From: a virus
Lineage: Duplodnaviria; Caudoviricetes
DNA length: 64,000 nucleotides
Strand: one strand, 5' to 3'
Virus record (IMG/VR): IMGVR_UViG_2917752670_000006
Span: 1,765-65,764 of that record
The notes beneath the pieces are model-generated. The model saw only the letters and a list, made by a program, of their open reading frames with translations, had not been told where the DNA came from and searched no databases. Shown here one piece after another: positions 1 through 64,000 of the stretch. The translations under genes and the position numbers were made by a program. The number at the start of each line of letters is the position of its first letter. The stretch's first letter is position 1.

Positions 1-48
1 GAGAGATAATCTCTATATGCCGCCCCCGACTGGGCGTTGTATTTAGCA

Positions 49-795
49 TTATCGAGCCGGTAGGTAGCCTGTCAACGCGTTACAGCAGGCTCGGCGCTCT
101 TCTTCGCTTGAGTCTCCAGCGAGTACGAGTAATCCAAACCACCATAGGTCCGTGCCCCAGTTATTCATCTTGTCCCAGATACTCGCAGCTAATGCTTTTT
201 GGGAGGAGTAGTCCAACCCGTCATCCTCGTATGCTGAGTATCGGTTCTGAACGATGATTTTAGCATAGTGTGAGTTTATTGCGTCAGAGAGAGCATGCAG
301 GTCATTGGGTGGGTTATCCCGCAGCATCTTAGTGAGCACGATTGCGTCAGCATCATCAGACATGTCTGTGAAGTTGCATCGCACCTGCAGGTGCTTTGCG
401 TTAACTCCGTGACTCGTAAGGTACTAATCCACAGCATTTGGGTCAGAGCCGATCGGCGCGTTTGCAGCGCGTTGATGTTCGAGACTTGGATGCTGTTTCA
501 GCAAGATATGCAGATCTTCCATCCCGGTAGCGAGGTCACCTCCACAGCAGGTCCAGAAATCTGGAGATATGCTCGGATAGCGATAACACAATAGCGTGTA
601 GGCCATGTAAGCAAGATCGTTCTTTCCTCGTTGGTGAGGATCAGTGAATTTAACGCGTTTAGGGCCGATGTATTTATCAAGATCGGCTTCCAGTGACTTG
701 TGATGTGTTTGGACCAAGGTGGTTACGATGGATACAAAGCCCAAGGTGGGTGCACGGTTGTTGGCGAAAACGACGAAGTCCCAGGTGACAGGCAC
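49..795 (-). pseudogene. Hypothetical protein split by an in-frame TAG (424-426)
   Basis: ORFs 424..795 and 49..384 are in the same frame with one stop between them; GC is lower than the prophage core; family not recognised. Confidence 0.4.
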
Positions 796-818
796 CTGGG
801 GTGAAGGATGAGGCTGGT

Positions 819-2370
819 CTAGAGAGTTGTGCCGTCGTTGAACGTGATGGTGATGGTGTCGTCGGGGCGGATAGTGGCGTGGTCGACGAGTGCTCGCCAG
901 GCTTCGAGCGTGTAGCTGATTGCGGGGTGTTCACTTCGGTACTGGTGGAAAGCCGTGATGGCCACACGCTTGGCCTCGAGTTCTTGTAGCTTGTTTTCGA
1001 TGGTTTCCGCTTCGCTCATACACCGCTGGTAGGCGGCGTCGGGTTTGTTATGATCCCGTTCGAAGGCATCCGGATCGAAACCCGAGTGGGCTGCGGTACG
1101 GATGAGCGTGTTGATCTGGTCTACGAAGCTGTCACGATCCTGAATTGCTCGGGCAAGTTGGTCCCGTAATTTTTGTGGGTTGCCGAGTTGGACGAGGACC
1201 GCATCGAGCACCTCTGGGCTGGGTGGTGGTGCGAGTTAGCTGACTGCGCGCTCGAATGCCGCGATTAATCCTTCCTCGGTCACATGTTTGGTCTGACATG
1301 GTTGGCCGCTGGCCTGGTTGTATTTTTGGTTGTGCCGCCAGATGCGCCGCTCGTACTGGCTGCCAGCATGCCAGGTGTTCGGCCCATGCCATCCCCCACA
1401 GCACCCACACTCAATTTTCGAGGCGAACGGGTGGCTAAAGGAGCGTGACCTGCCAGAGCGCCTGCCCAGCTCGTGCTGGACCTGGTCCCATACGGCCGGC
1501 GCGATGATGACCTCGTGGTTACCGGTCACGTAGTACTGGGGTATCTCTCCTTCGTTGCGTTTGGTGGTTTTTTTCAGGAAGTCCACGGTGAAGGTTTTCT
1601 GCAGCAGAGCGTCGCGCTTGTACTTTTCGTTGCGCAGGATCGAGTTGATGGTGGACACGTTCCAGGTCTTCTTCCCCAAAGGCGTGGGGATGCCATCTTC
1701 GGTCAGGTGTGCGGCGATGGTTTTGGGTGAGTGTCCCACCATGTATTCGCGGTAGATGCGTCGCACGATCCTGGCCTGGTCTTCATCGATCGCCAGGTGT
1801 CCGTCGTCGCCTTTCTTGTAGCCCAGCAGGCAGGCGTAGGGCACCATGACTTTGCCTTCCGCAAAACGCCTGCGGTGTCCCCAGGTGACGTTCTCGGAGA
1901 TGGAGCGGGATTCTTCCTGGGCGAGGCTACTCATGATGGTGATGAGTAGTTCGCCTTTCGAGTCCAGGGTCCAGATGTTTTTTCTCGAAGTAGACCTCCA
2001 CGCCGGCTTCTTTGAGGGCTCGCACGCTGGTGAGCGAATCGACGGTGTTACGGGCAAACCGGGACACGCTCTTGGTCACGATCAGATCGATTTTGCCTGA
2101 TATGGCGTCGGTGATCGTGTTTTGGAAACCCTGCCGGTGCTTCGTTGATGTTCCCGAAATCCCCTCATCGGCATACATACCAACAAACTCCCAATCGGCC
2201 CGGCCTCGGATGTAGTTGGTGTAGTAGTCGATTTGTGCCTGGTAGGAGGATTGTTGTTCTTCCAAGCCCGTGGACACCCGCGCGTAGGCCGCGACCTTAC
2301 GCCGGTGGCGCACCGTCGTAGGAGTGAGCGTCTTGGCGGGCCGCGCCGGGATAGTGGTGACGGTGGCCAT
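819..2370 (-). pseudogene. Large serine recombinase 2; frameshift near 1980 and in-frame TAA at 1236-1238
   Basis: AAYARVST, KSVSRFARN, LAQEESRSISENV and NEKY motifs are spread over ORFs 1927..2370, 1236..2057 and 819..1211. Confidence 0.9.
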
Positions 2371-2374
2371 GGGC

Positions 2375-3613
2375 TTACTCCTTTCCTGCCATCACGGGCT
2401 CGGCAGTGTGTGCGCCTCGTTTCGTCACGGTGACTTTCCCACTGGGGTAGACGGTGACCTGCTCAAGACGGTCAAGGACTTGCTGGTCATCCCACTCACC
2501 TAATCCCAGGTGGGTGGTGATAGCGCTCTTGAGCTGGGCTTCCCTGATCTGGGGTGCCTGGCAGGGGTTGCCTTGCCCCCTCGTGGCGGTTTCGCACCAC
2601 CAGTACTTGTAGGAGACGTGCTTGCGGGTTTTGGTGCGCCGGTGGAAGCACCGCCCACACTGGCTGCACACCACCCGGTGGGTCAGCGCACACGTCCCAC
2701 CACTAGGGGTCAGTGCCCTGCCGCCGGATTGGCGTCTGCGGGCGAGCTCGTCTTGGACCCGCCTCCAGGTGGCCTGGTCGATGATGGGAGGGTTTGCTCC
2801 CTGAACCCAGTACTTGGGGAGTGCCCCGTCGTTGACGACGAGCTTTCCACCAGGACCATCGGTGTAGGTGGCTTGCAGCATTTCGTTGCCCACATAGCGG
2901 GGGTTTTCCAGCCAGGTGCGGATCACGGAGCCGAGGAAGTTTCCTCCTCCTCGTGCGCGCAGCCCCTCAGCGTTAAGGCGGTCAGCAATAGCCTCGGGGC
3001 TCACTCCGGCCAGGTACTCGTCAAACACCCGGCGCACAACCTGGGCCTCATCGTCGTTGATGTGCAGGCTTCCGCCTACCCAGGTGTAGCCGTAGATGCG
3101 GTGGGAGTTGGTAACACCGGCCTTGTACCGGTTTCGGATCGCCCACTTCACGTTCTGTGACAGGGAGCGGGATTCTTCCTGGGCGAAAGAAGCCAGCAGG
3201 GTGAGCATGAGCTCGCCTTCCGCGCTAGAGGTGTCAATGTTTTCTCTCTCGAACCGCACCGCCACCCCGAGGGCGGCTAGCTCGCGTACGCATGAGAGCA
3301 GGTCGACGGTGTTGCGGGCCAGGCGGGAGATGGACTTGACCAGCAGGATCTGGAAGTCGCCGGCTCTGGCGTGGTCCATCATGTCGGCGAACCCGGGCCT
3401 TTTTCTGGTGGTGCCGGAGATGCCTTGGTCGGTGTAGATCCCGGCGAACTGCCAGGCAGGGTTGGAGCAGATGAGCTTGGAGTAGGCAGCGACTTGTGCG
3501 GCGAGGGATCCTGCTTGGGTCTCCGACATGGTCGAGACCCGGCAGTAGGCGGCCACGCGGATGCGGCTGGTGGGTGTGCGTCGTGGTGTGATGGTCTTCA
3601 AGTCTGGGCTCAT
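2375..3613 (-). CDS. Large serine recombinase 1 (resolvase + recombinase + Zn ribbon)
   Basis: AAYCRVST, KSISRLARN, FAQEESRSLS, CSQCG motifs. Confidence 0.93.
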   Translation of the reverse strand: MSPDLKTITPRRTPTSRIRVAAYCRVSTMSETQAGSLAAQVAAYSKLICSNPAWQFAGIYTDQGISGTTRKRPGFADMMDHARAGDFQILLVKSISRLARNTVDLLSCVRELAALGVAVRFERENIDTSSAEGELMLTLLASFAQEESRSLSQNVKWAIRNRYKAGVTNSHRIYGYTWVGGSLHINDDEAQVVRRVFDEYLAGVSPEAIADRLNAEGLRARGGGNFLGSVIRTWLENPRYVGNEMLQATYTDGPGGKLVVNDGALPKYWVQGANPPIIDQATWRRVQDELARRRQSGGRALTPSGGTCALTHRVVCSQCGRCFHRRTKTRKHVSYKYWWCETATRGQGNPCQAPQIREAQLKSAITTHLGLGEWDDQQVLDRLEQVTVYPSGKVTVTKRGAHTAEPVMAGKE

Positions 3614-3692
3614 CTGCTGCTCCTTTCTGCCCGTGCGGGTCTCACCGGTGGTGGTCTGGTGTGTGACATGAACGCTCTACACGCCGGGTTTA

Positions 3693-3875
3693 TCAAGTCC
3701 TGGAGCGGGTAAACCCCACCCTGGTCTCATCCAAGGAGGCGGCGAGCTGACGGTGAATGGCGCGTACCTGACTGGCGGCGAGCAGCCCTCGAGCGGCAAG
3801 GGCATCAAGGAAGTCCAGGTCTGCTGCCGTCTGGGTTTCTGCCCGCCAGCACGCTCCGGTGGGGCTGCTGGTCAT
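3693..3875 (-). CDS. Small SHOCT-like protein upstream of the recombinases
   Basis: 60 aa, coupled to the upstream gene; LAARGLL helix; typical position in this phage type. Confidence 0.5.
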   Translation of the reverse strand: MTSSPTGACWRAETQTAADLDFLDALAARGLLAASQVRAIHRQLAASLDETRVGFTRSRT

Positions 3876-4273
3876 GGGCGTCCGCCCCGGGTTCCGAAAC
3901 GGGTGCGGATGTAGCAGGCGTGCGTGCAGTACTTGCGGTGCCTGTTGCCATACGCCTCAAAGGTCGCCCCGCAGCCGGCGCAGGTGTGGGTGGTGATGGC
4001 GCGCCGCTCAAGCATCATCGGGTGGTCGTGCCACCAGGACATGCGGCAGGCCCGGCTACAAAACCTCTGCCCACGCCGGGGCTGGTCGATGGCTTTCCCG
4101 CAGTGCTCGCACGCCCCACTGGTGGGTGTGCGTCTGGGGTGTGGGGTGATGTTGTTGCGCCGGCACCACGACTTGATCGTCTCGCGCCCCACTCCGGTTT
4201 CTCGTGCGATCTGCCCGAAGCTGGCTCCACCTTCCCTCAGTGTGATGATCTTTCGCTTCACGTGTGACTCCAT
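3872..4273 (-). CDS. HTH + Zn-ribbon regulator (sigma region-4-like HTH)
   Basis: GASFGQIARETGVGRETIKSWCRR HTH; several CxxC motifs; AAGGA RBS. Confidence 0.75.
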   Translation of the reverse strand: MESHVKRKIITLREGGASFGQIARETGVGRETIKSWCRRNNITPHPRRTPTSGACEHCGKAIDQPRRGQRFCSRACRMSWWHDHPMMLERRAITTHTCAGCGATFEAYGNRHRKYCTHACYIRTRFGTRGGRP

Positions 4274-4291
4274 GGTCTTGTCACCGTCCTT

Positions 4292-4325
4292 TCACCCATG
4301 CGTCCTTGGCCGGTGCGTAAACCGG
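4292..4325 (-). promoter_or_regulatory. Motif CCGGTT-N10-CCAAGGACGCATGGGTGA, copy 1
   Basis: Same motif and spacing at 39617-39650. Confidence 0.6.
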
Positions 4326-4367
4326 ACACGACGCGTTGCCTTCACGGGCAGCGGGTGCTGCCACGCT

Positions 4368-4399
4368 CTAGGCGGCGGCAGGTTGGTGGTGATAACCCC
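4368..4399 (-). promoter_or_regulatory. Motif GGGGTTATCA-N13-GCCGCCT, copy 1 (putative phage-sigma promoter)
   Basis: Same motif and 13-nt spacer at 39445-39476 and 45108-45139. Confidence 0.65.
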
Positions 4400-4409
4400 C
4401 GGAAACGAC

Positions 4410-4449
4410 AAAAGCGCCCCCACCCACCGGTGTTGGTGGGCAGGGGCGC
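4410..4449 (-). terminator. Intrinsic terminator after the endolysin
   Basis: GCGCCCC..CCCACC / GGTGGG..GGGGCGC stem followed by TTTT on the minus strand. Confidence 0.7.
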
Positions 4450-4471
4450 AATGCCACAAATGGCTGGGCGG

Positions 4472-5404
4472 TCAAGACAGCTTGCGGTTGACGATCGCCT
4501 GCACAGCGTCGTAGAGGTGGCCAAGCCGGTTACGCCGCTCAGCACCGTTGCCGTACTCGCCACGAATCACCACGTCAGCCAGGGACTCCAAGTTCGGGCC
4601 CGGCGCAGGAGCAGGGGCGCTGCCAGAGAGCTTGGCGTTGACCCGGGCCTGGACCGCGTCATACAGGTGACCCAGGCGGGCCTTACGATCCGCGCCGTTT
4701 CCGTAGTCTCCACGGATCACCGCATCCGCCAAGGCCTCAATGTCAGGTGCCGGTGCCGGGCTGGCGGGCGCAGAAGGTGCGGGCTGGGATGCGCGGCCGG
4801 CAAGGATCTCGTTGACCCTGGCCTGCACCGCCGAATACTGGCTACCCAGGCGGGCCTTGCGGTCCTCACCGTTTCCGTACTCTCCGCGGATCACCGCCTG
4901 AGCCAAGGCCTCAATGTCTCCGCCGACGCTGGGTGCGGGAGCAGCCGGGCTACCACCACCGGTGATATACGGTGCGAGGACTTGAGCGGGTGGGTAGTAG
5001 CGTCCCGGGCAGGCAGTGGAGGATGCGTCTTTGTGGCCGATGATCTTGAGTGGCCCGTAGGTGGCCTGCAGGTTTCGGATCAGCTCACCAATGGTCGCCT
5101 TATCAGCATCCGAGCAGCGTGGGTTGCACTCGATACCGATCGAGCACTGGTTGATCGGCCAGTTGCCGGCATGCCAAGCGGTGTTAGCCAGGTCCACCAT
5201 CTGCACCACGCGGCCTGCTTCGACGACGAAGTGAGCGGACGCGCCACGGCCGGGGTTTTGGAAGGTGGTGATCACGCCGGACAGTTGCGGGTTCTTCGCC
5301 GGGTCGTCCCAGTGGTGGATCACGATGGTGGTGATGCGCTTACCGCCACGACCCTTGGTGTAGTTCGACGGGTGTGCTGGGGTGAAGGACTGCTGGTAGC
5401 TCAT
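4472..5404 (-). CDS. Endolysin: Amidase_2 domain + three CW_7 (Cpl-7-type) cell-wall-binding repeats
   Basis: IVIHHW, SAHF, AWHAG, GIE, GHKD..TACPG; 3x (D/N)xExLAxxVIRGxYGNG. Confidence 0.92.
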   Translation of the reverse strand: MSYQQSFTPAHPSNYTKGRGGKRITTIVIHHWDDPAKNPQLSGVITTFQNPGRGASAHFVVEAGRVVQMVDLANTAWHAGNWPINQCSIGIECNPRCSDADKATIGELIRNLQATYGPLKIIGHKDASSTACPGRYYPPAQVLAPYITGGGSPAAPAPSVGGDIEALAQAVIRGEYGNGEDRKARLGSQYSAVQARVNEILAGRASQPAPSAPASPAPAPDIEALADAVIRGDYGNGADRKARLGHLYDAVQARVNAKLSGSAPAPAPGPNLESLADVVIRGEYGNGAERRNRLGHLYDAVQAIVNRKLS

Positions 5405-5961
5405 GGTGTCTCCTTGGGGTTGTTGTCGGGTACAAGAAAGCCGCCGGCAGAACTGCGCGGTGGCTGGATGGACTCAGGGGTGTCACTGTCCCCGGGTGGG
5501 ATCGGCGGCGGATCACCAACATGGTCCGTCGCTAGTGGCCCGTCGTAGGCGTGCCTGCCTCGAGAGGGGTGCTGGGTGATGGTGGCAAGCGCGTCGCGGA
5601 GCTTGTCTGGGACGGGAAGCCCGATGCGGGCAGCGTTTTCCACGATCGACAGGCCCTCATTGGCCAGATAGAAGAAGATCGTGGCTGTCCTGAGTACTCC
5701 TCCTTCACCCAGGACGTGAACGTCGAGGATGTTGGCCAGGCCCACCAGGGCGAAGATCATGACCTTGCGGGCGATCCCCTTAAACCCCACCGAACTGGAC
5801 AACTCCCCAGTGGCGAAGGCGGCGATCACGCCGGTTGCGTAGTCGATGGCCACCAGGGTGACCAGGGCAAGCAGGAAGCCGTCAGCGCCTCCCAGAAACC
5901 AGCCCACAATGCCTCCAATCGTGGTGAAAAGTGTGTGTGAAACAGTCCAGGCAGTGCGCAT
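5401..5961 (-). CDS. Holin (toxin secretion/phage lysis family)
   Basis: DYATG..LSSSVGFKGIARK..FFYLANEGLSIVEN..GLPVP; adjacent to the endolysin. Confidence 0.9.
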   Translation of the reverse strand: MRTAWTVSHTLFTTIGGIVGWFLGGADGFLLALVTLVAIDYATGVIAAFATGELSSSVGFKGIARKVMIFALVGLANILDVHVLGEGGVLRTATIFFYLANEGLSIVENAARIGLPVPDKLRDALATITQHPSRGRHAYDGPLATDHVGDPPPIPPGDSDTPESIQPPRSSAGGFLVPDNNPKETP

Positions 5962-5984
5962 GGGCCTCTCCTTTCTGGGTGGTG

Positions 5985-6230
5985 TTAGAGCAGGCCGTCT
6001 GGGCCGGTGAGGACATCGAGGACTTCCCAGGCCACATCCACCGAGCCTGTGCTGGCCTGCGGCAACGGCAGGTTCACCGGTGTCGGGTCTGCCGGTGGTA
6101 TGGGTGTGGTGTCGTGGTCGGGTTCGAGTAGCACCGAATGCCCCTCACCGACAAGCACACCCGAGCTCACATCGGCAGACACAGTGCCTTCTTCAACCGC
6201 TGAGGCCTCAGTGATGGGTTCACTCATCAC
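5985..6230 (-). CDS. Small acidic phage protein
   Basis: Overlaps the upstream stop; GGAGG RBS. Confidence 0.55.
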   Translation of the reverse strand: MMSEPITEASAVEEGTVSADVSSGVLVGEGHSVLLEPDHDTTPIPPADPTPVNLPLPQASTGSVDVAWEVLDVLTGPDGLL

Positions 6231-6675
6231 CGCTCACCTCCTGCTCGGTGGTGGTGGCTAGGTGTGCTTCCAGGGCGTCACACAGGTGGTCATAGGCAGC
6301 AGCCTCATCACCAGCAAACGGCTGAGTGAGCGCGGTCAGTGCTTCGTAGAGGGTGGGTGCCATGGTGGTATAGGACGGGCCGGAAAGCTCCGCCCGCTCC
6401 GAGAGCAGCACGCCGCGTGCCTGGATGAAGGCGGCCGCCTGCTCGGGGGTGGTGAAGCGAATATGGCCGTCGCCGTCGACCTGCGGTGCACCGGTCGTAT
6501 CGCACAGGGCGTGCTCGCGGGCGAGCTCCAACTCGCTCTCGGCCAGGGACTGGGTGGCCTGGGTGGCCATGGCCAGGACCTTGGAGCGGGCCCTGGATGC
6601 GGCACCGGCAAGCGGCAGCGACGCGAGTAGTTCGCAGATGGCGGGCAGGTACTGGTTAGTAATGATGATCGACAT
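6220..6675 (-). CDS. Phage protein (DUF1617-like, tail-associated)
   Basis: ASRARSK..E.ELAREHA..AAAYDHLCDALE; GGAGG RBS; follows the tail gene. Confidence 0.6.
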   Translation of the reverse strand: MSIIITNQYLPAICELLASLPLAGAASRARSKVLAMATQATQSLAESELELAREHALCDTTGAPQVDGDGHIRFTTPEQAAAFIQARGVLLSERAELSGPSYTTMAPTLYEALTALTQPFAGDEAAAYDHLCDALEAHLATTTEQEVSGDE

Positions 6676-6708
6676 ACGAGTGCCTCCAAATCTTCCAGGG
6701 TGGGGTGG

Positions 6709-9629
6709 TTAGGTGAGGGACGTGGACATGGTTTGCCAGCCGGTGTTCGAGTAGTACTCCCAGGTCACCCGCCCGCCACCGGCGTCGCGGATGGTTTTGA
6801 TCCAGCCCTGGTTGAGCAGGCTGATCAGGGCGTTGACCCTGCCCATGAGGTCTTTGACCCGGTCGAATAGGCGGGTCATGTTGTAGTAGGACCCGTTGGT
6901 GACCACCATGACGTCGTAGGTGTGGAAGACGATCTTGGCCAGGTTGTTGGAGCTCGCCCACCCCGGGAAGGTGCCCACCCCGTTGAGCGTGACGTCTTGG
7001 AGGGTGATGGAGCGGTTGCCGGCGGTGTAGAACGCCCACCCGTGTGTGCGCAGGGCGGTTCCCAGGTGGATGCCGGACTGGCCCCAGAACTTCCCTTTGG
7101 GGTCCAAGGTGAGCATCGTGGTGAAGGTCGACGCTGTCGAGGACTGCTTGTATGCCCAGTCCACGAAGTCACCCTGCCAGTCCAGTGCGTTGGTGATCCC
7201 GCGGATGTCTGGGTGGTCCTTCTTGTACTGCTCGCCGATCCAGCCGATCTTGCGGGTGCCGTACCAAAACGCCATGCCCTGGCTGGTGATCTGGCCCTCC
7301 AGCGTGGATCCGTCGTACCAGGAGATCGTGTACGGGGTGATCCGGATTGTGTTGTTCCAGCCTGCCAGGCCCACTTGGATCGCGTTGGAGGCGAGCTTGT
7401 CCGAGGTGATCGACCCTGCCCCGATACGTGCAGCAGCAAGGGTGCCGGTGGTGATCTTCCCGGCATCCAAAGAGACCACCTTCGCGCTCGTGATCGCCGC
7501 GTCCTTGATCATGGCGGTGGTGATGAAGCCGGCCGCAATACTGAGCTTGTCACTCGTAATGGAGGAGGCAGCGATACGCGCGGCACTGATGTATCCGCTG
7601 GTGATCTTGGCAGCATCCACCGACTCGATTTTCGCGTTCGTGATCGCGGCATCGGCGATCATCGCGGTCGTGATGAACCCGGCCGCGATCACGAGCTTGT
7701 CGGAGCCGATGGAGGCGGCCTTGATACGGGCTGCATCCAGGTAGCCGGTGGTGATCTTGGCGGCGTCCACCGCGCCGATCTTGGCGTTGGTGATGGCGGC
7801 GTCAGCGATCATGGATGTCTTGATCATGGCCGTGTCGATGAGTGCTTGCCCGGTGATGCGCAGGCGCTTGCCTGCGATCAGCTCGACTTCCGGGGAGGCG
7901 TTGATCGCGGCAATCACCCCACCGGCACCAACCTTGCCGTCCACCTCTCCTTCGAGGGCCTGGTAGGCGACATCGAAGTCAGTGTCCATCTGGTTGATGC
8001 GATTGGCGAGCTCCTTGTCCTTGTCACCGAAGTCAGCCCTGGCCTTGGCGATAGCGTCGTCAACCCGGGCCGACAAGTCGTGGACAGCCTGCCCGTTTGC
8101 TGCGTCCCCGGCCTGAAAGTCAGCACGCACCTGGCTGATCGCAGAGTTAATGTCCTCTTCCAAGGCCTGGGCTTGCTGTACTGCCTGGTCGAAACCTGCC
8201 TGCATGTCGGTGCGCACCGACGCCACCTCGGCGTCGAACTCACTGTTCATCTGGGTGATGCGCCCGCCCAGGTCGGTGCTGATTTGGCTGATCTCGGCGC
8301 GGGTTTTCTCCAGTTCTGCGTTGATCGCTGCGGCGGTGATATCGCCTGCGACCTGCACCCACCCCGGTGTGCCCTGGCTGGTGGTTTGGTACACCCAAAT
8401 CGCCACCGCCCCATCCCCGGCATCTTGGAACCAGGTATCCCCCCAGGCGGGCACCAACTGGCTCGTCTGCCTGGTAGTAGACAGTGTTGGACCCGTTGGC
8501 CGAGATCAGGGCGATGGCGGTGTCCTCTGCCCGGGCGGTGGCCCGTGCGGTGAGTGCCTTGATCTGGCCGGTCAGCGACCGGGCTGCCACCACACTGGGG
8601 TTGGTGGCCAGGGTGAGGGACTCATACACCCCGGCAAGTGGGTTGAAGGTGTAGCCGGTGATACGGGCACTGGCCTGCAGCTGGTAGGAGTCGGCATGCA
8701 CCGTCACCCGGTCCCCAATCACTGCTCCAAGCCCACCTGGTCGGGAGCCATCTCAGCCTCAATGACGAGGGCTGGCTGGTCGACATGCTCGACGCTAAAC
8801 AGTGCACCGGCTGCGTCACGTAGCGCGGCGAGTGCCTCATCCATGGGGAGCTCACCCTCGCCGGGCTTGGCCGGATCCTTGGCGGCCTTACCTGGTCGAA
8901 GGACACCACACGGATATACGGGTGCGTGTAGTCGCCCAGGCGGGGTGAGTCGATGAAGACTTCCGGCAGGGTTAGTCCGTCAAAGCCGACCGGCAGGATG
9001 CGGGTGGCAAGGCTGGTGGTGTCGATCGTGACGGTCAGGCCTGTGAGGTTTTTGCCTTCCCACACGCTCGCCCCGCGGTCCCTCCCGCGCGCGCTCACCC
9101 AGGTGATGCGGGTGTTGTCGCGGATGATTTCCCCACCCCACCGTGAGAGCAGTCCGACCTCGTCATCGACGAGGGCTTCCAGACCGGTTTTACGCACCCA
9201 CCTGGCCGTGGTGCGATACCCGATACTCGTGGTGGGACCGGCGGTAAATGGGTGCGGGGCTGACAGGGAGGCCAGCAGGTAGGCCAGGGCCTCAGTCGCG
9301 GTGCGGTTGACGGCCGCCTTGTCCACGATCACGTTTGTGGACAGGTCGCCTGTGATGTGGGTGCAGGTGGCGGTCATCAGCTGATCACTGGTGGCTTCTA
9401 AGGTGGTGATACGGAACCCCTGACGGGCCATGCCAGGAACCGGGGCGGCCACAATGTCACCCTCGGCCACCATGCCCAGCTCTCCCAGCGGCCACGACAA
9501 GGACAGCGTGAAAGCCCCGTTGATCTCTTCGCTCACCTTCGCGCTGGCCAAGTGCGGGTCGAGCACCATGCGGCTGCTCGTGGTGAAGGTGTCGCCCTGC
9601 TGCAGGCTGGGGTCGTGCAGGGTGATCAT
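6709..9629 (-). pseudogene. Tail spike/Tal with host-recognition region; frameshifts near 8890, 8720 and 8450
   Basis: EEINGAFTL, RWGGEIIRDN and GKNLTG motifs continue through 8240..8722 (SANGSNTVYY) into 6709..8457. Confidence 0.8.
7390..7830 (-). repeat. Three 150-bp (50-aa) tandem repeats in the tail protein
   Basis: GAGCTTGTC at 7393, 7543 and 7693; unit ITTAMIxDAAITxAKI...SDKL. Confidence 0.85.
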
Positions 9630-10319
9630 GGGTGCCTCTAACGAGGTAGGAGCCGGCCAGACACACCAGCAGGGACACTGACGGTCGTAGTGCCAGCAGG
9701 AAGGACAGGGAAATCAGTGGCGCTCAGCGCGTCGAGGGCGATCTGCCCGGAGACGGTGCAGGTGCGCGCCACGCAATCGATCACCAGCTCACCTGAGCCC
9801 GGCAACCGCACGGTGTATGGCACCCCACCGATGTGCAGGGTTGCTTGCCCAGAACCCGTAAGAGTGATGGTGGGTCTGGCTGGGATGAGGCTCGGGTTGC
9901 TCACTTGCACGCTGCCGCCGGCTGGCAGGCTGATGGGGACCAGTCCGGACTCCAGGTAGGTGAAGGGCCGGCACGCAACCTCGAGGGTGGCCTGAAAGCG
10001 GGTGCCAAACCTGGTCACTTCGCCAATCGCGCTGGTGGCGGTGAGGAAGAAGCGGCCAGGCAGGTGACTGAGCCGCAGCTCTAACCCAGGGGTGGCACAC
10101 ACCCCGGCCAGGCGGTCGATCACCTCGAGTGTGGGGGCAAGCAGGCCGATCGTGAGGGTGCGAAGCTGCCAGCCACGCGGGCGCATCAGCCGACCCTCCC
10201 CGCCAATGATCTCCACCTCATCGACCACCCTGGCCGTTGGGGTGAGCACGGGTGGGTTGGTGGATACGGCACCCGGTGGCCAGTGAGTTGAAGGTGCCGA
10301 GAGTAAACGAACGCACCAT
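9626..10319 (-). pseudogene. Distal tail protein (Dit); frameshift near 10255 and probable TGG>TAG near the C-terminus
   Basis: Lies between TMP and Tal; CRPFTY, FPVLPAG; ends PR*RHP* where PRWR would be expected. Confidence 0.7.
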
Positions 10320-10327
10320 GTCCTCCT

Positions 10328-12976
10328 TTATGCGGGGATCAGGCTGGCGGCGCGTGCGCGGCCTGCGATCGCCCGATCCATCAGGGGCGCCAGGCGCCCC
10401 ACCAACGTGCCGTCGGACAGGCGCACCTGGATATCGAGCCGGTCGATGACCGCTCTCGCAGCCTGGGTGGCGATAGCCTCAACATCCACACCAGCCATAG
10501 AGCCAGAACCGGTAAGCCCACCGACAGACGCTGATGCGGAGGTTCCATTGGGTGTTACGGCAACGGGGATGTTCACCCCACTGGCAAGGCCAGCCAGGGT
10601 GTCGGTGACGTCTCCTGCCATGGCCTGGGCTGCATCCACCGCACGCGCCCCGGTAGCAGTGATCCCTCCGGCGAGGCCGCAGGTGAGCATGTCACCCACC
10701 CAGGCCATCTGCTTTGAGGGTGAGTGGATCCCGAAGTAGTCGGTGATCCCATCCCAAATCGAGGCACACCAGGAGGCGACCTTGTTCCACAACCAACCAG
10801 CCAGGGACTGGATACCGTTCCATAGGCCGCGCACCAGGTTCATCCCCACGTCCGCGAGCTGCCCGTAACCTGAGGCCAGGCCGCCCACGATCGCAGAAAT
10901 AATCTGCGGCAGAGCCCCCACGATCGTGCCAATAATCTGCGGCAGCGCCGTGATCAGTGAGGTCAGCAGGCGGATACCAGCTTGGACCAGCTGTGGCAGT
11001 GCTGCCAGCAGGGCGGCTATGACGGCGGCGATGATGGTTGGCATCGCGGCCACCAGGGTCTGAATAATCTGCGGCAGGGCCCCGATCAGGGCTGTGAGAA
11101 GCCGGATGCCGGCATCGATCAACTGCGGAATCGCAGTCAAGATCCCGGTCACGATGCTGGTGATGATCTGCGGCAGGGCCGCCACAATGGCCTCAATGAT
11201 CGTCGGCAACGCCGTCACAATCGAAGTGAGCAGTTGGAGGCCGGCATCAATGATCATGGGGATCGCAGCAATGATGAAGTCCACCAGCGCCTGAATAATC
11301 GCCAGTAGTGCCTCAATGAGCACCGGCAGGGCTTGGATCAACCCCTGGGCCAAGCCCATGATCAGCTGCAAGGCTGCGGCAAGGATCATCGGCAGGTTGT
11401 CTGCCAACACCTGCACCATCGCGGCAAGGACCTCGGCCATCCCGACCAGCAGACTGGGAAGTCCCTGTCCGATACCGTCGATGAAGGCGGTGAGAATCTG
11501 TACCCCGACCTCAAGCAGGCCAGGAAGCAAGTTCAAGATCCCACCGATCACGGTGGTGACCATCGTGGAGGCCAAGGTGGCGATACTCGGCCCCATGGTG
11601 GACAGGGACTGGACGATGGTGTCCAAGGTTTTGAGCAGTTCCACCCCGATCTTGGGAACCTCTGTGACGAGGAACTGGGTGGCTTGCTCCACCACCGTGC
11701 CCAGGGCCTGGAGTAGGCCAGCCACCCCGCCTGTCTCGAAACCAGTCGTGAGGGCATCGACCCAGGAGTTCACCGCCGGCAGCGCCGTGGAGGCCAACAT
11801 GGATGACAGGCCCCCAGCCAGCGCGCCTTTAAGTCCTGCCATCCCGTCTTGCAGGGTCGAAACCTGCCCGGAGAAGGTCTTGGACTGGGCTTCCATCGCC
11901 CCATAAAACTGGCCACCCTCCGCCGTCGCCGAGGCGAAGGCGTCAGCGACCATGTCGGCGCTGATCGCGCCTTTTTCCATCTCCTCTTTGAGCTCACCGA
12001 CACTCTTACCGGTCTTCTTGGACATCTCCTGCAGGGGGTTGAACCCGGCGTTGATCATCTGCAACAGATCCTGCCCAGAGAGCTTGCCCGCAGAAGACAC
12101 CTGTGCGAAGGCGAGCGTGAGGGATTCGAGTTTTTGCGCATCCCCCTGGGAGATATCACCCAGCTGTCCTAGGCGTAGCTTCGCCTCATCCGCACTCATG
12201 CCGAACGCCATGAGGGTTTGGGTGTTTTTGGCCAGATCCTCCATCCCAAACGGAGTCTTCGCGGCCGTGACTTTCAGGTCGTTGACCAACTGCTGGGCCT
12301 TAGCCTGATCTCCCAGCATCGTGGTAAAGCTCGTGGTGTACTGCTCCATCGAGGCGTTGTAGGCAACACCGTCCTTCATCGCCTGGGCAAACCCGCGACC
12401 AATACCCGCGATCGCCCCGCCAATAGCCTTGACCCCGCCGATGATCGCCTCAGCAGCAAGGTTTGCTTTCAGGACATCACCGAAGATGCCGGTCTTACCC
12501 GCGGTGTCGTCGAGCTCGCCGCCGAGTTCGTCGACCTCGCGGGAGAGCTTGTCCGCCCCGGATGCCGCGTCCTTGAGCTCGCCCTCCGAGCTGCCTGCCG
12601 CGGTGGTGAGCTCGTCGATCTTGGCGGTGTTCTCACCGAGTTCGCGCTCCATGTCGTTAAGCGTGGCGGTGGCGTTGTTGAGCTGGATGCGCCAGTTCTG
12701 GGTGCGCGAATCCGACTGGCCGAAGGAGGCTGAGGCGTTGTCCAGTGCGGCCTTGAGTGCCTGGATCTTGGAGCGTTGGGCTTCGTTCTCTTTGCCGAGC
12801 ACCTGGTTGCGGGCGGTCAGGGCGTCAGCGTCGGTGGCGTTCTTACCGAACTGGGAGGCCACCACCTTCATCTCGGAGCCAAGCACCCGCATCTCACGGT
12901 TGATGTCCGCGATCGCCTTCTTGAACTCCCACTCACCCTCCAGGCCGATCTTGAGACCAAAAGTGCTATCAGCCAT
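10328..12976 (-). CDS. Tail tape measure protein
   Basis: FGLKIGLEGE N-terminus, AAKTPF tape-measure motif, LPQII repeats, FGIHSPS. Confidence 0.93.
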   Translation of the reverse strand: MADSTFGLKIGLEGEWEFKKAIADINREMRVLGSEMKVVASQFGKNATDADALTARNQVLGKENEAQRSKIQALKAALDNASASFGQSDSRTQNWRIQLNNATATLNDMERELGENTAKIDELTTAAGSSEGELKDAASGADKLSREVDELGGELDDTAGKTGIFGDVLKANLAAEAIIGGVKAIGGAIAGIGRGFAQAMKDGVAYNASMEQYTTSFTTMLGDQAKAQQLVNDLKVTAAKTPFGMEDLAKNTQTLMAFGMSADEAKLRLGQLGDISQGDAQKLESLTLAFAQVSSAGKLSGQDLLQMINAGFNPLQEMSKKTGKSVGELKEEMEKGAISADMVADAFASATAEGGQFYGAMEAQSKTFSGQVSTLQDGMAGLKGALAGGLSSMLASTALPAVNSWVDALTTGFETGGVAGLLQALGTVVEQATQFLVTEVPKIGVELLKTLDTIVQSLSTMGPSIATLASTMVTTVIGGILNLLPGLLEVGVQILTAFIDGIGQGLPSLLVGMAEVLAAMVQVLADNLPMILAAALQLIMGLAQGLIQALPVLIEALLAIIQALVDFIIAAIPMIIDAGLQLLTSIVTALPTIIEAIVAALPQIITSIVTGILTAIPQLIDAGIRLLTALIGALPQIIQTLVAAMPTIIAAVIAALLAALPQLVQAGIRLLTSLITALPQIIGTIVGALPQIISAIVGGLASGYGQLADVGMNLVRGLWNGIQSLAGWLWNKVASWCASIWDGITDYFGIHSPSKQMAWVGDMLTCGLAGGITATGARAVDAAQAMAGDVTDTLAGLASGVNIPVAVTPNGTSASASVGGLTGSGSMAGVDVEAIATQAARAVIDRLDIQVRLSDGTLVGRLAPLMDRAIAGRARAASLIPA

Positions 12977-13000
12977 GCGTGTGCCTTTCTGGGGATACGG

Positions 13001-13030
13001 AAAAGCCCCATCACATCCTGTGATGGGGGC
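13001..13030 (-). terminator. Intrinsic terminator closing the Abi moron
   Basis: CCCCATCAC/GTGATGGGG stem followed by TTTT on the minus strand. Confidence 0.7.
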
Positions 13031-13124
13031 AGTGATCAGTTGGGGATCTGTTGCGGCGAGCGATTCGCTGTCTAGCGTCAGAGCATGGGTTAGGAGGCAG
13101 TCTGGGTGTGTAGCGCCAGGTTTT

Positions 13125-13191
13125 TGCTAGAGTGGTGGCAATCGTTCAGCCCGCCTCAGCCCTTGTGCTGGGAGTGGGCTGGATCTTTATT
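13125..13191 (+). ncRNA. Candidate small RNA unit 1 (extended -10, bulged hairpin, U-rich tail)
   Basis: TG-C-TAGAGT at 13125-13133; stem TTCAGCCCGC-CTCAGC / GCTGGG-A-GTGGGCTGGA at 13145-13183 with G-U pairs on the + strand; then TCTTTATT. Confidence 0.45.
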
Positions 13192-13292
13192 CGCACCCAG
13201 AAGGAGAGGGATACTTTGCCCGCTCAAACCGGGCTACAGGTCGGCGGACAAAGGTGCTGAGGCACTCAGATGTCGAGCGGTCCAAGGTCCTC

Positions 13293-13382
13293 TAGGCTCC
13301 CGTTGCAGCTACGTACTAAACTGGTCTTACCAGTACCGGCTCGCCACGTCTTCGGATGTGGTCAGAGCCGGTCGTCATTTTT
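13293..13382 (+). ncRNA. Candidate small RNA unit 2 (promoter, UUCG hairpin, U5)
   Basis: TAGGCT-N18-TAAACT; ACCGGCTC-GCCACGTC-TTCG-GATGTGGT-CA-GAGCCGGT at 13335-13372; then TTTTT. Confidence 0.55.
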
Positions 13383-13405
13383 GTCTGGCTCGTGGCAATG
13401 TCGCC

Positions 13406-13496
13406 TGGATGTGTGTGGCGATCGTTGGGTATTATCGATACCAACACGACCGGTTCCGCTGCCCATCCTGATGGGAGTCCAGGGCCGGCCCCTTTT
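13406..13496 (+). ncRNA. Candidate small RNA unit 3 (paralogous to unit 2)
   Basis: TGGATG-N18-TATTAT; CCGGTTC..CCCAT-CCTG-ATGGG..CAGGGCCGG; then TTTT. Confidence 0.5.
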
Positions 13497-13536
13497 GCTA
13501 ATGCAACCCGATCCATCAAAACTAGGCTGATCGGGC

Positions 13537-14184
13537 CTATTTCGTGATCTGCATATTTTCTTCCAGCCAAGCTCGAGCATTCGGATCAATCCACTCCATC
13601 AGCAGGCGTGCGCGGCGAAAATCAGCGTCAAGATCGCGACGAAACACAGGTTCGAGATGGGCTGCCCGATTACGAATGAAAGTCATGCCATGCATCGCTT
13701 TAGCTACCTGCTGTTGACGCTTCAATGCGTCTTTATCGCCATGAGGAAAAGCGTGCTGAATTGCAGGCATCCACAGCGTGGTCAAGTAACGCTTTGTAGT
13801 AAGGAAGCGCCAGAACCCGAAAGAAAGCTCAGCCACGAGATGAGGATGATCAACACGGTTACCTGAACGACGCACTCGCTGCCGTGCAATGCGAATGTCA
13901 TCTTGCGCTTTCGCGTCCAACACAGGAAGGTCGAACCAGTCATTGACGTGTCCGGTATGAGCTACATAGCCCGTCAGTGCACGGTCTATGGCATTGCGTG
14001 ACACTACCTCTACCATTGCGGTAATTGCCTGAATAGAGGAAGCAATATCGATATTTCGCCGATACAGTGTGAAGGCATCCTCAATGTCTCCGCTACAGGC
14101 GTCAAGGTAGGTGGATATGCGCTCAGGGGTGATGAGACGCATCATGACCTGGGGGTCCCAGCCGCGTGCTCCCGTACTAGGCAT
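13537..14184 (-). CDS. Abi-like (Abi_2/AbiF-AbiD superfamily) HEPN protein, moron
   Basis: ERISTY, LY.RN, EV..RN, LVAELSFGFW, HEPN RxxxxH motif RNRAAH; AGGAAGG RBS; lower GC. Confidence 0.85.
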   Translation of the reverse strand: MPSTGARGWDPQVMMRLITPERISTYLDACSGDIEDAFTLYRRNIDIASSIQAITAMVEVVSRNAIDRALTGYVAHTGHVNDWFDLPVLDAKAQDDIRIARQRVRRSGNRVDHPHLVAELSFGFWRFLTTKRYLTTLWMPAIQHAFPHGDKDALKRQQQVAKAMHGMTFIRNRAAHLEPVFRRDLDADFRRARLLMEWIDPNARAWLEENMQITK

Positions 14185-14315
14185 AAACTACCTTCCTGTG
14201 CTAGTATGGCTCGCGAAGACCCCGGAACGATCACCAGCTTCGGCTGCATCGCCGGGGTTACGCCTTTTCTCAGGCCTTCCAGCTGGTAGTACCTGCACGG
14301 CAGGTGCTGCCAGAT
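14178..14315 (+). ncRNA. Candidate small RNA unit 4, divergent from the Abi-like gene (possible cognate antitoxin)
   Basis: TAGGCA-N18-TAGTAT with TG extension; GACCCCGG..CGAT..CAGC-TTCG-GCTG..ATCG-CCGGGGTT; CCTTTTCT; second G-U-containing hairpin at 14284-14312. Confidence 0.6.
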
Positions 14316-14362
14316 AGTGTTCTACCGAGGTTTTTCCTATTCTACCCCGCCCTTGGTTTGGC

Positions 14363-14973
14363 TTAGATCCCTGTGGGGATAACCGCATCAATCGTCACCT
14401 GCGCGTTGGTGCGGCTGGGTTGTTCGTGTTGCCAGTGGCATTCGACCAGGTCCAGCAGTACGCCTAGTGGGAGCAGTGCGCTCTGCCAGCGGTCCAGGTG
14501 CAGGTAGCGGTGGGCCAGATAGGTCAGTCTCGTGAGGGTTTCGGCCCATCCACTGCCTGTGGGTGTGCTGGTTAGGCTTTTGGGGAGGTAACCTCACGGC
14601 GCATTCCCGCCTCCAGGGCAGCGGTGATCGCGTCCTTGTAGTCAGCAAGCTCCCCGGGAACGGTGAGCAGCTCAATGGCCTCCGCGGTGATCTCGTCGTG
14701 CGGGTCGTGCGGGTGGGTGAGGTTGTGGATCAACACGGACTGGTTGGCCAGCAGGGCGATCAACCAGCAGATTTCACCGATCTGCTCACCCACATCACTA
14801 GAGGCTTCGAGCTTGTCGACAAGCTGCTCAAGCCCCCCGTAGCGGGAAGCGATCTCTCGGGTGGCGCGGGTGGTCAGCACCAGCTCCAGGTCTCGCCCAC
14901 CCAGGCGGATGAACGCGGAGTGTCCCGGACCTTCGGGCAGCACGCTGGTGGGGGTCTTCTTCTTGGGTGCCAT
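14363..14973 (-). CDS. Tail assembly chaperone G (14572..14973) and G-T fusion via -1 frameshift at CCCAAAA
   Basis: LVLTTRATREIASRYGGLE; slippery C CCA AAA at 14578-14584; -1 frame reads ..LTRLTYLAH..PLGVLLDLVECH..IDAVIPTGI*. Confidence 0.8.
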
Positions 14974-14984
14974 GCGTGTCCTCC

Positions 14985-15587
14985 TTAGTTGCTAGTGCCC
15001 GCGGTGGTTGTGGTGTAGGCCGGTTCGTACACGGCCTTGAACCAGGCGTCGGTGATGGACTTGGCGGCCTCGCCTTCGGTGGTTTCCACCTTCCACGGGT
15101 GCTTGCCTGAGGTGTCGGGCTTAGTGCGGTGCAGGATCGTGCCCTCGATCTCGGGGGTGGAGAATTCAATCGAGTCGCCCTTGGTGGCAAGGGATGCGGT
15201 GGGGACGGCGAAGCGGACCTTGCAGAGCCAGAAGTAGCGGTAGGTGCCACCCGCTTTGCGGGCACGGAACCCGATCGCCACTGGCGCCCCACCATCCTCG
15301 GATGTGGAGACCAGTACCTTGTTCTTATCCACGACCGCGCCAACCAGGTCTGCTGCAACCTCGACACTAATGTCATCCACACCCAGGGTGAGGGTGTCGG
15401 ATTTGAATTCCTTGACGACCTCGGCCGGTCCGTCGTCGGCATACAGGATCGCTTCAGCGACTTCGATGGACACCTCCGCGCTGATTGCCTTGGCCAGATG
15501 CTTGGGTGTGCCGTAGGTTTCCTCTCCGGTGGTGGGGTTTTCCGTGATGGTCGCGTAGAAAAGACTGTCGAGTCCGATGGTTGCCAT
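14985..15587 (-). CDS. Major tail protein (phi13 family)
   Basis: MATIGLDSLFYA, LYADDG, VAIGFRA, TKGDSIEFSTP. Confidence 0.92.
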   Translation of the reverse strand: MATIGLDSLFYATITENPTTGEETYGTPKHLAKAISAEVSIEVAEAILYADDGPAEVVKEFKSDTLTLGVDDISVEVAADLVGAVVDKNKVLVSTSEDGGAPVAIGFRARKAGGTYRYFWLCKVRFAVPTASLATKGDSIEFSTPEIEGTILHRTKPDTSGKHPWKVETTEGEAAKSITDAWFKAVYEPAYTTTTAGTSN

Positions 15588-15602
15588 GATCGGTTCCTTT
15601 CG

Positions 15603-15947
15603 TTAGAGCATGTGGTGGGTTTGGGTGTCGATGGCGTAGTGGTGGTAGCCGGTCTCGTCCTCGAACCCGATGTAGGAACGGACTGTGATCGTGACACCAG
15701 CGGCCAGTAGCGCGGCGGTGAGCTGGCCGCGCAGCGGCAGGTAGTCGCCCCGCACATACACGGAAAGTCGTGCTTCTTCGACCTGGGCCCCTGGGGTGTT
15801 ACCCCCGTACAGAGCCAGGGTGTCGACTAGTGGGGTGAGCACCACGAACGCTTCCGGCAGCGGGGTCTCGGTAAACAGCGCTACCCGCACCGGAAGGCCG
15901 AGCTTCTCGCAGGTGGTGGTGAGGTGTTCAAGCAGCGGGATGCTCAT
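15603..15947 (-). CDS. Tail terminator/completion protein
   Basis: Position; EEARLS..YIGFEDETGYHHYAID. Confidence 0.75.
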   Translation of the reverse strand: MSIPLLEHLTTTCEKLGLPVRVALFTETPLPEAFVVLTPLVDTLALYGGNTPGAQVEEARLSVYVRGDYLPLRGQLTAALLAAGVTITVRSYIGFEDETGYHHYAIDTQTHHML

Positions 15948-16351
15948 GTGTGGCCTTTCGGTAGGCGCTCGGCCAACACTCGTTTCATGGCCTCCAGGGC
16001 TGGGGTGCGGGTGGTGCGGCGGGTGCGGGTGAGAAACGGGCGGGCCGGTTGGCGGGTGGAGCCATATTCGAGGATGGTCGCGATCTTCGCGTTCGAACCC
16101 CCGTCCTGGCGGGGCTCATCGAAGCCGACTTTCACGTTGTGGTTTCCTGCCCGATCCGTCTTCACCGGAGTCACACCAAGAGCTGCGACGAGCTGGCCGG
16201 TGGAGTACTGACCGGTGATGGATGAGGCAAGGTTTGCTCGCATGACTGGCTCCACCACGCTAGCCCCGGCTTTGAGCGCTGCCTCAGCGTGATCGTCCAG
16301 GCGGGTCCCGGCAGCGGTGAGCTCATCGAGCACAGCATTGGGAATTTTCAC
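15944..16351 (-). CDS. HK97-gp10 family tail/neck component
   Basis: STGQL..LG..VKVGF..ILEYG..QPARPFL. Confidence 0.85.
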   Translation of the reverse strand: MKIPNAVLDELTAAGTRLDDHAEAALKAGASVVEPVMRANLASSITGQYSTGQLVAALGVTPVKTDRAGNHNVKVGFDEPRQDGGSNAKIATILEYGSTRQPARPFLTRTRRTTRTPALEAMKRVLAERLPKGHT

Positions 16352-16697
16352 GGTACCCGCCTCCCTTCTCTGGGTTTCCTTCTGGGGTGTGTTGGTGTGC
16401 TTCGATCACGGTGTAGCGGCCTACCTGTTCAACCGTGTCGATCACCCAGCGTCCGTTGGGGGCGGCGATCACCATGGACTCATCCACCTTGATTCCGGGG
16501 TGGGTGCGGATGCGGAAGATCGCGGTCGCTTTCGTATAGGCGGCACGGTTGACCCACGCGCTAGAGGCGTGGCGGTGCTCAACCTCGGCGCGCACTGTGG
16601 CCAGGACCTGCTCGGCCACTGTGTCGAAGCCCGCGCTATCCCTGGTGTGGCTCAGGGCAATGATGTCGATGACATGCCGCATCTGTCCCAAACCCAT
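16323..16697 (-). CDS. Head-tail adaptor (head closure) protein
   Basis: LGQMRH..VRA.VE.RH..WVNRA..ATAIFRIR; GAGG RBS. Confidence 0.8.
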   Translation of the reverse strand: MGLGQMRHVIDIIALSHTRDSAGFDTVAEQVLATVRAEVEHRHASSAWVNRAAYTKATAIFRIRTHPGIKVDESMVIAAPNGRWVIDTVEQVGRYTVIEAHQHTPEGNPEKGGGYRENSQCCAR

Positions 16698-16713
16698 CAG
16701 GTCCACCTCATCT

Positions 16714-17031
16714 CTAGATTCTCCATTCGCGGTCCATGACGAGCAGACGGTGGATCGCTTCCCAGGCGGCGCGGGCGGCGTCGGTTTTGTCTGCCCAGAA
16801 CCCGCCGGTTGCTCCGTCGCGTGCCTCGTACAGGTGGGTTGCCAGCATGACCACACCCTGGGTGGTGGCGCTACTCATCTCGTGGGTGGCGTAGTAGCCG
16901 TCGGGCAGGTGCTGGAAGGAAGCGGCGTAGGAGGTGGCGGCCTCCACCAGGTGTGCGATCAGCTCATCATCGGCCTCGAAGTCGATGAGCAGATTGGTCT
17001 TCACCAGGGCGGTGAGTTCTCCTGTGGACAT
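16714..17031 (-). CDS. Head-tail connector (gp6-like)
   Basis: VKTNLLI..DDELI..TTQGVVMLATHLYEARDG; GGAGG RBS. Confidence 0.85.
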   Translation of the reverse strand: MSTGELTALVKTNLLIDFEADDELIAHLVEAATSYAASFQHLPDGYYATHEMSSATTQGVVMLATHLYEARDGATGGFWADKTDAARAAWEAIHRLLVMDREWRI

Positions 17032-17060
17032 TCGCCACCTCTTTTCTCGCTTGCTGGGGT

Positions 17061-18271
17061 TTAGGCGCTGGCCTTCTGGGGGGGAGGACCTGAACGGCCT
17101 CGGGGACGATGAGCTTGCCGTCCATGCGCTGGGAGGCGAGGAACCCGACCTGCCCGGTGGTGGCGAACAGCTCGTTGAGGCGCTTGAAGGAGCGGCCCAC
17201 GCGGTCTGCGATCCAGTAGTAGGACAGGTCGCCGAAGGCGACGGTGCGGGCCCCGGCCTTGATTTCAGGCACAAAGGTCGAGGTGTGCACAGGGCGGCCC
17301 AGGATCGTGTCCGGATCCCCTGCGGTCAGGGCCGGCTGCCACAGGTACTGGCCGGTGGTGTCCTTGAGCTTGCGCACGGTCTTGACGGTGGCGTCGTTCA
17401 TCAGCCACACCGCGTTCTTGCGGTACGGGGCCCGCAGCGCGTAGTGCAGGTCGATGAGCTCATCCGCCGTAATGTCGGTGGCCTTCGCGGTGGTGACGCT
17501 GGACTGTGCGCCAGAAGTGGCGTGGAAGACACCGGTGGGCTTACCTGAGCCGTCACCGTTGATGAAGGCTTCCTCTTCGGCAGCGCCCATGCGGTGAGCA
17601 AACTCGGAGGCAAGGTAGGCCTCGATGTCGAAAGCGGAGTCGTTGAGCAGTTCTTCGGAGACCTTGAGGAAGGCGCCGAGCTTGAACGCGGAGAGGGTGA
17701 CCTGGTTGAAGGTGTCATCGGACTCGGTGTACGGCTTGCCCTCATCCAGCCAGGCGGCAGACCCGTGGGTGGCGACCACCGGGATCTTGCGGTCCCCGCT
17801 GGTGGTGGTGATGACCTTGGCCAGGGTGCGCATGATGTTCTGGTCGGCCAGGGTGTCGACCAGGGTGCGTTCGAACTCGTCAGGCACCAGGTAGCCGCCC
17901 TCCGTGTCCGTGCCGACGCTCAGGGCGTTGCGGACCTCTGCCGGGCTGTGGTTCAGGCGCATCGCGTCCCAAAACGCCCGCTTATAGGTGGCAGATGCAC
18001 GACCTTGAGGTTCCTCGTCGTCGGTGTGGAATACGGCGGTGTTCATGTCGGGACGGGCGGTCAGCGGTGGGTGGGTTGCGCGGGCGAGCTGGGCGTCGAG
18101 GGTGGCGGCGCGCTCGTTGCGGGCGATCTCACCCTCCATACGGGCGTACTGAGCATCGTCCTCGGCGGAGAGGCATCCGGTCTCAGCATCGCGGCGCTCA
18201 TCGAGGAATGCCTTCGCGGCCTCCCAGGCCTTGGCGCGGCGGGCGTAGAGGTCAGTGGTGGTCATGGTCAT
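17061..18271 (-). CDS. HK97-fold major capsid protein; C-terminal frameshift in a C7 run near 17080 (reads through to 16967 as given)
   Basis: GTDTEGGYLVPDEFE, SEELLNDS, GDGSGKPTG, YLWQP, FGDLSYYWIADR. Confidence 0.93.
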
Positions 18272-18291
18272 GATCAGTGCCCTTTCACGAT

Positions 18292-19062
18292 CTAGTGGGG
18301 TTGGTCTGCCAGGGCGGCGTACAGGTCGGTAATCCGCCGACCTCGACGTTCAGGTACAGCGGGTTGGTGGTGGTTGATCTTGTTCACCAACGCGGCGGTG
18401 GTTGCTGCGGCGCTAAAGGTGAACCCCGCACCCAGGTTGTCGGGTACGGGGTCAGGGGCTGCAGGCTGGGCGGGGCCGGGCGGCGTAAACGCGTGGCCTG
18501 GCTGCTCTGGCTGGTAGAGGCCGTCAGCAAAACCGAGATTGATGGCGGCTTTCGCGTCCATCCAGGTTTCCTCATCCATCAGCCGGGCACGCTTGGCCCT
18601 CTGCATGCCGGTGCGTAGCTCGTAGGCGTTGATGATGGATTCCTTGACCGCGCCGAGCATCTCCACCGCGCGTGATAGTTCAGCGGCGTCTCCGGTGGCC
18701 AGGGTGGCGGGATTGTGGATCATCATCATCCCCACCGGGGAGATCAGCACCTCGGTACCAGCCATCGCAATCACCGATGCTGCTAGGGCGTCGATGATCA
18801 CGGTGACCGGATACGGGTAGTCCATGAGCATCGTGTAAATCTCGGCCGCCGCCACGCAATCCCCGCCAGGGCTGTTGATCCACACCTGGATGGGCCCGGA
18901 ACCGGCCTCCAACTCGCTCCTAAAGATGCCGGGGGTGACGTCGTCGTCGAACCAGGAGTCGGCTGCGATGACGCCGCCGATACGCAAAACCCGGTGGGCA
19001 TCATGCTCACCGGGCGGATCGGCTGGGGGCTGCTCCCAGTTCCAAAAACGGTTAACCGTCAT
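18292..19062 (-). CDS. ClpP-type prohead protease; apparent 3-aa deletion at the AASAAS motif
   Basis: WINSPGGD, LAASVIAMAG, MMIHNP, ETWM, GFAD. Confidence 0.85.
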   Translation of the reverse strand: MTVNRFWNWEQPPADPPGEHDAHRVLRIGGVIAADSWFDDDVTPGIFRSELEAGSGPIQVWINSPGGDCVAAAEIYTMLMDYPYPVTVIIDALAASVIAMAGTEVLISPVGMMMIHNPATLATGDAAELSRAVEMLGAVKESIINAYELRTGMQRAKRARLMDEETWMDAKAAINLGFADGLYQPEQPGHAFTPPGPAQPAAPDPVPDNLGAGFTFSAAATTAALVNKINHHQPAVPERRGRRITDLYAALADQPH

Positions 19063-20346
19063 AACCTGCCTCCTCTCTGTGGCTGCTTGCTTTCAGGGTC
19101 ATTAGGGTCCTCCTCAGTCGTGGGTACGGGTTGGGTGGTGGCATACGCCCCGGCCGGGGACAGGGGCAGCATGTTGCCGTTGACCAAGTACAAGTCCCCG
19201 CCATCCTCAGGTTTGATGCGGTCAAGGTTTTCGAGCTCGCGGATGTCGTTGGCACTCATCCACCCGTTCTGCCTCGCTACCGCATAGCCCTGCATGCGGC
19301 TCGCGTAGTCGCCGCGGAGCAGGCCCTCAAGGTTGAACTTGACGAACACGCCAGCATCGCGGGGATCGAGCAGGGTTTTGGTTAGGGCTTGCTCCCAGCG
19401 GATCACCCACGGATCCAACGTGTATTTGACGAACTCGAGGGACTGCTGCTCGATGTTGGAAAACGAGCTCTTGTCGAGGTCGCCGATCATGTGGGGTGGG
19501 ATGCGGAAGATCCGGGCGATCTCACCCATCTGGAACTTGCGGGTCTGCAAGAACTGCGCCTGCTCAGGGGAAACCGAGATGGGTGTCTAACACGGCGATC
19601 TTGTTGCCGTTCCTTGCTCCACCGAACGTGGCGGTCCAGGATTCACGCACCCTGGAGGGGTCTTTGATCGTGCCTGGGTGTTCGAGCACCCCGCCGGGGG
19701 CAGCTCCGTTGGCGAAGAAGGATGCTCCGTAGTCTTCGCAGGCTTGGGCCATGCCGATCGCGTTTTTTGCTATCGCAATCGGCGAATAGCCAACCAGGCC
19801 GTCAAACCCCAGCCCCGGAATGTGCAGCACCTCGGAGGGTGGGAGTACGACGCGTTCGTACTCGGCCCTCGGTGGCTCCTCACTCGTGCGCTGGTACTCG
19901 TAGTAGAGTCGGCCCGCGCTATCGCGGCCCACCTGCATGCGGTTAGGCATCAATGGGTACAGGCCGATGACTTCGCCGCGGCCGTTGCGGATCACCTGCG
20001 CGTAGGCGTTGCCCCACAACAGCAGGTGGGTCATGAGGGTTTCCCGGAACACGAATGAGGTCATTTCCGGGTTCGGCTCGTCATGCAACAGGCGGTAGAG
20101 CGGATGGGAGATGGCTTTCTCTTTCCCGCCATCGGGGCGTGTTTGGTAGACGTGCAACGGTAGGCCCGTGATCGCCTCAGCCAGAATCCGCACACACGAG
20201 TACACGGCCGTCATCTGCATGGCGGTGCACTCGTTGACCGCCCTCCCAGAAGATGTAGGGCCGAACAGGAACGAGTACGAAGATCCAAGCGTGTGATTCC
20301 CGATCGGATCTTCCCAATCGCCACGCAACCAGTTCCAGAATCCCAT
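19059..20346 (-). pseudogene. HK97-family portal protein broken by a short deletion near 19590
   Basis: AVYSCVRILAE, EPNPEMTSF, GLGFDGLVGYSP; the usual EEGMKY stretch is missing before TPIS; C-terminal half is ORF 19059..19550. Confidence 0.9.
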
Positions 20347-20374
20347 AGACAGGTCTCCTTTCTATAATAGTGAG

Positions 20375-21019
20375 ATGGAACAGATGCACAGAAGCTTCAA
20401 AGATGCTTGGAGCAACGACACCACCCTGGTCTATCCTCCAAGCCCAGCGGAGGAGGGTGAACGTTGGTTTTTACGTACTCCGATAAATGCGGATCACAGT
20501 GAGGAGGTCGTGTTTATTGGGATGAATCCTTCTAAGGCCACAGCTCTCCAACAGAGAAATAAAGGTGGCGACCCAACGACAAAAGTTCTGTTGGATCATT
20601 TCCCTCTGGACGATCAAAACCGGCCCATTAATTGCAGACGTATTACAATCGTGAACCTCATTCCATTAGTCGCAGGAAGCAAAGAAAAGCTTCCTGATTG
20701 GAAGAAGTTTGATAAGCGTCTAGAAATTCTTGAATCGGTTGGAGTAACCTGCTTAGTTTTGCCTTCTATTTTGAACTCTGCAGACATCGTTATCCCCATG
20801 TGGGGCGACCCTCAAGCGTCTGATTACCCCTGGAAGAGATGCGTTCTGCCGATTGTTAAGCACCTTATGAAAGAGTGCCGCAAATTCAAGGATTTCAAGA
20901 TCCAAGGTTTTACTCACCCAACCAGGAGATTTCCCTACCACTGTTCACATTCCGAGAATGTTACGAAGTGGAGCAAAGACACATGGACAGATGACGCTTC
21001 CTTCGTTCTACAAGACTAA
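20375..21019 (+). CDS. DUF1643-like protein; low-GC moron between terL and portal
   Basis: FIGMNPS.A..DPT..IVNL..MWG; TATAAT (20363-20368) 6 nt before the ATG. Confidence 0.65.
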   Translation: MEQMHRSFKDAWSNDTTLVYPPSPAEEGERWFLRTPINADHSEEVVFIGMNPSKATALQQRNKGGDPTTKVLLDHFPLDDQNRPINCRRITIVNLIPLVAGSKEKLPDWKKFDKRLEILESVGVTCLVLPSILNSADIVIPMWGDPQASDYPWKRCVLPIVKHLMKECRKFKDFKIQGFTHPTRRFPYHCSHSENVTKWSKDTWTDDASFVLQD

Positions 21020-22618
21020 CAATCCGCGTTGGTCGTAGATAGATCCTGTCGATGCACCTGTACCGCATCGGATAGCTCGGTCCAGAGCCATGATGAGGGC
21101 GATGACGCCGTCGATCTTTTCGGTGCTCTTTTGTTTGTCGGGTTTGATGTTGCCGGCGGGGTCTTGCCGGATATGGATGTTGTCGACCATCCATGCCAGC
21201 ACCTTGTTCCCGCCATGCTGAATCTTGCCTTTGAGGGCGAGCTTCATCAGCTCCTTGCTCGGCGGGGACATGTCTTTGAAGCCTTGCCCGAAGGGGACGA
21301 CGGTGAAGCCCAGGGCGTCGAGGTTCTGGCTCATTTGCACTGCGCCCCACCGGTCGTAGGCGATCTCGCGAATGTCGTAGCGGGTGCCGAGTTCCTCAAT
21401 GAAGGCTTCGATCGCGGCGTAGTGGACGACGTTGCCTTCCGTGGTGTGCAGCAGGCCTTCGCGTTCCCACTGGTCGTAGGGCACGTGGTCACGGCTGACC
21501 CGCAGTTCGATGTTGTCCTCGGAGATCCAGAAGTGCGGCACTACCACATACGGCTCGGTCTCGTCCCTAGGTGGGAAGACGAGGACGAGGGCGGTGATGC
21601 CAGTAGTACTGGCCAGGTCCAGGCCGGCGTAACACACCCTGCCCTCCAAGGAGGCGGGGTCGATGGGAGTGCTGCCTTTGTCCCACAGGTGCATGGGCAT
21701 CCACCGGATCGACTGCTTCACCCACTGGTTGAGGCGCAGCTGTCTGAAGCTGTTTTCTTCGGCGGGGTTGATCCTTGCCGAGTGGGCGGCTGCCCGCACT
21801 TTGTCGATGGGCACGGTGATGTCCAGGCTTGGGTTGGCTTTGCGCCACACCGCCTCGTCCAGCCAGTCATCCTCAGGATTGGCCCCGTAGATCACCGAGT
21901 AGAACGTCGGATCATTCTTTTTGCCGTCCAGGATGTCGCGGGCTTTCTGGTGCTGCTCGAAACACACCGAGGCAGTATTCGTTCCTGCCGTGGTGATCAG
22001 GAAGTACAGCGGCTGGGTACGGGCATCACCCGAGCCTTTGGTCATGACGTCGAACAGGGCCCGGTTGGGTTGGGTGTGTAGCTCATCGAAGACGACCCCG
22101 GAGATGTTGAAGCCGTGCTTGGAGCAGGCCTCAGCGGAAAGCACCTGGTAGAAGGAGTTGGTTGGGGTGTAGACGATGCGCTTTTGGGAGGCCAGGATTT
22201 TCACCCGTCTGGCCAGCGGTGGACACAGCCTCACCATGTCGGCAGCAACCTCGAAGACGATGCTCGCTTGCTGGCGGTCTGCCGCACACCCATACACCTC
22301 GGCACGCTCCTCACCGTCCGCGCAGGTGAGCAGCAGGGCGATTGCGGCAGCGAGCTCGCTTTTGCCTCGCTTTTTGGGGATTTCGACGTAGGCGGTGGTG
22401 AACTGGCGGTAGCCGTCGGGCTTGATGGTGCCGAACAGGTCGCGCACGATTCTCTCCTGCCAGCCCAGCAGCTCAAAAGGCTTGCCCGCCCAGCGGCCCT
22501 TGGTGTGTTTGAGGGCTTGGATGAAGGCGACCGCGTAGTCGGCTTTGCGCTTGTCGTAGTGGGAGCCCTCATCCATGAACCGGGTCGGCACATAAGCGTC
22601 CGTGCTGGTGCTGGTCAT
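21008..22618 (-). CDS. terL: Terminase large subunit
   Basis: Walker A IPKKRGKSEL, Walker B VVFDELH, LDLAST, KIDGVIALIMA. Confidence 0.95.
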   Translation of the reverse strand: MTSTSTDAYVPTRFMDEGSHYDKRKADYAVAFIQALKHTKGRWAGKPFELLGWQERIVRDLFGTIKPDGYRQFTTAYVEIPKKRGKSELAAAIALLLTCADGEERAEVYGCAADRQQASIVFEVAADMVRLCPPLARRVKILASQKRIVYTPTNSFYQVLSAEACSKHGFNISGVVFDELHTQPNRALFDVMTKGSGDARTQPLYFLITTAGTNTASVCFEQHQKARDILDGKKNDPTFYSVIYGANPEDDWLDEAVWRKANPSLDITVPIDKVRAAAHSARINPAEENSFRQLRLNQWVKQSIRWMPMHLWDKGSTPIDPASLEGRVCYAGLDLASTTGITALVLVFPPRDETEPYVVVPHFWISEDNIELRVSRDHVPYDQWEREGLLHTTEGNVVHYAAIEAFIEELGTRYDIREIAYDRWGAVQMSQNLDALGFTVVPFGQGFKDMSPPSKELMKLALKGKIQHGGNKVLAWMVDNIHIRQDPAGNIKPDKQKSTEKIDGVIALIMALDRAIRCGTGASTGSIYDQRGLLVL

Positions 22619-22689
22619 GGTGGTTCTCCCTTCTGGGGTACAGGCAAACGCCCCAGGAGCGTGGGCTCGTGGGGCGCGAGGCGTGGCGG

Positions 22690-23004
22690 TTAGGCGTTGT
22701 GGTTGGCCAGGGGCCCAGCGAGGGCTACCTGGAGTGCTTGGATCATGGTTTGGGCGTTGTTCAGGGCGATGACCAGCTCGGTGGTCTGCATCGGGGTCAG
22801 CGCCCCAAAGCTGGTGGTCTGGATCGTCCATTGCCCGTCCGTGTAGTACAGGGCGGGAATGTAGGAGGTCGGGTCGGTGGGGATGACCTCGATTGGCCGG
22901 TGGGTATCGGCGGTGTTGATCCGGTGGACCGTGTAACCAAGCTTCGTTGCGTGGCGGATCAGTTCGGCGGTGTTGGCCTTGGCGGTGGTGTTCAAGGTGT
23001 TCAT
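22690..23004 (-). CDS. Small hypothetical protein (cassette 1)
   Basis: AAGGAG RBS; downstream of repeat 23044-23128. Confidence 0.65.
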   Translation of the reverse strand: MNTLNTTAKANTAELIRHATKLGYTVHRINTADTHRPIEVIPTDPTSYIPALYYTDGQWTIQTTSFGALTPMQTTELVIALNNAQTMIQALQVALAGPLANHNA

Positions 23005-23043
23005 AGCCAGGCTCCTTGTCGTGCGTTTCGGTGGTTGTTTGGT

Positions 23044-23128
23044 CATGTACATACAGCCATACCCACCCGCACATATCCAGCCGTTTTGCCTGATATTCCG
23101 CGGTTTTCTAGAGGGAATCATCTCTATG
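23044..23128 (-). promoter_or_regulatory. Repeated cassette promoter/operator, copy 1
   Basis: CATGTACATACAGCCATA..TATCCAG.. plus AGAGGGAATCATCTCT. Confidence 0.75.
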
Positions 23129-23197
23129 GCCTTGCCTCGTTTTACCTCGTGTACGAGGCGTGGCCCCACCGTGGCGGGGCCGTGGAGCCGGGGCTGG

Positions 23198-23581
23198 TTA
23201 GCGGGCGGCGGGGCGGAAGGCGTAGCAGCCCTCGTCCTCGTGGGTGCGGATCCAGGCTTTGGCCTCCCATTCGTTGGCCAGGCGGATCCCGGTTGCGTGC
23301 TTGCCTTCCCGGGTGAACTCGATGATCTCGACTTCTCCGCCCTCCCAGGCGATCTCGGTATGTCCGGCGCTGCCTGCCTGCTGGCCGGCGATGAACGCGG
23401 CGGTCAGGGCGTCCTTGAGGCTCCAGACGCTGACCTCGACGAAGTCCAGGCTGTCGGCCCCGTGGGTTTCCAGGGTGTCGACCTCGACCAGCTGGCTGGT
23501 GGCGATCTGGGTGAGCAGGGCGGTCAGGTCGGTTTCGCTGATCGCGGCCTTGGAGCTCTTGCGGGTGATTGTGCGTGCCAT
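23198..23581 (-). CDS. DUF6900-like protein (cassette 2)
   Basis: DTLETHGADSLDFVEVSVWSLKDALTAAF; AAAGGA RBS. Confidence 0.7.
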   Translation of the reverse strand: MARTITRKSSKAAISETDLTALLTQIATSQLVEVDTLETHGADSLDFVEVSVWSLKDALTAAFIAGQQAGSAGHTEIAWEGGEVEIIEFTREGKHATGIRLANEWEAKAWIRTHEDEGCYAFRPAAR

Positions 23582-23618
23582 TGTCGTTGTCCTTTCGGTG
23601 TGGCTGTCGTTGTTTTGT

Positions 23619-23703
23619 CATGTACATACAGCCATAGACGCGGCACACTATCCAGCTGGTTTTACCTGATAATCCGGGGTTTTCTTGAGATCATCATCTC
23701 TAT
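23619..23703 (-). promoter_or_regulatory. Repeated cassette promoter/operator, copy 2
   Basis: Same 18-bp core plus TATCCAG plus TGAGATCATCATCTCT. Confidence 0.75.
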
Positions 23704-23784
23704 GATCAGGCATCGTTCTCACCCCGTGTACGAGGTACGGCCCCGCCATCGGGGGCCGGTCTTCTCGCCTGCAGGCAAAGGGGT

Positions 23785-24084
23785 TTAGCGGGCGAGGATC
23801 ATGCCCATCGCCCAGGCCCCGGCCTCAGCCTGGCTGGTGAAATCCTCGTGGTCCTCAGTCGAGCTGATCGCCAGGTGGATCGGGGCCGTCTCGCCGCGCT
23901 CGGCGGTGGTGTAGCGGTAGCAGAAAGCCTGGTATCCCATGGCCTCGCGCTCGAAGTTCCAGGCCCAGCGGGTGGCGATGATCCACTCACCGACCGGCAT
24001 CATGTTGCCCTGGAAGCGGGTGGCCTTCTTCAGGGCCTTCTCGGTGGCCGGGCGGGTCATCTCGGCAAGAATCTCGGTGTTCAT
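23785..24084 (-). CDS. Small hypothetical protein (cassette 3)
   Basis: GGAAGGA RBS; downstream of repeat 24123-24203. Confidence 0.7.
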   Translation of the reverse strand: MNTEILAEMTRPATEKALKKATRFQGNMMPVGEWIIATRWAWNFEREAMGYQAFCYRYTTAERGETAPIHLAISSTEDHEDFTSQAEAGAWAMGMILAR

Positions 24085-24122
24085 TTCGGGGCTTCCTTCC
24101 TGGTGCGGCTGGTGTTTTCTTG

Positions 24123-24203
24123 CATGTACATACAGCCATACCCCCGCCCGTATATCCAGTCGTTTTGCCTGGTATTCCGGGAAAAATAGAGATGCTTATC
24201 TCT
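24123..24203 (-). promoter_or_regulatory. Repeated cassette promoter/operator, copy 3
   Basis: Same core plus palindrome AGAGATGCTTATCTCT. Confidence 0.75.
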
Positions 24204-24210
24204 GCGCGTG

Positions 24211-24409
24211 TCAGCCCAGCACCGTGTAGTGGTCCACTTCGGGGATGAGCCCCCAGGGAACTGCCGTTGTCCCAGGCGACGTGGATCGTGCCCAAGGAGT
24301 CGACCACGATGACTTCGCCTTCCATCCCAGCTCGCAGACCTGCTTCCGTGTCACTGTCACCCAGCAGCCGGATCCGGCAGCCCGGGCGGACACCCAGGCC
24401 CTCCTGCAC
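24211..24409 (-). pseudogene. DUF4314-like protein, frameshifted near 24253
   Basis: G.EGEV..VDSLGTIHVAWDNGSSLG continues as LIPEVD in another frame. Confidence 0.7.
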
Positions 24410-25072
24410 TGCAGGGGTCTTAGGGGCTGGTGGGGTGCGCCAGGCCCCGTTGCCCTCAGGCGTCTGGTGAGTGCCCGGCGGGTGGTCTTGTGCTCATCGC
24501 CGGTAAGCCCCAGCCGGTTCAGGAAGGTTCGCATGGCGTAGCGGTCATTGTCATCTTGTGGGGGCGCGCCCCCGCACCCGGCGGGCTGTCTTGGCCATCG
24601 CGACCAGTGCGGCGATGAAGTCCTGACAGGCGGATGCGACCTCGGCATCCGGCAGGGTGGTAAACCAGGCGAAGCGCGCCACCAGGCCCGCATCCTCATG
24701 CCGGATGTATTCCACGCCTGCAGGTGCCGGGAGGGTTAGTGCTCTGGCGATCAGTGGCCCGTAGGCGCGCATGAGGGCTGTGAGGTTGTCCCGGCCCTGC
24801 TCGCCCAATTCGGCGGCTGGCACCATGATCGCCAGCCCCACCTCCTCCGCAGGGGCGGTGATCGTGACCCCGCGGCTGGCGAGCACCTGACGGAGCTGTT
24901 CGGTTAGTTCGGGGCCTTCAAGGCGCGCATCGCGAGTAAGCAGCCAGTGGCCGATCTGGTAGGCCATGCTCGGTGCCTTCAAATAGCTAGCCTCAGTCCC
25001 CGCGGCCTGGGCGATGAGCTTGGCGACCTCTGCGCGGCGGGTGGTGGCGGGCAGGGTGAGCGTGTAGTCCAT
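24400..25072 (-). pseudogene. Phage 'virulence-related' protein family, frameshifted near 24570
   Basis: YLKAPSMAYQIG, LIARAL, FAWF; DNDRYAMRTFLNRLGL lies in a second frame. Confidence 0.65.
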
Positions 25073-25100
25073 GGTGTCCTCCAATGTGTGGGTTGCCGTG

Positions 25101-25174
25101 TCTATACACGCTCACCTTTGCCCTACATATCAAGCAAAAACCCGCCCCAGGGCTACACAGAGATGATGATCTCT
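25101..25174 (-). promoter_or_regulatory. Variant cassette promoter with palindrome AGAGATGATGATCTCT
   Basis: CTTGAT..GAGCG, similar to 3668-3697; palindrome at 25159-25174. Confidence 0.55.
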
Positions 25175-26408
25175 AGGGTGCTTGCTCAACCTGTTTGACC
25201 AGGTCGAGGAAGCTGCCACGCTCACATCGCACTCCAGCGGCATCCCCGGTGTGTTCCACGTAGCGGCGAAGGATCACCGAGGCGTACTTGGGGTCGAGCT
25301 CCATGCAATACGCGACCCGCTCGGTCTGCTCCGCAGCGATCAAAGTGGAACCTGATCCGGCAAACGGGTCGAGCACGATGGCGTTTGGCTGGGTGGAGTT
25401 GCCCATCGGGTAGGCCAGCAGATCCACCGGCTTGCTCGTGGGGTGGTTCTTGGAGCGTTTGGGCTTGGCGAACTGCCACACGGTGGTCTGCTTGCGATCC
25501 GCATACCAGGCGTGCTTGCCGCCGCTCTTCCATCCGAACAGGCAAGGTTCGTGCTGCCACTGGTACGGGGAGCGTCCCAGGACCAGGGAGGCTTTGACCC
25601 AGATGCAGCAGCCCGAGAGCTTGAAGCCCGCATCGATGAAGGCCCGGCGAAACGCCAGGCCCTCGGTGTCCGCGTGGAACACGTAAGCCGATGCGCCCGG
25701 TGCCATCACTGCGGCTGCGGCGGTGAAGGAGTCGAGCAGGAACTGGTAGAAGGCGTCCGCCTCCATCTTGTCGTTCTTAATCGACAGACCAGACGCGGAG
25801 CGGAAGTCGACGTTGTAGGGCGGGTCTGTCAGCAGCAGGTTCGCGCTCTTGCCTCCCATGAGGGCTTCGAGGTTCTCGCTCTGGGTGGCGTCGGCGCACA
25901 TGAGCCGGTGCCGCCCCACCTGCCAGATATCGCCCTCCTCTACGAAGGTGGCCTGCTCAAGTGCGGCATCCAGATCAAACCCATCATCGTGCGCCTCGGC
26001 CTCATCGAGGGAGCCGATCATTGCCTGGATCTCTGCCTCGTCGAAGCCGGTGAGCTCGGCGTCGAAATCGCTGGCGTCCAGGTCAGCGATCAGCAAGGCG
26101 AGCTTGGACTCATCCCACTCGCCGCTGATCTTGTTCAGCGCAATGTTGAGGGCTTTCTCGCGGGCCTCGTCGAGCTCGACCACCACGCAGTCCACGCTCT
26201 CAAAACCCAAGTCTGCAAGGACTTTCAGGCGCTGGTGGCCGCCCACAACGTGGCCTGTGGTCTTGTTCCAGATCACCGGCTCCACATACCCGAACTCGGC
26301 AAGCGACCGCTTGAGCTACTCGTACTCGGCGTCTCCGGGCTGCAGGTCTTTGCGGGGGTTGTAGTCGGCAGGAGTGAGCTCAGAAAGGGTAAGCCGGCGC
26401 ATATCCAC
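25173..26408 (-). pseudogene. ParB-N + N6/N4 DNA methyltransferase with in-frame TAG at 26316-26318
   Basis: YNPRKDL..YE*LKRSL; GGHQR; DPPYN; HPTSKP; DPFAGSGST. Confidence 0.9.
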
Positions 26409-27564
26409 GGGTCTTGACCTCCTCCTTGAGCTTGTATCCGTAGGAGTACGGGGAGTTCCACCACGAGGAGGTGGTGAAGTGTCCGTAGGTGGAGTGCTCA
26501 GCAAAGACGGGACGGCGAAGCCGAAGCTGCTCGATGATCGCTTCAGGCCGCAGGTCAAACACCGCCCGCACCGCATCCGCGATCACCTCATCGGGCACCC
26601 GGCCACTGCCGCGCGTGTCCACCGTGACTGCCACCGGGCCGGCCTTGCCGATCGCGTAGCTGATCCCCACGATCGCCTCGTCGGCCAGGCGGGCGTCGAT
26701 AATGGCCAGAGCGATCAGGCGCGCCATGTAGGCCGCCGAGCGGTCAACCTTGGTGGCATCCTTCCCGCTAAACGCCCCACCACCATGGGGCGCCAGGCCC
26801 CCGTAGGTGTCGACTGCGAGCTTGCGGCCAGTCAGGCCCGTGTCTGCTGCGGGCCCGCCCAGAGTGAAAGGCCCGGCCGGGTTGACCAACACGAGCGTGT
26901 CCTCATCAATGTGCAGGTCGTGGCGTGCCAGGGCTGGGGCGATGACCTGGGTGCGCACCGTGCGACGCAGCGCCTCAAGGCTGGTGTCCTTCATGTGTTG
27001 GATGGACACCACCACCGCTTCCACACCTACGGCCTGTCCGTCCTTGTAGCGCAGGGAGACCTGGGCCTTGCCATCGCAGCCGATACCCCGGATGGTGCCC
27101 TCAGCACGGGCCTTGTCCAGGCGACGACACATGTCATGAGCCAGAACCAAAGGTAGGGGCAGGTGCTCCCGGGTCTCAGCGGTGGCGTAACCGTACACGG
27201 TTCCCTGATCACCCGCACCCAAGCCCACATAGGCGGACTCCTCACCGCCACGTGCCTCCAGGGAGGTGTTCACGCCTGCGGCGATATCGGGTGACTGGGA
27301 ATGTGTATGTATATTCACCCGCCACCCAAAGGGTGCATAGCCTGCGCGGATCAGGGCGCGACGCACGCTCTCACGTACACGCACGCGCGCACTCGAGGTG
27401 ATCTCCCCGGCAACAATGATGCGGCCCTTGGTGGCCATGACCTCCACCGCGCAGCGCGCGGAGGGGTCCTCGAAGAGCAGGTCGTCGAGGATGGTGTCGG
27501 CGATCAGGTCGCACAGCTTGTCCGGGTGGCCGATGCACGTCGACTCACAGGTACGGATATCCAT
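26380..27564 (-). CDS. metK: S-adenosylmethionine synthetase (phage copy)
   Basis: GHPDKLCD, GAGDQG, DGKAQV, DTGLTGRK, GGGAFSGKD.TKVDRS. Confidence 0.95.
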   Translation of the reverse strand: MDIRTCESTCIGHPDKLCDLIADTILDDLLFEDPSARCAVEVMATKGRIIVAGEITSSARVRVRESVRRALIRAGYAPFGWRVNIHTHSQSPDIAAGVNTSLEARGGEESAYVGLGAGDQGTVYGYATAETREHLPLPLVLAHDMCRRLDKARAEGTIRGIGCDGKAQVSLRYKDGQAVGVEAVVVSIQHMKDTSLEALRRTVRTQVIAPALARHDLHIDEDTLVLVNPAGPFTLGGPAADTGLTGRKLAVDTYGGLAPHGGGAFSGKDATKVDRSAAYMARLIALAIIDARLADEAIVGISYAIGKAGPVAVTVDTRGSGRVPDEVIADAVRAVFDLRPEAIIEQLRLRRPVFAEHSTYGHFTTSSWWNSPYSYGYKLKEEVKTRGYAPAYPF

Positions 27565-27601
27565 GGGTGGGTACTCCTTCACGTTGAGGGGTTGGGATAA
27601 C

Positions 27602-27635
27602 AAAGCCCCACCACCCGAGAACCGGGTGTGGGGCG
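27602..27635 (-). terminator. Hairpin/terminator between terS and metK
   Basis: GCCCCAC..CCCG / CGGG..GTGGGGC followed by TTT. Confidence 0.5.
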
Positions 27636-27660
27636 AAACAAGGGGGCTGGCGGTCGTGTG

Positions 27661-28236
27661 CTAGGTGCGGGACTGCAGCAGGCGTTCCATCAGGTCATCA
27701 CCCGGCGAGCTGCCTGCGTATTCGCGGGTGGAGGTGGCGCGCACGATCTCGTAGATCTCGTACCAATACACGTTCGCCTGCTTCGAGAAACTCTGGCTCA
27801 TGGCCACGAACGGGGAGGCGATCGCAGCACCCGTCGTCGGGTGCTTGCCCAACAGGCCGAACTTAGAGATCGCTTCCTCGCACTGGATGTAGCGGGCAAA
27901 CGCCTGCGCATACGCCTCAATCAGGCGGGGCGACACAAACGAGGCGACCCCGCGGGCATCCAGCCACGCCCAGGTCTCCCGGAACAGCTCACCGGCCAAC
28001 AGCGGCTGCCCATCACGCTGGGTGGCGGACAGGTAGGCCGACGGCTCCGGTATGGTCTCACCCTCAAGCACCGCACCATCGCCCACGTCACCGCCGTCCA
28101 GGCCGAAAGGGTCAAGGTCTGCGGGTTCAAGCAGGCGGGAGGCGGGCTTACCAGCCTCGAGCTTGTCCTTGAGTGGGTCAGGTTTCGCGCCTGCTCGCAC
28201 GCGCCTGCCGCCACGATTCGTGCCGTCCTTCGCCAT
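27661..28236 (-). CDS. terS: Terminase small subunit (P27-like)
   Basis: MAKDGTNRGGRR.RAG.K; R(Y)IQCEEAIS..KHPTTG..ASPFV; DDLMERLL. Confidence 0.85.
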   Translation of the reverse strand: MAKDGTNRGGRRVRAGAKPDPLKDKLEAGKPASRLLEPADLDPFGLDGGDVGDGAVLEGETIPEPSAYLSATQRDGQPLLAGELFRETWAWLDARGVASFVSPRLIEAYAQAFARYIQCEEAISKFGLLGKHPTTGAAIASPFVAMSQSFSKQANVYWYEIYEIVRATSTREYAGSSPGDDLMERLLQSRT

Positions 28237-28348
28237 GATGCATACTCCTTGCAGGTTCACTCGGTCGCGGCCACGAGCTGTGGGCTGTCAGGCGGGTTAG
28301 GGTGGCGCTACATCGCCCCGCTGCCCACAGAATTGGTGACCCCATCGG

Positions 28349-28540
28349 ATGCCGCTAAACAACGAGCCTGAGCCCGTGCCGCTCGCTGTCTACTTCCTTG
28401 TTGCTCTCGCCGGCATGGCCCTCTGTCTAGGTGCCGGTGCAGCAATCAGTGGCGTGCCCGTGATCGGCATTGCCAAGACGTACTGGCCCATCGGCCTGAT
28501 CTTCCTCGCATACCTCACCTGGAAGATCTATCGGCACTGA
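28349..28540 (+). CDS. Small membrane protein (moron)
   Basis: 63 aa with two hydrophobic helices. Confidence 0.45.
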   Translation: MPLNNEPEPVPLAVYFLVALAGMALCLGAGAAISGVPVIGIAKTYWPIGLIFLAYLTWKIYRH

Positions 28541-28622
28541 CCGTGGGCGGGGGTTGTAAGACACTTGCGTGCAACCGCGCCGATGGCGTCAGCCCCAAAC
28601 CTACCTACGTCTATATGTGGCG

Positions 28623-29111
28623 TCAGTTGGCGCCCACCAACCGCCTGAGCCGGTCATCGAGGGGCTCGTCGTGGGAGAAGATCACCTTGCCGTCAAAGGT
28701 GATCGTGATGTGGGCGAAGAACTGAGTACTGGGATCGGCCTGAGTGGTCGCGCTCTTCCCGTCAGTCCACTGCACATCGACGTCATCGGCGTGCAGTGGG
28801 GCGTCGACATTCACCTTGTACAGGTGGGGGTCATCTGCGCCGTTGGAGGGGCTCTGATATGAGTCAATCCATACTGTTGATCCTTGCTGATAAACATCAA
28901 CGTGATTCAACGCTGTAGGGAAACCCGAGGTCTGGGAAGCGACCAATGTGCCGAACGGACGAATGTGAACCGCACCGAACAGCATCGTGTTCGATCGGAA
29001 ATGCAGATACCCCCAGGCGGTCAGGCTTAGCGCCAGGAGAAATACTCCCAGCGCCAGCCTGACCCGCCGTGGGGACAGCACCTTCACATGACTATGCTGT
29101 GGATCGGCCAT
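28623..29111 (-). CDS. Membrane-anchored protein downstream of the DUF1906 gene
   Basis: N-terminal TM helix; directly follows the gene ending at 29130. Confidence 0.65.
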   Translation of the reverse strand: MADPQHSHVKVLSPRRVRLALGVFLLALSLTAWGYLHFRSNTMLFGAVHIRPFGTLVASQTSGFPTALNHVDVYQQGSTVWIDSYQSPSNGADDPHLYKVNVDAPLHADDVDVQWTDGKSATTQADPSTQFFAHITITFDGKVIFSHDEPLDDRLRRLVGAN

Positions 29112-29129
29112 GCTCGCAATTCTAGCGGT

Positions 29130-31351
29130 CTAGACAACCGCAGCCACGAGTCCGACGCCTCCAAGCGTATCCATCAGCCCAGAAAAGGCAGCAGCCAGTG
29201 CAGGGATCTCCGGAGCTAGAACGATGACGGCGATAAGTGCAATTGCACCAACTGCGACGCCCACGACCTCTGGTGAAACTTCCGGAGCACGGAATTCCCA
29301 CCCTGACTTGTGCAGGATGAACTCGTACGAGGTGGTGACGCTCAAACGCGCCTCGAATCCAGGCTGATCGGGAACTAGGTTCTCTGAAGTGGCCTGGATC
29401 TGAACCTGTGCACCCGTAGCGGTCAAGGCGTAGCCGTATGCGATATTGCCTGACTTCACAGATCCCGCGATTGCCCGAATTTGGTCAGTGAATTGGCTCG
29501 CGTTACCCGCGCCAGGAATATCAAACTCGGCGGTAGACGCTCCGATCGCGTTTTGCGTACCTGCCGTTAGAGCGCCCGAGTGGTCGACCTCGACGCTGAA
29601 GGACGTGGTCGAACCAGCCAACGCGGTTACGGTCTCAGAAACCTTCACTCTGGTGATGATGTCGAAATCGGGCGATGAGAATCTTGCGATTTCAACTTCC
29701 TTCCCATATGTCCACGATGTCGAGACAAATTTCTGCCAAAGATTGAGCGGTGACAGCACTGCCTTGACAAAGACTTCACGGCCAAGTTCAATCAGCGTTT
29801 CCTGGTTCTCCTGGATCAGCTCATCTTCAGTCTTCTTTGGAACTGCATCAAAGGTCGACACCCCACGGTCCTTGCCAGATACCGCATCTTTATCCACATC
29901 AAAATCCGGCGAGGACGTCAAGGTGTACTCATGGAATTGATCAAATGCCCAGTTCCGAGGAATTGGGTATCCGAGATTTCCTGAGAACCCTGTCGACATA
30001 TCCGCCACGAAGGAGGAGACCGAGTAGCCTGCATCTGCAACCTTCTGACACGCGTACCGTGGCGCATAGGTGCCGACCCGATAATGCTTTGTGTTTTCTG
30101 CGCCATTGTTGAAGACGGCTGAAATCTCGCGGAAGTAAGGCAGAATCAGATTGTCAATCTGGAATCCGTAAGCATCGAAATCCACGGCAAAATAGATGAT
30201 TGTTCCCTCAGGGAATCCAAGCCTACGAGCTGCACGAATTGCTGTCACAGCATCCGTCGTCCCTTGGTGGGGTCGGGAATAGTAGTCTTCCCGATACCCG
30301 CCATCTTCGTAAATTGGGAAAATGGACAGCCCAGCAGAACTAATCCTCTCGATCTCCTCCAAGTTCATGGCCTTGGGAATTTCTTCCGCACCGTAGGTGC
30401 CGGTCAGGTAGCGCCCAACGTGGCGGTAGCCGGCCTTGAAAAGGTCAGAAACTTGACTCGAGTTCAGAATCGTCGCACAGTCAGCACCTAGCGCCTTCCG
30501 GTTGGGATCTCCCATGGAAGTCAACAGACTCATCCATGTGGTCGGATCCACTTCCCCAGTGACTGGCAAGGCGTACTCGCTCTGGAAGTCGCGAACCTGG
30601 GACGCCAGCGTCGCATTCCAACGCGTACTGACTGCATCGGCATGCTGGTTGCACACCAACGCCGCGCTGGCCAGCCACACCCAGCCTTCGTCATCGCTAT
30701 TGATAGTGCGCAGGCGACTACGTGTGCCATCTCCGAAATTGCCCGTCGCCTGACCGGGGGTGAATCCCTCCAGCGCCTGGAGTACCTGGATCAGGCCGGT
30801 ATTCATCTCACGCCCATAAAGGCCATCGGTCGGCAGAATACCGGTGTAAGCCTTGTAGTTTCGGTTGATGGTCTGCTGAATGGAACGAATGGCATTCTTA
30901 CCGCCATAGGCCGAGAGCAACTTGAACTGCTTCATCGACAGCAGGGCCATCATCAGTTCCAGGTCAATCGTGGCTGATGAATCGCTCAGACCAATGTCAC
31001 TCTTGAGTGTACGAATCGAGCCCGCGACACTATTTGTGAAGCGCGTGGTGATTGCCCCATATTCTGCCGAGTAGCCCTTGCACCACAAAGAACCTTAAAT
31101 AATGGCGTACACGTTGGAATCGCCATCGCTCTGGGAAATGCCATTTGGCCAACGGTTACGGAATCGAGACTGCGTTCCAGGCCCGAAGTTGTTGGCAGTC
31201 GCGGTGATGCCCAGCTCAATCTGCAATGCCCGGATAAGCCCGTAGATGGTGTCCCATCCTGTGGCCCCATCTTCGACCACGGAGCCGAATCCAGTCTTGC
31301 CACGGTAGGTGTTGTTAAGCCACTGCTGTGTCTTGAGGACCATCTGATCCA
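29130..31351 (-). pseudogene. Peptidoglycan-binding repeats + DUF1906 (GH25-like) protein, YkuG/YbfG-like; in-frame TAA at 31095-31097
   Basis: QQWLN..DG.TGW.T..ALQIELG; VGRYL; IIYFAVDFD; TGFSGNLGYPIP.NWAFDQ; C-terminal hydrophobic tail; both ORFs in one frame. Confidence 0.8.
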
Positions 31352-31454
31352 TGAGTGCAACCTTTCTGATTGGTGTTGGTACACAAATGCCGTTCAGCCG
31401 CCTGTCGGTTAACAGCAAGGCGATGGGCGGACGTCTTGAAAACTGAGCGACGCG

Positions 31455-31560
31455 GGCGGGTCAATTCCCTGTTTGATTCGGAGTTTTCGTGCGATCGACC
31501 CCAGGCCCGCCAAGGCTGAAGCCAGGTCGTAGAGATTTCATGCCCTCTAGGGGGTCTGTA
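31455..31560. other. Putative cos/packaging-initiation region
   Basis: Non-coding stretch between HNH and terS, the usual cos position in HK97-like phages; cut site not determinable. Confidence 0.35.
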
Positions 31561-31675
31561 ATCCCCCGTATCGTCCGAACAAGCAAAAATCGCATGCGAA
31601 GCGAGGGTGGAGAATTCAAGGCGGCGTGTGGGCTGTACAGGCGATCGCGGCGGCTTAGGGGAGCAGCTTGCAGCG

Positions 31676-32053
31676 TCAGTAGGAGTAGACCCACGCTCCC
31701 TGCCTCCAGCGGTCACCATCCTTGGCTGACTGGCGGGAGTGGCAGGACTTGCACAACGCCCGCAAATTCGTGAAGTCGTGGCTGCCACCTTTTGAGAGCG
31801 GCAGGATGTGGTGAACCTCCGCCGCCGGGGTCACCCGCCCCGTGGCTAGGCATTCCTCGCACTCGGGATGCACGGACAAATACCGGCGTCGCAACCGCCT
31901 CCACGTCTCGTCGTAGCGGCGGTTGATGGCAGGGTCACGCTGATACTTCCGATACCGCTCATCCTCAGCACGCTGATGCTCCGGGCAGAACCGCTCATGG
32001 GTGAGAACGGGACAACCGGGTGCCCGACACGGTGTCTTCGGCTTGACCGGCAT
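31676..32053 (-). CDS. Packaging-associated HNH endonuclease
   Basis: CEEC..EVHHILPLSKGG.H..NL.ALCKSCH. Confidence 0.9.
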   Translation of the reverse strand: MPVKPKTPCRAPGCPVLTHERFCPEHQRAEDERYRKYQRDPAINRRYDETWRRLRRRYLSVHPECEECLATGRVTPAAEVHHILPLSKGGSHDFTNLRALCKSCHSRQSAKDGDRWRQGAWVYSY

Positions 32054-32195
32054 CCCATACCTCCACTCGCTTACGGCCTACAATCTGCCTATCAGGTGAC
32101 GGCCTGAACTGGCATGGCATGGCTTGACGGGTGACGACCCGTCCACTGGCAACGCAACCGCGTCTGTCAGTAGCCAACCTGGAAAGGGAATTGCC

Positions 32196-32414
32196 ATGTC
32201 CACCATCACGGAGTCTCGTACGCGTTACCGTGCTCGTCGTTGCGGCCTGGGATTGATGAAGTCGCGTAGCCACACCCCAAGCGATCCCAGGTACGGATCG
32301 TATTGGCTACTCGATCTGGCGATCGACGGGATCGTTGCCGGCGGCCAGTGGGGATTGAACTTGGAATCCATCAACGCATTCCTCGACGATTACGAGGCCC
32401 TGGTTGCTGCGTAG
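32196..32414 (+). CDS. Small hypothetical protein (moron)
   Basis: GAAAGGG RBS; followed by a 13-bp stem at 32427-32467. Confidence 0.55.
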   Translation: MSTITESRTRYRARRCGLGLMKSRSHTPSDPRYGSYWLLDLAIDGIVAGGQWGLNLESINAFLDDYEALVAA

Positions 32415-32643
32415 CATGCTTCCGACGTCGAGCCTCGAGAGATCAGAATTGTCGCTCGGGGCTCGACCTAGTTTGTAACCACCTACCACAGTAGGAGTCT
32501 TAGAGAGTAAACTCATCCGAGCATAGTAAAACCCGTCAACGTCTGGGTTTGTCCGTTTCACCGATGCCCATTCCCGTCGATATAGTACTAGGCAAGATAG
32601 GGCATCGCGTGCCCAATGTCGCGGTCGTCAGTAGGGGGTAAGC

Positions 32644-33159
32644 ATGAAGAGCGAAGGTCTGGTGGCCCTCGCGGTTCTCCTCTTGGCAGGTTGCACAAAT
32701 GTGCCACGCACACCTGCACAACCCGCCACTGCATCACTCCCAGCCATTCCGATTGCGGATGGTACCGTGACGCCGTCGCAGCCAACCGCATCGCCCATAC
32801 CGACGGGAACGATCGATCCAGACTCATGCCACGCTATTGACGCTGAGTTACTCGAGTTGATGAAGCTTAGGTTTGGAACACCTACAGCTACTGCGATAGT
32901 TGAAGTGGGACCTGGCAACGATCCTTCCGAAAACTGGTGGATCGTCTCAATGACCTCTCCGCCAGATGATGCCTACCGATGGGGCGAACGCAGCTTCCTG
33001 ACAAACGCGCCCGAGCATCGCGACCCTGACTCATGGACCTGGATTGTTCTTGATGACTCAGATCCATGGGCCAATGTCAACTGGGAAGGTTCCAAGCTGA
33101 GTGGAGCACGTGAAGCCTTGGCGCAGGCACGCGCCTGCCTCAAGGCTGATTCACGGTAA
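32644..33159 (+). CDS. Lipoprotein (moron)
   Basis: Signal peptide with LAGC lipobox; Pro/Thr-rich linker. Confidence 0.75.
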   Translation: MKSEGLVALAVLLLAGCTNVPRTPAQPATASLPAIPIADGTVTPSQPTASPIPTGTIDPDSCHAIDAELLELMKLRFGTPTATAIVEVGPGNDPSENWWIVSMTSPPDDAYRWGERSFLTNAPEHRDPDSWTWIVLDDSDPWANVNWEGSKLSGAREALAQARACLKADSR

Positions 33160-33517
33160 CCGTCTTGGATTGAGGCCCGCCAGAACCAGAACTCTTGAAA
33201 GTCACCTTGACAGGCCATGGGCCGTAACCGATGGCAATTGCGTCCGAGCAACGTTGCGACCCAACTGTCCAGTTCAAGCCGGTACCGTGCGGCAGCCCTT
33301 GAACCGTGCCGTAAGGCGTCTGGAGTTCAACTCCCTGCGACATCAAATAGTTGCTGCCTTTAATGACCGTGACCCGTAGCCATAGCCACCAGGAGCGGCT
33401 CCCATGGCCGAGCCTCAGTTCGAAGCGGAAATGCGGCGTACTGTATTCACCCACCGTCAAGGACTTGGTGAAAGATACGTTGTACGGATTGATGCGGTCT
33501 CCTCTAACGCGCCCCAT
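33140..33517 (-). CDS. Hypothetical beta-rich protein or fragment
   Basis: GGAGG RBS before the ATG; family not recognised. Confidence 0.4.
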   Translation of the reverse strand: MGRVRGDRINPYNVSFTKSLTVGEYSTPHFRFELRLGHGSRSWWLWLRVTVIKGSNYLMSQGVELQTPYGTVQGLPHGTGLNWTVGSQRCSDAIAIGYGPWPVKVTFKSSGSGGPQSKTVTVNQP

Positions 33518-33713
33518 GATTCCTCCATCTGGGTGTCGATTCTGAATTGAGATGCGTGGTCGAAATCAGAGGGCCCCAAGCGCTTCTGAAGGAGATTCAA
33601 GTAGCGCTTGGGGCCCAATTGTTGACCGATACCACCGTAAAGCGGTCACCAGCCGAAATCATCCGGGCTATGTGAAACTCGCAAACGCTTGGCGGTCGAC
33701 AGGTGCTAAGGCT

Positions 33714-34172
33714 CTACCCGAATAGGGCTGTTGCCAGACGGCGCACCGCTCGAGACTTCCTGGCGTGAGCCGTCGTGCGTTCCACATAGAACCGGTCAGC
33801 AATCGCCCGCACTCGCTCCTCCTGACTGACCTCGTCGTCGGCGAAGTAGAACGTGTCCAACACGAACCGGTCATCCTCGCTCAGGATCCCCCAGGCGGGG
33901 AGGAACCAGTCCATGTACTCACGTGCTCGCCGGTAGCGCTCCCGGTAGGCATCCACCCGGTCCATGCTGGCGGTGATGCGCTCTTCACCAGCTTTCGGAT
34001 TGCGGGCGTGCGGCATCCCATCCAGCCGGGGGCTTGACACCCAGTAGAGCTGGTCGGTCTCGTCCTTGATTTTCTGGTCGGTGGTTTCCAGCACCTGTTG
34101 CATGGCCGTGTAGTCTTCCAGGGCTGCCACGGTGGCTTTGTAGGTGTCGAGGTATTTGCTCATCACATGCAT
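33714..34172 (-). CDS. RinA/ArpU-like late transcription regulator
   Basis: SPRLDGMP..YMDWFLPAW..LSEDDRFVL..YVERTTA; lies between helicase and HNH. Confidence 0.7.
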   Translation of the reverse strand: MHVMSKYLDTYKATVAALEDYTAMQQVLETTDQKIKDETDQLYWVSSPRLDGMPHARNPKAGEERITASMDRVDAYRERYRRAREYMDWFLPAWGILSEDDRFVLDTFYFADDEVSQEERVRAIADRFYVERTTAHARKSRAVRRLATALFG

Positions 34173-34176
34173 TGGG

Positions 34177-35529
34177 TTAGTTCCTTTCCAGTTGGGATTT
34201 CACGGCATCAATCAGGTGCGACTGCGTGGTGTCCTTCGCCGCGAGTGCGGCCAGGACCTGTTCATCGATAGTCCCGGCGCAGGCCAGGTGGGTGATGGTC
34301 ACCGGCTGGGTCTGGTCTTGCCGGTGAAGCCTGGCGTTGGTCTGCTGGTACAGCTCTAAGGACCAGGTGAGGCTGAACCAGACGAGGAGGTGGCCGCCGG
34401 ACTGCAGGTTCAGGCCGTGCCCGGCAGAGGCCGGGTGGATCAACGCCAACGGAACCTCACCGGCATTCCACGCCTCAAAGTCTTCGGCGGTCTGGAGCTG
34501 TCTGGCCTGTGGGAAGCGGGCCTGGATACGTGCGGCGTCGTGCTTGTGCCAGTAGGCCACCAGCAGGCTCTGCCCGTTGGCTGCCTCAAGAAGGTCCTCT
34601 AATGCGTCGAGCTTGCGGTCATGCACCACGACGGCCTCACCGTTCTCGTCGTAGACCGCCCCCGTGGCCAGTTGCAGGAGCTTGCCGGACAGAGCCGCGG
34701 CGTTTGCCGCATCGACTACGGTCCCGTCCAGGTCGATGACCATGTCGCGCACGAGCTGGTCGTAGACCTTGCGCTCAGAGGAGCTCAGCTCAACCGCCTG
34801 CGTGGTGATGGTGAGCTCGGGCAGGTCCAAGTAGTCGGTGGTGCGCATCGAGAGCGTGATGTCGCTGATTGCTTCGTAGATCTCGGCCTCGACACCGGGG
34901 CGGGGCTTGTAGGAGAACACCTGCATGCCGTTTCGGCGGTCTGGGGTGAACCAGCGTTCCCGGTAGCGGGTGATGTAGCGGCCAAGACGCTCACCACCAT
35001 CCAAGAGGCGAAATTGCGTCCACAGGTCCTCCAGGCCGTTCGCGGCTGGGGTACCGGTCAGGCCCACGATCCGGTGGATGTGGGGACGCACCGCTGTGAG
35101 GGCTTTGAAGCGGGCTGCCTTGTGGTTCTTGAAGCTGGAGAGTTCGTCGATGACGACCATGTCGAACGGCCACCGGCCACCGAGGGTTTTGACGAGCCAG
35201 GGGATGTTCTCCCGGTTGATGACAGTCACCATCGCCCCCGCAGCCAGGGCATCGAGGCGCTGCTGGCGGGTGCCGACAGCGACCGCAACGGTGAGCCCAT
35301 CCAGGTGATCCCACTTATGCACTTCGGCAGGCCAGGTACCCCGTGCCACCCGCAACGGCGCAACAACCAGAACCCGGCGTGCTTGGAAGGTGTCGAGCAG
35401 GAGCTGCCAGATGGCGGTCAGGGTGATGATCGTCTTGCCCAGCCCCATGCCGAGCAGGATCGCGGCCTGCGGGTGTTCCTTGATGAAGGTGGTGGCCTGG
35501 TGCTGGTAGTTATGCGGCTGATAGCGCAC
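34177..35529 (-). CDS. SNF2-family helicase
   Basis: MGLGKT, VIDELS, GLTGTP, GHGLNLQ, QQTNARLHRQ. Confidence 0.92.
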   Translation of the reverse strand: MRYQPHNYQHQATTFIKEHPQAAILLGMGLGKTIITLTAIWQLLLDTFQARRVLVVAPLRVARGTWPAEVHKWDHLDGLTVAVAVGTRQQRLDALAAGAMVTVINRENIPWLVKTLGGRWPFDMVVIDELSSFKNHKAARFKALTAVRPHIHRIVGLTGTPAANGLEDLWTQFRLLDGGERLGRYITRYRERWFTPDRRNGMQVFSYKPRPGVEAEIYEAISDITLSMRTTDYLDLPELTITTQAVELSSSERKVYDQLVRDMVIDLDGTVVDAANAAALSGKLLQLATGAVYDENGEAVVVHDRKLDALEDLLEAANGQSLLVAYWHKHDAARIQARFPQARQLQTAEDFEAWNAGEVPLALIHPASAGHGLNLQSGGHLLVWFSLTWSLELYQQTNARLHRQDQTQPVTITHLACAGTIDEQVLAALAAKDTTQSHLIDAVKSQLERN

Positions 35530-35788
35530 GGCGCACCTCCTGGATGCCCTCTGGCCCATCCACGACCAGGCAGGTGAAACCCTGTGCGCGGAGTTGGTTC
35601 ATCCGGCGCTGCTGGAGTGGCCTGGGTCGTTTGCCGGGGGCTTTGACTTCAACGAACACGACCCGTCCAGCCCTCAGGCACAGCCGGTCTGGGACCCCAT
35701 CCACTCCGGGGCTGACGAGCTTCCAGCAGATCCCACCGTCAGCTTCGATGGCTCTTTTCGGCGTGTTTTCAACGGTTTTCTTATCCAT
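35510..35788 (-). CDS. VRR-NUC nuclease
   Basis: GVPDRL..FVEVKAPG..RPLQ. Confidence 0.9.
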   Translation of the reverse strand: MDKKTVENTPKRAIEADGGICWKLVSPGVDGVPDRLCLRAGRVVFVEVKAPGKRPRPLQQRRMNQLRAQGFTCLVVDGPEGIQEVRRALSAA

Positions 35789-35927
35789 GGCAACCTCCAT
35801 TTCGAGGGCCATGTGCAGAGGGGTGCAGGTGCAGACACTACCTTTTACATATAGATTCAACATGCACTTTTCCCACATGCGGTAAATAGGTAAATGGTCT
35901 GCACCCCTCTGCACACTCGCCCTGCAC

Positions 35928-38192
35928 TTATTCCTCGAACTCGTCTTTCAGGCGCAGCCCATAGACCTTGATCGCGGCCCGGGTCTTCTTCCGAGCGAAC
36001 CCGGCCATCTCGCAGGCGGCGTTGAAATCCACCATGGGGCGCGCCCACCCTGCTGTGGACAGCGCCCACGCCCGGTAGGCCTGGTAGAGCTCACCCGCTT
36101 TCGCTTCCGCACCGTCTTCGACCACGCACTGATCGGCCAGGAAGTGTGAGAACCAGTCGTTGTCTTCCCGGTATGCCTCGGAGGCTTCCACCACCGCGGC
36201 CGGGGCACGCAGGTAGTAGTCCTCGGCGTGGATGAGGCGCGCACCTTCCATCACCCAGGCCAGGATTGCCCCGCCAGCATGCTCGTAGAGGTAGTCGGCA
36301 TAGTTCTTCACGTCCGCATCCCCGCTGATGGTGGCCGTAAACGGGATGACGATCAGTCGCCTCCAGATGCCTGCATCCATTGCTCCCACTCGGGGCAGGT
36401 GGTTGGTGTAGAGCACGAGAGAGTGGGAGGGGGTGAAGGAGAAGGGGTCTTTGAACTTCTTCTCCGCGGCGATCTTGTCGGTGGAGGCGAGCTGTTTGAC
36501 GTTCGAGGGCGATAAGCGCACGCCTTCCTCGGTCTCTGTTGCGATGAGTAGGCGCTTGCCGCGGGCCTCAGCCAGTTCGGGTTTGACGTTGCGCCGCACC
36601 CCGACCGTGAGCGTGTCAGCACTGATGGATCCGGAGTAGGTGCCAAGCACGTGGGCGATGGTGTTCCAGAACGTGGACTTGCCGTTGCGGCCATCCCCGT
36701 AGGCGATGATGAGAGCCTCGAGCATGACTTTGCCGATCGCTGCCAGGCCACACATCCGCTGCACGTAAGCAATCAGGTCCTGATCGCCTTGGAAGGTGAC
36801 CTCGAGGGCTTGCGCCCACAAGTCCTCGCCATCGCTGGTGGGGCTGGTGGCGGTCTGGAGGGTGATGAGGTCTGCTGGGTGGTTGCCCCGCCTGGATGCT
36901 AGGCCTTCGGTGAGCTGGTAGGTGCCCTCCGGGGTACACAGCAGGTAGGGGTCAGAATCCAGATCGGAAGCGCGTACTTCGAGAAGGGGTTGGGCTTCTT
37001 TAAGGGTGGCGGCGATGTTGCGTGACTGGCGCCGCCCGAGCACGAACTTGTGGTATTCGCTGGCCTCCTGCCACTGCTGATACGCCACCGACTGCGCGCC
37101 ACTGAGCGATGCGACGCCTTTCGCTTTCGATGATGCGGCGGAGAGAGTGTCGGCGGCTCCGGTGTCAGCCATGAGGGTGTGGGCCTGGTCGAGCATGTTT
37201 TGTGCTTCGTCGAACTGGCGGGCGGTGAGCTCTTGGGCGACAGCCTGGGCGAGCAGGTCGTTTTCCACCCACACCCCACCCTCGTAGACCAGCCAGTGGG
37301 TAGACAGCGAGTAGCGGATCTTGTCGGCGTACTCGGTCGCAAGCGCTTCGGCTTGCCCCACGTCGGTGTAGTCATCGGGCTTGAGTGAGGTCAGCGCCTG
37401 GTAGACGGCCGGCTTGACGTAGGAGGGGTCTTTCGCGACACGGCCAGCAAACCTGAGCGCTGAACGCCAGATCGCTTCCAGTTCCGCACTCGGTAGGGGT
37501 GGGTCGCACAAGGCAGCCTTGCGATCGAACAAGATACGAGCCTGCTCGGTATCCCCGTAGCGGATGAGGACGCGGCCGGCGAAGCGCGACAAGGTGGCGT
37601 TACGGATGCCCTCCCTGATAGCCAGAGTGGCGGCGTCGAACGCGGCGAACGCATCCTGCTCGGCCTGGCGGGTGAGCCACTGATCGACCAGCAAGGTGCC
37701 GGTGAAGGCTTCCACCTGCGGGGTGGGGTGTCCGTAGAGGAAGCGGGCTGCATCGAGGGCCCCAGTGTCGAAGAAGTCGAAGTGGTCTGCCAGGGACTTC
37801 TTCAGGCCTGCGTAGGTGGCTGGGTCGGTGACCGGACTGATGGGAAGGTAGACGTGAAAGCGGGGTCTGGCTGGTGTTCTGTGCTTGGAGGTGTTGTGGT
37901 TGCGGGACGTGGCCGTCATGAATTCCACATCTGCCAGCAGGTCTGCCAGGTGCTGTGGGGTCACCCACTCGTCGGGGTTCTCGGTGTGGTCGTTGTCGAT
38001 GTCCGTCACCAGACAGTCCGAGGTGACAAACCCGTGGGTGGAGCGCTGGTTTCCCTGGCATTCGGCAGCAACATGGTCGAACCGGGCTGCTGCCTCCAGG
38101 TCGGCCGTATCGTTGATGGTGGCCCGATTCGGGTAGTGGGTATTCGAGGCGAGCCCGCTGGTGGTGGCGGTGAACAGGGTGAAGGTGGTCAT
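35928..38192 (-). CDS. P4/D5-family primase-helicase
   Basis: DIDNDH; RNATLSRFAG; GDGRNGKST SF3 Walker A; TNHLP..WRRL. Confidence 0.92.
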   Translation of the reverse strand: MTTFTLFTATTSGLASNTHYPNRATINDTADLEAAARFDHVAAECQGNQRSTHGFVTSDCLVTDIDNDHTENPDEWVTPQHLADLLADVEFMTATSRNHNTSKHRTPARPRFHVYLPISPVTDPATYAGLKKSLADHFDFFDTGALDAARFLYGHPTPQVEAFTGTLLVDQWLTRQAEQDAFAAFDAATLAIREGIRNATLSRFAGRVLIRYGDTEQARILFDRKAALCDPPLPSAELEAIWRSALRFAGRVAKDPSYVKPAVYQALTSLKPDDYTDVGQAEALATEYADKIRYSLSTHWLVYEGGVWVENDLLAQAVAQELTARQFDEAQNMLDQAHTLMADTGAADTLSAASSKAKGVASLSGAQSVAYQQWQEASEYHKFVLGRRQSRNIAATLKEAQPLLEVRASDLDSDPYLLCTPEGTYQLTEGLASRRGNHPADLITLQTATSPTSDGEDLWAQALEVTFQGDQDLIAYVQRMCGLAAIGKVMLEALIIAYGDGRNGKSTFWNTIAHVLGTYSGSISADTLTVGVRRNVKPELAEARGKRLLIATETEEGVRLSPSNVKQLASTDKIAAEKKFKDPFSFTPSHSLVLYTNHLPRVGAMDAGIWRRLIVIPFTATISGDADVKNYADYLYEHAGGAILAWVMEGARLIHAEDYYLRAPAAVVEASEAYREDNDWFSHFLADQCVVEDGAEAKAGELYQAYRAWALSTAGWARPMVDFNAACEMAGFARKKTRAAIKVYGLRLKDEFEE

Positions 38193-38620
38193 GGCTTGAT
38201 CTCCCGGAAGTTTGAGTCGAGGAAGCGGAGAGGGATGTCGAGGTGTCGGGCCCAGCAGGCCTCAGTGCGCATGCCAGGGCTGATGCGCGGGGCGTACACC
38301 CACATCTCCTCGCACTTGGACAGCACGATGCGGCCCATGAACATGGCGAGTTCCCGCTCGGTGGGATCGTGATCGTTCATGAATTGCGGGAAGAGCAGGT
38401 GTGGCGCGATGGGGATGCGACGGCGAGCAACTGCGGCGGCGCACATGCGGCGGGCCAGACGAATGTTGGCCTCGGTGTACCCAGAAAACGGGCTGCAGAT
38501 GTAGGCCAGGGCCCAGTATCCGAACTGGGCGCGCTGCTCACGTTTGAGCACCTCAAAGACGGTCGGGTCTGCGCACCCCGAGGCGTTCAGGCGTGGGATC
38601 GCCGAGTCGGTGGGATTCAC
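38189..38620 (-). CDS. DUF4406-like (nucleoside deoxyribosyltransferase-fold) protein
   Basis: YICSPFSG..PIAPHLLFPQF..KCEEMWV..ISPGM. Confidence 0.75.
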   Translation of the reverse strand: MNPTDSAIPRLNASGCADPTVFEVLKREQRAQFGYWALAYICSPFSGYTEANIRLARRMCAAAVARRRIPIAPHLLFPQFMNDHDPTERELAMFMGRIVLSKCEEMWVYAPRISPGMRTEACWARHLDIPLRFLDSNFREIKP

Positions 38621-39378
38621 TGGGCCACCTCGCGCTCGATCAGAGGGAGCAGACCCCGCTCGTGCTTGAGCAGGTCGTAGATGAAGAGCCTGCCCTTCTG
38701 CGTCCACTTGGTGTGCATCCAGACGTGGCCGGTGTCCGTGGTGCCGGTTTCGGACTTGGTGTAGCCCTGCTCGGCATGCTTGGCGTAGAGCAGCCACTGG
38801 CCAGAGAGCTTGAACTGCACGCCCAGCTCGGCAAGCAGAGCATTCAGCCTGCGGGCGCTCATCCCGTAGTCCTTAGCAATACGGCTGATAGCAACCGCGC
38901 CAGTCGCGGCAAGCACCTGGTCGTAATAGGTCAGCTTGGGGCGGGCCTGGGCAAGTTCCTGCTCGGCGCGGCGACGAGCAAGACGCTCATCACGCAGCCG
39001 AGTCAAGGCCTTTTCCAGCAGGTCATCGTCATCCAACAGCCGGTCTGTGGCATGCATGCCGTGGCGGCGAATCGACGGAAGGACCTCGTTAACGACCCAC
39101 GAGGTAAATGCCTTCGCTGCCGGCAGCTGCGAGGAGAAGATCAACTGATACAGGTCGCCTTCGGTGATGAAGACGGCCTCTTGCTCGCGGCCCATGCTGT
39201 CGGAGATGGGGTACCATTTCGTTACCTCCTTGCAGTGATCCTTGATGGCCTTGTTCGTGTTGGCGTATCCCAGCGCGGTGGCGGCATCCTTCGCGCAGAT
39301 GTAGATGTTCTCGCCGTCGACGATGGTGCGCAGGCTGCCGAAGTCCGGGTGGGTGTACGAGTTCAGATTGCTGCTCAT
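38617..39378 (-). CDS. Antirepressor (BRO-N + KilAC)
   Basis: FGSLRT..AKDAATALGY..WVVNEVLPSIRRHG; IAKDYGMSA..WTQKGRLFIY. Confidence 0.9.
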   Translation of the reverse strand: MSSNLNSYTHPDFGSLRTIVDGENIYICAKDAATALGYANTNKAIKDHCKEVTKWYPISDSMGREQEAVFITEGDLYQLIFSSQLPAAKAFTSWVVNEVLPSIRRHGMHATDRLLDDDDLLEKALTRLRDERLARRRAEQELAQARPKLTYYDQVLAATGAVAISRIAKDYGMSARRLNALLAELGVQFKLSGQWLLYAKHAEQGYTKSETGTTDTGHVWMHTKWTQKGRLFIYDLLKHERGLLPLIEREVAQ

Positions 39379-39444
39379 GTCGAGCCGCCTTCCTGAGAGG
39401 CGTCCTCGGCGATGCACCATGCAAAGCGCTCGTCCTCTCAGGCC

Positions 39445-39476
39445 CTAGGCGGCCAGAGGCAGCAGTTGATAACCCC
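39445..39476 (-). promoter_or_regulatory. Motif GGGGTTATCA-N13-GCCGCCT, copy 2
   Basis: Upstream of the antirepressor-primase operon. Confidence 0.65.
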
Positions 39477-39616
39477 TCAGCGTGAAATCCGGTGGCGCTC
39501 ATGGCGCAAGTGCCGTCTGGAGCAGCCCGGGGGGGGGGATGGCCTGGCGCTGGTGTTTCGCCCCCACAGTGCCCCGATCTCGTTACTGCCAGCAGACTCG
39601 GGAGTCCCTGTTCCGC

Positions 39617-39650
39617 TCACCCATGCGTCCTTGGGACAGGGCGGAACCGG
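39617..39650 (-). promoter_or_regulatory. Motif CCGGTT-N10-CCAAGGACGCATGGGTGA, copy 2
   Basis: Same as 4292-4325. Confidence 0.6.
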
Positions 39651-39727
39651 TGCGCAGTCGATGGATTCTTCTCAGTCTCCTGCCCGCCATGGACAGTGCG
39701 CGCCAGTTCTATGCGCCGGTGAGGCGG

Positions 39728-40630
39728 CTAGTGAAGATCGCGGTCTTCCCAGTCACGCAGGGTGCCGCCCTCCCACCGCCAGGTACCAGGGCCGGAGGTG
39801 GAGTTGCCCAGAGCTAGAGAGGAAGCGGTCGAAGGTGCCATGGCGACATCCCGGGTCACAACAAGCGTGTCGCCTTCTTGGCGGAAGGTGCCATCCGTGA
39901 CGAGCTTGTCACGCCGGGCCTGCAGACTCGTATAGGTACGCTTCGTCGACTCACTTCGGCCTCGGCCACTCCATCCTGCTACGAGACGTGAGCCCTCCAT
40001 CAAGAAGAACTCCCCATCCACTATCCGTGCGGACGCGTCCACGCCTCGTGCTGGGATGCGGATCCGGAAGATCGGTGAGGTGGCGTCCTCGCCCTGGGTG
40101 ACCGTGTGCTCGTCGTCGGGGCGCGGTGAGCGCAAGATGTTGATACCCAGCACCGGCAGGATGGATCGGATCTGCTCGAGGAAGGCCTCAGCATCAGACT
40201 GCTGGGCCTCGGATAGCTTGCGCGGCCTAGGCGTCTGCTTGTTGTCATCCAAGGTGGAGCGCTGCGCGATTGAGGCGATTTCCACCATCCGATACTCCAG
40301 GTAAGCCCAGTACCCCTCGTTGAACGCCTCCTCGCGCGAGGAGATGAGCACGGCCCTGTCCCACCAGTCCTTCTTGGCGTCATGGTCACGCATGCGCTGC
40401 GCGAAGTTCTCGGTCCGGCCGATGTAGCAACGCAGCGACTCCAGAGCAGAGTCATCACTGCCGGTGAGCAGGTAGACGCCGTTGGTCTGCGCATCCGATC
40501 GCACCAGCATCCGGCTGACTGCTGAGCGCGGCCCGGAGAGCACATGCCCGGTCCACCCTGACACGTCCGCAGTCATCAAGCCGCCAGACTCACCATCAAC
40601 GAGGAACAGATCAATGTGCTTGCCACTCAT
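39728..40630 (-). CDS. GIY-YIG nuclease with DUF4357-like C-terminal domain
   Basis: GVYLL..YIGRTEN..R..H..KDWW..YLE; PSTASS..LG.S.SG..W. Confidence 0.8.
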   Translation of the reverse strand: MSGKHIDLFLVDGESGGLMTADVSGWTGHVLSGPRSAVSRMLVRSDAQTNGVYLLTGSDDSALESLRCYIGRTENFAQRMRDHDAKKDWWDRAVLISSREEAFNEGYWAYLEYRMVEIASIAQRSTLDDNKQTPRPRKLSEAQQSDAEAFLEQIRSILPVLGINILRSPRPDDEHTVTQGEDATSPIFRIRIPARGVDASARIVDGEFFLMEGSRLVAGWSGRGRSESTKRTYTSLQARRDKLVTDGTFRQEGDTLVVTRDVAMAPSTASSLALGNSTSGPGTWRWEGGTLRDWEDRDLH

Positions 40631-40688
40631 GCACCAATCGTAACGACGCACACACTTGTGGCCGGCGTGCCGAGCCGAACCAGATCAG

Positions 40689-42637
40689 TCAATCCTTCAT
40701 ATAGAAGCCGCACTCGTACCCGTCAGCATCCAGCGGTAGGCCGCGTGCCCAGCTGGGTGGCTGGGTCATGAGCGCCACGAGCTCCTCTACCGGTGCACCG
40801 ACGTTGGGTTCGTCGACGACGATCTCGTCGTAAATGTGCATGACAATCCGATGGCCTGCTGCATCGACGTGGCGCATGGCGTGGGTGAGGAGGTCACGGG
40901 CGGTTGCTTGGACGAGGTTCTCGGTGAGCTTGCCGCCGTAGGTCTCGATAGGCCCCCACTTGCGGGTGGTGCCATCCACCCCGTCGAAGAGGATACTGGT
41001 CATACCGAAGCGGTTCTCACCAAGCCTGGGCCGCGGGTAGCACAGTTCCCGCCCCGACGGCAGGGCAATAAACAGGCACCCGGAGCGAAACGACAGCGTG
41101 ATGCGTCCTACCATGGTGGGAGTTCGGGTTTCGGTGCTGGTGATGGCCGCTTGCTCGATGTCACGCCAAAACTGCACGACCATCGGGTTGGCGTCCCGCC
41201 ACGCATCGACCAACGGCTTGAGCTCTGCCTCATCAAGGCCCATACGTAGTGCCCCATGGCTTTGAGGGCTCCGACCGAGCCGCCGTAGCCGCAGGCGAGG
41301 ACCGCTATCTTTCCTTTCTGGCGCAGCTCCGCGTTGGCTCCGTGTTTTTCAACCAGCACACCGAACATGCGGCTTGCGGTTTGGCAGTAGAGGTCTTTGC
41401 CGTCTCGGAAGGCCTGCAGGGTGCCGGACTCGCCGACAAGCCACGCCAACACGCGGGCTTCGATAGCGGAGAAGTCAGCCACGATGAACCGGTAGCCCGC
41501 AGTGGGGATGAAGGCGGTGCGGATCAGCTGCGAGAGGGTGTCTGGTAGAGGGGCGTAAAGAAGTTCCAAAGCCTCGCCGTTGCCCGCCTTGAGGAGGGTG
41601 CGGACGGTGGCGAGGTCAGGCATGTGGTTGCGCGGCAGGTTCTGCACTTGGATGAGGCGTCCTGCGAAGCGGCCGGTGTGGCCTGCTCCCATGTACTGGA
41701 TCAGGCCACGCGCCCGCTCATCCTGACCTGCCACGGTCAGCATGGCTTGATATTTCTTCACTGAGGAATTGGACAAGTCCTGGCGTAGACGCAGCACCTC
41801 AGCGACCTCACCTGTAGCAGTCTCGAGCGCGGTTTCTACCTCGGTCTTCGTCAGTGATTCCAAGGTGCAGTCGTGGGTTGTGAGCCAGTCTTTGAGCTGG
41901 ATCGGCGAGTTCAGATTCTCCAAACCGGTGAGCTGTTGCGCCCGGGTCAGGCAGGTTTCACGATGGCGGGCGTCTACCTCAACCGCGTTTGCAGCCAGAG
42001 TCGTGTCGATGCGGATCCCGGCATCATTGATGCGCTGATCCAACCAGTACGTCTCCCACTCCGCTTCCAGCATCGGGTTGCGGGCAAGCCGGGAGGCGAG
42101 TTGGACCTCGACATCAACATCGCGGCGGTTGTAGGAGATGTACTGCCCCCAGCCCACCGGATCATCGCTGGGTAGGACACGGCCTCCATCCTTGCCGGGG
42201 ATGGAGAAGCGGCAGATGAGCTTTTGCCCGGCGGAGTCTTTCTCGATGGGCAGGCGTAGTGCTTTGGCCGCGCCGTCCAGGCTCATCGACAGGCCCAGGG
42301 ATGCTGCCCACACCATGGTGCACAGCCACCCACGCGGATCAAGAAACCCGTCAGCGAGCAGGGCTGGGTGGTGGCGGCGCAGATAGACCGACAGGCAGAC
42401 ACGCTCGAAAGCCGCATTGAACGCCGACTTGATGATGCCCGGGTCAGTAAGCGCCTGAAGGATCATGGTCGGGATGGGTTCACCCCGAGCCAGGTCGATG
42501 ACCTCAGCGGGTGCCCCGTCGATGCTGTAGCCGAGCAAGAGGATGCGGAAGCCCGGGTCTTCGGCGTACCTGTACACACCCGAGCTGGCGAGAGGCGTAG
42601 GTGAGAAGGTTTCGAGGTCCAGGGAAAGCGTGTGCAT
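40689..42637 (-). pseudogene. Family A DNA polymerase, frameshift near 41250 (G run)
   Basis: DLETFS, AFNAAFER, TGRFAGR..QNLP, DFSAIEARV, RQKGK, YGGKLTEN, HIYDE. Confidence 0.92.
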
Positions 42638-42689
42638 GCGCGTCCAATCGATAGATGTGGTTGTGGCGGGACACCCCGAGCCGAGCAAT

Positions 42690-43179
42690 GCTCAGACCAC
42701 AAGGTGTCCCGCCACGGAGCTTTTGCACGTTGCCAAGCCCGCAGGCGATCCCACGATTACCGTTGGTGTTGAACGCGTAGAAGCTCAGCGAGACACGGGC
42801 GTAGCAGCCGGAGTACACCTCCGCAGGTGAGAGCACCGGGTTGAGGTCCTGGTCGACGACCTCGGGTGGCAGGGTGGAGTTGGTATTGACGAAGAAGCAC
42901 CCCTTGTACGCCTCATCGTCACGCTCGGTATCCCCGTCACGCAGTGGCAACTTGAGCGCGGCCTTGTTCGGTCGCTTACCACCGAACTTGGCAGTGCCTG
43001 CCTCGATGGCAGCGTCGATGGCCCGCTCGATCTTGGCGATCGTCTCCCGATCACTCATTCGGAATGATCAGGGACACGCTGTACTTGGGCTTGGAGCCCT
43101 GGATAGACCGCGGCTCGAAAAGATGTGCGTAGGACAGTCGGACTTCGCCGGTAACAACGCGAGTCGAATTCGGGTTCAT
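42690..43179 (-). pseudogene. DUF2815 ssDNA-binding protein; frameshift near 43060, damaged C-terminus
   Basis: VRLSYAHLFEP..PKYSVSLII then, in another frame, PLRDGD..VYSGCYAR..GIACGLGNVQK. Confidence 0.85.
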
Positions 43180-43197
43180 AATGGTTGACTTCCTTGG

Positions 43198-44337
43198 TCA
43201 CTTGGTGTTGGTGTTGGTGTTGAAATCGGTGGCAGCACTCACGCGTGCGAGCGGCGGCCTCTTGTCGGATTCGGGAACGAGGGTGGGCTTGCCTTCGGGT
43301 TTGACCACCAGATCGCCGAACGTCTCGGTGAAGGTTTTCTTGCCCATGAGGCGTTCCATGGCGGTAATACCGATCAGTCGCTTGTCCCAGATGTCGTTGT
43401 AGCCCGCAGCCTTTGCGGCCTCAGCTACCGCGGCTTCGTCGGCGTATTTGCGGATGGAGCGGCCGGCGACGACCTTGAAGCCGGGGATCTGGGGGCCGGC
43501 TTGGGTCTGAGCTAAGGCCCATGCTTCGACGTCGGAGGCCCACGCTTTGAGCTCAGGGATCTTCGCCAACGCATCCGCGACCTCAGCAATGCTGAGCTCG
43601 GCGGGTGGGGCAAACTCGTGGCGTGCGAGTGCGAGATTCGACTCGGCCCTGGTCCGGCAGGTGGGTGCGATACGGCAGAACTGACACCACGGGCCAGCGT
43701 GGTAGTCGCCCTCACCGCGGGCAGCGATCTCAGCGATCGGCTTGACCGTGTTCTCGCCCCACGCGATCAGGTCCTGGGTGCTGATCGTCCAGGTCTCGAC
43801 GTTTGCCCGGCGAGGCTGGAAGATGCTCAGTGCGACTTCCTCAATGTCGTAGAGCGCATCGAAGGCTGCCAGGGCACCGAGCCCATAAAGCATGAGTTGT
43901 GGGTTCGCCACCGGAGAAACCTCAACACCCATGCCGTACTTCAAATCAATCACCTGGAGGGTGGGTCCAGCGACGATGACACGGTCCCCGGTACCGAAGC
44001 CCCCAGGGGCGAGGCGCGAGTAGTCGAGGCGCTGCTCGACATACACCTGCGGATCACTGCAATGCTCCCGGGCAGACTCGAGGTGCTGGGCAACGAAGGC
44101 GACGTAGTCGTCGGTATGGCCCTCCATCTCCTCATCGATCCACTCCGAGGTAGGCCGCTTCGCGCGACGCTTGAGGAACCGCAGCAGCTTGTACTCAGCC
44201 AGCGCATGCGCAGCCGTACCCTGCAAGGCAGCATCCGACGGCGCATCTGCCGCGCCATCTGTGGCGAGCGCGGAAGGCGGGCAGTGCAGCCAACGGTGAG
44301 CACTCGAAGCGCTCAGGAGTGCGTGGCTATCAGGCCC
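43198..44337 (-). CDS. DUF2800 (Cas4/PD-(D/E)XK-like) nuclease; start codon apparently mutated (GGG)
   Basis: HALLSASSAHRWL.CPPS, GT.AH, GFGT.D..IDLKYG..QL..Y, WCQFC; GAGGAG precedes GGG-CCT. Confidence 0.8.
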   Translation of the reverse strand, partial: GPDSHALLSASSAHRWLHCPPSALATDGAADAPSDAALQGTAAHALAEYKLLRFLKRRAKRPTSEWIDEEMEGHTDDYVAFVAQHLESAREHCSDPQVYVEQRLDYSRLAPGGFGTGDRVIVAGPTLQVIDLKYGMGVEVSPVANPQLMLYGLGALAAFDALYDIEEVALSIFQPRRANVETWTISTQDLIAWGENTVKPIAEIAARGEGDYHAGPWCQFCRIAPTCRTRAESNLALARHEFAPPAELSIAEVADALAKIPELKAWASDVEAWALAQTQAGPQIPGFKVVAGRSIRKYADEAAVAEAAKAAGYNDIWDKRLIGITAMERLMGKKTFTETFGDLVVKPEGKPTLVPESDKRPPLARVSAATDFNTNTNTK

Positions 44338-44743
44338 GGGCGATCTCCTCAGCCCCAGCCATGATCCGGCCGAACTTGGACGGGTCCACCTCAGACAGGG
44401 CCTTCGCGCCGGCATCCAGGATGAGCTGGCGCACCTTGGCGGTGTAGCCCTGCTGGGACAGCTCAGCCAGGAAAGCCCGCACCTCTTCCAGCGTGTACTC
44501 ACGCACCGGGCCAGCCGACTCCGAACCCTGCTGAGCCTGCTCAGCCTCGAGTCGTTCCTCGAGCTCGGCCTGGAAACCGGGCTCCTCCAAACGCGCGGCA
44601 GCAACCGGCCGGGGGCCAGCAAGCGCGTACTCGTCCTCAATCTGCTCCCAGCCATCTGCTTCGAGCGCCTGGGCAATCTGGGAAAGGCCCTCCATGGTGC
44701 GGTTGATGCCCGCGATCAGGGCGTTGCGGTGCTGCGGGTTCAT
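44330..44743 (-). CDS. Small replication-module protein
   Basis: TLEEVRAFLAELSQQG.TAKVR.LI..GA..LSEVDP. Confidence 0.7.
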   Translation of the reverse strand: MNPQHRNALIAGINRTMEGLSQIAQALEADGWEQIEDEYALAGPRPVAAARLEEPGFQAELEERLEAEQAQQGSESAGPVREYTLEEVRAFLAELSQQGYTAKVRQLILDAGAKALSEVDPSKFGRIMAGAEEIARA

Positions 44744-45036
44744 GCCGCATCACCACCTGCGTGGTGGAGCTTGCTTCCTGCCGGGTGGCGCTGGACCGCG
44801 TCAGCCAGGGCCATCAGCTCCTCATCCGTGCATTCCGCCCCGCACCACGAGGCTTCATCGACCTTGCGCAGCGTCACGTCCCGTACTTCCCGGCCCGGGA
44901 CCAGTACGGTCACGTCCCGTATGGGGCCGAGCAACCAGGTCAAGAGCTGCTCTCGTAGTCCCACTCGGCCGATGTTGATGGCCTTGCCCGGGTTGGGGTC
45001 TCGCGACAGACTCACTGTCACCGTCTTGTGTGCCAT
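44740..45036 (-). CDS. Hypothetical phage protein
   Basis: GGAGG RBS; LREQLL.WLLG..VTVLVPG. Confidence 0.65.
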   Translation of the reverse strand: MAHKTVTVSLSRDPNPGKAINIGRVGLREQLLTWLLGPIRDVTVLVPGREVRDVTLRKVDEASWCGAECTDEELMALADAVQRHPAGSKLHHAGGDAA

Positions 45037-45107
45037 CGGCTTCCTCCTTAGGAAAAGTCAGTGGAAGGAAGGTGGTGCTCGGATTGGCTTGATGCTCCTT
45101 CCACCCC

Positions 45108-45139
45108 CAAGGCGGCGACGAGCCCTAGTTGATAACCCC
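45108..45139 (-). promoter_or_regulatory. Motif GGGGTTATCA-N13-GCCGCCT, copy 3
   Basis: Overlaps the stop of the sigma-like gene; upstream of the replication operon. Confidence 0.65.
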
Positions 45140-45748
45140 AGAGCCAGAAAGCAGATCGCGGAGCTTGTCCTCGGCGCGGTCACGGATCTTCTTCACCATC
45201 GGCTGGGACACACCCAGCACGGCCGCGATGTCTCGCTGGGACAGGCCGTGGATGCGGGAGGCGAGGACTACCTGCCGCTCGCGCTCCGACAACGCTGATA
45301 GTGCTTGGCGCACGACAAAGCTGGTCGCCCATGCGTCCGTGCCATCGTCTGGCCTGGTGGAGGTGTAGATGCCGTCGTGGTACCCGGATGCGGCGCGCAG
45401 GCCCACCTGGCCGGACTCGATGTCCTCATCACTGGGATCGCTGTCATCGACCGTGAGGAAGCCGGTGTGGGTGCGCCAGCGGCGCGACGTGCTGCGCTCA
45501 GAGGCATTGAGTTCTTCGAGGATTTCACTCAAGGATCGCCGCTCGACCGTGCCGGGATTGTCGGCCTGCGCCCGGCGGCTCTGATAGTCGCCCTCGATCC
45601 AGTCCTCAACCTCGTCCGTGCTGATACGGAAGCTGGTATCGCGGGTTGCTCGCCGTGCGTCAGCGGCGACCGTGACCTCAAAGGCGAGCTTGACGGTGAT
45701 GTAGTTGTGTGGGGTGGACGGATTGGTGGAGTGCGCCGTGTATGGCAT
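45125..45748 (-). CDS. Sigma-70 region-4 (ECF-like) phage transcription factor
   Basis: ALSALSERERQVV..GLSQRDIAAVLGVSQPMVKK. Confidence 0.8.
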   Translation of the reverse strand: MPYTAHSTNPSTPHNYITVKLAFEVTVAADARRATRDTSFRISTDEVEDWIEGDYQSRRAQADNPGTVERRSLSEILEELNASERSTSRRWRTHTGFLTVDDSDPSDEDIESGQVGLRAASGYHDGIYTSTRPDDGTDAWATSFVVRQALSALSERERQVVLASRIHGLSQRDIAAVLGVSQPMVKKIRDRAEDKLRDLLSGSGVIN

Positions 45749-46136
45749 TGACTCGTCCCTTCTGATGAAGGGAGAGCCGTTGAGCAGGGCGTATTCAGGT
45801 ATGGAGGGCGCGTTGATATGACGATGGCGGGCACCCCGGTGAAGGGGCACCCGCCAGGTCGCTCAACAGCTCTCCAGTGCGAATACGTGGAGCCTGGCTT
45901 GATCAGGGCCTGGCAAAGACACTCACTCCTTGCGGCCACTTGGAGTGCGCGCCGCTTGTTACACGCTGGAGCGTGTCGCAAGCACCTTGGAAGGACTGTC
46001 GGGATACACTGAAGGAGTTGCTCCGGGGTGTATCTCGGCGAGAACTTCTCGGTGCTTCGACTCTAAAAATCGGGCGAGAGAATGTCCTTGCCCCGCTTTG
46101 GGTGCTGTTTTGGCGCTCTTTTCCAAGGAGGTCGCA

Positions 46137-47378
46137 ATGAGCCAGTTGTGCTTCGCGACCTTTGCCCGCGCGCTGCAAAATGTGCTGATCCAGCCCGCAG
46201 CTACCTACAAAACTTCTACCCGGCAAGGAGCAAAGAAGCTTTCAACCGCACGACCAAAGATGACCTCCACTGACGCCTATGTCGTGGAGGTCCTTTTGCG
46301 CTGGATCCAGGACTTCGCCCCCGTTGAAGATCGGGAAGGGGGTGACGTCTGGCGCACACCAAAGACTGTTAGCGGGCTATTGGGCCAGAAGATCGAGCTG
46401 CACACTGGATTCGGGCCCGTTTTGAATCAACCTGGACTACGCAAGGCTGCACGAGACGCGTTCGCCAAGATCGCCCAAAATATTGCTACGATGCGCGAGG
46501 CGGACTTCAAAACCGAGCTGATCGAACTAATCAAAGATGATCCAGAGATCAGTGCCGGCGCCGCCGAAGAACTGCTGTACACCGCAGACCAGGATGACGT
46601 GTTTTTTTATGCCGATACGTTCCTATCTGCCATTTCGAGACCGAACAAGAAGCGAGACAACAACGGCGCAGTAACCGAAGCGGATGTCGTGCTTGCAGCC
46701 CGCAATGGAGACTTGTGTCCTGTCTGCCGCAAAGAGCGACTAGTCAAGACCGTCAAAGGCGAACGGCGACCATTTTTCGAGATTGTCTCTTTCACCATTG
46801 ACGACGACAGCTCTGAAACTAGCCGGGAAGCAGTGTGTGTCAAGTGCGCCAAACTCGCCACCAGCAATGGGGCCTTGCTCGCCGACCCCGACACACTGAC
46901 CAAGCTTCGTGAGGTCCGAAAACGTCGGATCGAAGCAACTGCTCTCCAAGACCTGGCCCTTGACGCGCAGCTCGGACCTGCGATCTCAGACGTAATCGAG
47001 ACGCTGGGAGAGCGCATCATGTCAGGTAACGTCCCAGATCTGACCATGGATGCGGTACGGGTGACCGACAAGATCCGCCCGGAATTCTACGAGCTCGCTG
47101 GGCGGATCAGGATCCACGTCCTGCAGTGGTACCGAATCATCGAGCAAGAGTTCCGCGTACTCGAAGGCGGCAGGGGGCGCAGCCGGTTCGACGCGATCGC
47201 CGGGCAAGTCGCCGACTTTTACGACCAGGCGTCCCAGCACACTGATGACCAGCAGGCGATATTCGATCAAGTGGCTGATTGGATCCATACCAACTCCGGC
47301 TCGACGAACCTCAACGCATCGACCATCGTTGCATGCTTCTTTGTCCAAAACTGTGAGGTGTTCGATGCGATTACCTAG
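46137..47378 (+). CDS. ABC three-component system effector (unknown N-terminus, degenerate HNH Zn module, CTD)
   Basis: AAGGAGG RBS; CPVC..CVKC; DKI..; C-terminal ACFFVQNCEVF. Confidence 0.75.
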   Translation: MSQLCFATFARALQNVLIQPAATYKTSTRQGAKKLSTARPKMTSTDAYVVEVLLRWIQDFAPVEDREGGDVWRTPKTVSGLLGQKIELHTGFGPVLNQPGLRKAARDAFAKIAQNIATMREADFKTELIELIKDDPEISAGAAEELLYTADQDDVFFYADTFLSAISRPNKKRDNNGAVTEADVVLAARNGDLCPVCRKERLVKTVKGERRPFFEIVSFTIDDDSSETSREAVCVKCAKLATSNGALLADPDTLTKLREVRKRRIEATALQDLALDAQLGPAISDVIETLGERIMSGNVPDLTMDAVRVTDKIRPEFYELAGRIRIHVLQWYRIIEQEFRVLEGGRGRSRFDAIAGQVADFYDQASQHTDDQQAIFDQVADWIHTNSGSTNLNASTIVACFFVQNCEVFDAIT

Positions 47379-47601
47379 CAAGGTCACCCCATACTCCCAG
47401 TCCACGCTGAGCCAGTTCCCGCCGATCCTGAAGCAACTGTCCGATCGAGATCTCAGCCCCGCCGCCTTGTACAAGAAGGTCAGATCGAAGTTCGCCGACG
47501 TGGACGAGTTCGCTGACGCCTTGGACTGCTTATACGCACTCGGCCAGATCGAGCTGCTCTACCCAGAGGAGGTGCTCCACTATGTTGGTCGAGTTCGATA
47601 G
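47365..47601 (+). CDS. ABC three-component system middle component
   Basis: MRLPSKVTPYSQS..LY..EFADALDCLYALGQI; overlaps both neighbours. Confidence 0.75.
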   Translation: MRLPSKVTPYSQSTLSQFPPILKQLSDRDLSPAALYKKVRSKFADVDEFADALDCLYALGQIELLYPEEVLHYVGRVR

Positions 47602-49225
47602 TGACGCGTTCTTCCACGACGAGCAACGCCCCGGCCCGCTGCGCTTGAGTGAAGGGCTAAACACGGTGCTCGGTACGGAAAACACCGAGAACTCCATCGG
47701 CAAATCCACCACGCTACTGGCCATCGACTTCTGCTTCGGCGGGTCTGACTACGTCGACAAAGCCAAAGACGTTATCAAGAACATCGGCCATCACGAGATC
47801 CGATTTGCGTTCCTCCTCGGCGGCGAGATCCACTACTTCCGCCGAGCCACTGACACGCCGACAGCGATCACCCTCTGCGATAAGAACTACCGTCCGCTGC
47901 GCACCAGGACACTCGACGACTTCAAGGGCTTCGTCGGCACCCAGTACGGGCTCACGGACGCAGGGATCAGCCTGCGCCAGGCGGTGAGCAACTTCTTCCG
48001 CATCTGGCAACGCAAAAACTCCGATGTCGACCACCCACTCCTTGCGCATACCCGAGACACCCAGGCTGACGGCGTCAAGCGGCTACTGATGCTCTTTGAT
48101 CAGTACACCAAGCTTCAGGGCTTTATAGTTGCCAAGGATGAGGCTGTTCGAGAGCTGGATCTGTTCAATGCAGCCGGGCGGTACTACGACTTCCCGCGAG
48201 CCAGGAACATCACCGAGGTCAATAACAATGCTCAGCGAATCGGAGACCTCCAGACCGAACGGGACCAGGCAGGAACTCGCGCAGGATTGACTGCTAAGGA
48301 CTACACCGCAGCCCAGCAAGCAGCCATTAACGAGGTGCAGGCAGAACGCGAGCCTTTGCTGCGACGCTACAACCAAATAGGTCGTCAGATCGGGACAATG
48401 AAAAGAGCCAAAGGAATCGCCGCTGAGGTAAGCCTCACCAGGAGATTCGACGCACTGTGCGAGTTCTTCCCGGAGGCAAATATCGAACGCATTGAGAACA
48501 TCGAACACTTCCACCGGAGCATCCGTCAGATCCTAGAAGCTGAGTTCAAAGCGGAAAGCAAAGAGCTCGAAGACGAGCGTGAACGCATCCGGCACCGGCT
48601 AGAACAACTCAATACAAGGCTCGAAGAGCTCTCGGTTGCGCCCACAGCAACCCAGGCCGACATCCGTGCCTATAGCGAACTCGATCGCCAGATCCGATCA
48701 CTACGCAACGCCAACAAGGCCTTCCATGACGAGCAGCGGCTCACGGCAGCGAAGAAGCAGGCATCCGATGCGCTCGACGAAGCATCCGCAACGATTCTGG
48801 AGAACATCGAACACAAGCTCAACGAAACTATGCGGCGCATAGATGGAGAAATCACGCGCGAGGAACGAACTCCACCAAGCATCCAGATTCCAGCGATCGA
48901 CAAATACTCCTACGAGATCGAGAATGACTCAGGAACCGGCTCCACCCAACGTGGGCTCATCTCATTCGACCTGGCAATGCTCGAGATGACATTGCTACCA
49001 GCCGTCGCGCACGACTCGATGCTTGTCCAGCCCATTGAGGACCAAGCGTTCGACGGTATCGCGAAGGTCTACGCACGCCAACGAAAGCAAGTCTTCTTGG
49101 CGATTGACAAGATCAGCCGATATTCCGACGAGACGCAGCAGATCCTGACCGATTCAGCATTCGTGCGACTTGAACCAGGCAGGGAACTCTTCGGTACCTC
49201 GTGGAGTCGAAAGAAGAAGCGGTAA
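47582..49225 (+). CDS. SMC/Rad50-like ABC ATPase (DUF2326-like, LmuB-like)
   Basis: NSIGKSTT Walker A; long coiled coil; SGTG signature; AHDS Walker B. Confidence 0.85.
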   Translation: MLVEFDSDAFFHDEQRPGPLRLSEGLNTVLGTENTENSIGKSTTLLAIDFCFGGSDYVDKAKDVIKNIGHHEIRFAFLLGGEIHYFRRATDTPTAITLCDKNYRPLRTRTLDDFKGFVGTQYGLTDAGISLRQAVSNFFRIWQRKNSDVDHPLLAHTRDTQADGVKRLLMLFDQYTKLQGFIVAKDEAVRELDLFNAAGRYYDFPRARNITEVNNNAQRIGDLQTERDQAGTRAGLTAKDYTAAQQAAINEVQAEREPLLRRYNQIGRQIGTMKRAKGIAAEVSLTRRFDALCEFFPEANIERIENIEHFHRSIRQILEAEFKAESKELEDERERIRHRLEQLNTRLEELSVAPTATQADIRAYSELDRQIRSLRNANKAFHDEQRLTAAKKQASDALDEASATILENIEHKLNETMRRIDGEITREERTPPSIQIPAIDKYSYEIENDSGTGSTQRGLISFDLAMLEMTLLPAVAHDSMLVQPIEDQAFDGIAKVYARQRKQVFLAIDKISRYSDETQQILTDSAFVRLEPGRELFGTSWSRKKKR

Positions 49226-49232
49226 AGAGGTC

Positions 49233-49484
49233 ATGGCTAAGAAAATCGATTTCGATTACACAGTGGCGCTGTCGTACAAGCCGTTGTGGAAGTTGCTTGT
49301 AGATCTCGAGATGAACAAGCAAGCGCTCAGAGACAAAGCAAAGCTATCTGCGACCACCATGGCCAGACTCAATGCCGGGGATAACCTCACCACCGACGTG
49401 CTGCTGAGAATCTGCCAAACCCTCAGCTGTCAGCTCTCCGACATCGCCACTGTGCTGCCAAAGGAATCTAAGGAAGAACGTTAA
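49233..49484 (+). CDS. Cro/C1-type HTH regulator
   Basis: SYKPLWKLLVD..LS..TMARL..DVLLRIC..L.C..DI. Confidence 0.85.
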   Translation: MAKKIDFDYTVALSYKPLWKLLVDLEMNKQALRDKAKLSATTMARLNAGDNLTTDVLLRICQTLSCQLSDIATVLPKESKEER

Positions 49485-51263
49485 ATGAGCAAGCTTGGAT
49501 CATTCATCTGGAGAATCGCCGACCAGCTGCGAGGTCCCTACAAGCCCCACCAGTACGGGGATGTCATCCTTCCGATGACCATCCTGCGCCGCCTGGACTG
49601 CCTCCTCGCCGACAGTCACGATGAAGTCATCAAACTCGCGGCGACGACAGACAGCCCAGACCTGTTGCAGGTCAAGGTACGCCGTGCCACCGGGCTGGAG
49701 TTTTTCAACACAAGCCCCTGGACACTCAAGAAGCTGCTCGGTGATCCGGACGGTTTGGAGAATAACCTCATCCAGTACCTGGCAGGGTTCTCCTCCAACA
49801 TCGACATATTTCCGCGATTCAAGTTCGAAGAACAGATTCACACGATGGCAGAAAAGAATCTGCTTTTCATCGTGGTCGAGGCATTCACCAAGGTTGATCT
49901 ACACCCCTCCAAGGTCACCAACGCCGAGATGGGTGACATGTATGAGTACCTCATTCGCACCTTCAACGAAAGCTCGAACGAGTCTCCCGGTGAGCACTTC
50001 ACCCCGCGCGACGCCATTCGCCTCATGGTGGATCTAATCTTTGCTGGGGACGACGAAGCACTCAGTGAGCCCGGCACGATTCGTTCCATCTATGACCCCA
50101 CGGTCGGCACAGGCGGCATGCTCTCGATTGCAGAAGAGCACTTCATCGGCTCTGAGGAGATGCCAGGCATGAACCCCCAGGCTCAGTTGCGCCTCTATGG
50201 GCAGGAGTGGAACGACCAGTCCTACGCCGTGTGCAAATCAGACATGCTCATGAAAGGTCATGACCCCTCCAACATCCAGCTTGGGGACACCCTCGCCGAT
50301 GACAAGTTCGCAGGCCAAACCTTCGACTATTGCCTATCCAACCCACCGTATGGGGACGACTGGAAGAAGAGCCAGGCGGCTGTCATGGCTGAGCTCGCCA
50401 ATCTTGGTAGCGCCTCGCGTTTCTATGCGGGAGACCCGACTCCGAAGAAGAATGTGCCTTCCGTCAGTGATGGGCAGATGCTGTTCCTTCAGCACGTAGT
50501 CTCCAAAATGCGACCCTCATCCCAAGGTGGTGGCCGGGCAGGCATCGTCCTGAACGGCTCCCCTCTGTTCAACGGCAAAGCAGGATCAGGCCCGTCCAAC
50601 ATCCGCCGTCGCCTGCTCGAAGCAGATGTAGTCGACGCCATCATCGCACTGCCCACCGACATGTTCTACAACACCGGTATCGCGACCTACATCTGGATCC
50701 TGGACAACAACAAACCCGAAGAGCGCCGCGGCACCGTCCAGCTCATCGACGCCACCGAGTTCTACACCAAGATGCGCAAGAAGCTCGGCGACAAGGGACG
50801 CGAACTCTCCGCCGAGGATCGGATCACCATCCTCAATATCTACGCAGACCACCTTGAAAGCCGGTACTGCAAGATCCTCCCCATCGAAGAGTTTGGATAT
50901 TGGGAGATCACCGTCGAACGCCCACAGCGCGACGATGACGGCAACCCCATCACCACTGCCCGTGGCAAACAACTAGCGGACTCTGCACTGCGCGACACTG
51001 AACGTGTCCCATTCACCTACGGAGGCAACCGCGCAGGCGACGCCGGACGCAAGCAGACCATCGAGACGTACATGCAGGCTGAAGTCTTGCCCTACGTACC
51101 CGACGCATGGGTGGACGCCAAGAAGACCAAGATCGGCTACGAGATCCCTTTCAATAGGCACTTCTACCGCTACACCCCGCCCCGCCTACTCGAAGAAATC
51201 GACGCCGAACTCCAGCAAGTCTCCCGCGAAATTCTCGACCTCCTTAGCGAGGTGACCGAATGA
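49485..51263 (+). CDS. hsdM: Type I R-M methyltransferase
   Basis: IW.IADQLRG, GEHFTPR, YDPTVGTGGML, NPPY, GYEIPFNRHFY. Confidence 0.95.
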   Translation: MSKLGSFIWRIADQLRGPYKPHQYGDVILPMTILRRLDCLLADSHDEVIKLAATTDSPDLLQVKVRRATGLEFFNTSPWTLKKLLGDPDGLENNLIQYLAGFSSNIDIFPRFKFEEQIHTMAEKNLLFIVVEAFTKVDLHPSKVTNAEMGDMYEYLIRTFNESSNESPGEHFTPRDAIRLMVDLIFAGDDEALSEPGTIRSIYDPTVGTGGMLSIAEEHFIGSEEMPGMNPQAQLRLYGQEWNDQSYAVCKSDMLMKGHDPSNIQLGDTLADDKFAGQTFDYCLSNPPYGDDWKKSQAAVMAELANLGSASRFYAGDPTPKKNVPSVSDGQMLFLQHVVSKMRPSSQGGGRAGIVLNGSPLFNGKAGSGPSNIRRRLLEADVVDAIIALPTDMFYNTGIATYIWILDNNKPEERRGTVQLIDATEFYTKMRKKLGDKGRELSAEDRITILNIYADHLESRYCKILPIEEFGYWEITVERPQRDDDGNPITTARGKQLADSALRDTERVPFTYGGNRAGDAGRKQTIETYMQAEVLPYVPDAWVDAKKTKIGYEIPFNRHFYRYTPPRLLEEIDAELQQVSREILDLLSEVTE

Positions 51264-52486
51264 TCTGGGAAGGCTTACCAATCCCACGTACCTGGGGAAT
51301 AGCGCCTTTTTCGACCCAGCATCGATTTCACAAGGGCTTTTCAATCACTAAGGCCGACCTCGTGGATGCGGGAATTCCGGTGGTCAATTACGGGCAAGTC
51401 CACTCGAAAGAAAATACTTCAGTTCGTCTCAGCAGAGCACTACTGCGATACTTACCTGAAAACTTCGATCTTGCTTGTACTCCTCCTCTCGCAGAGGGAG
51501 ATCTAGTTTTTGCCGATACTTCGGAAGATTTGACTGGCGTCGGAGCGTTTGTTCGATACACAGCCGGTTCCAGCAACACTGTGTTTCCGGGCTCTCATAT
51601 CCTCGTCGCAAGCCCAGAACAACAACTTAGGCACCCATACTTCGCGTATTTGTATTTATCAGATGCCTGGAGAAACCAAATTCGCCGTCTAGCTATGGGA
51701 GTGAAGGTATACAGTGTTACCCAAAGTCTTCTAAAAGAGTGTTCTGTGCTACTGCCCCCTACCGAGGCGCAAGACCGGATTGTGCGGTTCTTGGATGAGG
51801 AAACCGCCAAGATCGACCATCTCATCGAAAAGTACGAACGTTTGCTGGATTTGGTCGCGGTTCAAGCTGAAACGCGGTGGCATCAGCTATTTGCAGGCCT
51901 TTCAACGTGTCCAGAGCGTCCGTTGAAGCGAGTGCTTCAGAAAGTAACGCGGCCAGCCTTCGCCGGAGAAGGCGTAATCACCGCATTCAGAGATGGTCAA
52001 GTCACACTCCGCGCGAACCGTCGCGAGGAGGGATTCACTTTCTCCGACACTGAAGACGGATACCAAGGGATCGAACCTGGCGATCTGGTCTATCACGGCC
52101 TTGATGGCTTTGCTGGTGCTGTTGGGGTGTCGGATAGCCACGGAAATGGAAGCCCGGTCTATCACGTCTGCCGCCCGCTCGATGAACAGGACAATCTCCA
52201 TTTCCTGGCCTCCTATCTGAGGTTCCTCGGCCTGAGCGGATTCCTTGCTACCCAAGCGCCCAACGTGCGCCAGCGGTCGGTTGATTTCCGAAACTGGGAA
52301 ACGTTCTCCAGGATTCCAATTAGGGTTCCCTCACGACGTGAGCAAGATGAAATCGTCACACGCTTGGAAGAGTTCAAGACATCGAGGGAAACGACAGAAG
52401 AATTGACGCAAAAAGCGATTGCTTTGCTGCGCGAGCGTCGGTCGGCGTTGATCACGGCTGCTGTGACCGGGCAGATCGAGATGTAG
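51260..52486 (+). CDS. hsdS: Type I R-M specificity subunit
   Basis: Two TRDs; PP..Q.RIV.FLD and LRERRSALITAAVTG conserved regions. Confidence 0.93.
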   Translation: MIWEGLPIPRTWGIAPFSTQHRFHKGFSITKADLVDAGIPVVNYGQVHSKENTSVRLSRALLRYLPENFDLACTPPLAEGDLVFADTSEDLTGVGAFVRYTAGSSNTVFPGSHILVASPEQQLRHPYFAYLYLSDAWRNQIRRLAMGVKVYSVTQSLLKECSVLLPPTEAQDRIVRFLDEETAKIDHLIEKYERLLDLVAVQAETRWHQLFAGLSTCPERPLKRVLQKVTRPAFAGEGVITAFRDGQVTLRANRREEGFTFSDTEDGYQGIEPGDLVYHGLDGFAGAVGVSDSHGNGSPVYHVCRPLDEQDNLHFLASYLRFLGLSGFLATQAPNVRQRSVDFRNWETFSRIPIRVPSRREQDEIVTRLEEFKTSRETTEELTQKAIALLRERRSALITAAVTGQIEM

Positions 52487-52496
52487 GGACTAGAGC

Positions 52497-55400
52497 ATGG
52501 GTGTTGAGCACGAGATTGCTTTCGAGACGGAGATCTGCGAGTACCTGGCTACGCACGGGTGGATCTACGACGGCCCTGGCGATAACGGCGGCTATGACAA
52601 GGAACTGGGTTTGTACCCGGCGGATGTGTTGGCGTGGTTAGAGCAAACCCAGTCTGAGGAGTTCGCCAAGATTGTCCAGCCAGATATGTCTTCGGCTAAG
52701 CAGGAGGCTGCCAAGAGAGCAGTGTTGGACCGGTTGGTGAGGAGCTTGGATAAGCCTCTGGAGCAAGGTGGGGGCACGCTGGCCGTGCTGCGGCAGGGTT
52801 TCCGTAAGGCGCCTGCTCGTTTCTCGATGTGCGCGTTCAAACCGGCGACTAGCTTGAATCCCCTGGCTTGGGATCACTACCAGGCTAACCGTCTGCGCGT
52901 CGTGCGTCAGGTGTACTACTCCAAGTTGCGCCCGGTTGACTCTATCGACTTGGTGCTGTTTGTCAATGGTCTGCCGGTGGCCACGATCGAGCTCAAGACC
53001 GATGACCAGCAGAGCATCGAGGATGCGGTGCGCCAGTACCGGCATGACCGTGATCCCAAGGGTGAGCGGCTGCTGGGTTTCGGTAACCGTTGCCTGGTGC
53101 ACTTCGCGGTCTCAACCGACGAAGTGCGGATGACCACGAAGCTAGCTGGTTCCAAGACGTTTTTCCTGCCCTTCAATCTGGGTCGTGATGGGGGTGCCGG
53201 CAACCCGGTGAACCCCAATGGTGCGGCGTCGTCGTATCTGTGGGAGCGGGTGCTGGACCGTGACGCGTGGCTGAACATCCTGGGTTCGTTCCTGCACCTG
53301 ACCATTGAGCAGCAGGTCGATCCGATCACTGGTGCGCGCTCGACTTCGTCGAAGATTCTCTTCCCTCGTTTCCATCAGTGGGAGCTGGTTACCTCTCTGC
53401 TAGATACGGCCCGTTGCGAAGGACCGGGGCACCGCTACCTGGTTCAGCACTCGGCCGGTAGCGGCAAGACGAACTCGATTGCGTGGCTCGCCCACGGCCT
53501 GTCCAAACTTCACGACGATGCCAACCACAAGGTTTTTGACTCAGTTGTGGTGGTCACGGACCGCACAGTGCTCGATGACCAGCTTCAAAAGGCTATCACC
53601 AGTCTGGAAGGCACTGCGGGAACCGTCGCAAGCATCAACATCGATGAGGCCCGCAGAGCCGGCGAAACCTCGAAGTCTGCTCTACTGGCTGGCTCGTTGT
53701 TGTCGGGCAAGCAGATCGTGATTGTTACGATGCAGACCTTCCCATTCGTGCTCGATGCGATTGCTCAAACCCAGGGGCTGGCTGACCGTAACTTTGCGAT
53801 CATCGCAGACGAGGCGCACTCGTCCCAGACGGGCAGAGTGTCACAGAAACTGCGGGCAGTCCTGACTACCGCAGAGCAGGAAGATGTCGATGACGGTGGC
53901 GACGTTGCCCTGGAGGACGTGATTGCCGCCGAGATGAGTGCTCGCGCGGACGCACCGAACTTGTCCTTCTTCGCGTTCACCGCCACCCCGAAGGCTAAGA
54001 CCCTTGAGCTCTTCGGTCGGCGGGATTCCGATGGTGTTCCTCAGGCGTTCCACGTCTACACGATGCAGCAAGCCATTGAGGAGGGCTTCATTCTGGATGT
54101 GCTGCGCAACTACACCACCTACAAGACTGCCTTCCGGGTTGCTGAAAGCACAAAGAACCCGTTTGCTGATGATGATCTGGTTGATGAGTCGACAGCAACC
54201 AAAGGACTGATGCGTTGGGTTTCTCTGCACCCGACGAATATCGCGCAAAAGGTTCAGATCATCATCGAGCACTACCGCGCCAACGTTGCTTGTCTGCTCG
54301 ACGGTCACGCAAAGGCCATGGTGGTCACGGCCTCACGGGTGGCAGCGGTCAAGTACAAGGAGGCCATGGATCGCTACATCCGCGACCACGGTTATGACCT
54401 GGCCACGCTTGTCGCATTCTCTGGTTCGATCACCGCTGAGCAAGCCCCCGATGTGTCTTTTGGGTACACGGAGCCGCCCTACACGGAAAACACCCTCAAC
54501 CGAGGTCTTCGTGGCCGTAGCCTGCCGAACGCGTTTGCAACAGACGAGTACCAGGTACTGATTGTGGCCAATAAGTACCAGACAGGATTCGACCAGCCCC
54601 TGTTGTGCGCGATGTACGTGGACAAACGACTGTCTGGGATTACCGCCGTCCAGACGCTCTCCCGTCTCAACCGCACCTACCCCGCGGCAGGCAAGGACAC
54701 GACCTACGTGCTGGACTTCGTGAACGACCCTGAGGAGATCTGCAAGTCGTTCTTGCCGTACTACCGCACAGCCGAGATCCTCCAGCCCACCGATCCCGAC
54801 CTGATCTACGACATCCAAGCCAAGCTAGCGGTGCAAGCGATCTACACCGACCAAGAAGTCGAGAACTTCGCGGTAGCCTTCCTCACCAAGGGAACCACCC
54901 ACGGGGCACACACCGGGCCTCTCAAAGCTGCAGCGGACCGCTTCAACGATCGCTACATCCAAGCCGTACAAGGCAAGGACAAGCATCGCATCGACGAACT
55001 GGACCTGTTCAAAAAGGACGTCTCCTCCTTCGTCAAAACCTACGACTTCCTTTCCCAGATCATCGACTACCAAGACACGATGCTGGAAAAGCTCGCACTG
55101 TTCCTGCGCTTGCTGCTGCCGAGACTAACGGGCAAGAAGAACGTCGAAGAGCTCGACTTCTCCAGCATCGAGCTAACCCACATCAAACAAGCCCGAAAGG
55201 CCGATGTGACAATCGATCTCAACGGCGGGACAAGCGACAAGCTCAAACCTGTCGGTGTGGGCAGTGGTGGCACGCACGACCCGAACCTGGTCGAGTGGAA
55301 CACGATCATCGAGCGGATCAACAGCCTGTTCGCGGATGAGGATTTTAGCCCATCGGCGGTGGAGTCCTGGGTCCAAGGCGTTGTCACGATCCTCGTCGAA

Positions 55401-55619
55401 CAAGAAGACATCCGCCAACAAGCAAACGCGAACACTCGAGAGCAGTTCCGGGAATCACGCGACCTGGAACGAGCCGTCGAGGATGCCGTCGTCTCGCATC
55501 AAGAAGACCAGTCGAAGATCATGGATTACTTCTTCTCCAGCGCCTCCCAGCGCGAAGAAATCATCCGCCAGATCAGTGACCTCGTCTATAGCCAACTCAC
55601 GCGCGAGGACCACTCGTAG
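52497..55619 (+). CDS. hsdR: Type I R-M restriction subunit
   Basis: D..LFVNGLP..ELK; QHSAGSGKT; DEAHSSQ; AFTATP; QTGFDQP; QTLSRLNR. Confidence 0.95.
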   Translation: MGVEHEIAFETEICEYLATHGWIYDGPGDNGGYDKELGLYPADVLAWLEQTQSEEFAKIVQPDMSSAKQEAAKRAVLDRLVRSLDKPLEQGGGTLAVLRQGFRKAPARFSMCAFKPATSLNPLAWDHYQANRLRVVRQVYYSKLRPVDSIDLVLFVNGLPVATIELKTDDQQSIEDAVRQYRHDRDPKGERLLGFGNRCLVHFAVSTDEVRMTTKLAGSKTFFLPFNLGRDGGAGNPVNPNGAASSYLWERVLDRDAWLNILGSFLHLTIEQQVDPITGARSTSSKILFPRFHQWELVTSLLDTARCEGPGHRYLVQHSAGSGKTNSIAWLAHGLSKLHDDANHKVFDSVVVVTDRTVLDDQLQKAITSLEGTAGTVASINIDEARRAGETSKSALLAGSLLSGKQIVIVTMQTFPFVLDAIAQTQGLADRNFAIIADEAHSSQTGRVSQKLRAVLTTAEQEDVDDGGDVALEDVIAAEMSARADAPNLSFFAFTATPKAKTLELFGRRDSDGVPQAFHVYTMQQAIEEGFILDVLRNYTTYKTAFRVAESTKNPFADDDLVDESTATKGLMRWVSLHPTNIAQKVQIIIEHYRANVACLLDGHAKAMVVTASRVAAVKYKEAMDRYIRDHGYDLATLVAFSGSITAEQAPDVSFGYTEPPYTENTLNRGLRGRSLPNAFATDEYQVLIVANKYQTGFDQPLLCAMYVDKRLSGITAVQTLSRLNRTYPAAGKDTTYVLDFVNDPEEICKSFLPYYRTAEILQPTDPDLIYDIQAKLAVQAIYTDQEVENFAVAFLTKGTTHGAHTGPLKAAADRFNDRYIQAVQGKDKHRIDELDLFKKDVSSFVKTYDFLSQIIDYQDTMLEKLALFLRLLLPRLTGKKNVEELDFSSIELTHIKQARKADVTIDLNGGTSDKLKPVGVGSGGTHDPNLVEWNTIIERINSLFADEDFSPSAVESWVQGVVTILVEQEDIRQQANANTREQFRESRDLERAVEDAVVSHQEDQSKIMDYFFSSASQREEIIRQISDLVYSQLTREDHS

Positions 55620-55694
55620 CACGGAACGCCCCTGGGTTGCCTTCGCCATCTATCGACGAGGGGGAGGCAACCCAGGCATTTCACGCGAACGAAC

Positions 55695-55746
55695 CTTTTG
55701 ACGCAAGCCCTATACTTTTTGACACGGGGCCGTACTTTTTGACGCT
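55695..55746. repeat. Three TTTTGAC direct repeats at 20-21-bp spacing (putative prophage end/att arm)
   Basis: TTTTGAC at 55696, 55717 and 55737. Confidence 0.55.
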
Positions 55747-55935
55747 TCCTGCCTCAACCGGCCAAGTCACCCGCCGAGAGGCCGCTCCGAAGCCCCGATC
55801 AGCCACCGCCGGGGCACCTCCACAGCTCCGCACGCCCGGACCCAACATCCAGAGAACCGCCCCAGAACAGCGAAACGCCACCTCGGACACTTCCCGGCCA
55901 GGCCAGGATTCTTTGTATCCAGAGTGACGTTCTCT

Positions 55936-55981
55936 TGGAGCGGGTGACGGGAATCGAACCCGCGCTGTCAGCTTGGGAAGC
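55936..55981 (-). tRNA. 3' half of tRNA-Gly(CCC) including CCA; truncated att copy, not a full tRNA
   Basis: Reverse complement GCTTCCCAAGCTGACAGCGCGGGTTCGATTCCCGTCACCCGCTCCA; D-arm and 5' half absent. Confidence 0.88.
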
Positions 55982-56086
55982 GTCGAGGCGACACCTCGCA
56001 AACGTTGCTATTCCGCCGAAACACTGCGATATCTCAATGTTGTTGTTTGTCGTAGGTTAGCAGTTCGAGTCACTTATACGCACCCC

Positions 56087-56106
56087 ATTGGTCACGATTG
56101 GTCACG
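56087..56106. repeat. Tandem 10-bp direct repeat ATTGGTCACG x2 (arm-type integrase sites)
   Basis: About 105 bp from the att core, in an AT-richer stretch. Confidence 0.6.
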
Positions 56107-56245
56107 CCGAACACGTTTTTTGGCCGATCTTGGGCTGCAAGTTTATTGCGAGGGTTTAGGTATTTGGGCTGTTGGTAGTAGATAATGCCGCGCCCTGCCG
56201 CACGACGAAGGGGGCAGGGCGCGGCATGCGGTGCGAGGCAGCAGG

Positions 56246-57598
56246 TCAGGCTGTGCGTGTTCGCAGGGGCACCACGTTGGACGGGGCGGCGGCGTAGGCG
56301 TCCAGGGCGACGGCGATCTGCGCGTCCCGGCCCGCTAGGGCGTGCTGGTAGATCGCAGCGGCCTGGGTCGAGGCGTGGCCGATACGGGCCTGCAACTCGG
56401 CCATGGTGGCACCGCTGACGGCGGCCAGGGTGGCGCCGGTGTGGCGCAGGTCGTGCCATCGAAGGTCAGTACGCCCGACAGTGGCACGGGCAGTGGCCAT
56501 GGCGCGCGAGCGGTGGGAAGCAGACACGACGCCGCCGGAGGGCGTGGTGAACACGAGCGAGGCGGGCCCCTTGGCGGTGTAGGCGTCCAGGTGATCAGCC
56601 AGGGCGCGGGCGACGGTGGCCGGGACGGTGACGGTACGGCGCCCGGCGGCGGTCTTGGGCGGACCGAACGCGCTCCGCCCCGCGCGGGTACGCGTCTGCG
56701 TACGTTCCACGGTGACGGTGGCGGCACCTGGGTCGGCGACGTCCAGGTCGCAGCGTCGCAGGGCGAACACCTCCCCTGGGCGCAGTCCTGAGTAGGCGGC
56801 CAGCAGTGTGGCGGCGCGTAGGTGTGGCGGCATCGCGGCTGCCAGGGCTGAGACCTCGGCGGGCGTCAGCGGCTTGCGCTCGGGGGTCGGGACCGTGGCT
56901 GCCCCGCGCAGGCATGCCGGGTTGCGGTCGATCAGTCCGTCCTCCACGGCCTGGTTGAGGACGGTTCGCAGCAGCCTGTAGGCCTGTGCCGCCTGTGTCC
57001 GCCCGCGCGCGGTGCGCTCGGCGTGTGCCTGGCCGGTCGGGTCCGGGCGTCCAGCGGCCTGCCAGGCGGACAGGACGGCGAGGGGAAGGCGCCCGGTAGC
57101 GGGTACGTCGATCCCGCTGTCCCGGGCCCAGACGCGGGCGGGGTGGCAACGCTGGTTGGCGGACTGTGGGGCTGCGTGCGCACACTGTGCCAGCAGGGCG
57201 GCGTGCCAGTCGCGCACGAGCGGGGTGGTGATCTGTGCCAGGGGCACCGTGGACAGGTCAACCACGCTCACCCCGGTCCCGACGGGGGCGAGGATGAAGC
57301 AGCGTGCCAGGCGGTCGTACAGGCCCAGGGTCGAGGGACGCAGTTCTGTAGCTCGCTGGGTCAGGAAGGCCGGGAGGTAGGCGGCCAGTGTCATGTGCGC
57401 GCCCTCAGGAACGGGCGTCCGGCCACGTATCACCTCGGCGCGGGCGGTCACTAACCATGTCTCGGCCTGGGCGCGGGTGTCGAAGGTAGCGGGCGCGGAA
57501 TAACGGGCGCCGTCGGGGCCGGTGTAGCGGGCACGGAATTGCCCCGACGGCAAGCGGCTGATGGTGCCGAAGGCGCGGCGGTGGGAGCGGGCGGTCAC
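56246..57598 (-). CDS. Tyrosine integrase B (L5-like) with inserted Lsr2-type DNA-binding domain
   Basis: FGTISRLPSG..RARYTGPDG arm domain; GLRPGE, PKT, HDLRH, GH, Y; RVWARDSGIDVPATGRLP insert. Confidence 0.92.
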   Translation of the reverse strand: MTARSHRRAFGTISRLPSGQFRARYTGPDGARYSAPATFDTRAQAETWLVTARAEVIRGRTPVPEGAHMTLAAYLPAFLTQRATELRPSTLGLYDRLARCFILAPVGTGVSVVDLSTVPLAQITTPLVRDWHAALLAQCAHAAPQSANQRCHPARVWARDSGIDVPATGRLPLAVLSAWQAAGRPDPTGQAHAERTARGRTQAAQAYRLLRTVLNQAVEDGLIDRNPACLRGAATVPTPERKPLTPAEVSALAAAMPPHLRAATLLAAYSGLRPGEVFALRRCDLDVADPGAATVTVERTQTRTRAGRSAFGPPKTAAGRRTVTVPATVARALADHLDAYTAKGPASLVFTTPSGGVVSASHRSRAMATARATVGRTDLRWHDLRHTGATLAAVSGATMAELQARIGHASTQAAAIYQHALAGRDAQIAVALDAYAAAPSNVVPLRTRTA

Positions 57599-58296
57599 GA
57601 AAGTTCTCCTAGGTCAAGCATGGGCGGGGTCTGCCCGGCGGGCGGTCCGGGCGCTGGTAGCGGGTCCTGTATGTCCTGCCAGCGGCGCACGGGGGCGAAG
57701 GCGGGGGCGGTAGGCCAGGTCCACGGGGCTGGTATCGGCGTGGCACGGGTGTGGTGGGCGGCGCGGGTGTGGTGGGCGGCGCGGGTGGCGGCATCCATCT
57801 GCCTGTGACACGGGGAGCACATGGGCGTGTAGTCCCAGGGATCGGGCGACCACGCGCCGGTGTCGTCACGGCGGGCGTGGGCGGCGTCAGGGCGTAGTGC
57901 CCACTCGGCTGCCTGGGAGTGGCAGCCCGGCATCGTGCAGGCGTACAGCGAGGCGAAACCACGCGCACGGGACACGCGCACATGAGCGCAGCCATAGCCA
58001 GCAAGTTGGTCGCCTACCCACCGGCCTGAGTCCTGGGCGGCGGCGTAGCCGTCGAGGGTGCCCGGATGAAGGCCACGAGCACGCCGGTAGTGGGCGGCGC
58101 ACAGGCCACGGCCCTGAACAGGCTTGGAGCACCCCTTAACCAGACATGCCCTGCCTGTCAGGGATGAACCTGGGCACTTTTCGTCTCTTTGGTTCGGTTC
58201 CTCCCGCGTTAGGCCGTTTTTTGTGTGGTGGTGGGGGGAGAAGGACAGGCTGGCGCGGGGTGTCCCGTCGAATGTTCTGGAAAAAAGAGAAGCCAT
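57595..58296 (-). CDS. Zn-binding/HNH-like protein
   Basis: C.V.GC..GRGLCAAHY; AH.RV..RG.AS..C..GC; YTPMCSPCH; coupled to both neighbours. Confidence 0.6.
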   Translation of the reverse strand: MASLFSRTFDGTPRASLSFSPHHHTKNGLTREEPNQRDEKCPGSSLTGRACLVKGCSKPVQGRGLCAAHYRRARGLHPGTLDGYAAAQDSGRWVGDQLAGYGCAHVRVSRARGFASLYACTMPGCHSQAAEWALRPDAAHARRDDTGAWSPDPWDYTPMCSPCHRQMDAATRAAHHTRAAHHTRATPIPAPWTWPTAPAFAPVRRWQDIQDPLPAPGPPAGQTPPMLDLGELS

Positions 58297-59696
58297 CAGT
58301 CGTCACCACCTGGCAGGTGGGTCAGCAGCCGGTGCCACAGTTCAGCGGACGGCTCGCGTGCCCCGGTCAATGGTTCGGCGGCGAGGGACCGCACTCGGTC
58401 TAGCGCCCAGTCGTGCGGCTGCCCGGCCCGCTCAGCGTAGACCAAGACCCAACGGGCCAGCGTGTCCGCTTCGAGAGGCAGGCGGGCTTCTCGGACAAGC
58501 GGACCTAGTGGGCCGCGCACCGCTAGCGCAACTTCCCCGGGCAGGTCTCCGACGGGCCAGCCGTCGGGGGTAGGGAAGGGAAGGGTATTAGGGAGGGGGC
58601 ACATTTCTACACCTGTTCGGCGCCTTGAATTGGGCCTGTTGGGACCCCTGTTGGGACCCCCGTTGGGACCCCCGTTCAGACCTGGCAGGTTGGTCGTGTT
58701 TTGGGCCTGTTGTGCCCCCTGTTGTGCCCCCTGTTGGGACCCCCGTTCAGACCTGGCAGGTTGGTCGTGTTTTGGGCCTGTTGTGCCCCCTGTTCGGTGC
58801 GCTGCATGGGCAGTGAGGAAGTCCAACGCATACACCGTTGCTCGCTTCCCTCGATGCAAGGGCATGCATTCGGTTTCCATATGTGTGAGGAAGGCAGCCA
58901 CAACATCGCTTGGGTTGTCCTGGCTGTCTGTTGCTGGCAGCCACCGGGCCAGTGCCCTCGCGGGAGCGGCGTCGGTGCGGGGCCTGTCCTCTGCCCAGGC
59001 GCAGGCTGTCTCAGGGCTCAGGTTCTGGCCTTGGCTGTCCAGGTCTGCGAGCATGCGGGTAAGGGCTTGCCTGTAGGTGGCTAGGGTCGAAGCGCTGTAG
59101 CCGTTCCCCGTGGCCTGTGGCTGCACTACGCCGATGGCGTCTAGCGTGGCGAGCGTGGCGGCCAGGCTCTTTCGGTTGAGCCCGGTCCAGGCTGCCAGTT
59201 CCGCTCTCGTGGCTGTCACGGCCAGGCCGTCGGTCGAGGCCAGGGCGAGCACGAGGGAGACGAGCCGGACGCTGACAGGTTGGCTAGCCAGAGCCGTACA
59301 GGCCGTCCAGTCCGTGACCGCTGGGCGCTCGCCCGTGACAGTGAGCGGCTGGGTGTGCTCGTAGGTGTGGGCGTGCTCGGACCATGCGGGCGTGAAGGCG
59401 TAGCGGGTACGCCATCCTTCCCCTGCACGGGTGCGTGATGTCGTCACGAGCGGGTCCGTGCCAGCCGGTGGGGTGCGTAGATCGCACAGGGCGCGGCGGA
59501 CGGTGGTCAACGGAAGGTGCCCCCATCCTGCGAGATTGTCGCGTCCGGGGGCGGTGCCTTTGCCGTAGTCGTCAGCGGCCAGCAGGTAGGCCACGAGTTT
59601 GGCCGATGGTGTCAGGGGGTATCGGTCTGAGGCGATGGCTGCGCTGACTGTGGCGACGTGCGGGCGGGCACCGTCAACTGTGAGGTGGCCCGACAT
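58296..59696 (-). CDS. Putative replication initiator (two wHTH-like segments, internal repeats)
   Basis: SAKLV..LA..LA.W..TVRRAL..L; ATRAELAAWTGLNRKSL; repeat block inside; follows the excisionase-like gene. Confidence 0.55.
   Translation of the reverse strand: MSGHLTVDGARPHVATVSAAIASDRYPLTPSAKLVAYLLAADDYGKGTAPGRDNLAGWGHLPLTTVRRALCDLRTPPAGTDPLVTTSRTRAGEGWRTRYAFTPAWSEHAHTYEHTQPLTVTGERPAVTDWTACTALASQPVSVRLVSLVLALASTDGLAVTATRAELAAWTGLNRKSLAATLATLDAIGVVQPQATGNGYSASTLATYRQALTRMLADLDSQGQNLSPETACAWAEDRPRTDAAPARALARWLPATDSQDNPSDVVAAFLTHMETECMPLHRGKRATVYALDFLTAHAAHRTGGTTGPKHDQPARSERGSQQGAQQGAQQAQNTTNLPGLNGGPNGGPNRGPNRPNSRRRTGVEMCPLPNTLPFPTPDGWPVGDLPGEVALAVRGPLGPLVREARLPLEADTLARWVLVYAERAGQPHDWALDRVRSLAAEPLTGAREPSAELWHRLLTHLPGGDD
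58633..58795. repeat. Iteron-like repeats: 12-bp units plus a 71-bp duplication
   Basis: CTGTTG(G/T)G(A/C)CCC units; CAGACCTGGCAGGTTGGTCGTGTTTTGGGCC at 58677 and 58748. Confidence 0.85.
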
Positions 59697-59699
59697 GGC

Positions 59700-60161
59700 T
59701 TAGCCTCGAAGGCTCAGCGGGACGCGTGCGGGGGCGGTGTTGGCGTCGATCCACGCGGCTACGGCGGTTGCGGGAACCTGGCACGAACGCACCGTTCCCA
59801 CACGCGGCAACTCGCCATCACGGATCAGCCGGTTAACAGTAGACAGACTGACGCTCAGGCATTGAGCGACCTCGTTGGGGCGCAGCATGGCGGGCACGTC
59901 TACCGTGGCCGGGCCAGCCACGGTGAGGAAGGTGCGGCGGCAGTCAGCAGTCATGCCGCGCGTGGCGTAGTCCAGCACGGCGGCAGCCGGGATGCGTGGG
60001 CGGGTCCCGATACGCAGGACGGGCAGGGCGCCGTCACTGAGCCAGCGAGTGACCGTGATCGGGTGAACGCGGCAGATTCCTGCCGCGTTGGAGCGGGTCA
60101 GCAGAAGCGGCAGGGTGACGGTCGGGGTACCAATTGGGCGCAGAGGGTTAGGGGTAGGCAT
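59700..60161 (-). CDS. Tandem HTH_17 excisionase-like protein
   Basis: LLT...AAGICRVHPITVTRWL..G.LP and MLRPNEVAQCLSVSLSTVNRLIRDGELP; GAGGA RBS. Confidence 0.8.
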   Translation of the reverse strand: MPTPNPLRPIGTPTVTLPLLLTRSNAAGICRVHPITVTRWLSDGALPVLRIGTRPRIPAAAVLDYATRGMTADCRRTFLTVAGPATVDVPAMLRPNEVAQCLSVSLSTVNRLIRDGELPRVGTVRSCQVPATAVAAWIDANTAPARVPLSLRG

Positions 60162-60253
60162 GGCTTGGGTGTCCTCTCAGGGGTACGGGTGTACTGAGAG
60201 GCCGCCGGGCACCTGTGCCGGTGGTGTGGTGTGAGGGCTCGCCTAACGGGGTT

Positions 60254-61096
60254 TCAGGCGGCCAGGGTGAAACGGGCGCAACTGCCCTCACCCACCGGCG
60301 CAGGGGCCACGGTGGGAGGGGCAGCGGTCAGGACCGCGCGCGTCAGGCTGACCAGGACGGGCCGCCACGGTGGCGGCCATGCGTCAGTGCTAGATGCCCG
60401 GCGCCATGTTGGCGCGGGTACGTCATCGAGGCCGGGGACGAACTCAGGTAACGGCGAGAGCGTAGCCGTGTCGTGTAGGGCGCGCTCGGCGTGGTAGGCG
60501 TAAAACTCTCTGCACTGACGCGCCAACTCTGCATGGCGAACAAAAGCGCGCATTGAGCAGCGCGGATGTGGGCGGCGTCGGAGACGGAACTGCCCAAGGG
60601 GACGTAGTAGGCGCCCGGCGGTGTGCCCGCTTAGGTCCTCCCATTCATCCAGCCATCTTTCCACGATGGGGAGACACTGCGAGGACGTTGGTTCAGATTC
60701 CACGACTCGCCGGGGAGCACCTTGGGCCTGCCGAATCCGTGCGGCTCGCGCTGCGCGACGGCTGGCTGACCATTCGCCCCGTGGGGTGTGCAGGTTCGAC
60801 AGTTCGAAGGCCAGCCAGGCCGCAGAGCGCTCGGCAGCGAGGATGATATGAGGCGACAGCCCGGAAACGCGCAACGATGTAGCCGCGTCGTTGAGCGCAG
60901 TGCACACGCGCAACACGGTGTCATCCACATTGAGGCGCCACTGCTTACGGGGGCGGTGGTCACCGGAGAGTTCGTCGATGAGGGCGGCAACGTCGGGGTG
61001 GGACGTGATGAGCGGGTGCAGCCGTGCCAGGCGACGGCCCAGCGCGCGCGGTGCGTGCGAGGGGTTGGGCCGTGGTCGGCGGTGGCTGCGTGTCAT
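60254..61096 (-). CDS. Hypothetical protein
   Basis: About 280-codon ORF co-oriented with the element; family not recognised. Confidence 0.5.
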   Translation of the reverse strand: MTRSHRRPRPNPSHAPRALGRRLARLHPLITSHPDVAALIDELSGDHRPRKQWRLNVDDTVLRVCTALNDAATSLRVSGLSPHIILAAERSAAWLAFELSNLHTPRGEWSASRRAARAARIRQAQGAPRRVVESEPTSSQCLPIVERWLDEWEDLSGHTAGRLLRPLGQFRLRRRPHPRCSMRAFVRHAELARQCREFYAYHAERALHDTATLSPLPEFVPGLDDVPAPTWRRASSTDAWPPPWRPVLVSLTRAVLTAAPPTVAPAPVGEGSCARFTLAA

Positions 61097-61152
61097 GGGT
61101 GAGAGCATGGCGCGGTCGTTTACCTAGGGCAAGCAGATTCGGCGTGTGGTTC

Positions 61153-62532
61153 TCATTTGGTCCGATTTTTCCCACGTTCAGGCCTTGAAGCGGGGCGGGG
61201 CAGGGCGGCGTATTCGCTGCGCTGTGCCACGGCGGCGATGACGGCGCGCAGTTGGTCGGCGTCGGTTGCTACGTAGCGTTGTGTGGTGGTGGGGCTTGCG
61301 TGGCCTAGGAGTCGTTGGACGGAGAACAGGTCTCGCGTGGCGTCGTAGGCGGTGGTGGCGAAGCGGTGGCGCAGGGCGTGCAGGGTGTAGGGCGAGGGGA
61401 TCAGGTGGCGCACGCTGTCTGCCACGCGTTCGGCGCTGAGGTGTGAGCCTTGTCCGTTGGGTAGGGCGTAGCCGTGTGGGTCTGCGTTGGTGGCGTCGGT
61501 CAGGAGGGCGGCTAGGCCCGGGGCGAGGGGTACTAGTCGCTGCTTGGAGCCTTTGCCGTGGACGGCTAGGACGGTGCCGCCTGAGGTATGTAGGAGGTCG
61601 CGGGCGTGGATGGTGGCGATCTCTGCGCGGCGTAGGCCTGCCTCGGCTGCGCAGCGCAGTATCAGGGTCTGCCGTGCGTCAGCGGCGGCCAGCGCCTGGC
61701 ATAGGAGGTCGTCGGGCAGCGGGTGGGGGTTGGGGCCGGGGCGGCGCACGGGTGGGATCACGTCAGCCGGTGAGGTGGTGAGGTGTCCGGCGGCAACACC
61801 CCAGGCGTAGAAGGCGCGCAGGGTGGTGCGTAGGGAGTGGCGGGTTTCTAGTGCGATCTCGCGGTCTGTGTACCACTGAAGCAGGGCGGGAGTGTTCACC
61901 GACCACGGGCCATGTTCGGCGTCGGGGATGGTGCGTGCTAGGTGTGCGAGTTGCTCGCGGGACTTTTTCCGGGATGTGGTGGCGCGGCCTTGGATGCGTT
62001 CGAAGGCCATGAACGCGGTGATCGCTTCCTCCCATACGGGTGGGACGGGTGCGGCGACCGGGCCGGTCCGGCGCACGGGGGCGCGGTCCTGGGCGTGGGG
62101 TTCGTCGAGTCCGGGCACGTCCTCGCACTCAGGCGGGGCGGTGCGCGGGATCGGGGGCAGGTGGCGGGCGGGGCTGGTTGAGATGTAGCCCCTGGCCTGG
62201 GCCCAGGCGAAGAAGCCTCGCAGGGTGTAGCGGATGCCTCGGCGGGTGGCGTGGGCTAGGTCGAGGCTGTCGAGCCATGTCAGCAGGTCGGGGGCGGTGA
62301 TGGTGCCGGGGGTGTGGTCGGGGTGGTCTAGGGCGAGGCGTCGCAGGTGGCCGCGTCGGGCGGTCAGGGTGGTGGGCTTGGTGCCTGTCTTGGCGCACTC
62401 GGCCAGGTAGACCCTGATCAGGCTGTCCCAGGCCGGGGGCAGGGGTGGGGCGTCGGGGCGTCCGTTGGGTCCCTGTGCCTCATTCAGTGGGCGGTGCACG
62501 GGGGCGGCGGAGTGGTGGTTCCGGGCGGTCAC
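61153..62532 (-). CDS. XerC-like tyrosine recombinase with duplicated core-binding domain
   Basis: Two W..I..T..R..L..LA..LR.F.AW..G...SPA..PP units; GLRRAE, GKGSKQR, HALRH, LGH, Y. Confidence 0.88.
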   Translation of the reverse strand: MTARNHHSAAPVHRPLNEAQGPNGRPDAPPLPPAWDSLIRVYLAECAKTGTKPTTLTARRGHLRRLALDHPDHTPGTITAPDLLTWLDSLDLAHATRRGIRYTLRGFFAWAQARGYISTSPARHLPPIPRTAPPECEDVPGLDEPHAQDRAPVRRTGPVAAPVPPVWEEAITAFMAFERIQGRATTSRKKSREQLAHLARTIPDAEHGPWSVNTPALLQWYTDREIALETRHSLRTTLRAFYAWGVAAGHLTTSPADVIPPVRRPGPNPHPLPDDLLCQALAAADARQTLILRCAAEAGLRRAEIATIHARDLLHTSGGTVLAVHGKGSKQRLVPLAPGLAALLTDATNADPHGYALPNGQGSHLSAERVADSVRHLIPSPYTLHALRHRFATTAYDATRDLFSVQRLLGHASPTTTQRYVATDADQLRAVIAAVAQRSEYAALPRPASRPERGKNRTK

Positions 62533-62614
62533 GAGAGTTCTCCTAGGCAGGCGGGTGCCGGTGGGGCCGGGGCGCGGCCTGTGGGGCGGGCGTCCTACGG
62601 CGGCGTGTGGGTGG

Positions 62615-64000
62615 TCAGGCGCTGAGGCGGTGCAGGGGCACGACGTTGGTGGGGGTGGCGGCGTAGGTGTCCAGGGCGGCGGCGATCTGTGCGTCCCGGC
62701 CCGCTAGGGCGTGCTGGTAGATGGCGGCGGCGCGTGGTGAGGCGTGGCCGATGCGGGCCTGCAACTCGGCCATGGTGGCGCCGCTGATGGCGGCCAGGGT
62801 GGCGCCGGTGTGGCGCAGGTGGTGCCATGTGACGTCGTCGCGCCCGATGGCTGCGCGGGCGGTAGCCATGGCAGTGGACCGGTTGGACGCCTGAACCGGG
62901 TTCCCATTGGCGGTAGTAAATGCCAGGGCGTCGGGGCCGGGGGCGGTGCAGGTGTCGAGGTGGTGGGCCAGGGCGCGGGCGACGGTGGCCGGGATGGTGA
63001 CGGTACGGCGCCCGGCGGCGGTCTTTGGCTCACCTATCGCAGGCTGCCAGCTACGGTTGCGCGTCTGAGTGCGGGCGACTGTCACGGTGGGGTTGGCTGG
63101 GTCGCTGAGGTCGATGTCTCGGCGTCGTAGGGCGAACACCTCGCCGGGGCGCAGTCCTGAGTAGGCGGCCAGCAGTGTGGCGGCTCGGAGGTGTGGCGGC
63201 ATGGCGGCTGCCAGGGCCGAGACCTCGGCGGGCGTCAGCGGCTTGCGCTCAGGGGCGCGTGAGGTGCCTGCGCCTCGCACGCGGGCAGGGTTGTGGTCGA
63301 TCAGCCCGTCCTCCACGGCCTGGTTGAGGACGGTTCGCAGCAGCCTGTAGGCCTGGGAGGCCTGGCAGCGGCCTGGGCGACGTCCGGTGTCCTCCTGGAG
63401 GTCCGGGGCTGGCTGAGGGCGTCCAGCGGCCTGCCAGGCGGCCAGGACGGCGCGGGGCAGGCGCCCGGTGGCCGGTACGTCGATCCCACTGTCCTTCGCC
63501 CATGCACGGGCGGGGTGGGTGCGGCGGGTGGCGCGCACGGCGGCGGTCGTGGTGCGTGTGGTGGCTGAGCGGTCGAGTTGCTCGCACAGGGCGGCGTGCC
63601 AGTCGCGCACGAGCGGGGTGGTGATCTGTGCGAGCGGCACCGTGGACAGGTCAACGGTGGTGGCCGGGCTGGTTCCGACGGGGGCGAGGATGAAGCAGCG
63701 TGCCAGGCGGTCGTACAGGCCCAGGGTCGAGGGACGCAGTTCGGCGGCTCGGTGGGTCAGGAAGGTAGGGATGTACTCGGCCAGTGTCGTGGGGGCTGTG
63801 AGGGTGGGGGCTGTCCAGGTGCCGCGCAGCACGTCAGCCTGTACGCCGATCAGCCAGGCCTCTGCCTGGGCGCGGGTGTCGAAGGTGGTGGGGGCTGAGT
63901 GACGTCTGCCGTCGGGGCCGGTGTACCGCACCCGGAAGCGTCCTGAGGGCAGGCCGGTCACGGTACCGAAGGCCGAGTGCATAGGCTTGCGCCGTGGCAT
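62615..64000 (-). CDS. Tyrosine integrase A (paralogue of B) with inserted Lsr2-type DNA-binding domain
   Basis: Same architecture as 56246..57598; RAWAKDSGIDVPATGRLPRAVLAAW insert; HHLRH..GH..Y. Confidence 0.92.
   Translation of the reverse strand: MPRRKPMHSAFGTVTGLPSGRFRVRYTGPDGRRHSAPTTFDTRAQAEAWLIGVQADVLRGTWTAPTLTAPTTLAEYIPTFLTHRAAELRPSTLGLYDRLARCFILAPVGTSPATTVDLSTVPLAQITTPLVRDWHAALCEQLDRSATTRTTTAAVRATRRTHPARAWAKDSGIDVPATGRLPRAVLAAWQAAGRPQPAPDLQEDTGRRPGRCQASQAYRLLRTVLNQAVEDGLIDHNPARVRGAGTSRAPERKPLTPAEVSALAAAMPPHLRAATLLAAYSGLRPGEVFALRRRDIDLSDPANPTVTVARTQTRNRSWQPAIGEPKTAAGRRTVTIPATVARALAHHLDTCTAPGPDALAFTTANGNPVQASNRSTAMATARAAIGRDDVTWHHLRHTGATLAAISGATMAELQARIGHASPRAAAIYQHALAGRDAQIAAALDTYAATPTNVVPLHRLSA

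Follow-up and report, generated by a model that had tools for sequence, protein, structure and literature searches.

Hairpin units in the tail gene region

The window analysed here, a 64,000-nt stretch of a tailed-phage genome, carries a set of small hairpin units in the interval between its tape measure and tail assembly chaperone genes (Table 1). As the first-pass annotation had described, three + strand units lie inside positions 13125-13496, each running from a -10 box through a bulged hairpin into a U-rich tail, and a fourth lies beyond a minus-strand gene, P0001; all four are found where that annotation had put them. In unit 2 the hairpin loop is UUCG and the bulge CA; in unit 3 the outer stem includes two U-G pairs and the bulge is CCA. 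Unit 4 is divergent from P0001, its -10 box separating the hairpin from the start codon of P0001.

Table 1. Features of the interval between the tape measure and tail chaperone genes, numbered from the first nucleotide of the window
Feature	Position	Strand	Description and source
Tape measure protein gene	10328-12976	-	Pfam TMP_3, PHROG 58
Terminator-like hairpin	13006-13028	-	Consensus scan; just before the tape measure RBS; left border of the inserted cassette
Unit 1	13125-13193	+	Extended -10 TGn-TAGAGT 13125-13133; 11 nt; hairpin 13145-13183 with bulged A; U-rich tail 13184-13193
Unit 2	13317-13385	+	-10 TAAACT 13317-13322; start expected at ~13329; 5' UACCA; hairpin 13335-13372; U tract to ~13385
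Unit 3	13430-13499	+	-10 TATTAT 13430-13435; start expected at ~13440-13443; hairpin 13449-13488; U tract to ~13499
Terminator-like hairpin	13523-13539	-	Consensus scan; overlaps the P0001 stop codon
P0001	13537-14184	-	215-aa compact Abi_2-like HEPN protein with RNRxxH motif; profile comparison, PADLOC
Unit 4	14197-14272	+	Extended -10 TGTGCTAGTAT 14197-14207; 11 nt; three-part hairpin 14219-14258; U-rich tail to ~14272
Tail assembly chaperone ORFs	14388-14973	-	14572-14973 and overlapping 14388-14675; PHROG 2115 for 14572-14973; ORF list

When folded and compared with shuffled sequences, the + strand of positions 12977-13536 is clearly the more structured (z -3.73, with none of 100 shuffles as good), against z -1.60 and 6 of 100 shuffles for the - strand. 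Together with the G-U pairs of the units 2 and 3 family described below (134 of 661 pairs in 47 units), this agrees with the strand originally favoured. Units 1-4 are absent from the list of a consensus terminator scan, although they have hairpins and U-rich tails, because their stems are bulged and a simple scan misses them; no + strand gene ends before any of them. The earlier term ‘tandem array’ does not fit, since a repeat search of the stretch gave no array of near-identical repeats and the units belong to different classes that differ in sequence, only 2 and 3 being alike.

Searches against known genes and RNAs left the stretch without an assignment. The four ORFs across it (84-121 aa among them) matched no Pfam or PHROG family and are broken in relatives by indels of 26 and 4 nt, in keeping with the previous statement that no convincing ORF is present. 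Searches for tRNA and tmRNA found none in the window, Rfam gave no family at E<=10 in 12500-15000 or 13090-13540 (chance-level rows only), and the sole match among public phage records was 78 nt long and fell in the tape measure gene.

We consider that the + strand of the stretch, which is antisense to the tail operon, probably carries three distinct small-RNA genes, and by its layout each unit should give an RNA of ~50-60 nt from its own -10 promoter to its U-rich terminator. A search of RNA libraries returned one run, matching a tenth of the sampled words, with a single 265-nt contig at 13707-13971, inside P0001. Nothing from the units appeared in this run or two sister runs, which is neither support nor evidence of absence given that such libraries and contigs miss RNAs of 55 nt.

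RNA families of units 1-3 and their link to Abi_2 genes

Units 1-3 represent two RNA families, one of unit 1 and the other of units 2 and 3 as two subclasses. The model built for the latter, R1 (unit 2 in class A, unit 3 in class B), matches only units 2 (67.4 bits) and 3 (63.2 bits) in the 64-kb window, bearing out the likeness already noted between them. R1 separates pattern matches cleanly, with 36 of 93 loci at 53.8 bits or more and the remainder at or below 26.8 bits, and it scores at least 33 bits in 41 of the 80 metagenome loci listed. Ten of 31 extra metagenome loci (L175-L205) reach at least 35 bits and were left out of the Abi_2 counts; L206-L208 are viral.

At 53 of the 77 R1 loci examined (28/36 and 25/41), the unit is directly upstream of a Pfam Abi_2 gene on the same strand, with the start codon a few tens of nucleotides past it. 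Many of the loci belong to the L013 family, a single element present in near-identical copies. In the other 24 of 77, no Abi_2 gene could be detected behind the unit, and in L101, L156, L168 and L174 an R1 unit lies amid ordinary chromosomal genes.

For structure and strand statistics we used 47 unique R1 units, filtered from 148 regex cores. In 43 of these the + strand gives the stabler fold, and in 34 a TAnnnT box starts 18-19 nt ahead of the stem, compared with 4.5% of random windows. Their inner hairpins average -8.07 kcal/mol when cognate and -4.7 when chimeric, with none of 2000 permutations reaching the cognate value. The inner stems covary: other members of the unit 2 class have different inner stems, and in an alignment of 26 sequences of the unit 3 class (A7), pair 22-42 is UA in 16 and CG in 9, the two U-G pairs are invariant, and G-U occurs in 22 of 26. 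Conserved along with these wobble pairs are the unpaired 5' ACCA and the CCA or CA bulge, the invariance of the outer stem and of 5' ACCA being partly by construction because the retrieval pattern fixed both.

In the unit-1 class, an alignment of eight sequences (A8) has 97.5% of its cells paired, four pairs changed on both sides, and an invariant U-G and G-U. Unit 1 itself is 94% identical in L037, and members of its class, with the same 11-nt gap to the -10 box, immediately precede Pfam Abi_2 genes in L212 (E 6.8e-49) and L254. Thus all three classes occur directly before Abi_2/AbiF genes elsewhere, the adjacency by which the first-pass annotation had suggested its proposal be judged, and the stems covary in A7 and A8 as well as in the unit-4 alignment A6 below, where a lack of covariation was to have counted against it.

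As an unbiased sample we took 401 genomes, 10 of which hold 13 Abi_2 places. Four of these places are led by R1 (and one more by a weak match), five by the Rfam abiF motif RF03085 and one by the unit-1 class. The five RF03085-led loci, which score 37.2-51 bits, serve as a positive control in the same class of genomes; RF03085 itself, with a gathering score of 37 bits, had no match at E<=10 in window positions 12500-15000 or 13090-13540 and none at E<=5 in eight related loci. Judging by these positions, the R1 and unit-1 families are likely to be leader or partner RNAs of Abi_2 (AbiF-type HEPN) genes elsewhere in Actinomycetota.

The same observations make it very improbable that the units serve to keep antisense transcription out of the tail genes, as ordinary intrinsic terminators or insulators, or that they belong to a small coding region. 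Every unit is indeed a GC-rich hairpin with a U-rich tail, and most unit-1-like hairpins lie in different surroundings: the one in L131 follows murI, and those in L211, L214 and L215 follow nrdH-like genes. However, no + strand gene enters the units, their -10 hexamers keep a fixed spacing, the conserved unpaired nucleotides and wobbles exceed what a terminator needs, and unit position is tied to Abi_2 start codons; the ORFs that cross the stretch, the one point for coding, are those without family match and broken in relatives. Integron attC-like DNA recombination sites were also set aside, given the fixed -10 boxes, the U tails and no integrase seen nearby.

The compact Abi_2 homologue P0001 and unit 4

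Compared with Pfam Abi_2 (PF07751), P0001 scores 13.6 bits (E 0.084) over its C-terminal part only, below the gathering cut-off of 25.6 bits, and its Abi_2 membership therefore rests on profile comparison. Its residues 22-215 align to residues 58-289 of canonical Abi_2 with 91% probability and E 1.1e-6 (hhalign), and the PADLOC model PD-T4-5 matches at E 1.9e-5. The previous label ‘Abi-like’ is thus upheld by profile comparison and falls short by the Pfam cut-off. A relative in L002 passes Pfam Abi_2 with 30.5 bits, some family members have a precomputed PF07751 match, and R171, N172, R173 and H176 of P0001 are invariant in 50 relatives. The AF2 model of P0001 has a pLDDT of 93; against the PDB there was no match by sequence, and Foldseek gave nothing at E<=0.001. 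By profile comparison P0001 is homologous to canonical Abi_2 over the HEPN core, and with the HEPN R-N-R-x-x-H motif kept and the gene 34 nt from unit 4, we regard it as a candidate endoribonuclease encoded beside an RNA gene.

We found the P0001 family in 41 of the 401 sampled genomes, about one in ten. Its viral relatives amount to one locus by sequence and three by profile, none of which has an R1 unit. In 25 of 33 P0001-family loci, the start codon is preceded by a unit-4-type hairpin at a distance of 21-99 nt (mostly 32-34), and the -10 hexamer of that hairpin is on the strand opposite the gene in 21 of the 25 and on the gene's strand in one. Alignment A6, with 14 sequences of the unit-4 class, has 99% of its cells paired and six pairs changed on both sides, which none of 500 shuffles reached. 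Folding energy gives no strand call for this class (10 versus 15 of 25), and its distant members carry a GCCUCU motif that resembles the abiF consensus.

Given the hairpin in 25 of 33 loci and the opposite-strand -10 box in 21 of 25, we read unit 4 as the partner RNA of P0001 and, from this position, its class as the conserved divergent partner RNA of the compact Abi_2 gene family, rather than as the further orphan that it was first taken for. Could units 2 and 3 then be extra convergent antitoxins of the neighbouring P0001? L037 has the same convergent layout with a protein 66% identical to P0001, and in L062/L219 a 29%-identical relative is followed after 160 nt by a class-B unit and lacks the unit-4-type hairpin upstream. 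Nevertheless, no R1 unit lies within 1.5 kb in any of the 31 other family loci, compared with the frequent unit-4-type hairpin, and R1 units lead canonical Abi_2 genes; we dropped units 2 and 3 as main partners of P0001 on the first of these counts, and even an additional role for them there seems improbable.

Orphan units, proposed cassette exchange and known systems

To place units 1-3 in context we gathered ten relatives of the site through the tail chaperone, a comparison that the first-pass annotation had proposed. The site is empty in L004, L005 and L006, with a chaperone-to-tape measure gap of 66-116 bp. L003 and L007 have canonical Abi_2 genes on the window's + strand (Pfam Abi_2, E 2.7e-41 and 2.1e-49), led by unit 2 in L003 and by units 2 and 3 in L007; unit 2 is nearly invariant in both, and unit 3 in L007 stops ~25 nt short of the Abi_2 start codon. 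The minus-strand hairpin at the left border is kept in the cassette-bearing relatives L003, L007, L058, L116, L118 and L161. These empty sites and Abi_2 cassettes fit the idea, already raised, of replacement. The window has no canonical + strand Abi_2 gene behind units 1-3, which are therefore orphans, as they had been called.

We believe that cassette exchange is the likely explanation for the locus as a whole: the units would be partner-RNA genes, with units 1-3 orphaned and unit 4 kept with P0001. The interval between chaperone and tape measure would be a hot spot where toxins were swapped or lost and RNA genes stayed as borders, and P0001, on the other strand between units 3 and 4, would have unit 4, transcribed divergently, as its own partner. 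RNAs of the orphan classes most likely bind the HEPN dimer and hold it inactive, as type III antitoxins do, and where a toxin gene follows, the RNA would also limit read-through into it. We propose this antitoxin role because of the analogy with RCd22/AbiF-Cd and AbiFr/PbAbiF; since the units are not matched by the Rfam abiF model, its basis is the position and topology of the RNAs rather than homology of their sequences.

An account of units 1-3 as pure relics, left from canonical Abi_2 cassettes whose toxin was deleted or replaced and perhaps transcribed but now idle, we consider somewhat unlikely, though it has several observations on its side. The cargo between units 3 and 4 varies by cassette type while the borders are common, behind unit 1 there is only an RBS-like stretch followed by a 14-codon ORF, and orphan units lie beside IS genes in L015 and L041. 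Identity between the window and L037 is 86-96% in the units, 80-95% in the spacers and 88-93% in the tail genes, and with the units conserved no better than the surrounding phage genes, selection on the orphans is not clearly indicated. Against idle relics, the -10 hexamers at family spacing, the stems and the tails of units 1-3 are all intact in both the window and L037, although with only two close genomes of this layout the time for decay may be too short. L007-type cassettes also have an orphan unit 4 ~150 nt past the Abi_2 stop that keeps its -10 box at a similar spacing (12 nt) in non-homologous upstream sequence.

A present use for the orphans might lie in anti-defence, with the prophage keeping assorted Abi_2 partner RNAs as decoys against AbiF-type toxins encoded by its host or by other mobile elements. 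Three different classes adjoin here without cognate toxin genes, each of which leads canonical Abi_2 genes elsewhere, and in G001, the genome with the L037 prophage, a class-B unit also leads a canonical Abi_2 gene at L258, a co-residence made uncertain by G001 being a metagenome bin. [quoted passage not shown] But the orientation of the units, antisense to the late tail operon, fits expression in the lysogen rather than during lytic growth, when a decoy would be needed, and the lack of excess conservation relative to L037 counts against decoys too; we rate this use as rather doubtful. Cassette exchange with orphaned partner RNAs remains our reading. We would extend it only as a speculation to temperate phages of Actinomycetota in general, in which two-sided islands between tail chaperone and tape measure genes might have on one side a compact AbiF-like toxin held by its divergent RNA and on the other assorted orphan RNAs as broad-spectrum decoys that disarm AbiF-type abortive infection by the host or by rival elements, with the RNA genes as exchange borders.

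The locus points to new RNA partners of the Abi toxin family, and to RNAs that outlive, and perhaps disarm, toxins. So far a single RNA motif, RF03085, stands for the partnership of Abi_2 with RNA. At least three further classes (R1 with its subclasses, unit-1 and unit-4), all absent from Rfam, against which we judge their novelty, occupy that place in Actinomycetota, each with a -10 box at fixed spacing in most copies. The locus also led to the compact Abi_2 family with its divergently encoded RNA. These RNA-protein pairs may help in studying the evolution of RNA specificity in the AbiF lineage, and the natural orphan RNAs could be used for cross-neutralisation and may bear on phage counter-defence. 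Better annotation of many ‘intergenic’ stretches beside Abi genes would follow.

The background to which the first-pass annotation appealed is in print. Neutralisation of AbiF by an adjacent RNA is described in the available parts of PMC12373285 and PMC12737573, which also carry the antitoxin-RNA model for AbiFr of PbAbiF, and the view that AbiF/Abi_2 toxins and their small RNA are ancestral to Cas13 and its guide RNA is given in those of PMC12165695 and PMC12737573. Like RF03085, RCd22 of Clostridioides difficile phi027 and AbiFr (8VZ6), our classes are small structured RNAs directly upstream of an Abi_2/AbiF gene, often in a prophage. They share the topology of the abiF motif (outer stem, one 5' nucleotide, inner stem-loop, asymmetric 3' bulge), and the proteins are homologous (L007 Abi_2 against PbAbiF 8VZ6, E 5.2e-28). 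RCd22, as PMC12373285 describes it in its accessible text, is transcribed from a sigma-A promoter of its own and contains two abiF motifs and a terminator, with read-through into abiF; our loci and this system share a dedicated promoter, a terminator ahead of the toxin start and, often, a tandem pair of motifs. The conserved sequences nevertheless differ, the window units and their relatives giving no match to RF03085 where true abiF motifs score 37-51 bits. In the tandem pairs that we read (units 2 and 3 of the window, L126, L160 and L116), unlike RF03085, each unit has its own -10 box, an exception being the L013 family, whose upstream unit shows none. Units 1-3 of the window also lack the + strand Abi_2 gene behind them, and the RNA of the compact family is divergent from its gene instead of upstream on the same strand.

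The resemblance to type III ToxIN systems lies in an RNA antitoxin adjoining an endoribonuclease toxin of abortive infection, here as a candidate pair, and the orphans are comparable to the PhiTE pseudo-ToxI as toxin-less antitoxin-like RNAs on a phage, with that of PhiTE serving escape. In contrast to ToxIN, there are no tandem identical repeats here and the toxin fold is HEPN, not ToxN. A likeness to type I or antisense control would lie in full complementarity of unit 4 to the leader of the P0001 mRNA, should that mRNA start upstream of the hairpin; unlike type I systems, however, the toxin here comes from an RNase family held by RNA-protein binding, and it is the abiF-like motif that distant members of the unit-4 class carry.

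Variable cargo between the tail chaperone and tape measure genes

In the window, whose record is typed as a provirus, a gap of ~1.4 kb between the tail chaperone and tape measure genes holds the compact Abi_2-like gene P0001, over which G+C falls to 0.51-0.54 (0.58-0.67 in the surroundings), and 560 nt without a credible gene. The three hairpin units that the first-pass annotation had placed in this gene-free segment were confirmed at their positions, and the additional unit that it saw beyond the Abi gene is present as unit 4; its reading of a tandem array did not hold, as a repeat search of the stretch gave no tandem repeat. The + strand of the segment folds much more stably than shuffled sequence (z -3.73), and the - strand does not go beyond shuffles (z -1.60). 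An Rfam scan of the unit region matched no family, and a tRNA search found none in the window.

Features of the window locus and their identity to the related locus L037
Feature	Window position	Strand	Identity to L037	Remarks
Tape measure gene	10328-12976	-		ORF list, profile search
Segment without credible gene	12977-13536			
Perfect 10-bp hairpin with U tail	13006-13028	-		immediately 5' of tape measure RBS
Unit 1	13125-13193	+	94%	
Unit 2	13317-13385	+	96%	
Unit 3	13430-13499	+	90%	
P0001	13537-14184	-	72%	215-aa gene inside the gap; L037 1284-1931
RNA-library contig match	13707-13971			inside P0001
Unit 4	14197-14272	+	86%	
Tail chaperone	14572-14973	-	88-93% (with major tail)	overlapped by ORF 14388-14675
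Major tail protein	14985-15587	-	88-93% (with chaperone)	ORF list, Pfam/PHROG profile search
Spacers			80-95%	

Among ten relatives retrieved via the chaperone protein, we saw three site states. The site is empty in L004, L005 and L006, with 66-116 bp and one hairpin separating chaperone and tape measure. In L003 and L007 the site is filled by an insert whose canonical Abi_2 gene runs opposite to the tail genes, on what is the window + strand (Pfam Abi_2 E 2.7e-41 and 2.1e-49), the L007 protein also matching the solved RNA-bound PbAbiF (8VZ6, E 5.2e-28). The L003 gene is directly preceded by a homologue of window 13291-13378 (unit 2) and the L007 gene by one of 13291-13495 (units 2 and 3), whose last hairpin ends ~25 nt before the start codon. 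The tape measure hairpin is kept in cassette-bearing relatives, and empty-site prophages show a different hairpin at this junction.

Homology between the window type and the L007 type stops at the unit 3 tail (13495) and restarts shortly ahead of the unit 4 hairpin, at 14210. Two kinds of cargo stand between these borders: L007, L058, L116, L118, L139, L164 and L167 have a canonical Abi_2 gene in + orientation, and the window and L037 have the compact gene in - orientation. L007-type cassettes retain an orphan unit 4, with a -10 spacing of 12 nt (11 in the window) and unrelated sequence upstream, and the window type retains orphan units 2 and 3, with orphan unit 1 on a further 260 nt that is absent from L003 and L007. 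The complete window layout recurs in L037, from a Propionibacteriaceae bin, with a P0001 protein 66% identical. The outlier in this comparison is the toxin gene, with 72% DNA identity against 86-96% in the flanks, suggesting allele exchange or fast toxin evolution. The orphan units are no more conserved than the surrounding phage and, with L037 as the one close relative, selection on them can be neither demonstrated nor excluded. Elsewhere in the L037 genome, at L258, a class-B unit leads a canonical Abi_2 gene; this fits a decoy role but is evidence from a bin. Within P0001, a 265-nt contig from an RNA library ('whole organism metagenome') matches with five differences, which weakly suggests transcription of a closely related gene, or else DNA carry-over; the RNA libraries gave this one contig, with no match on the units.

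Units 2 and 3 as one RNA family and its Abi_2 neighbours

Units 2 (class A) and 3 (class B) belong to one RNA family. Scanning with a pattern of the letters common to both gave 14 loci in viral contigs, 68 in genome contigs and 111 stretches in metagenome contigs, 80 of them listed. A covariance model trained on 20 units, R1, has no match in the window apart from units 2 (67 bits) and 3 (63 bits), and it separates true from chance pattern matches without overlap, 36 of 93 loci scoring at least 53.8 bits and the rest at most 26.8; it reaches at least 33 bits in 41 of the 80 listed metagenome loci. One rejected pattern match, L056, is a genuine tRNA end followed by a terminator. True genome loci are named Actinomycetota in 19 of 21 cases (Actinomyces, Varibaculum, Mobiluncus, Gleimia, Winkia, Arcanobacterium, Actinobaculum, Actinotignum, Corynebacterium, Propionibacteriaceae, Propionimicrobium, Alloscardovia and Jiangella); two bins named Clostridia and Urmitella make up the rest.

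From 5' to 3', the consensus comprises a TAnnnT box (frequently with TGn before it), a short gap of a few nucleotides, ACCA, an outer stem of 8 bp (ACCGGYUC with GRGCCGGU), 0-1 unpaired nucleotide, an inner stem-loop that varies freely in length and sequence, a bulge of CA or CCA, and a U-rich tail. The ACCA recalls a tRNA 3' end. Statistics were drawn from 47 unique units filtered out of 148 regex cores. In 43 of the 47 the + strand RNA folds more stably than the other strand, and G-U accounts for 134 of 661 pairs. The mean energy of the inner hairpin is -8.07 kcal/mol for cognate halves and -4.7 for chimeric combinations of 5' and 3' halves, and the cognate mean was reached in 0 of 2000 permutations. 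In 34 of 47 units a TAnnnT begins at a distance of 18-19 nt ahead of the stem, compared with 4.5% of random windows. In class B (n = 26) two outer-stem U-G pairs are invariant, although the search patterns fix outer stem and ACCA, so that invariance there is partly by construction; promoter box, inner stems and tails were free of this constraint. The class-B inner stem is closed by G-U in 22 of 26 units; of the variable pairs, the next one along is UA in 16 units and CG in 9.

The association with Abi genes proposed in the first-pass annotation was borne out: a same-strand Abi_2 gene starts a few tens of nt downstream at 14 of 15 viral, 14 of 21 genome and 25 of 41 metagenome loci (the last from 80 listed of 111), counts that include many copies of one element, the L013 family, near-identical across several genera. 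At least five Abi_2 lineages, with mutual identities of 34-50%, are led by these units. Of the units without Abi_2 behind them, some are followed by IS genes (L015, L041), some are cut by contig ends (L117, L148, L165) and others stand alone amid other genes (L027, L028, L061, L077, L099, L101/L156/L168/L174, L144). In an unbiased sample, a Pfam Abi_2 search of 401 genomes from the class of L037 found 13 places in 10 genomes, preceded by an R1 unit in four (L257, L258, L259, L262), by a weak R1 match in L252, by the Rfam abiF motif RF03085 in five (L253, L255, L256, L260, L261; 37-51 bits) and by a unit-1-type hairpin in L254. Thus, almost all canonical Abi_2 genes in this sample are led by an RNA of some class, and the RF03085 matches indicate that the Rfam scan works in these genomes.

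Several arrangements recur among these loci. The L013-type cassette, which runs from a class-B unit through a class-A unit to the gene, is near-identical in L013, L014, L017-L026, L036, L040, L042, L047, L051, L053, L055, L063, L065 and L081; the records that carry it are named Varibaculum, Mobiluncus, Gleimia, Arcanobacterium, Winkia, Corynebacterium and Propionimicrobium, and this near-identity across genera suggests recent horizontal spread. In L015 (9469-9800) and L041 (3532-3861) the same unit pair is followed by another hairpin and IS3-like transposase ORFs without Abi_2, and is an orphan by insertion or replacement. A third subclass, whose inner part starts UUAC (L126 3594-3802, L157, L160, L165, L183), is always paired with a short class-B unit, which follows it at ~90 nt, and the two precede one Abi_2 gene. 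Several Abi_2 cassettes with leader RNA also lie ~90 nt after a tRNA gene (L049 1828-1900, L257 1159-1231, L261 1032-1104, L213 about 3460-3510), a placement resembling that of genomic islands.

Unit 1, unit 4 and the compact toxin gene

Searching with the outer-stem pattern of unit 1 gave seven viral loci, one a chance match within a gene. In the eight distinct sequences of this class 97.5% of cells are paired, the outer stem being fixed by construction, and four inner pairs are changed on both sides, with one U-G and one G-U invariant. A -10 box lies 11-12 nt before the stem in window unit 1, L212, L254 and L131. The hairpin stands directly before Abi_2 in L212 (E 6.8e-49) and L254, 3' of murI in L131, and after other genes without a -10 box in L209, L211/L214/L215 and L213. 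Given these mixed contexts, the Abi_2 link of unit 1 is real but looser. In L131 the hairpin (3948-4004) has a promoter-like TTGACA-N17-TTTGAT site and lies between murI and an MBL-fold gene, with an R1 unit and Abi_2 gene ~1 kb beyond.

P0001 scores under the Pfam cut-off for Abi_2. Its family (over 100 clusters, proteins of 215-230 aa, present in 41 of 401 sampled genomes) aligns with canonical Abi_2 at 91% profile probability (E 1.1e-6), lacks roughly the first 40-57 residues and has an invariant R-N-R-x-x-H. No R1 unit was found beside family genes in 31 further loci. A CCCCGG...CCGGGG hairpin lies upstream of the start codon in 25 of 33 loci, at 21-99 nt and mostly 32-34, the 99 coming from L218, where the script chose a different hairpin. 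TAnnnT stands 10-11 nt from this hairpin on the strand opposite the gene in 21 of 25 cases and on the gene's strand in one, and the U-rich tail is also on the opposite strand, so that unit 4 reads as a divergently oriented small-RNA gene next to the compact toxin gene; its strand is not settled by folding energy alone. In the close subclass (14 sequences) 99% of cells are paired and six pairs are changed on both sides, a result that 0 of 500 shuffles reach. Distant members carry, on the strand opposite the gene, GCCUCU, which is also part of the RF03085 consensus. Unit 4 is likely the partner of P0001; by geometry, its RNA would also be antisense to the toxin leader should transcription of the toxin gene begin upstream of the hairpin. 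A second Actinotignum locus, L221 (G002:C2, 1525-2031), has a unit 4 hairpin 96% like that of the window; the P0001-like gene beside it (53-58% identity) is broken into two frames, apparently a copy in decay.

Proposed partnership and known systems

By analogy, units 2/3 and unit 1 would be antitoxin-type RNAs for canonical Abi_2 toxins, orphaned in the window through cassette exchange, and unit 4 would serve the compact toxin. Their transcription and binding, like any role the orphans may have today, are what we infer. The partnership of Abi_2 with RNA is already known. To our knowledge, new are RNA classes absent from Rfam that show covariation and a fixed promoter spacing, a compact Abi_2 family with a divergent RNA, natural sets of orphan RNAs in prophages, and the chaperone-tape-measure junction as an exchange site bordered by RNA genes.

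[quoted passage not shown] Two different hairpins per toxin gene are likewise common among R1 loci, comparable to the two abiF motifs of RCd22. By position and topology, the window RNA classes occupy the place of RCd22 and AbiFr, known RNA partners of AbiF toxins, and units 1-3 and unit 4 are therefore read as putative toxin-partner RNAs.

Follow-up and report, generated by a model that had tools for sequence, protein, structure and literature searches.

It was not until 2025 that AbiF toxins controlled by RNA antitoxins were characterised; these toxins are regarded as ancestral to Cas13. Two other kinds of RNA-controlled loci bear on the present one: in hok/sok-type type I loci the 5' region of the toxin mRNA gives rise, in the opposite direction, to a short constitutive RNA of about 60 nt, and in the case of ToxIN phages escape through a phage-borne pseudo-antitoxin copy. 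For AbiF, the accessible portions of two reports (bioRxiv 10.1101/2025.04.15.648962; PMC12737573) describe a structured ncRNA, encoded beside the toxin gene, which neutralises the toxin by binding to it, and within these portions a single motif (abiF, RF03085) and a single layout, same-strand and co-transcribed, are presented. The accessible part of the former report places the ncRNA of the two characterised systems on the toxin's own strand, finds Abi_2/AbiF mainly in Bacillota and Pseudomonadota, and defines the HEPN catalytic motif as R-[NHD]-x-x-x-H (bioRxiv 10.1101/2025.04.15.648962).

In this work, we present a computational analysis of a locus carried in a 64,000-nt stretch of virus record IMGVR_UViG_2917752670_000006, which as a whole is called here the window. 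The locus resembles AbiF/AbiFr (PbAbiF-ncRNA, PDB 8VZ6) and AbiF_Cd/RCd22 in having one AbiD/F-fold HEPN protein with R-N-x-x-A-H, a short GC-stemmed hairpin with conserved unpaired bases which directly adjoins the toxin gene, and an occurrence in prophages and defence islands; by analogy, binding of the RNA to the toxin would be expected also for the protein studied here, abi215. There are differences as well. The protein is shorter than PbAbiF (215 vs 297 residues in the 8vz6 chain, 15% identity), and its RNA, with three stems and about 40 nt of hairpin vs 37 in the abiF motif, has another sequence and gives no RF03085 match. The RNA gene is apparently divergent, with its own promoter over the toxin RBS, while AbiF ncRNAs lie upstream on the same strand and are co-transcribed. 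The large unpaired stretch of the abiF motif is situated 3', whereas the unpaired bases of our element are 3' only in the toxin sense. Finally, the hosts are Actinomycetota, unlike those mainly reported for Abi_2/AbiF. In our best reading, the layout and the RNA constitute a variant of the recently described AbiF RNA-antitoxin defence systems. The core of the locus comprises the following features:

13537..14184, minus strand: abi215, intact open reading frame of 215 aa without internal stop; HEPN protein of predicted AbiF fold, putative RNase toxin
14191..14197, minus strand: Shine-Dalgarno sequence AGGAAGG of abi215, as read from the sequence, 6 nt ahead of the ATG (14184-14182)
14178-14183, plus strand: -35-like TAGGCA, with an 18-nt spacer to the TGc-TAGTAT element; not conserved
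14202..14207, plus strand: TAGTAT, putative -10 box for transcription of the hairpin RNA; TGc stands just ahead of it (14199-14201)
14212..14270, plus strand: hairpin RNA, candidate antitoxin; 59-nt conserved element with the 5' end inferred at G14215 (GAAGAC...)
14219-14225/14252-14258, 14228-14231/14248-14251 and 14235-14238/14243-14246, plus strand: the three stems of hairpin 1 (span 14219-14258)
14226-14227, 14232-14234 vs 14247, and 14239-14242, plus strand: unpaired parts of hairpin 1, i.e. AA bulge, internal loop CAC vs C, and loop UUCG
14259-14270, plus strand: U-rich tail of the hairpin RNA, hairpin 1 being followed by UUACGCCUUUUCU

The preliminary description of this DNA had recognised an intact 215-aa frame with an RNRAAH motif and had assigned it to Abi-like HEPN proteins, and both statements hold. 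The frame is open throughout, RNRAAH (residues 171-176) is invariant in 36/36 sequences of the family alignment, and so is EVVxRN (residues 59-64). The C-terminal R171-N-R-A-A-H176 conforms to the R-[NHD]-x-x-x-H definition. PADLOC matched abi215 to PD-T4-5 (E 1.9e-5) and AbiD (E 0.0043), while Pfam Abi_2 (PF07751) gave 13.6 bits (E 0.084), which is under the gathering cut-off of 25.6. Among the family members, 9 of the 36 matched Abi_2 at E<=0.01 (best E 1.6e-4), and judged by these profile matches the kinship of the family to Abi_2 is real, though beneath the curated threshold. In the consensus of 75 loci, a block similar to GGAGG is as far from the hairpin as is the Shine-Dalgarno sequence of abi215.

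The AF2 model of abi215 is all-helical (pLDDT 89.5), and superposes on 8vz6_A (PbAbiF with its ncRNA) with a VIA Z of 12.3, rmsd 3.0 A and 191/215 residues aligned. This chain is the sole clear structural relative, the second-best reaching Z 5.8. Foldseek also placed 8vz6_A at rank 1 (prob 1.00, TMq 0.65), but with E 0.057. On the strength of the model, abi215 has the AbiF three-dimensional fold; a sequence-profile search of the PDB gave no match at E<=10, and a PHROGs search gave no match for abi215 either. The HEPN fold is shared also with HEPN-MNT (HepT/MntA, type VII TA), whose HepT chains match weakly (Z about 5); there is no MNT nucleotidyltransferase gene beside abi215, the flanks being tail genes or ORFs without family match. 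The actinobacterial homologues of abi215 form 617 clusters at 50% identity (E<=1e-30), a branch not captured by Pfam, by which the AbiF-type protein family gains a large actinobacterial part.

Hairpin 1 folds with -23.6 kcal/mol (z -3.34) on the plus and -21.1 kcal/mol (z -1.71) on the minus strand. Its covariance model scores 78.9 bits (E 9e-25) in the window, where this is the only strong match, and detects 77 copies (61-83 bits) across 80 homologous loci. The UUCG hairpin noticed earlier was confirmed. In 74/80 actinobacterial genome loci the element is located head-to-head with the abi homologue at the same position. Between loci its DNA is 80-98% identical, and the neighbouring proteins are about 38-66% identical. 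The 15 pairs are paired in 99.6% of pair cells (slid controls, 33-43%), and double-sided, compensatory changes occur in 28 cells of four pairs, a result matched by 0/500 shuffles. Bases of the bulge and the internal loop are invariant across many actinobacterial families, while the apical loop is free to vary. There is a single copy per locus, except for L008 with its orphan extra copies. Judged by these alignments, hairpin 1 exceeds chance by far; it is RNA-like, conserved and covarying, and goes together with the abi215 gene family. An additional outer helix, GAAGAC/GUCUUUC, was dropped because the 3' flank varies without compensating changes.

Searched against Rfam, the region 12500-15500 gave nothing at E<=1 and 14150-14400 (251 nt) nothing at E<=10. 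RF03085 was not found in the whole provirus record, and 14 control genomes were also silent; the same tool detects RF03085 upstream of abiF of phage phiC2 (37.6 bits). There are no tRNA or tmRNA genes in the 64-kb window. The locus adds to the known repertoire a strongly conserved hairpin RNA absent from Rfam, though the Cell 2025 AbiF/Cas13 survey or the supplements of the cited papers may list an actinobacterial RNA already. Several weaker candidates were discarded. Four weak covariance matches from a phylum sample (L089-L092) have no abi homologue beside any of them, and one of these, L089, adjoins a tRNA T-arm and resembles an unrelated GC-rich terminator. Many of the 17-mer matches (116 metagenomic, 5 viral) are due to chance and come without the hairpin, e.g. 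L211-L213.

The strand which carries the RNA was assessed from the flanking signals. It had been suggested that a promoter on the opposite strand covers the ATG and RBS of the toxin; such a promoter is present on the plus strand (14178-14207, spanning the ATG and the Shine-Dalgarno sequence of abi215) and its -10 box is widely retained, but the TAGGCA taken for the -35 is not conserved. TANNNT occurs 6-8 nt ahead of the G of GAAGAC in 73/75 loci, exactly 7 nt in 61 of them, compared with 11/75 loci for the same test on the other strand, and 38 different hexamers are found at this spot, with NNN free. In the larger set the box stands 6-8 nt before GAAGAC in 136/144 distinct copies. It is the best-conserved feature flanking hairpin 1 and always lies between the hairpin and the Shine-Dalgarno sequence of the toxin. 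A T-rich tail was scored for 59/144 copies on the toxin-opposite strand vs 9/144 on the toxin-sense strand, although the window's own tail UUACGCCUUUUCU falls short of the terminator criterion. Loops of the GNRA/UNCG type number 22/101 when read opposite to the toxin vs 6/101 in the toxin sense. Counts of G-U vs A-C cells, the classical test of strand, were 11 vs 3 in 75 sequences and 14 vs 9 in 102 distinct cores, and since the margin shrank with more sequences this test was given no weight in the strand call. The mean stability of the hairpin is alike on the two strands (-20.68 vs -20.59 kcal/mol). The one RNA run with any of this DNA (13% of sampled words), analysed together with three further runs, yielded one 265-nt contig within the ORF (13707-13971); its contigs are strandless, do not cover the hairpin and are uninformative on the expression of the hairpin RNA. 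Promoter, tail and tetraloop features point to the strand opposite the toxin as the one encoding the hairpin RNA.

Two more features lie beyond the conserved element:

14283..14313, plus strand: hairpin 2, with 14 bp of which two are G-U; plus-strand-specific
14339..14344, minus strand: TAGAAT, candidate -10 of the abi215 mRNA, in the window and in L001 only

Both had been pointed out before, as a second G-U hairpin and as a possible toxin promoter. Hairpin 2 is there and is strand-specific (-25.6 kcal/mol, z -5.99 on the plus strand; -15.4, z -2.39 on the minus strand), but past column 90 of the 75-locus alignment there is no conservation, and it recurs only in the closely related prophage L001, there as the upper stem alone. 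Going by this distribution, it lies outside the conserved module; in this phage it may serve as a reserve terminator of the hairpin RNA. TAGAAT is likewise present, at 14344-14339, but has the standing of a candidate; toxin-sense TANNNT upstream of the hairpin has no positional conservation in other loci, and in Curtobacterium loci a candidate TGnTANNNT is situated about 30 nt upstream. A transcript from TAGAAT would carry a 5' leader of ~150 nt antisense to both hairpins.

In a siphovirus-type prophage, the module has the tail-assembly-chaperone genes on one side and the tape-measure gene on the other, with hairpin 1 at the edge of the inserted cassette, an example of a defence moron inserted at this place of a prophage genome. 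A blastn comparison of the region with the phage collection gave a match over 78 nt of the tape-measure gene and nothing else. Among the loci the neighbours vary (R-M methylases, integrases, transposases, housekeeping genes), and therefore the abi gene and the RNA travel as one unit; the best reading is that abi215 and its hairpin are carried as a moron in the prophage. Some copies have an atypical position. The L045 copy follows an intact abi gene at a distance of 60 nt, in the same direction, and is preceded by TTGACG-16 nt-TAGTAT. In L053 the hairpin is split from its abi gene by an IS, and in L209 it keeps a TAAACT -10 beside a different, canonical Abi_2 gene. On the phage contig L210 it lies in the plus sense within a co-directional block of head genes, and there is no abi gene. 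Copies whose RNA is no longer at the toxin start, L045 and L209, still have the -10 box.

On balance, and with modest confidence, we favour a two-part AbiF-type (type III-like) toxin/RNA-antitoxin module with a divergent RNA gene, carried as a prophage moron. A type III-like TA/Abi module in head-to-head layout was already the proposal of the preliminary description, and it is supported by the AbiF fold, the covarying hairpin and the conserved -10 box on the opposite strand; by analogy, the label fits what the accessible parts of PMC12737573 and bioRxiv 10.1101/2025.04.15.648962 contain on AbiF and its ncRNA. The same comparison suggests that the hairpin RNA probably keeps the abi215 toxin in check. 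An RNA of about 55-60 nt would be made constitutively in the lysogen from its own actinobacterial -10 TAGTAT, pointing away from abi215, and would bind the HEPN protein and block its active site, like AbiFr on PbAbiF and RCd22 on AbiF_Cd. Loss of the RNA upon phage infection or loss of the element would free the putative RNase and result in abortive infection or addiction. Because the RNA promoter overlaps the RBS and start of the toxin, and the toxin mRNA must start beyond the hairpin, transcriptional interference together with antisense pairing with the toxin leader may form a second layer, by which toxin synthesis would be held low. Such a module would have wiring other than that of AbiF, i.e. 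a divergent RNA gene with its promoter over the toxin RBS, and the natural variants (relocated RNA, RNA beside a different Abi_2 gene, phage-borne copy) make the mechanism testable.

A more elaborate version, which we put forward only tentatively, is a hybrid of type I and type III, where one 57-nt RNA both plugs the HEPN active site and acts antisense to the toxin leader, phages counter it with a decoy of the L210 type, and the RNA belongs to an unrecorded phylum-wide family. If this were true, firing of the RNA promoter, which is located in the translation-initiation region of the toxin, and toxin expression would be mechanically exclusive; the promoter-less hairpin inside the phage head operon of L210 would be a decoy antitoxin; Actinomycetota would possess an unrecorded phylum-wide RNA family; and the AbiF lineage which gave rise to Cas13 would have a second, independent type of RNA partner. 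The antisense overlap with the toxin mRNA follows if this mRNA starts at the candidate TAGAAT. The decoy has a possible parallel in ToxIN/CptIN/TenpIN, where a defence RNase is likewise paired with an RNA antitoxin, since the phage copy in L210 could correspond to the ToxIN escape; those systems differ in the toxin fold (ToxN/AbiQ there, HEPN here) and in their tandem array of RNA repeats, which the toxin processes and which is absent here, the window having one copy of the element.

Unlikely in our opinion is control by cis-antisense action alone (type I-like), with the RNA pairing with the abi215 leader, occluding the promoter or making polymerases collide, and no protein binding. It would agree with the head-to-head overlap retained in 74/80 loci, with the constant place of the RNA -10 box between the hairpin and the toxin Shine-Dalgarno sequence, and with a toxin leader which must be antisense to the RNA because the gap from hairpin to RBS has no room for a toxin-sense promoter (candidate starts being TAGAAT in the window and TGnTANNNT in the Curtobacterium loci). 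A short RNA of opposite direction from the 5' region of the toxin mRNA, as proposed by analogy for abi215, is also what likens the locus to hok/sok. Yet the invariant bulge and loop bases across many actinobacterial families are left unexplained, since any sequence would do for complementarity in an antisense RNA encoded in cis, and the conservation goes far past the needs of antisense pairing. For the copies in L045 (downstream and co-directional) and L210 (without an abi gene), action on a leader in cis would not be possible, and the closest structural relative of abi215 is an RNA-bound AbiF. Further differences from hok/sok are that the RNA spares the RBS, its 5' end being 17 nt from the Shine-Dalgarno sequence, and that abi215, a 215-aa all-helical soluble HEPN protein, is not the small hydrophobic membrane peptide by which type I toxins are recognised.

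The type III-like module with a divergent RNA was compared also with a same-strand leader as in AbiFr/RCd22, which we find rather improbable. In this case the hairpin would act in the toxin sense within the 5' UTR of abi215, about 20 nt before its RBS, bound by the protein or serving as an attenuator, and the opposite TANNNT would be incidental. It is the layout of both characterised AbiF systems, as given in the accessible part of bioRxiv 10.1101/2025.04.15.648962; read in the toxin sense, the UU bulge and GKG loop fall 3', like in the abiF motif, pairing of the invariant UCUUC past the hairpin with the Shine-Dalgarno sequence (GGAGG/GAAGG) would be possible, and the G-U counts are compatible. 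What it does not explain is the T-rich flank and TANNNT at a fixed 7+/-1 nt in 136/144 copies, the latter being kept in L209, where the neighbouring gene is another one, and in L045, where a good -35 accompanies it. Moreover, there is no toxin-sense promoter at a conserved position upstream, the toxin-sense tail is terminator-like in only 9/144 copies, stable tetraloops number 22 for the opposite strand vs 6 for this one, and the toxin-sense strand would run antisense to the phage head genes of L210.

That there is no RNA regulator, and the palindrome is a DNA site (operator, recombination site, cruciform) or a bidirectional terminator insulating the moron from the tail operon, is very improbable: protein-bound DNA, too, typically has perfectly conserved palindromic arms, and the hairpin does lie at the edge of the inserted cassette in the window, but four pairs change sequence yet keep pairing and the apical loop varies freely, which indicates a folded single strand and not a duplex site; outside prophages, too, the abi gene has the element beside it, and an insulator role leaves the element's own promoter unexplained.

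On its other side the inserted cassette of the putative moron contains these features:

13006..13028, minus strand: terminator-like hairpin from the terminator scan, 10 bp, tail CTTTTCC, conserved in L001
12977..13536, no strand assigned: non-coding spacer of 560 nt which separates abi215 from the tape-measure gene
13317-13322 and 13335-13382, plus strand: TAAACT, then a hairpin with U5, inside the spacer

The spacer was classified as non-coding because it is 92% identical to that of L001 with 1-2-nt indels; a PHROG search of its ORFs gave no match. The terminator-like hairpin forms the end of the inserted cassette, some 30 nt short of the tape-measure gene, and the plus strand of 13328-13388 folds with -28.9 kcal/mol (z -4.62).

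Re-reading of the sequence recovered every feature of the preliminary description at its coordinates, among them the intact 215-aa ORF encoding the putative AbiF-like toxin (13537..14184, minus strand, 215 open codons) and a plus-strand promoter spanning both the ATG (14184) and the Shine-Dalgarno sequence of that ORF. The following features were read from the sequence:

14178-14183, plus strand, -35-like TAGGCA
14197-14191, minus strand, Shine-Dalgarno AGGAAGG of the 215-aa ORF
14202-14207, plus strand, -10 box TAGTAT, preceded by TG-c, with an 18-nt spacer from TAGGCA
14215-14219, plus strand, GAAGA, seven bases past the -10 box, with hairpin 1 next
14219-14225/14252-14258, 14228-14231/14248-14251 and 14235-14238/14243-14246, plus strand, stems of hairpin 1
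14283-14313, plus strand, hairpin 2 (14 bp, two G-U), downstream of hairpin 1
14344-14339, minus strand, TAGAAT

In hairpin 1, the candidate antitoxin, the stems are interrupted by an AA bulge and by a CAC/C internal loop and are capped by a UUCG loop; UUACGCCUUUUCU comes after it. Compared with shuffles, the RNA fold of the 203-nt intergenic region is more structured in the plus sense (z -3.03) and not in the minus sense (z -0.63). The corresponding values are -23.6 kcal/mol (z -3.34) and -21.1 kcal/mol (z -1.71) for hairpin 1 alone, and -25.6 kcal/mol (z -5.99) and -15.4 kcal/mol (z -2.39) for hairpin 2, which may be a back-up terminator in the phage of the window.

The 215-aa protein remains below the Pfam threshold for Abi_2 (E 0.084, 13.6 bits vs a cut-off of 25.6) and matches the PADLOC profiles PD-T4-5 (E 1.9e-5) and AbiD (E 0.0043). 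A word-indexed search gave 110 homologues among 461 candidates, with actinobacterial source names (Actinomyces, Arsenicicoccus, Gordonia, Curtobacterium, Arachnia, Dermatophilaceae) and a lone exception, one distant Arcicella match; exhaustive profile search yielded 617 relatives at E<=1e-30 and 3920 at E<=1e-10, counted as 50%-identity clusters. Within a 36-sequence alignment E59, V60, R63, N64 and the whole RNRAAH motif (171-176) are invariant, Abi_2 is reached at E<=0.01 by nine members and HEPN_Swt1 by six. No PDB chain was matched in a sequence-profile search. The AlphaFold2 model is confident and all helical (pLDDT 89.5, pTM 0.85); its top Foldseek match was 8vz6_A ('PbAbiF dimer bound to ncRNA'; probability 1.00, TMq 0.65, E 0.057), the remaining rows having TMq <=0.21, and VIA-align superposed 191 residues on the same chain (Z 12.3, rmsd 3.0 Å), with Csm6 (Z 5.8) and HepT toxins (about 5) as runners-up. 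Invariant motifs, profile and fold matches thus place the protein in the AbiD/F HEPN lineage, as a short and divergent member lying below Pfam's own cut-off; we infer that it is a toxic RNase.

Scanning one genome per species located 410 places encoding a relative, the best 80 of which were kept; all 80 are from Actinomycetota according to record titles. In blastn against these loci the closely related prophage L001 matched the whole 1.8-kb query at 82%. L001 aside, the best-conserved piece was not the gene: it was a stretch of about 55 nt at window positions 14214-14267, found at 80-94% identity immediately upstream of the gene in nearly all loci, also with short words. A search with a 12-nt anchor placed the hairpin element no more than 200 nt ahead of the gene in 74/80 loci. 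Among the exceptions, an insertion sequence with transposase-like ORFs separates element and gene in L053, L045 has its element downstream of the gene, and L018 holds a degenerate remnant. The other three are Gordonia loci, all retaining the Shine-Dalgarno sequence. L071 has, apart from it, only a degenerate box; in L062 and L065 a TATCGT box is kept, and another hairpin, about 50 nt long (CGGACCGG...CCGGTCCG), takes the element's place about 60-130 nt ahead of the abi homologue. Because box and Shine-Dalgarno sequence are kept there, this hairpin may be an alternative RNA partner.

The plus-sense consensus from 75 aligned sequences is GTAnnnTnGnTnnCGAAGACCCCGGAACGATC(A/C)CTGGC-loop-GCCA(C/T/A)ATCGCCGGGGTT(T/A)CGTCTTTCC, preceded at a fixed distance by the complements of GGAGG and of ATG. 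Its 15 pairs are standard in 99.6% of 1124 cells, compared with 33-43% when partners are slid by 1-3 columns. Double-sided changes occur in four pairs, in 28 cells altogether (columns 37/78, A-U to G-C; 53/66, U-A to C-G; 54/65 and 55/64, G-C to A-U); none of 500 shuffles reached 28 cells or the covariation score and 14 of 500 reached four pairs. Six pairs are invariant, so they are uninformative either way. A covariance model of 59 positions found a single copy in the window (78.9 bits; runner-up 11.5 bits, E 0.22), 77 copies in the 80 loci (61.5-83.4 bits) and no copy in five distant viral homologue loci. L008 also has two orphan extra copies at 5113-5170 (74.6 bits) and 5248-5305 (29.6 bits), about 500 nt downstream of its abi gene and without a second one. 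Matches at E<=0.001 were obtained in six of 151 sampled genomes of the phylum, only two of them strong, one in the genome from which L003 came and one in a genome new to the set, where the copy again adjoins an abi homologue. The remaining four lie at loci without an abi homologue and look unrelated. Neighbouring genes vary from locus to locus (type I/II restriction-modification methylases, tyrosine integrases, IS transposases, a Panacea-domain gene and, at some loci, the housekeeping genes gyrA, purD and uvrD-like), and therefore gene and hairpin travel as one compact unit. Beyond the 3' flank of the hairpin RNA, about 13 loci (L011, L015, L017, L021, L026, L028, L033, L038, L041, L047, L053, L069, L077) share another conserved element of about 75 nt, forming a long stem or three-way junction, TAGGCTCnCGGTGnC...ACGC..GCGCCCGAAGGGCCGnGAGCCTA; several of them adjoin tRNA genes, and Rfam gave no match in the five loci scanned.

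The RNA gene probably lies on the plus strand. The actinobacterial -10 consensus is TANNNT. A plus-sense TANNNT ends 6-8 nt before the G of GAAGAC in 73/75 loci, at exactly 7 nt in 61, vs 11/75 in the same test of the other strand; its middle bases are free (38 different hexamers), and once metagenome and viral copies are included, the box is present in 136/144 distinct copies. The toxin's 5' end does not account for the box. L045 has an intact 222-aa homologue behind a metallophosphoesterase gene and without an upstream hairpin; its hairpin is found 60 nt past the stop codon, co-directional with the gene, behind TTGACG-16 nt-TAGTAT-7 nt-G. The provirus L209, a relative of the window, has in the corresponding slot a canonical 311-aa Abi_2 gene (PF07751, E 2e-49), upstream of and co-directional with the hairpin (1463-1521) and oriented oppositely to the abi gene of the window; its GAAGAC still has TAAACT 8 nt ahead of it. 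L122, L140, L167 and L174 have the promoter, hairpin and 3' flank of this locus in common with it. The pairing of the same slot and hairpin with a different Abi_2 gene suggests that cassettes are swapped at the RNA gene. The IMG/VR viral contig L210 carries a plus-sense copy (68.1 bits, 1497-1555) between an ORF without family matches and two same-strand ORFs, one of them a major head protein (phrog_2522, E 1.5e-81), so that it lies within a block of phage head genes. It has no -10 box of its own, and no abi gene is found within 1.5 kb of it, so this copy would be transcribed only in the plus sense; the phage may carry it as a decoy antitoxin.

A T-rich tail (at least 5 T in the 8 bases directly past the stem) follows 59/144 copies in the plus sense vs 9/144 in the toxin sense, the window's own hairpin 1 falling short of this count, and tetraloops of the GNRA or UNCG type are seen in 22 vs 6 of 101 distinct hairpins. 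An A-C in the plus sense would be a G-U in the toxin sense; plus-sense G-U outnumbers A-C by 11 to 3 in 75 sequences, and by only 14 to 9 in 102 distinct cores, some degenerate. Weighing against the plus strand, the larger count is indecisive and mean stability is equal on both strands. A toxin-sense promoter at a conserved position upstream of the hairpin was looked for across the loci and not found; Curtobacterium loci share TGnTANNNT about 30 nt upstream of it, and TAGAAT is common to the window and L001. Since there is no space for a toxin promoter between hairpin and ribosome-binding site, the toxin mRNA leader must cross the hairpin, antisense to the small RNA.

According to two sources, the HEPN toxin AbiF is neutralised when a structured, cis-encoded ncRNA binds the protein (PMC12737573; 10.1101/2025.04.15.648962). 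PbAbiF binds one ncRNA per monomer. The C. difficile RNA RCd22 has two abiF motifs, begins 168 nt before abiF, shares its strand and is co-transcribed with it (10.1101/2025.04.15.648962). PMC12165695 says only that AbiD/F proteins co-occur with the abiF motif, RF03085. Our Rfam scan recovered this motif upstream of abiF in the positive control, phage phiC2 (37.6 bits; consensus CCCGCC-A-AGC-loop-GCU-CAAAUC-GGCGGG), and gave no match whatever for the window's element, which is longer, has three stems and differs in sequence. The divergent RNA strand proposed in the preliminary description is a further point of difference. In the literature that our search covered, no actinobacterial or divergently encoded RNA partner is described.

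The type III-like toxin-antitoxin/Abi module in head-to-head layout proposed earlier is supported in its architecture by the fold, the conserved hairpin and the opposite-strand -10 box. Judged by sequence, it would belong to the AbiF-type RNA-antitoxin modules, with a new RNA and a divergent arrangement; it is widespread among Actinomycetota and in the window forms a prophage moron. The lysogen would make the hairpin RNA constitutively from the RNA's own promoter, the RNA would bind the AbiF-like protein and block the HEPN site, and infection or loss of the element would deplete the RNA and free the RNase. We hold this whole chain, each functional step of which we infer, to be slightly favoured. 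That the RNA acts in trans on the protein is favoured by the invariant unpaired bases, by the L045 and L210 copies and by the structural relative being RNA-bound; the near-universal head-to-head overlap argues for promoter occlusion or antisense pairing as an added layer.

The window is a provirus record, and profile annotation revealed a siphovirus morphogenesis operon:

21008-23074, minus strand, large terminase
minus strand, portal, two ORFs
minus strand, ClpP-type protease
16967-18271, minus strand, HK97-type capsid
minus strand, head completion protein and gp10-like protein
15603-15947, minus strand, tail terminator
14572-14973, minus strand, tail protein, overlapped by ORF 14388-14675 (likely a tail chaperone pair)
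10328-12976, minus strand, tape measure, where the operon resumes past the Abi-like gene
minus strand, Dit and tail endopeptidase, likewise past the Abi-like gene

Because it is flanked by the tail chaperones on one side and the tape-measure gene on the other, the Abi-like gene forms an inserted cassette (moron) together with the 203 nt upstream of it and a non-coding spacer of 560 nt. A strong minus-strand terminator-like hairpin with tail CTTTTCC (13028-13006), found by terminator scan, ends the cassette about 30 nt ahead of the tape-measure start, and GC is 0.55 over 13001-14000 vs about 0.62-0.65 on both sides. The spacer, 92% identical between the window and L001 (abi proteins only 66%), holds a second candidate mini-RNA gene at 13317-13388 (plus strand), built like the main one and convergent with the abi gene: TAAACT (13317-13322), 7 nt, a 38-nt hairpin (13335-13372) with a CUUCGG loop and a U5 tail (-28.9 kcal/mol, z -4.62). 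Its L001 counterpart has the box TAATCT and one stem change, A-U to G-U (plus strand).

The portal is split across 19059-20346 (minus strand) into two ORFs in different frames, 19564-20346 covering profile positions 2-201 and 19059-19550 positions 218-321; either a frameshift or a sequencing error accounts for the split, and the prophage may therefore be defective. A DUF1643 gene (20375-21019, plus strand) lies between the portal and terminase genes, antiparallel to them, at a GC trough (0.505), and looks like a further moron.

Follow-up and report, generated by a model that had tools for sequence, protein, structure and literature searches.

An Lsr2-type DNA-binding domain is inserted in the core-binding domain of two tyrosine integrases from a small tRNA-Gly element

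Lambda- and L5-type tyrosine integrases normally rely on separate DNA-bending proteins. The 64,000-nucleotide stretch of DNA analysed here (the window) encodes two tyrosine integrases whose core-binding domain has an additional segment between two of its helices, and the question raised by this locus is what that segment is and what it might contribute to recombination. The first, Int1 (56246–57598, minus strand), is a 450 aa open reading frame matching PF00589 (E 2.2e-13). The second, Int2 (62615–64000, minus strand), is a 461 aa open reading frame matching both PF00589 (E 2e-15) and PHROG 1 (integrase), and its predicted start codon lies at the final base of the record. They are 72% identical (324/447).

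Both proteins are intact tyrosine integrases, heterobivalent and of the L5/pMR2 type. The catalytic residues R284, K326, H393, R396 and Y428 are invariant, and H419 nearly so, in an alignment of 122 sequences that includes Int1 and Int2 (A1), and H419 and the other catalytic residues are all invariant in a further alignment (A3) with pMR2 Int, BabyRay Int and insert-less homologues. An AlphaFold model of Int2 (mean pLDDT 91.1) is matched by Foldseek to lambda Int (1z1b) and Tn1549 Int (6emz), and the layout predicted from it comprises an N-terminal arm-binding sheet and helix (strands 12–16, 22–27 and 33–35 and helix 43–59), four helices that make up the core-binding domain, and a catalytic domain; PF26003 is among the precomputed annotations of the Int homologues. 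BabyRay Int, an L5-type enzyme from a cluster-A mycobacteriophage, belongs to the same family and has the same domain order (35% identity over 90% of Int2), while the best plasmid match is pMR2 Int (41.8% identity), which stands for the pMR2/pSAM2-type integrases of actinomycete integrative and conjugative elements (AICEs). L5-type integrases direct attachment to the 3' part of a tRNA gene, as is also seen for the Int1/Int2 element, and L5 itself integrates in tRNA-Gly.

The insert is readily delimited by comparison with these relatives. The stretch from an invariant Trp (in WHAAL) to a Tyr (in QAYRLL) is 75 residues long in Int1 and 83 in Int2, as against 15–17 residues in BabyRay Int (15), pMR2 Int (a 17-residue loop with no insert) and the closest insert-less homologues, so that the insert accounts for about 58–68 residues between two core-binding-domain helices. 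This bears out the original prediction, which had placed some 55–60 extra residues at this position and had ascribed only a short loop to L5-type enzymes. Defined as the gap in an alignment with pMR2 Int, BabyRay Int and the insert-less homologues, the insert spans approximately aa 136–199 of Int1 (57002–57193, minus strand) and aa 139–210 of Int2 (63371–63586, minus strand). Within it, matches to the Lsr2 DNA-binding domain model PF23359 define a core at aa 155–182 of Int1 (57053–57136, minus strand) and aa 160–192 of Int2 (63425–63523, minus strand), in close agreement with the predicted intervals of 57050–57150 and 63423–63520; the cores contain a TGR hook at 57089–57097 and at 63461–63469 (T178-G179-R180 of Int2) respectively. 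Taken as 34-residue segments, the two cores are identical at 30/34 positions, with four differences.

The Int1 insert is made up of an extension of a core-binding helix, an Lsr2-type helix-loop-helix and a variable linker. In the Int2 model, helix 128–160 continues the core-binding helix and is followed by helix 163–170, loop 171–182 and helix 183–191, and the linker (192–210) has neither helix nor strand and leads into helix 211–230; the helices and loop of the insert form a block with pLDDT 94–97. Among the homologues the linkers flanking the core vary freely in sequence and length, and in the integrases of two loci (L016 and L047) the domain is present as two tandem copies, giving inserts of 141–143 residues.

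Homology and predicted fold together identify the core of the insert as a genuine Lsr2-type C-terminal DNA-binding domain. PF23359 matches Int2 at 31.5 bits (E 1.1e-7), above the gathering cut-off of 26.9, and Int1 at 24.1 bits (E 2.4e-5), just under that cut-off. PHROG 1223 ('nucleoid associated Lsr2-like') matches aa 149–196 of Int2 with E 3.4e-7. When the Int2 insert was searched as a single sequence against solved structures, Lsr2 chains (E 0.1) ranked below an unrelated human protein (E 0.04), and because chance matches were placed over the Lsr2 chains in this way we relied on profiles. The whole-family profile A1 matches 2kng at E 5.6e-7, exactly across profile positions 152–193, and profile A2, built from 60 inserts without the rest of the integrase, matches 6qkq, 6qkp and 2kng at E 2.2e-10 to 4.3e-10, with the next chain at E 0.2.

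Structure prediction agrees with these sequence matches. Folded alone, the insert gives the same two helices (mean pLDDT 70.8), and the top two of its nine Foldseek matches are Lsr2 domains; the best, 2KNG, superimposes with an rmsd of 0.6 Å over 29 columns and 41% identity, at a weak E value of 0.11. Of 48,161 chains, 6qkp is the sole one with a VIA Z of at least 2, the value itself being weak (Z 3.9, rmsd 6.5 Å, 44 residues aligned). The insert is thus homologous to the Lsr2 C-terminal domain (PF23359; 2KNG, 6QKP, 6QKQ), with the same two-helix fold and hook loop, although Lsr2 is a free nucleoid protein and the domain of Int1 and Int2 is embedded in an enzyme, with integrase helices on both sides. 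The N-terminal dimerisation/oligomerisation domain of Lsr2 was not found in Int1 or Int2 among Pfam matches with E up to 1, and the integrase domain therefore cannot be a bridging silencer by itself.

The insert differs from Lsr2 at the hook, which is TGR in both Int1 and Int2 and not the RGR of Lsr2, the first Arg having been replaced by Thr as originally noticed. In Lsr2 the RGR trio inserts into the minor groove, R84 of the M. tuberculosis protein makes phosphate contacts, and substitution of both hook Arg residues by Ala almost eliminates binding (PMC8476142). In 116 insert-bearing homologues, the first hook position (T178) is T in 96, S in 12, Q in three, A in two, R in two and V in one; the hook Gly (G179) is present in all 116; and the third position (R180) is R in 100, K in seven, A in seven, Q in one and T in one. 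Outside the hook, R165, W167 and A168 are each found in 116/116, and R165 aligns with the Lsr2 R84 equivalent in the profile alignment to 6qkq. Most of the Lsr2 DNA-contact set is thus kept, namely the Arg that contacts phosphates and, in the hook, the Gly and the Arg that follows it.

No study of a Thr at the first hook position was found in the literature searched. H-NS functions with a QGR hook according to the same text (PMC8476142), and a residue other than Arg at this position is accordingly compatible with groove binding; on the other hand, loss of the first Arg, taken with the effect of the double Ala substitution in Lsr2, suggests that affinity may be lower or specificity different. 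The QGR hook of H-NS and the RGRP AT-hooks of HMGA are alike in that a short Gly-Arg loop enters the AT-rich minor groove (PMC8476142), notwithstanding folds that are unrelated to the integrase domain.

The inserted domain has a single origin. It is found in 116/122 of the closest homologues and in 61 of the 85 integrases placed on a tree from which the insert columns were excluded, and all 61 insert-bearing rows lie on one side of one branch (SH-aLRT 99) and so constitute one clade. Genera represented in it include Actinomyces, Brevibacterium, Brachybacterium, Demequina, Microbacterium, Nocardioides and Propionimicrobium, among others, and the architecture is widespread in actinobacteria; public Pfam annotation already marks PF23359 in 87/120 homologues among those listed. 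The original prediction had asked whether the architecture might be both common and characterised. It is common, and no description of an integrase with an Lsr2 insert was found in the literature searched, the supplementary tables of PMC8612146 (actinophage Lsr2-domain proteins) lying outside that search. No insert was found in phage records by tblastn (50,697 records, E up to 0.01), and the best 30 phage integrase matches listed (1089–1146 nt) lack it, as each match comes in two pieces. Among viral contigs the insert is absent from the best 80 of 435 relatives: a profile search of these 80 gave no match, and the lone tblastn match contains a stop codon.

We also considered whether the domain might have been captured recently from the host's own Lsr2. 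Canonical small Lsr2 is present in all five host genomes tested (open frames of 114–154 aa), and these host copies score 56–69 bits with the Pfam model versus 24–40 bits for the integrase inserts. As the inserts score far under the host copies and mark one old clade, recent capture was rejected, and since all five hosts keep canonical Lsr2 the insert is no substitute for an absent one.

Int1 and Int2 belong to an element of about 8 kb located in the 3' half of a tRNA-Gly gene, with Int1 as the tRNA-distal and Int2 as the tRNA-proximal copy. The distal, attR-type copy of the tRNA is a 46 nt 3' part comprising the anticodon stem-loop and everything 3' of it (55936–55981, minus strand), recognised by sequence reading and by a 24-nt T-arm pattern that has one match in the window where 0 are expected; no complete tRNA is detected there by ARAGORN. 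At a related locus (L004), a perfect 46-bp repeat of the 3' part of tRNA-Gly(TCC) flanks a matching element of 8128 bp with the same gene order, and the homologue of Int2 begins about 140 nt past the intact tRNA-Gly(TCC). By this comparison the intact tRNA of our element would sit just beyond the end of the record. Insert-bearing integrases in general belong to small elements (2.4–10.4 kb) in tRNA-Gly, tRNA-Ala and other tRNA genes. The targets of the clade are tRNA-Gly(CCC), Gly(TCC), Ala(GGC, CGC, TGC) and Glu(TTC), and they adjoin the integrase gene, with the repeat starting from the anticodon stem-loop.

Two other assignments of these integrases were considered. The neighbouring prophage, which lies at about 1–45 kb and takes up most of the window, has large serine recombinases, and Int1 and Int2 are not its integrases. 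Two tandem elements, one for each of Int1 and Int2, are unsupported because there is no internal att core, the single match in the window being the distal one; at three related loci (L004, L009 and L011) the att repeats are likewise found only at both outer ends.

Between the att core and the hairpin that follows Int1 lies an AT-richer arm (55982–56185). As the original prediction had it, the stretch beside Int1 is richer in AT than the remainder of the element, with GC of 0.54 over 55979–56228 (0.375 in the lowest 40 nt) versus 0.70 for 56246–64000, and no other part of the element in the window is as rich in AT as the att arm. It contains a tandem 10-nt repeat at approximately 56087–56106 that could be an arm-type site for the integrase, a reading suggested by the repeats alone, and a related repeat is present in both arms of the L004 element.

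A plausible explanation for the insert is that it serves as a built-in architectural aid. In the Int2 model, the lengthened core-binding helix carries the Lsr2-type domain and the chain returns via the variable linker of about 20 residues; the domain would bind the minor groove of AT-rich DNA near the core sites of the integrase, and the added contact, perhaps with a bend, would help the recombination complex to form on attP. We consider this the most likely role, and hold it with modest confidence. It is made plausible by the arm-binding fold seen in the model, by the repeats on both att arms and by the use of mIHF in the intasome of L5, a related system that needs this host factor for intasome formation (PMC3627587, citing Pedulla et al. 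1996).

The composition of the att arms does not support an architectural function. Across 31 of 32 direct-repeat loci (L043, with two repeats and a distant tRNA, being excluded), elements with the insert have att arms no richer in AT than the arms of relatives that lack it (27 versus 4 loci). The arms are only 6–8 GC points under the element body, and the mean drop in P-arm GC is 0.060 in insert-bearing and 0.049 in insert-less elements, these means having been computed as 26 versus 5 with L022, which has an 82-residue insert, scored as insert-less where the true split is 27 versus 4.

A stronger version of the proposal, close to what was originally predicted, is that the insert makes the integrases self-sufficient by binding and bending the AT-rich DNA between arm and core sites or by displacing host Lsr2 from it, such that a factor of the IHF type would be unneeded. 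We regard this as unlikely. Were it true, these would be the first heterobivalent tyrosine integrases with an architectural protein inside the core-binding domain, and would offer a portable integration tool for GC-rich actinobacteria.

The displacement of Lsr2 may also be considered in its own right, as a form of counter-silencing in cis in which the integrase domain would outcompete host Lsr2 locally at minor-groove sites in the AT-richer att region and so open silenced DNA. The insert corresponds to the DNA-binding half of Lsr2 alone, without the oligomerisation domain, all five host genomes encode canonical small Lsr2 besides the integrase inserts, and within the element AT content peaks in the att arm, all of which would suit such a role. 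However, the AT content of these arms is only moderate (mean GC about 0.61–0.63 in insert-bearing elements), which may be too little for strong coating by Lsr2, and insert-less relatives in equally GC-rich hosts do without the domain; we find counter-silencing decidedly improbable. Least probable among the roles considered is one on the target side, where the domain would touch the core site itself, or chromosomal DNA flanking the tRNA gene (attB), and tune the choice of target in place of attP architecture. It would account for an insert lying in the core-binding and not the arm-binding domain, and for a target set in this clade that is narrow and located beside the integrase gene, but insert-less relatives use similar targets, for example tRNA-Gly(CCC) at L052, tRNA-Gly(TCC) at L064 and L077 and tRNA-Ala at L072, and because they share these kinds of target the insert is not needed for target choice.

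The proposals above all have the insert contacting DNA. It is unlikely, in our view, that the module has instead lost DNA binding and serves for protein-protein contact or as a spacer, for instance between protomers in the synapse, with the TGR loop having a structural role. Loss of the first hook Arg in 114/116 homologues and replacement of the second by Ala in 7/116 would be expected of such a module, and the same core-binding loop has taken up unrelated inserts of 30–41 residues in other clades, from which it appears that the loop tolerates insertions in general. Yet the residues that remain invariant correspond to DNA contacts of Lsr2 (the equivalent of R84, the Gly of the hook and, in most homologues, its second Arg; PMC8476142), H-NS binds with QGR, and the tandem doubling of the domain in some integrases fits the role of a DNA hook better. 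We infer that the insert binds DNA, as in the architectural aid favoured above.

Modular use of the domain is also seen in the Ku-Lsr2 fusion of cluster J mycobacteriophages (Omega, Corndog), in which an Lsr2 DNA-binding domain is likewise found on a DNA-processing protein of a mobile element (PMC8612146). The Ku fusion carries the domain as a C-terminal tail and has an RGR hook, whereas in Int1 and Int2 the domain interrupts a folded one and its hook is TGR. Here a nucleoid-protein domain is set inside an integrase and retained across a clade of many actinobacterial genera. If the module binds DNA, it would provide a simple system for how recombinases recruit architectural functions and for how mobile elements cope when their own AT-rich attachment regions are subject to xenogeneic silencing, and it may yield integration vectors for GC-rich actinobacteria that are less dependent on the host. 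If it does not, the strict conservation of Lsr2 contact residues would itself need an explanation.

The remaining genes of the element, all on the minus strand, lie between the two integrases. Directly downstream of Int2 is a third tyrosine recombinase of 459 aa (Int3; 61153–62532; PF00589 E 4.5e-20), which has no PF23359 match and no Lsr2 insert, and whose relatives occur in 26/78 loci. It is followed by orf284 (60254–61108), which has a homologue in L004 only and no family match in Pfam, PHROGs or NCBIfam, and by a 153-aa protein (59700–60161) with two HTH_17 (excisionase-family) domains (PF12728 E 1.1e-17 in two stretches; TIGR01764 E 2.7e-15), which on its sequence is a candidate directionality factor or regulator. 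The protein encoded by orf466 (58296–59696) has a weak Crp-like HTH (PF13545 E 1.8e-5, below the cut-off) and no PHROG or NCBIfam match, and a role in replication or regulation is no more than a guess. The orf233 product (57595–58296) is a zinc-finger, HNH-like protein (phrog_4160 E 6.8e-18, with a weak match to an HNH endonuclease PHROG) whose gene overlaps the Int1 start codon, and in L006, L009 and L011 an orf233 homologue lies immediately upstream of the distal integrase.

Int1 closes the run HTH_17, orf466, orf233, Int1, much as the integrase of pMR2 closes a rep-xis-int run, and both elements integrate in tRNA genes. Identity as an AICE was nevertheless rejected, as no recognisable FtsK/SpoIIIE-type transfer protein or replication initiator is found in the element with Pfam, PHROGs or NCBIfam; orf466 or orf284 may encode a divergent replication protein. 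Just after the Int1 stop codon, sequence reading identifies a GC-rich, terminator-like inverted repeat (56186–56227, minus strand), and a similar stretch also follows the stop codon of Int2 (family D14).

Int1 (56246–57598, minus strand; ORF of 450 aa) and Int2 (62615–64000, minus strand; ORF of 461 aa) are 72% identical (324/447), match the phage integrase family PF00589 (E 2.2e-13 and 2e-15 respectively) and retain the catalytic R, K, H, R, H and Y residues, all of them wholly or almost wholly conserved across 122 aligned members of the family. The start codon of Int2 lies at the last base of the record; the window spans bases 1765–65764 of this 65,764-base sequence, which is classed as a provirus, so that window base 64000 is the record end. 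Between the Trp of the WHAAL motif and the Tyr of QAYRLL there are 75 residues in Int1 and 83 in Int2, as against 15–17 in the integrases aligned for comparison (pMR2 Int from a plasmid, BabyRay Int from a cluster-A mycobacteriophage and three insert-less homologues), and the expectation that L5-type enzymes have only a short loop here therefore holds, with BabyRay standing in for L5. In other clades of this integrase family the very same core-binding loop carries unrelated inserts of 30–41 residues, helix-like and charged (loci L050, L052, L053, L056, L058, L059, L060, L061, L063, L065, L072 and L073), and it seems to be a hot spot for insertions.

The original prediction identified the extra stretch in both integrases as an Lsr2-type DNA-binding domain, and profile searches bear this out. 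With the Pfam Lsr2 DNA-binding domain PF23359, Int2 residues 160–192 score 31.5 bits, above the cut-off of 26.9, and Int1 residues 155–182 score 24.1 bits, slightly below it; the independent PHROGs library places 'nucleoid associated Lsr2-like' on Int2 residues 149–196 (E 3.4e-7). Among solved structures, a search with the single sequence gives Lsr2 chains at only E 0.1, below chance matches to an unrelated human protein; a whole-family profile matches the Lsr2 chain 2kng (E 5.6e-7) over exactly the insert; and an insert-only profile, made from 60 inserts from genome loci and nothing else, matches three solved Lsr2 domains at E 2.2e-10 to 4.3e-10, with the next chain at E 0.2.

Structure prediction gives the helix-loop-helix expected of such a domain. 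In an AlphaFold model of Int2 run on the family alignment (mean pLDDT 91.1), the third core-binding helix is prolonged into the insert (128–160) and is followed by a helix (163–170), a loop bearing the minor-groove hook motif (171–182), a second helix (183–191), a linker without helix or strand (192–210) and the fourth core-binding helix (211–230). The same two helices are predicted when the insert is folded alone (mean pLDDT 70.8). Lsr2 domains are the best two of nine Foldseek matches to this isolated model (2KNG: E 0.11, rmsd 0.6 Å over 29 columns, 41% identity), and in a fold search of 48,161 representative chains none but the Lsr2 domain 6qkp reaches Z 2 (Z 3.9, rmsd 6.5 Å, 44 residues aligned). 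By themselves the fold scores are weak, which is no surprise for a stretch of about 40 residues, but they suggest no other fold. We conclude that both the assignment as an Lsr2-type domain and the site of insertion are right.

In Lsr2 an RGR trio enters the minor groove, and binding is nearly abolished when both hook arginines are replaced by alanine, according to a review of silencers (PMC8476142). The reported change of this hook to TGR is confirmed well beyond Int1 and Int2: among 116 insert-bearing homologues Thr occupies the first position in 96, Ser in 12 and Arg in just 2, the second hook Arg is kept in 100 and replaced by Lys in 7 and by Ala in 7, and the hook Gly, like the Arg aligned with the phosphate-contacting R84 of Lsr2, is present in all 116. 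Judging from these aligned sequences, TGR is a conserved trait of the insert-bearing clade and not a local mutation. Since H-NS uses QGR, with a shifted sequence preference (PMC8476142), a polar first residue would by analogy be compatible with groove binding, and affinity or preference may change.

As to function, we rank first a predicted contact of the insert with the minor groove of AT-rich att DNA, which is plausible because the residues that make contact in Lsr2 have been kept whereas the linkers have drifted, because the module sits in the DNA-clamping domain and is doubled in some integrases (those of loci L016 and L047), and because integrases related to this type depend on a host factor that bends DNA (PMC3627587). 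Behind it we place counter-silencing in cis against the host's Lsr2, a function independent of DNA binding, and a role on the target side. Against minor-groove contact stands the loss of the first hook Arg, and the att arms are no more AT-rich in insert-bearing than in insert-less elements; the mean GC drop of the P arm is 0.060 and 0.049 respectively, for 26 and 5 loci as scored, although L022 carries the insert and the true split is 27 and 4.

The architecture is common. A search with Int2 finds 1576 proteins at E ≤0.001 among 8000 scored candidates, a precomputed PF23359 mark is present on 87 of 120 among the matches listed, and the insert, judged by loop length, occurs in 116 of 122 aligned sequences. 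Relatives are encoded in 426 of 599 candidate stretches of a one-genome-per-species collection, from which 78 loci were kept for analysis. Together with the window, pMR2 and BabyRay, and leaving out one row of <300 aa, these give 85 integrases, of which 61 have the Lsr2 insert, 12 an unrelated insert of 30–41 residues in the same place and 12 none. In a tree made without the insert columns all 61 fall to the same side of a branch supported at SH-aLRT 99, a pattern that suggests that the Lsr2 insert is one change on the tree, the branch support being indicative only as this was a quick search under a simple model. All five host genomes examined encode a normal small Lsr2, with scores of 56–69 bits against 24–40 bits for the integrase inserts; on these scores we reject a recent copy of the host lsr2 gene as the source and regard the insert as an old acquisition.

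At E ≤0.001 the insert-only profile matches 5259 representative proteins. Its single-domain matches of 400–570 aa, with the domain at about residue 140–225, are mostly TGR, and its highest scores go to small proteins in which the domain is repeated two to six times in tandem, mostly in the RGR form. Many small proteins (P0121–P0268) are of this tandem kind, mostly with RGR hooks, P0121 having 6 repeats in 541 aa; genome G002 has a 51-bit Lsr2 domain within an open frame of 1158 aa. By tblastn the insert domain was not found in 50,697 phage records, nor was it found in the best 80 of 435 viral-contig relatives. The concern was that the architecture might already be common and characterised. Common it is, and visible in database annotation as well, but a literature search covering listings and selected passages found no published account of an integrase that carries an Lsr2 domain. 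The closest parallel in that search is a fusion of Ku with Lsr2 in cluster J mycobacteriophages (PMC8612146).

The 3' part of a tRNA-Gly is recognized by sequence at 55936–55981 (minus strand), no whole tRNA being found in the window, and GC content rises from 0.585 at 55001–56000 to 0.65–0.74 from 56001 onwards. The same 8.1-kb segment is present at 86% identity in Actinomyces urogenitalis DSM 15434 (L004), where an intact tRNA-Gly(TCC) bounds it on one side and a perfect 46-bp copy of the 3' part of this tRNA on the other. The order is tRNA, Int2, Int3, orf284, an excisionase-family double HTH protein, orf466, the HNH-like orf233, Int1, then an arm of about 200 bp that is richer in AT, and finally the repeat. 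Of the 78 loci, 32 have a tRNA 3' part of 42–49 nt repeated 2.4–10.4 kb downstream (mostly 7.5–9.5 kb), perfectly in 30 and at 89–98% identity in L064 and L065, and these 32 have their tRNA a few hundred nucleotides upstream of the integrase gene. These are a family of small integrative elements. We do not file the window's element as an AICE, because neither an FtsK-type transfer gene nor a capsid gene was seen in it with Pfam, PHROGs and NCBIfam.

Two Lsr2-insert integrase genes, one per end and on the same strand, are found in tRNA-Gly(TCC) elements of about 8 kb from three families, Actinomyces, Brevibacterium and a Dermabacteraceae MAG (window 56246–64000; L004 5305–12969; L009 10018–17604; L011 10034–17334), with a third, different tyrosine recombinase directly after the first copy. 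Within a locus, identity between the copies is 78% in L004, 83% in L009 and 99.6% in L011; on the tree the Int1/Int2 pair is old, whereas in L009, L011 and L006 the members of each pair are closest to one another. The paired-integrase elements showed no internal att copy. The starts of Int1 and Int3 share an imperfect 42-nt repeat (83%; family D15, 57572–57613 and 62506–62547) covering the ribosome-site region and first codons, and the hairpin that follows the stop codon of Int1 is similar to the sequence following that of Int2 (family D14, 56211–56235 and 62564–62588). As read from the sequence, the 4.9 kb from Int3 to orf233 could be an inner unit between two once-adjacent integrase genes.

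Int3 (61153–62532, minus strand) has counterparts in 26 of the 78 loci, which either come directly after the Lsr2-insert integrase or stand on the opposite strand at the far end; tblastn reveals an internal repeat of its N-terminal part, which suggests two core-binding-like domains. In L006 two Lsr2-like repeats (4569–4670 and 4731–4832) lie in frame directly upstream of the HNH-like orf233 homologue (4845–5198), and the whole span (4569–5198) may represent another type of fusion with an Lsr2 domain within this family of elements. Within orf466, 58630–58800 holds repeats with a 12-nt period, among them two 71-nt units that match at 93% (families D5 and D8); the repeats encode a Gly/Pro/Asn-rich repeat. 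The flank immediately beyond the att copy has short, repeated motifs of A/T runs in both the window (~55700–55750) and L004 (~13500–13560).

The prophage in the window (about 1–45 kb; capsid, terminase, tape measure) has large serine recombinases, two genes of 412 aa and 273 aa (partial resolvase domain) occupying its left end at 1236–3613. It is followed, up to 55619, by a defence island; the stretch 45930–55619 includes an ABC-3C-type gene (CTD11 domain), a DUF2326 protein and a complete type I restriction system (HsdM, HsdS and HsdR). Inside the prophage there is a full S-adenosylmethionine synthetase gene (26380–27603), adjoined by a DNA methylase gene (25173–26285).
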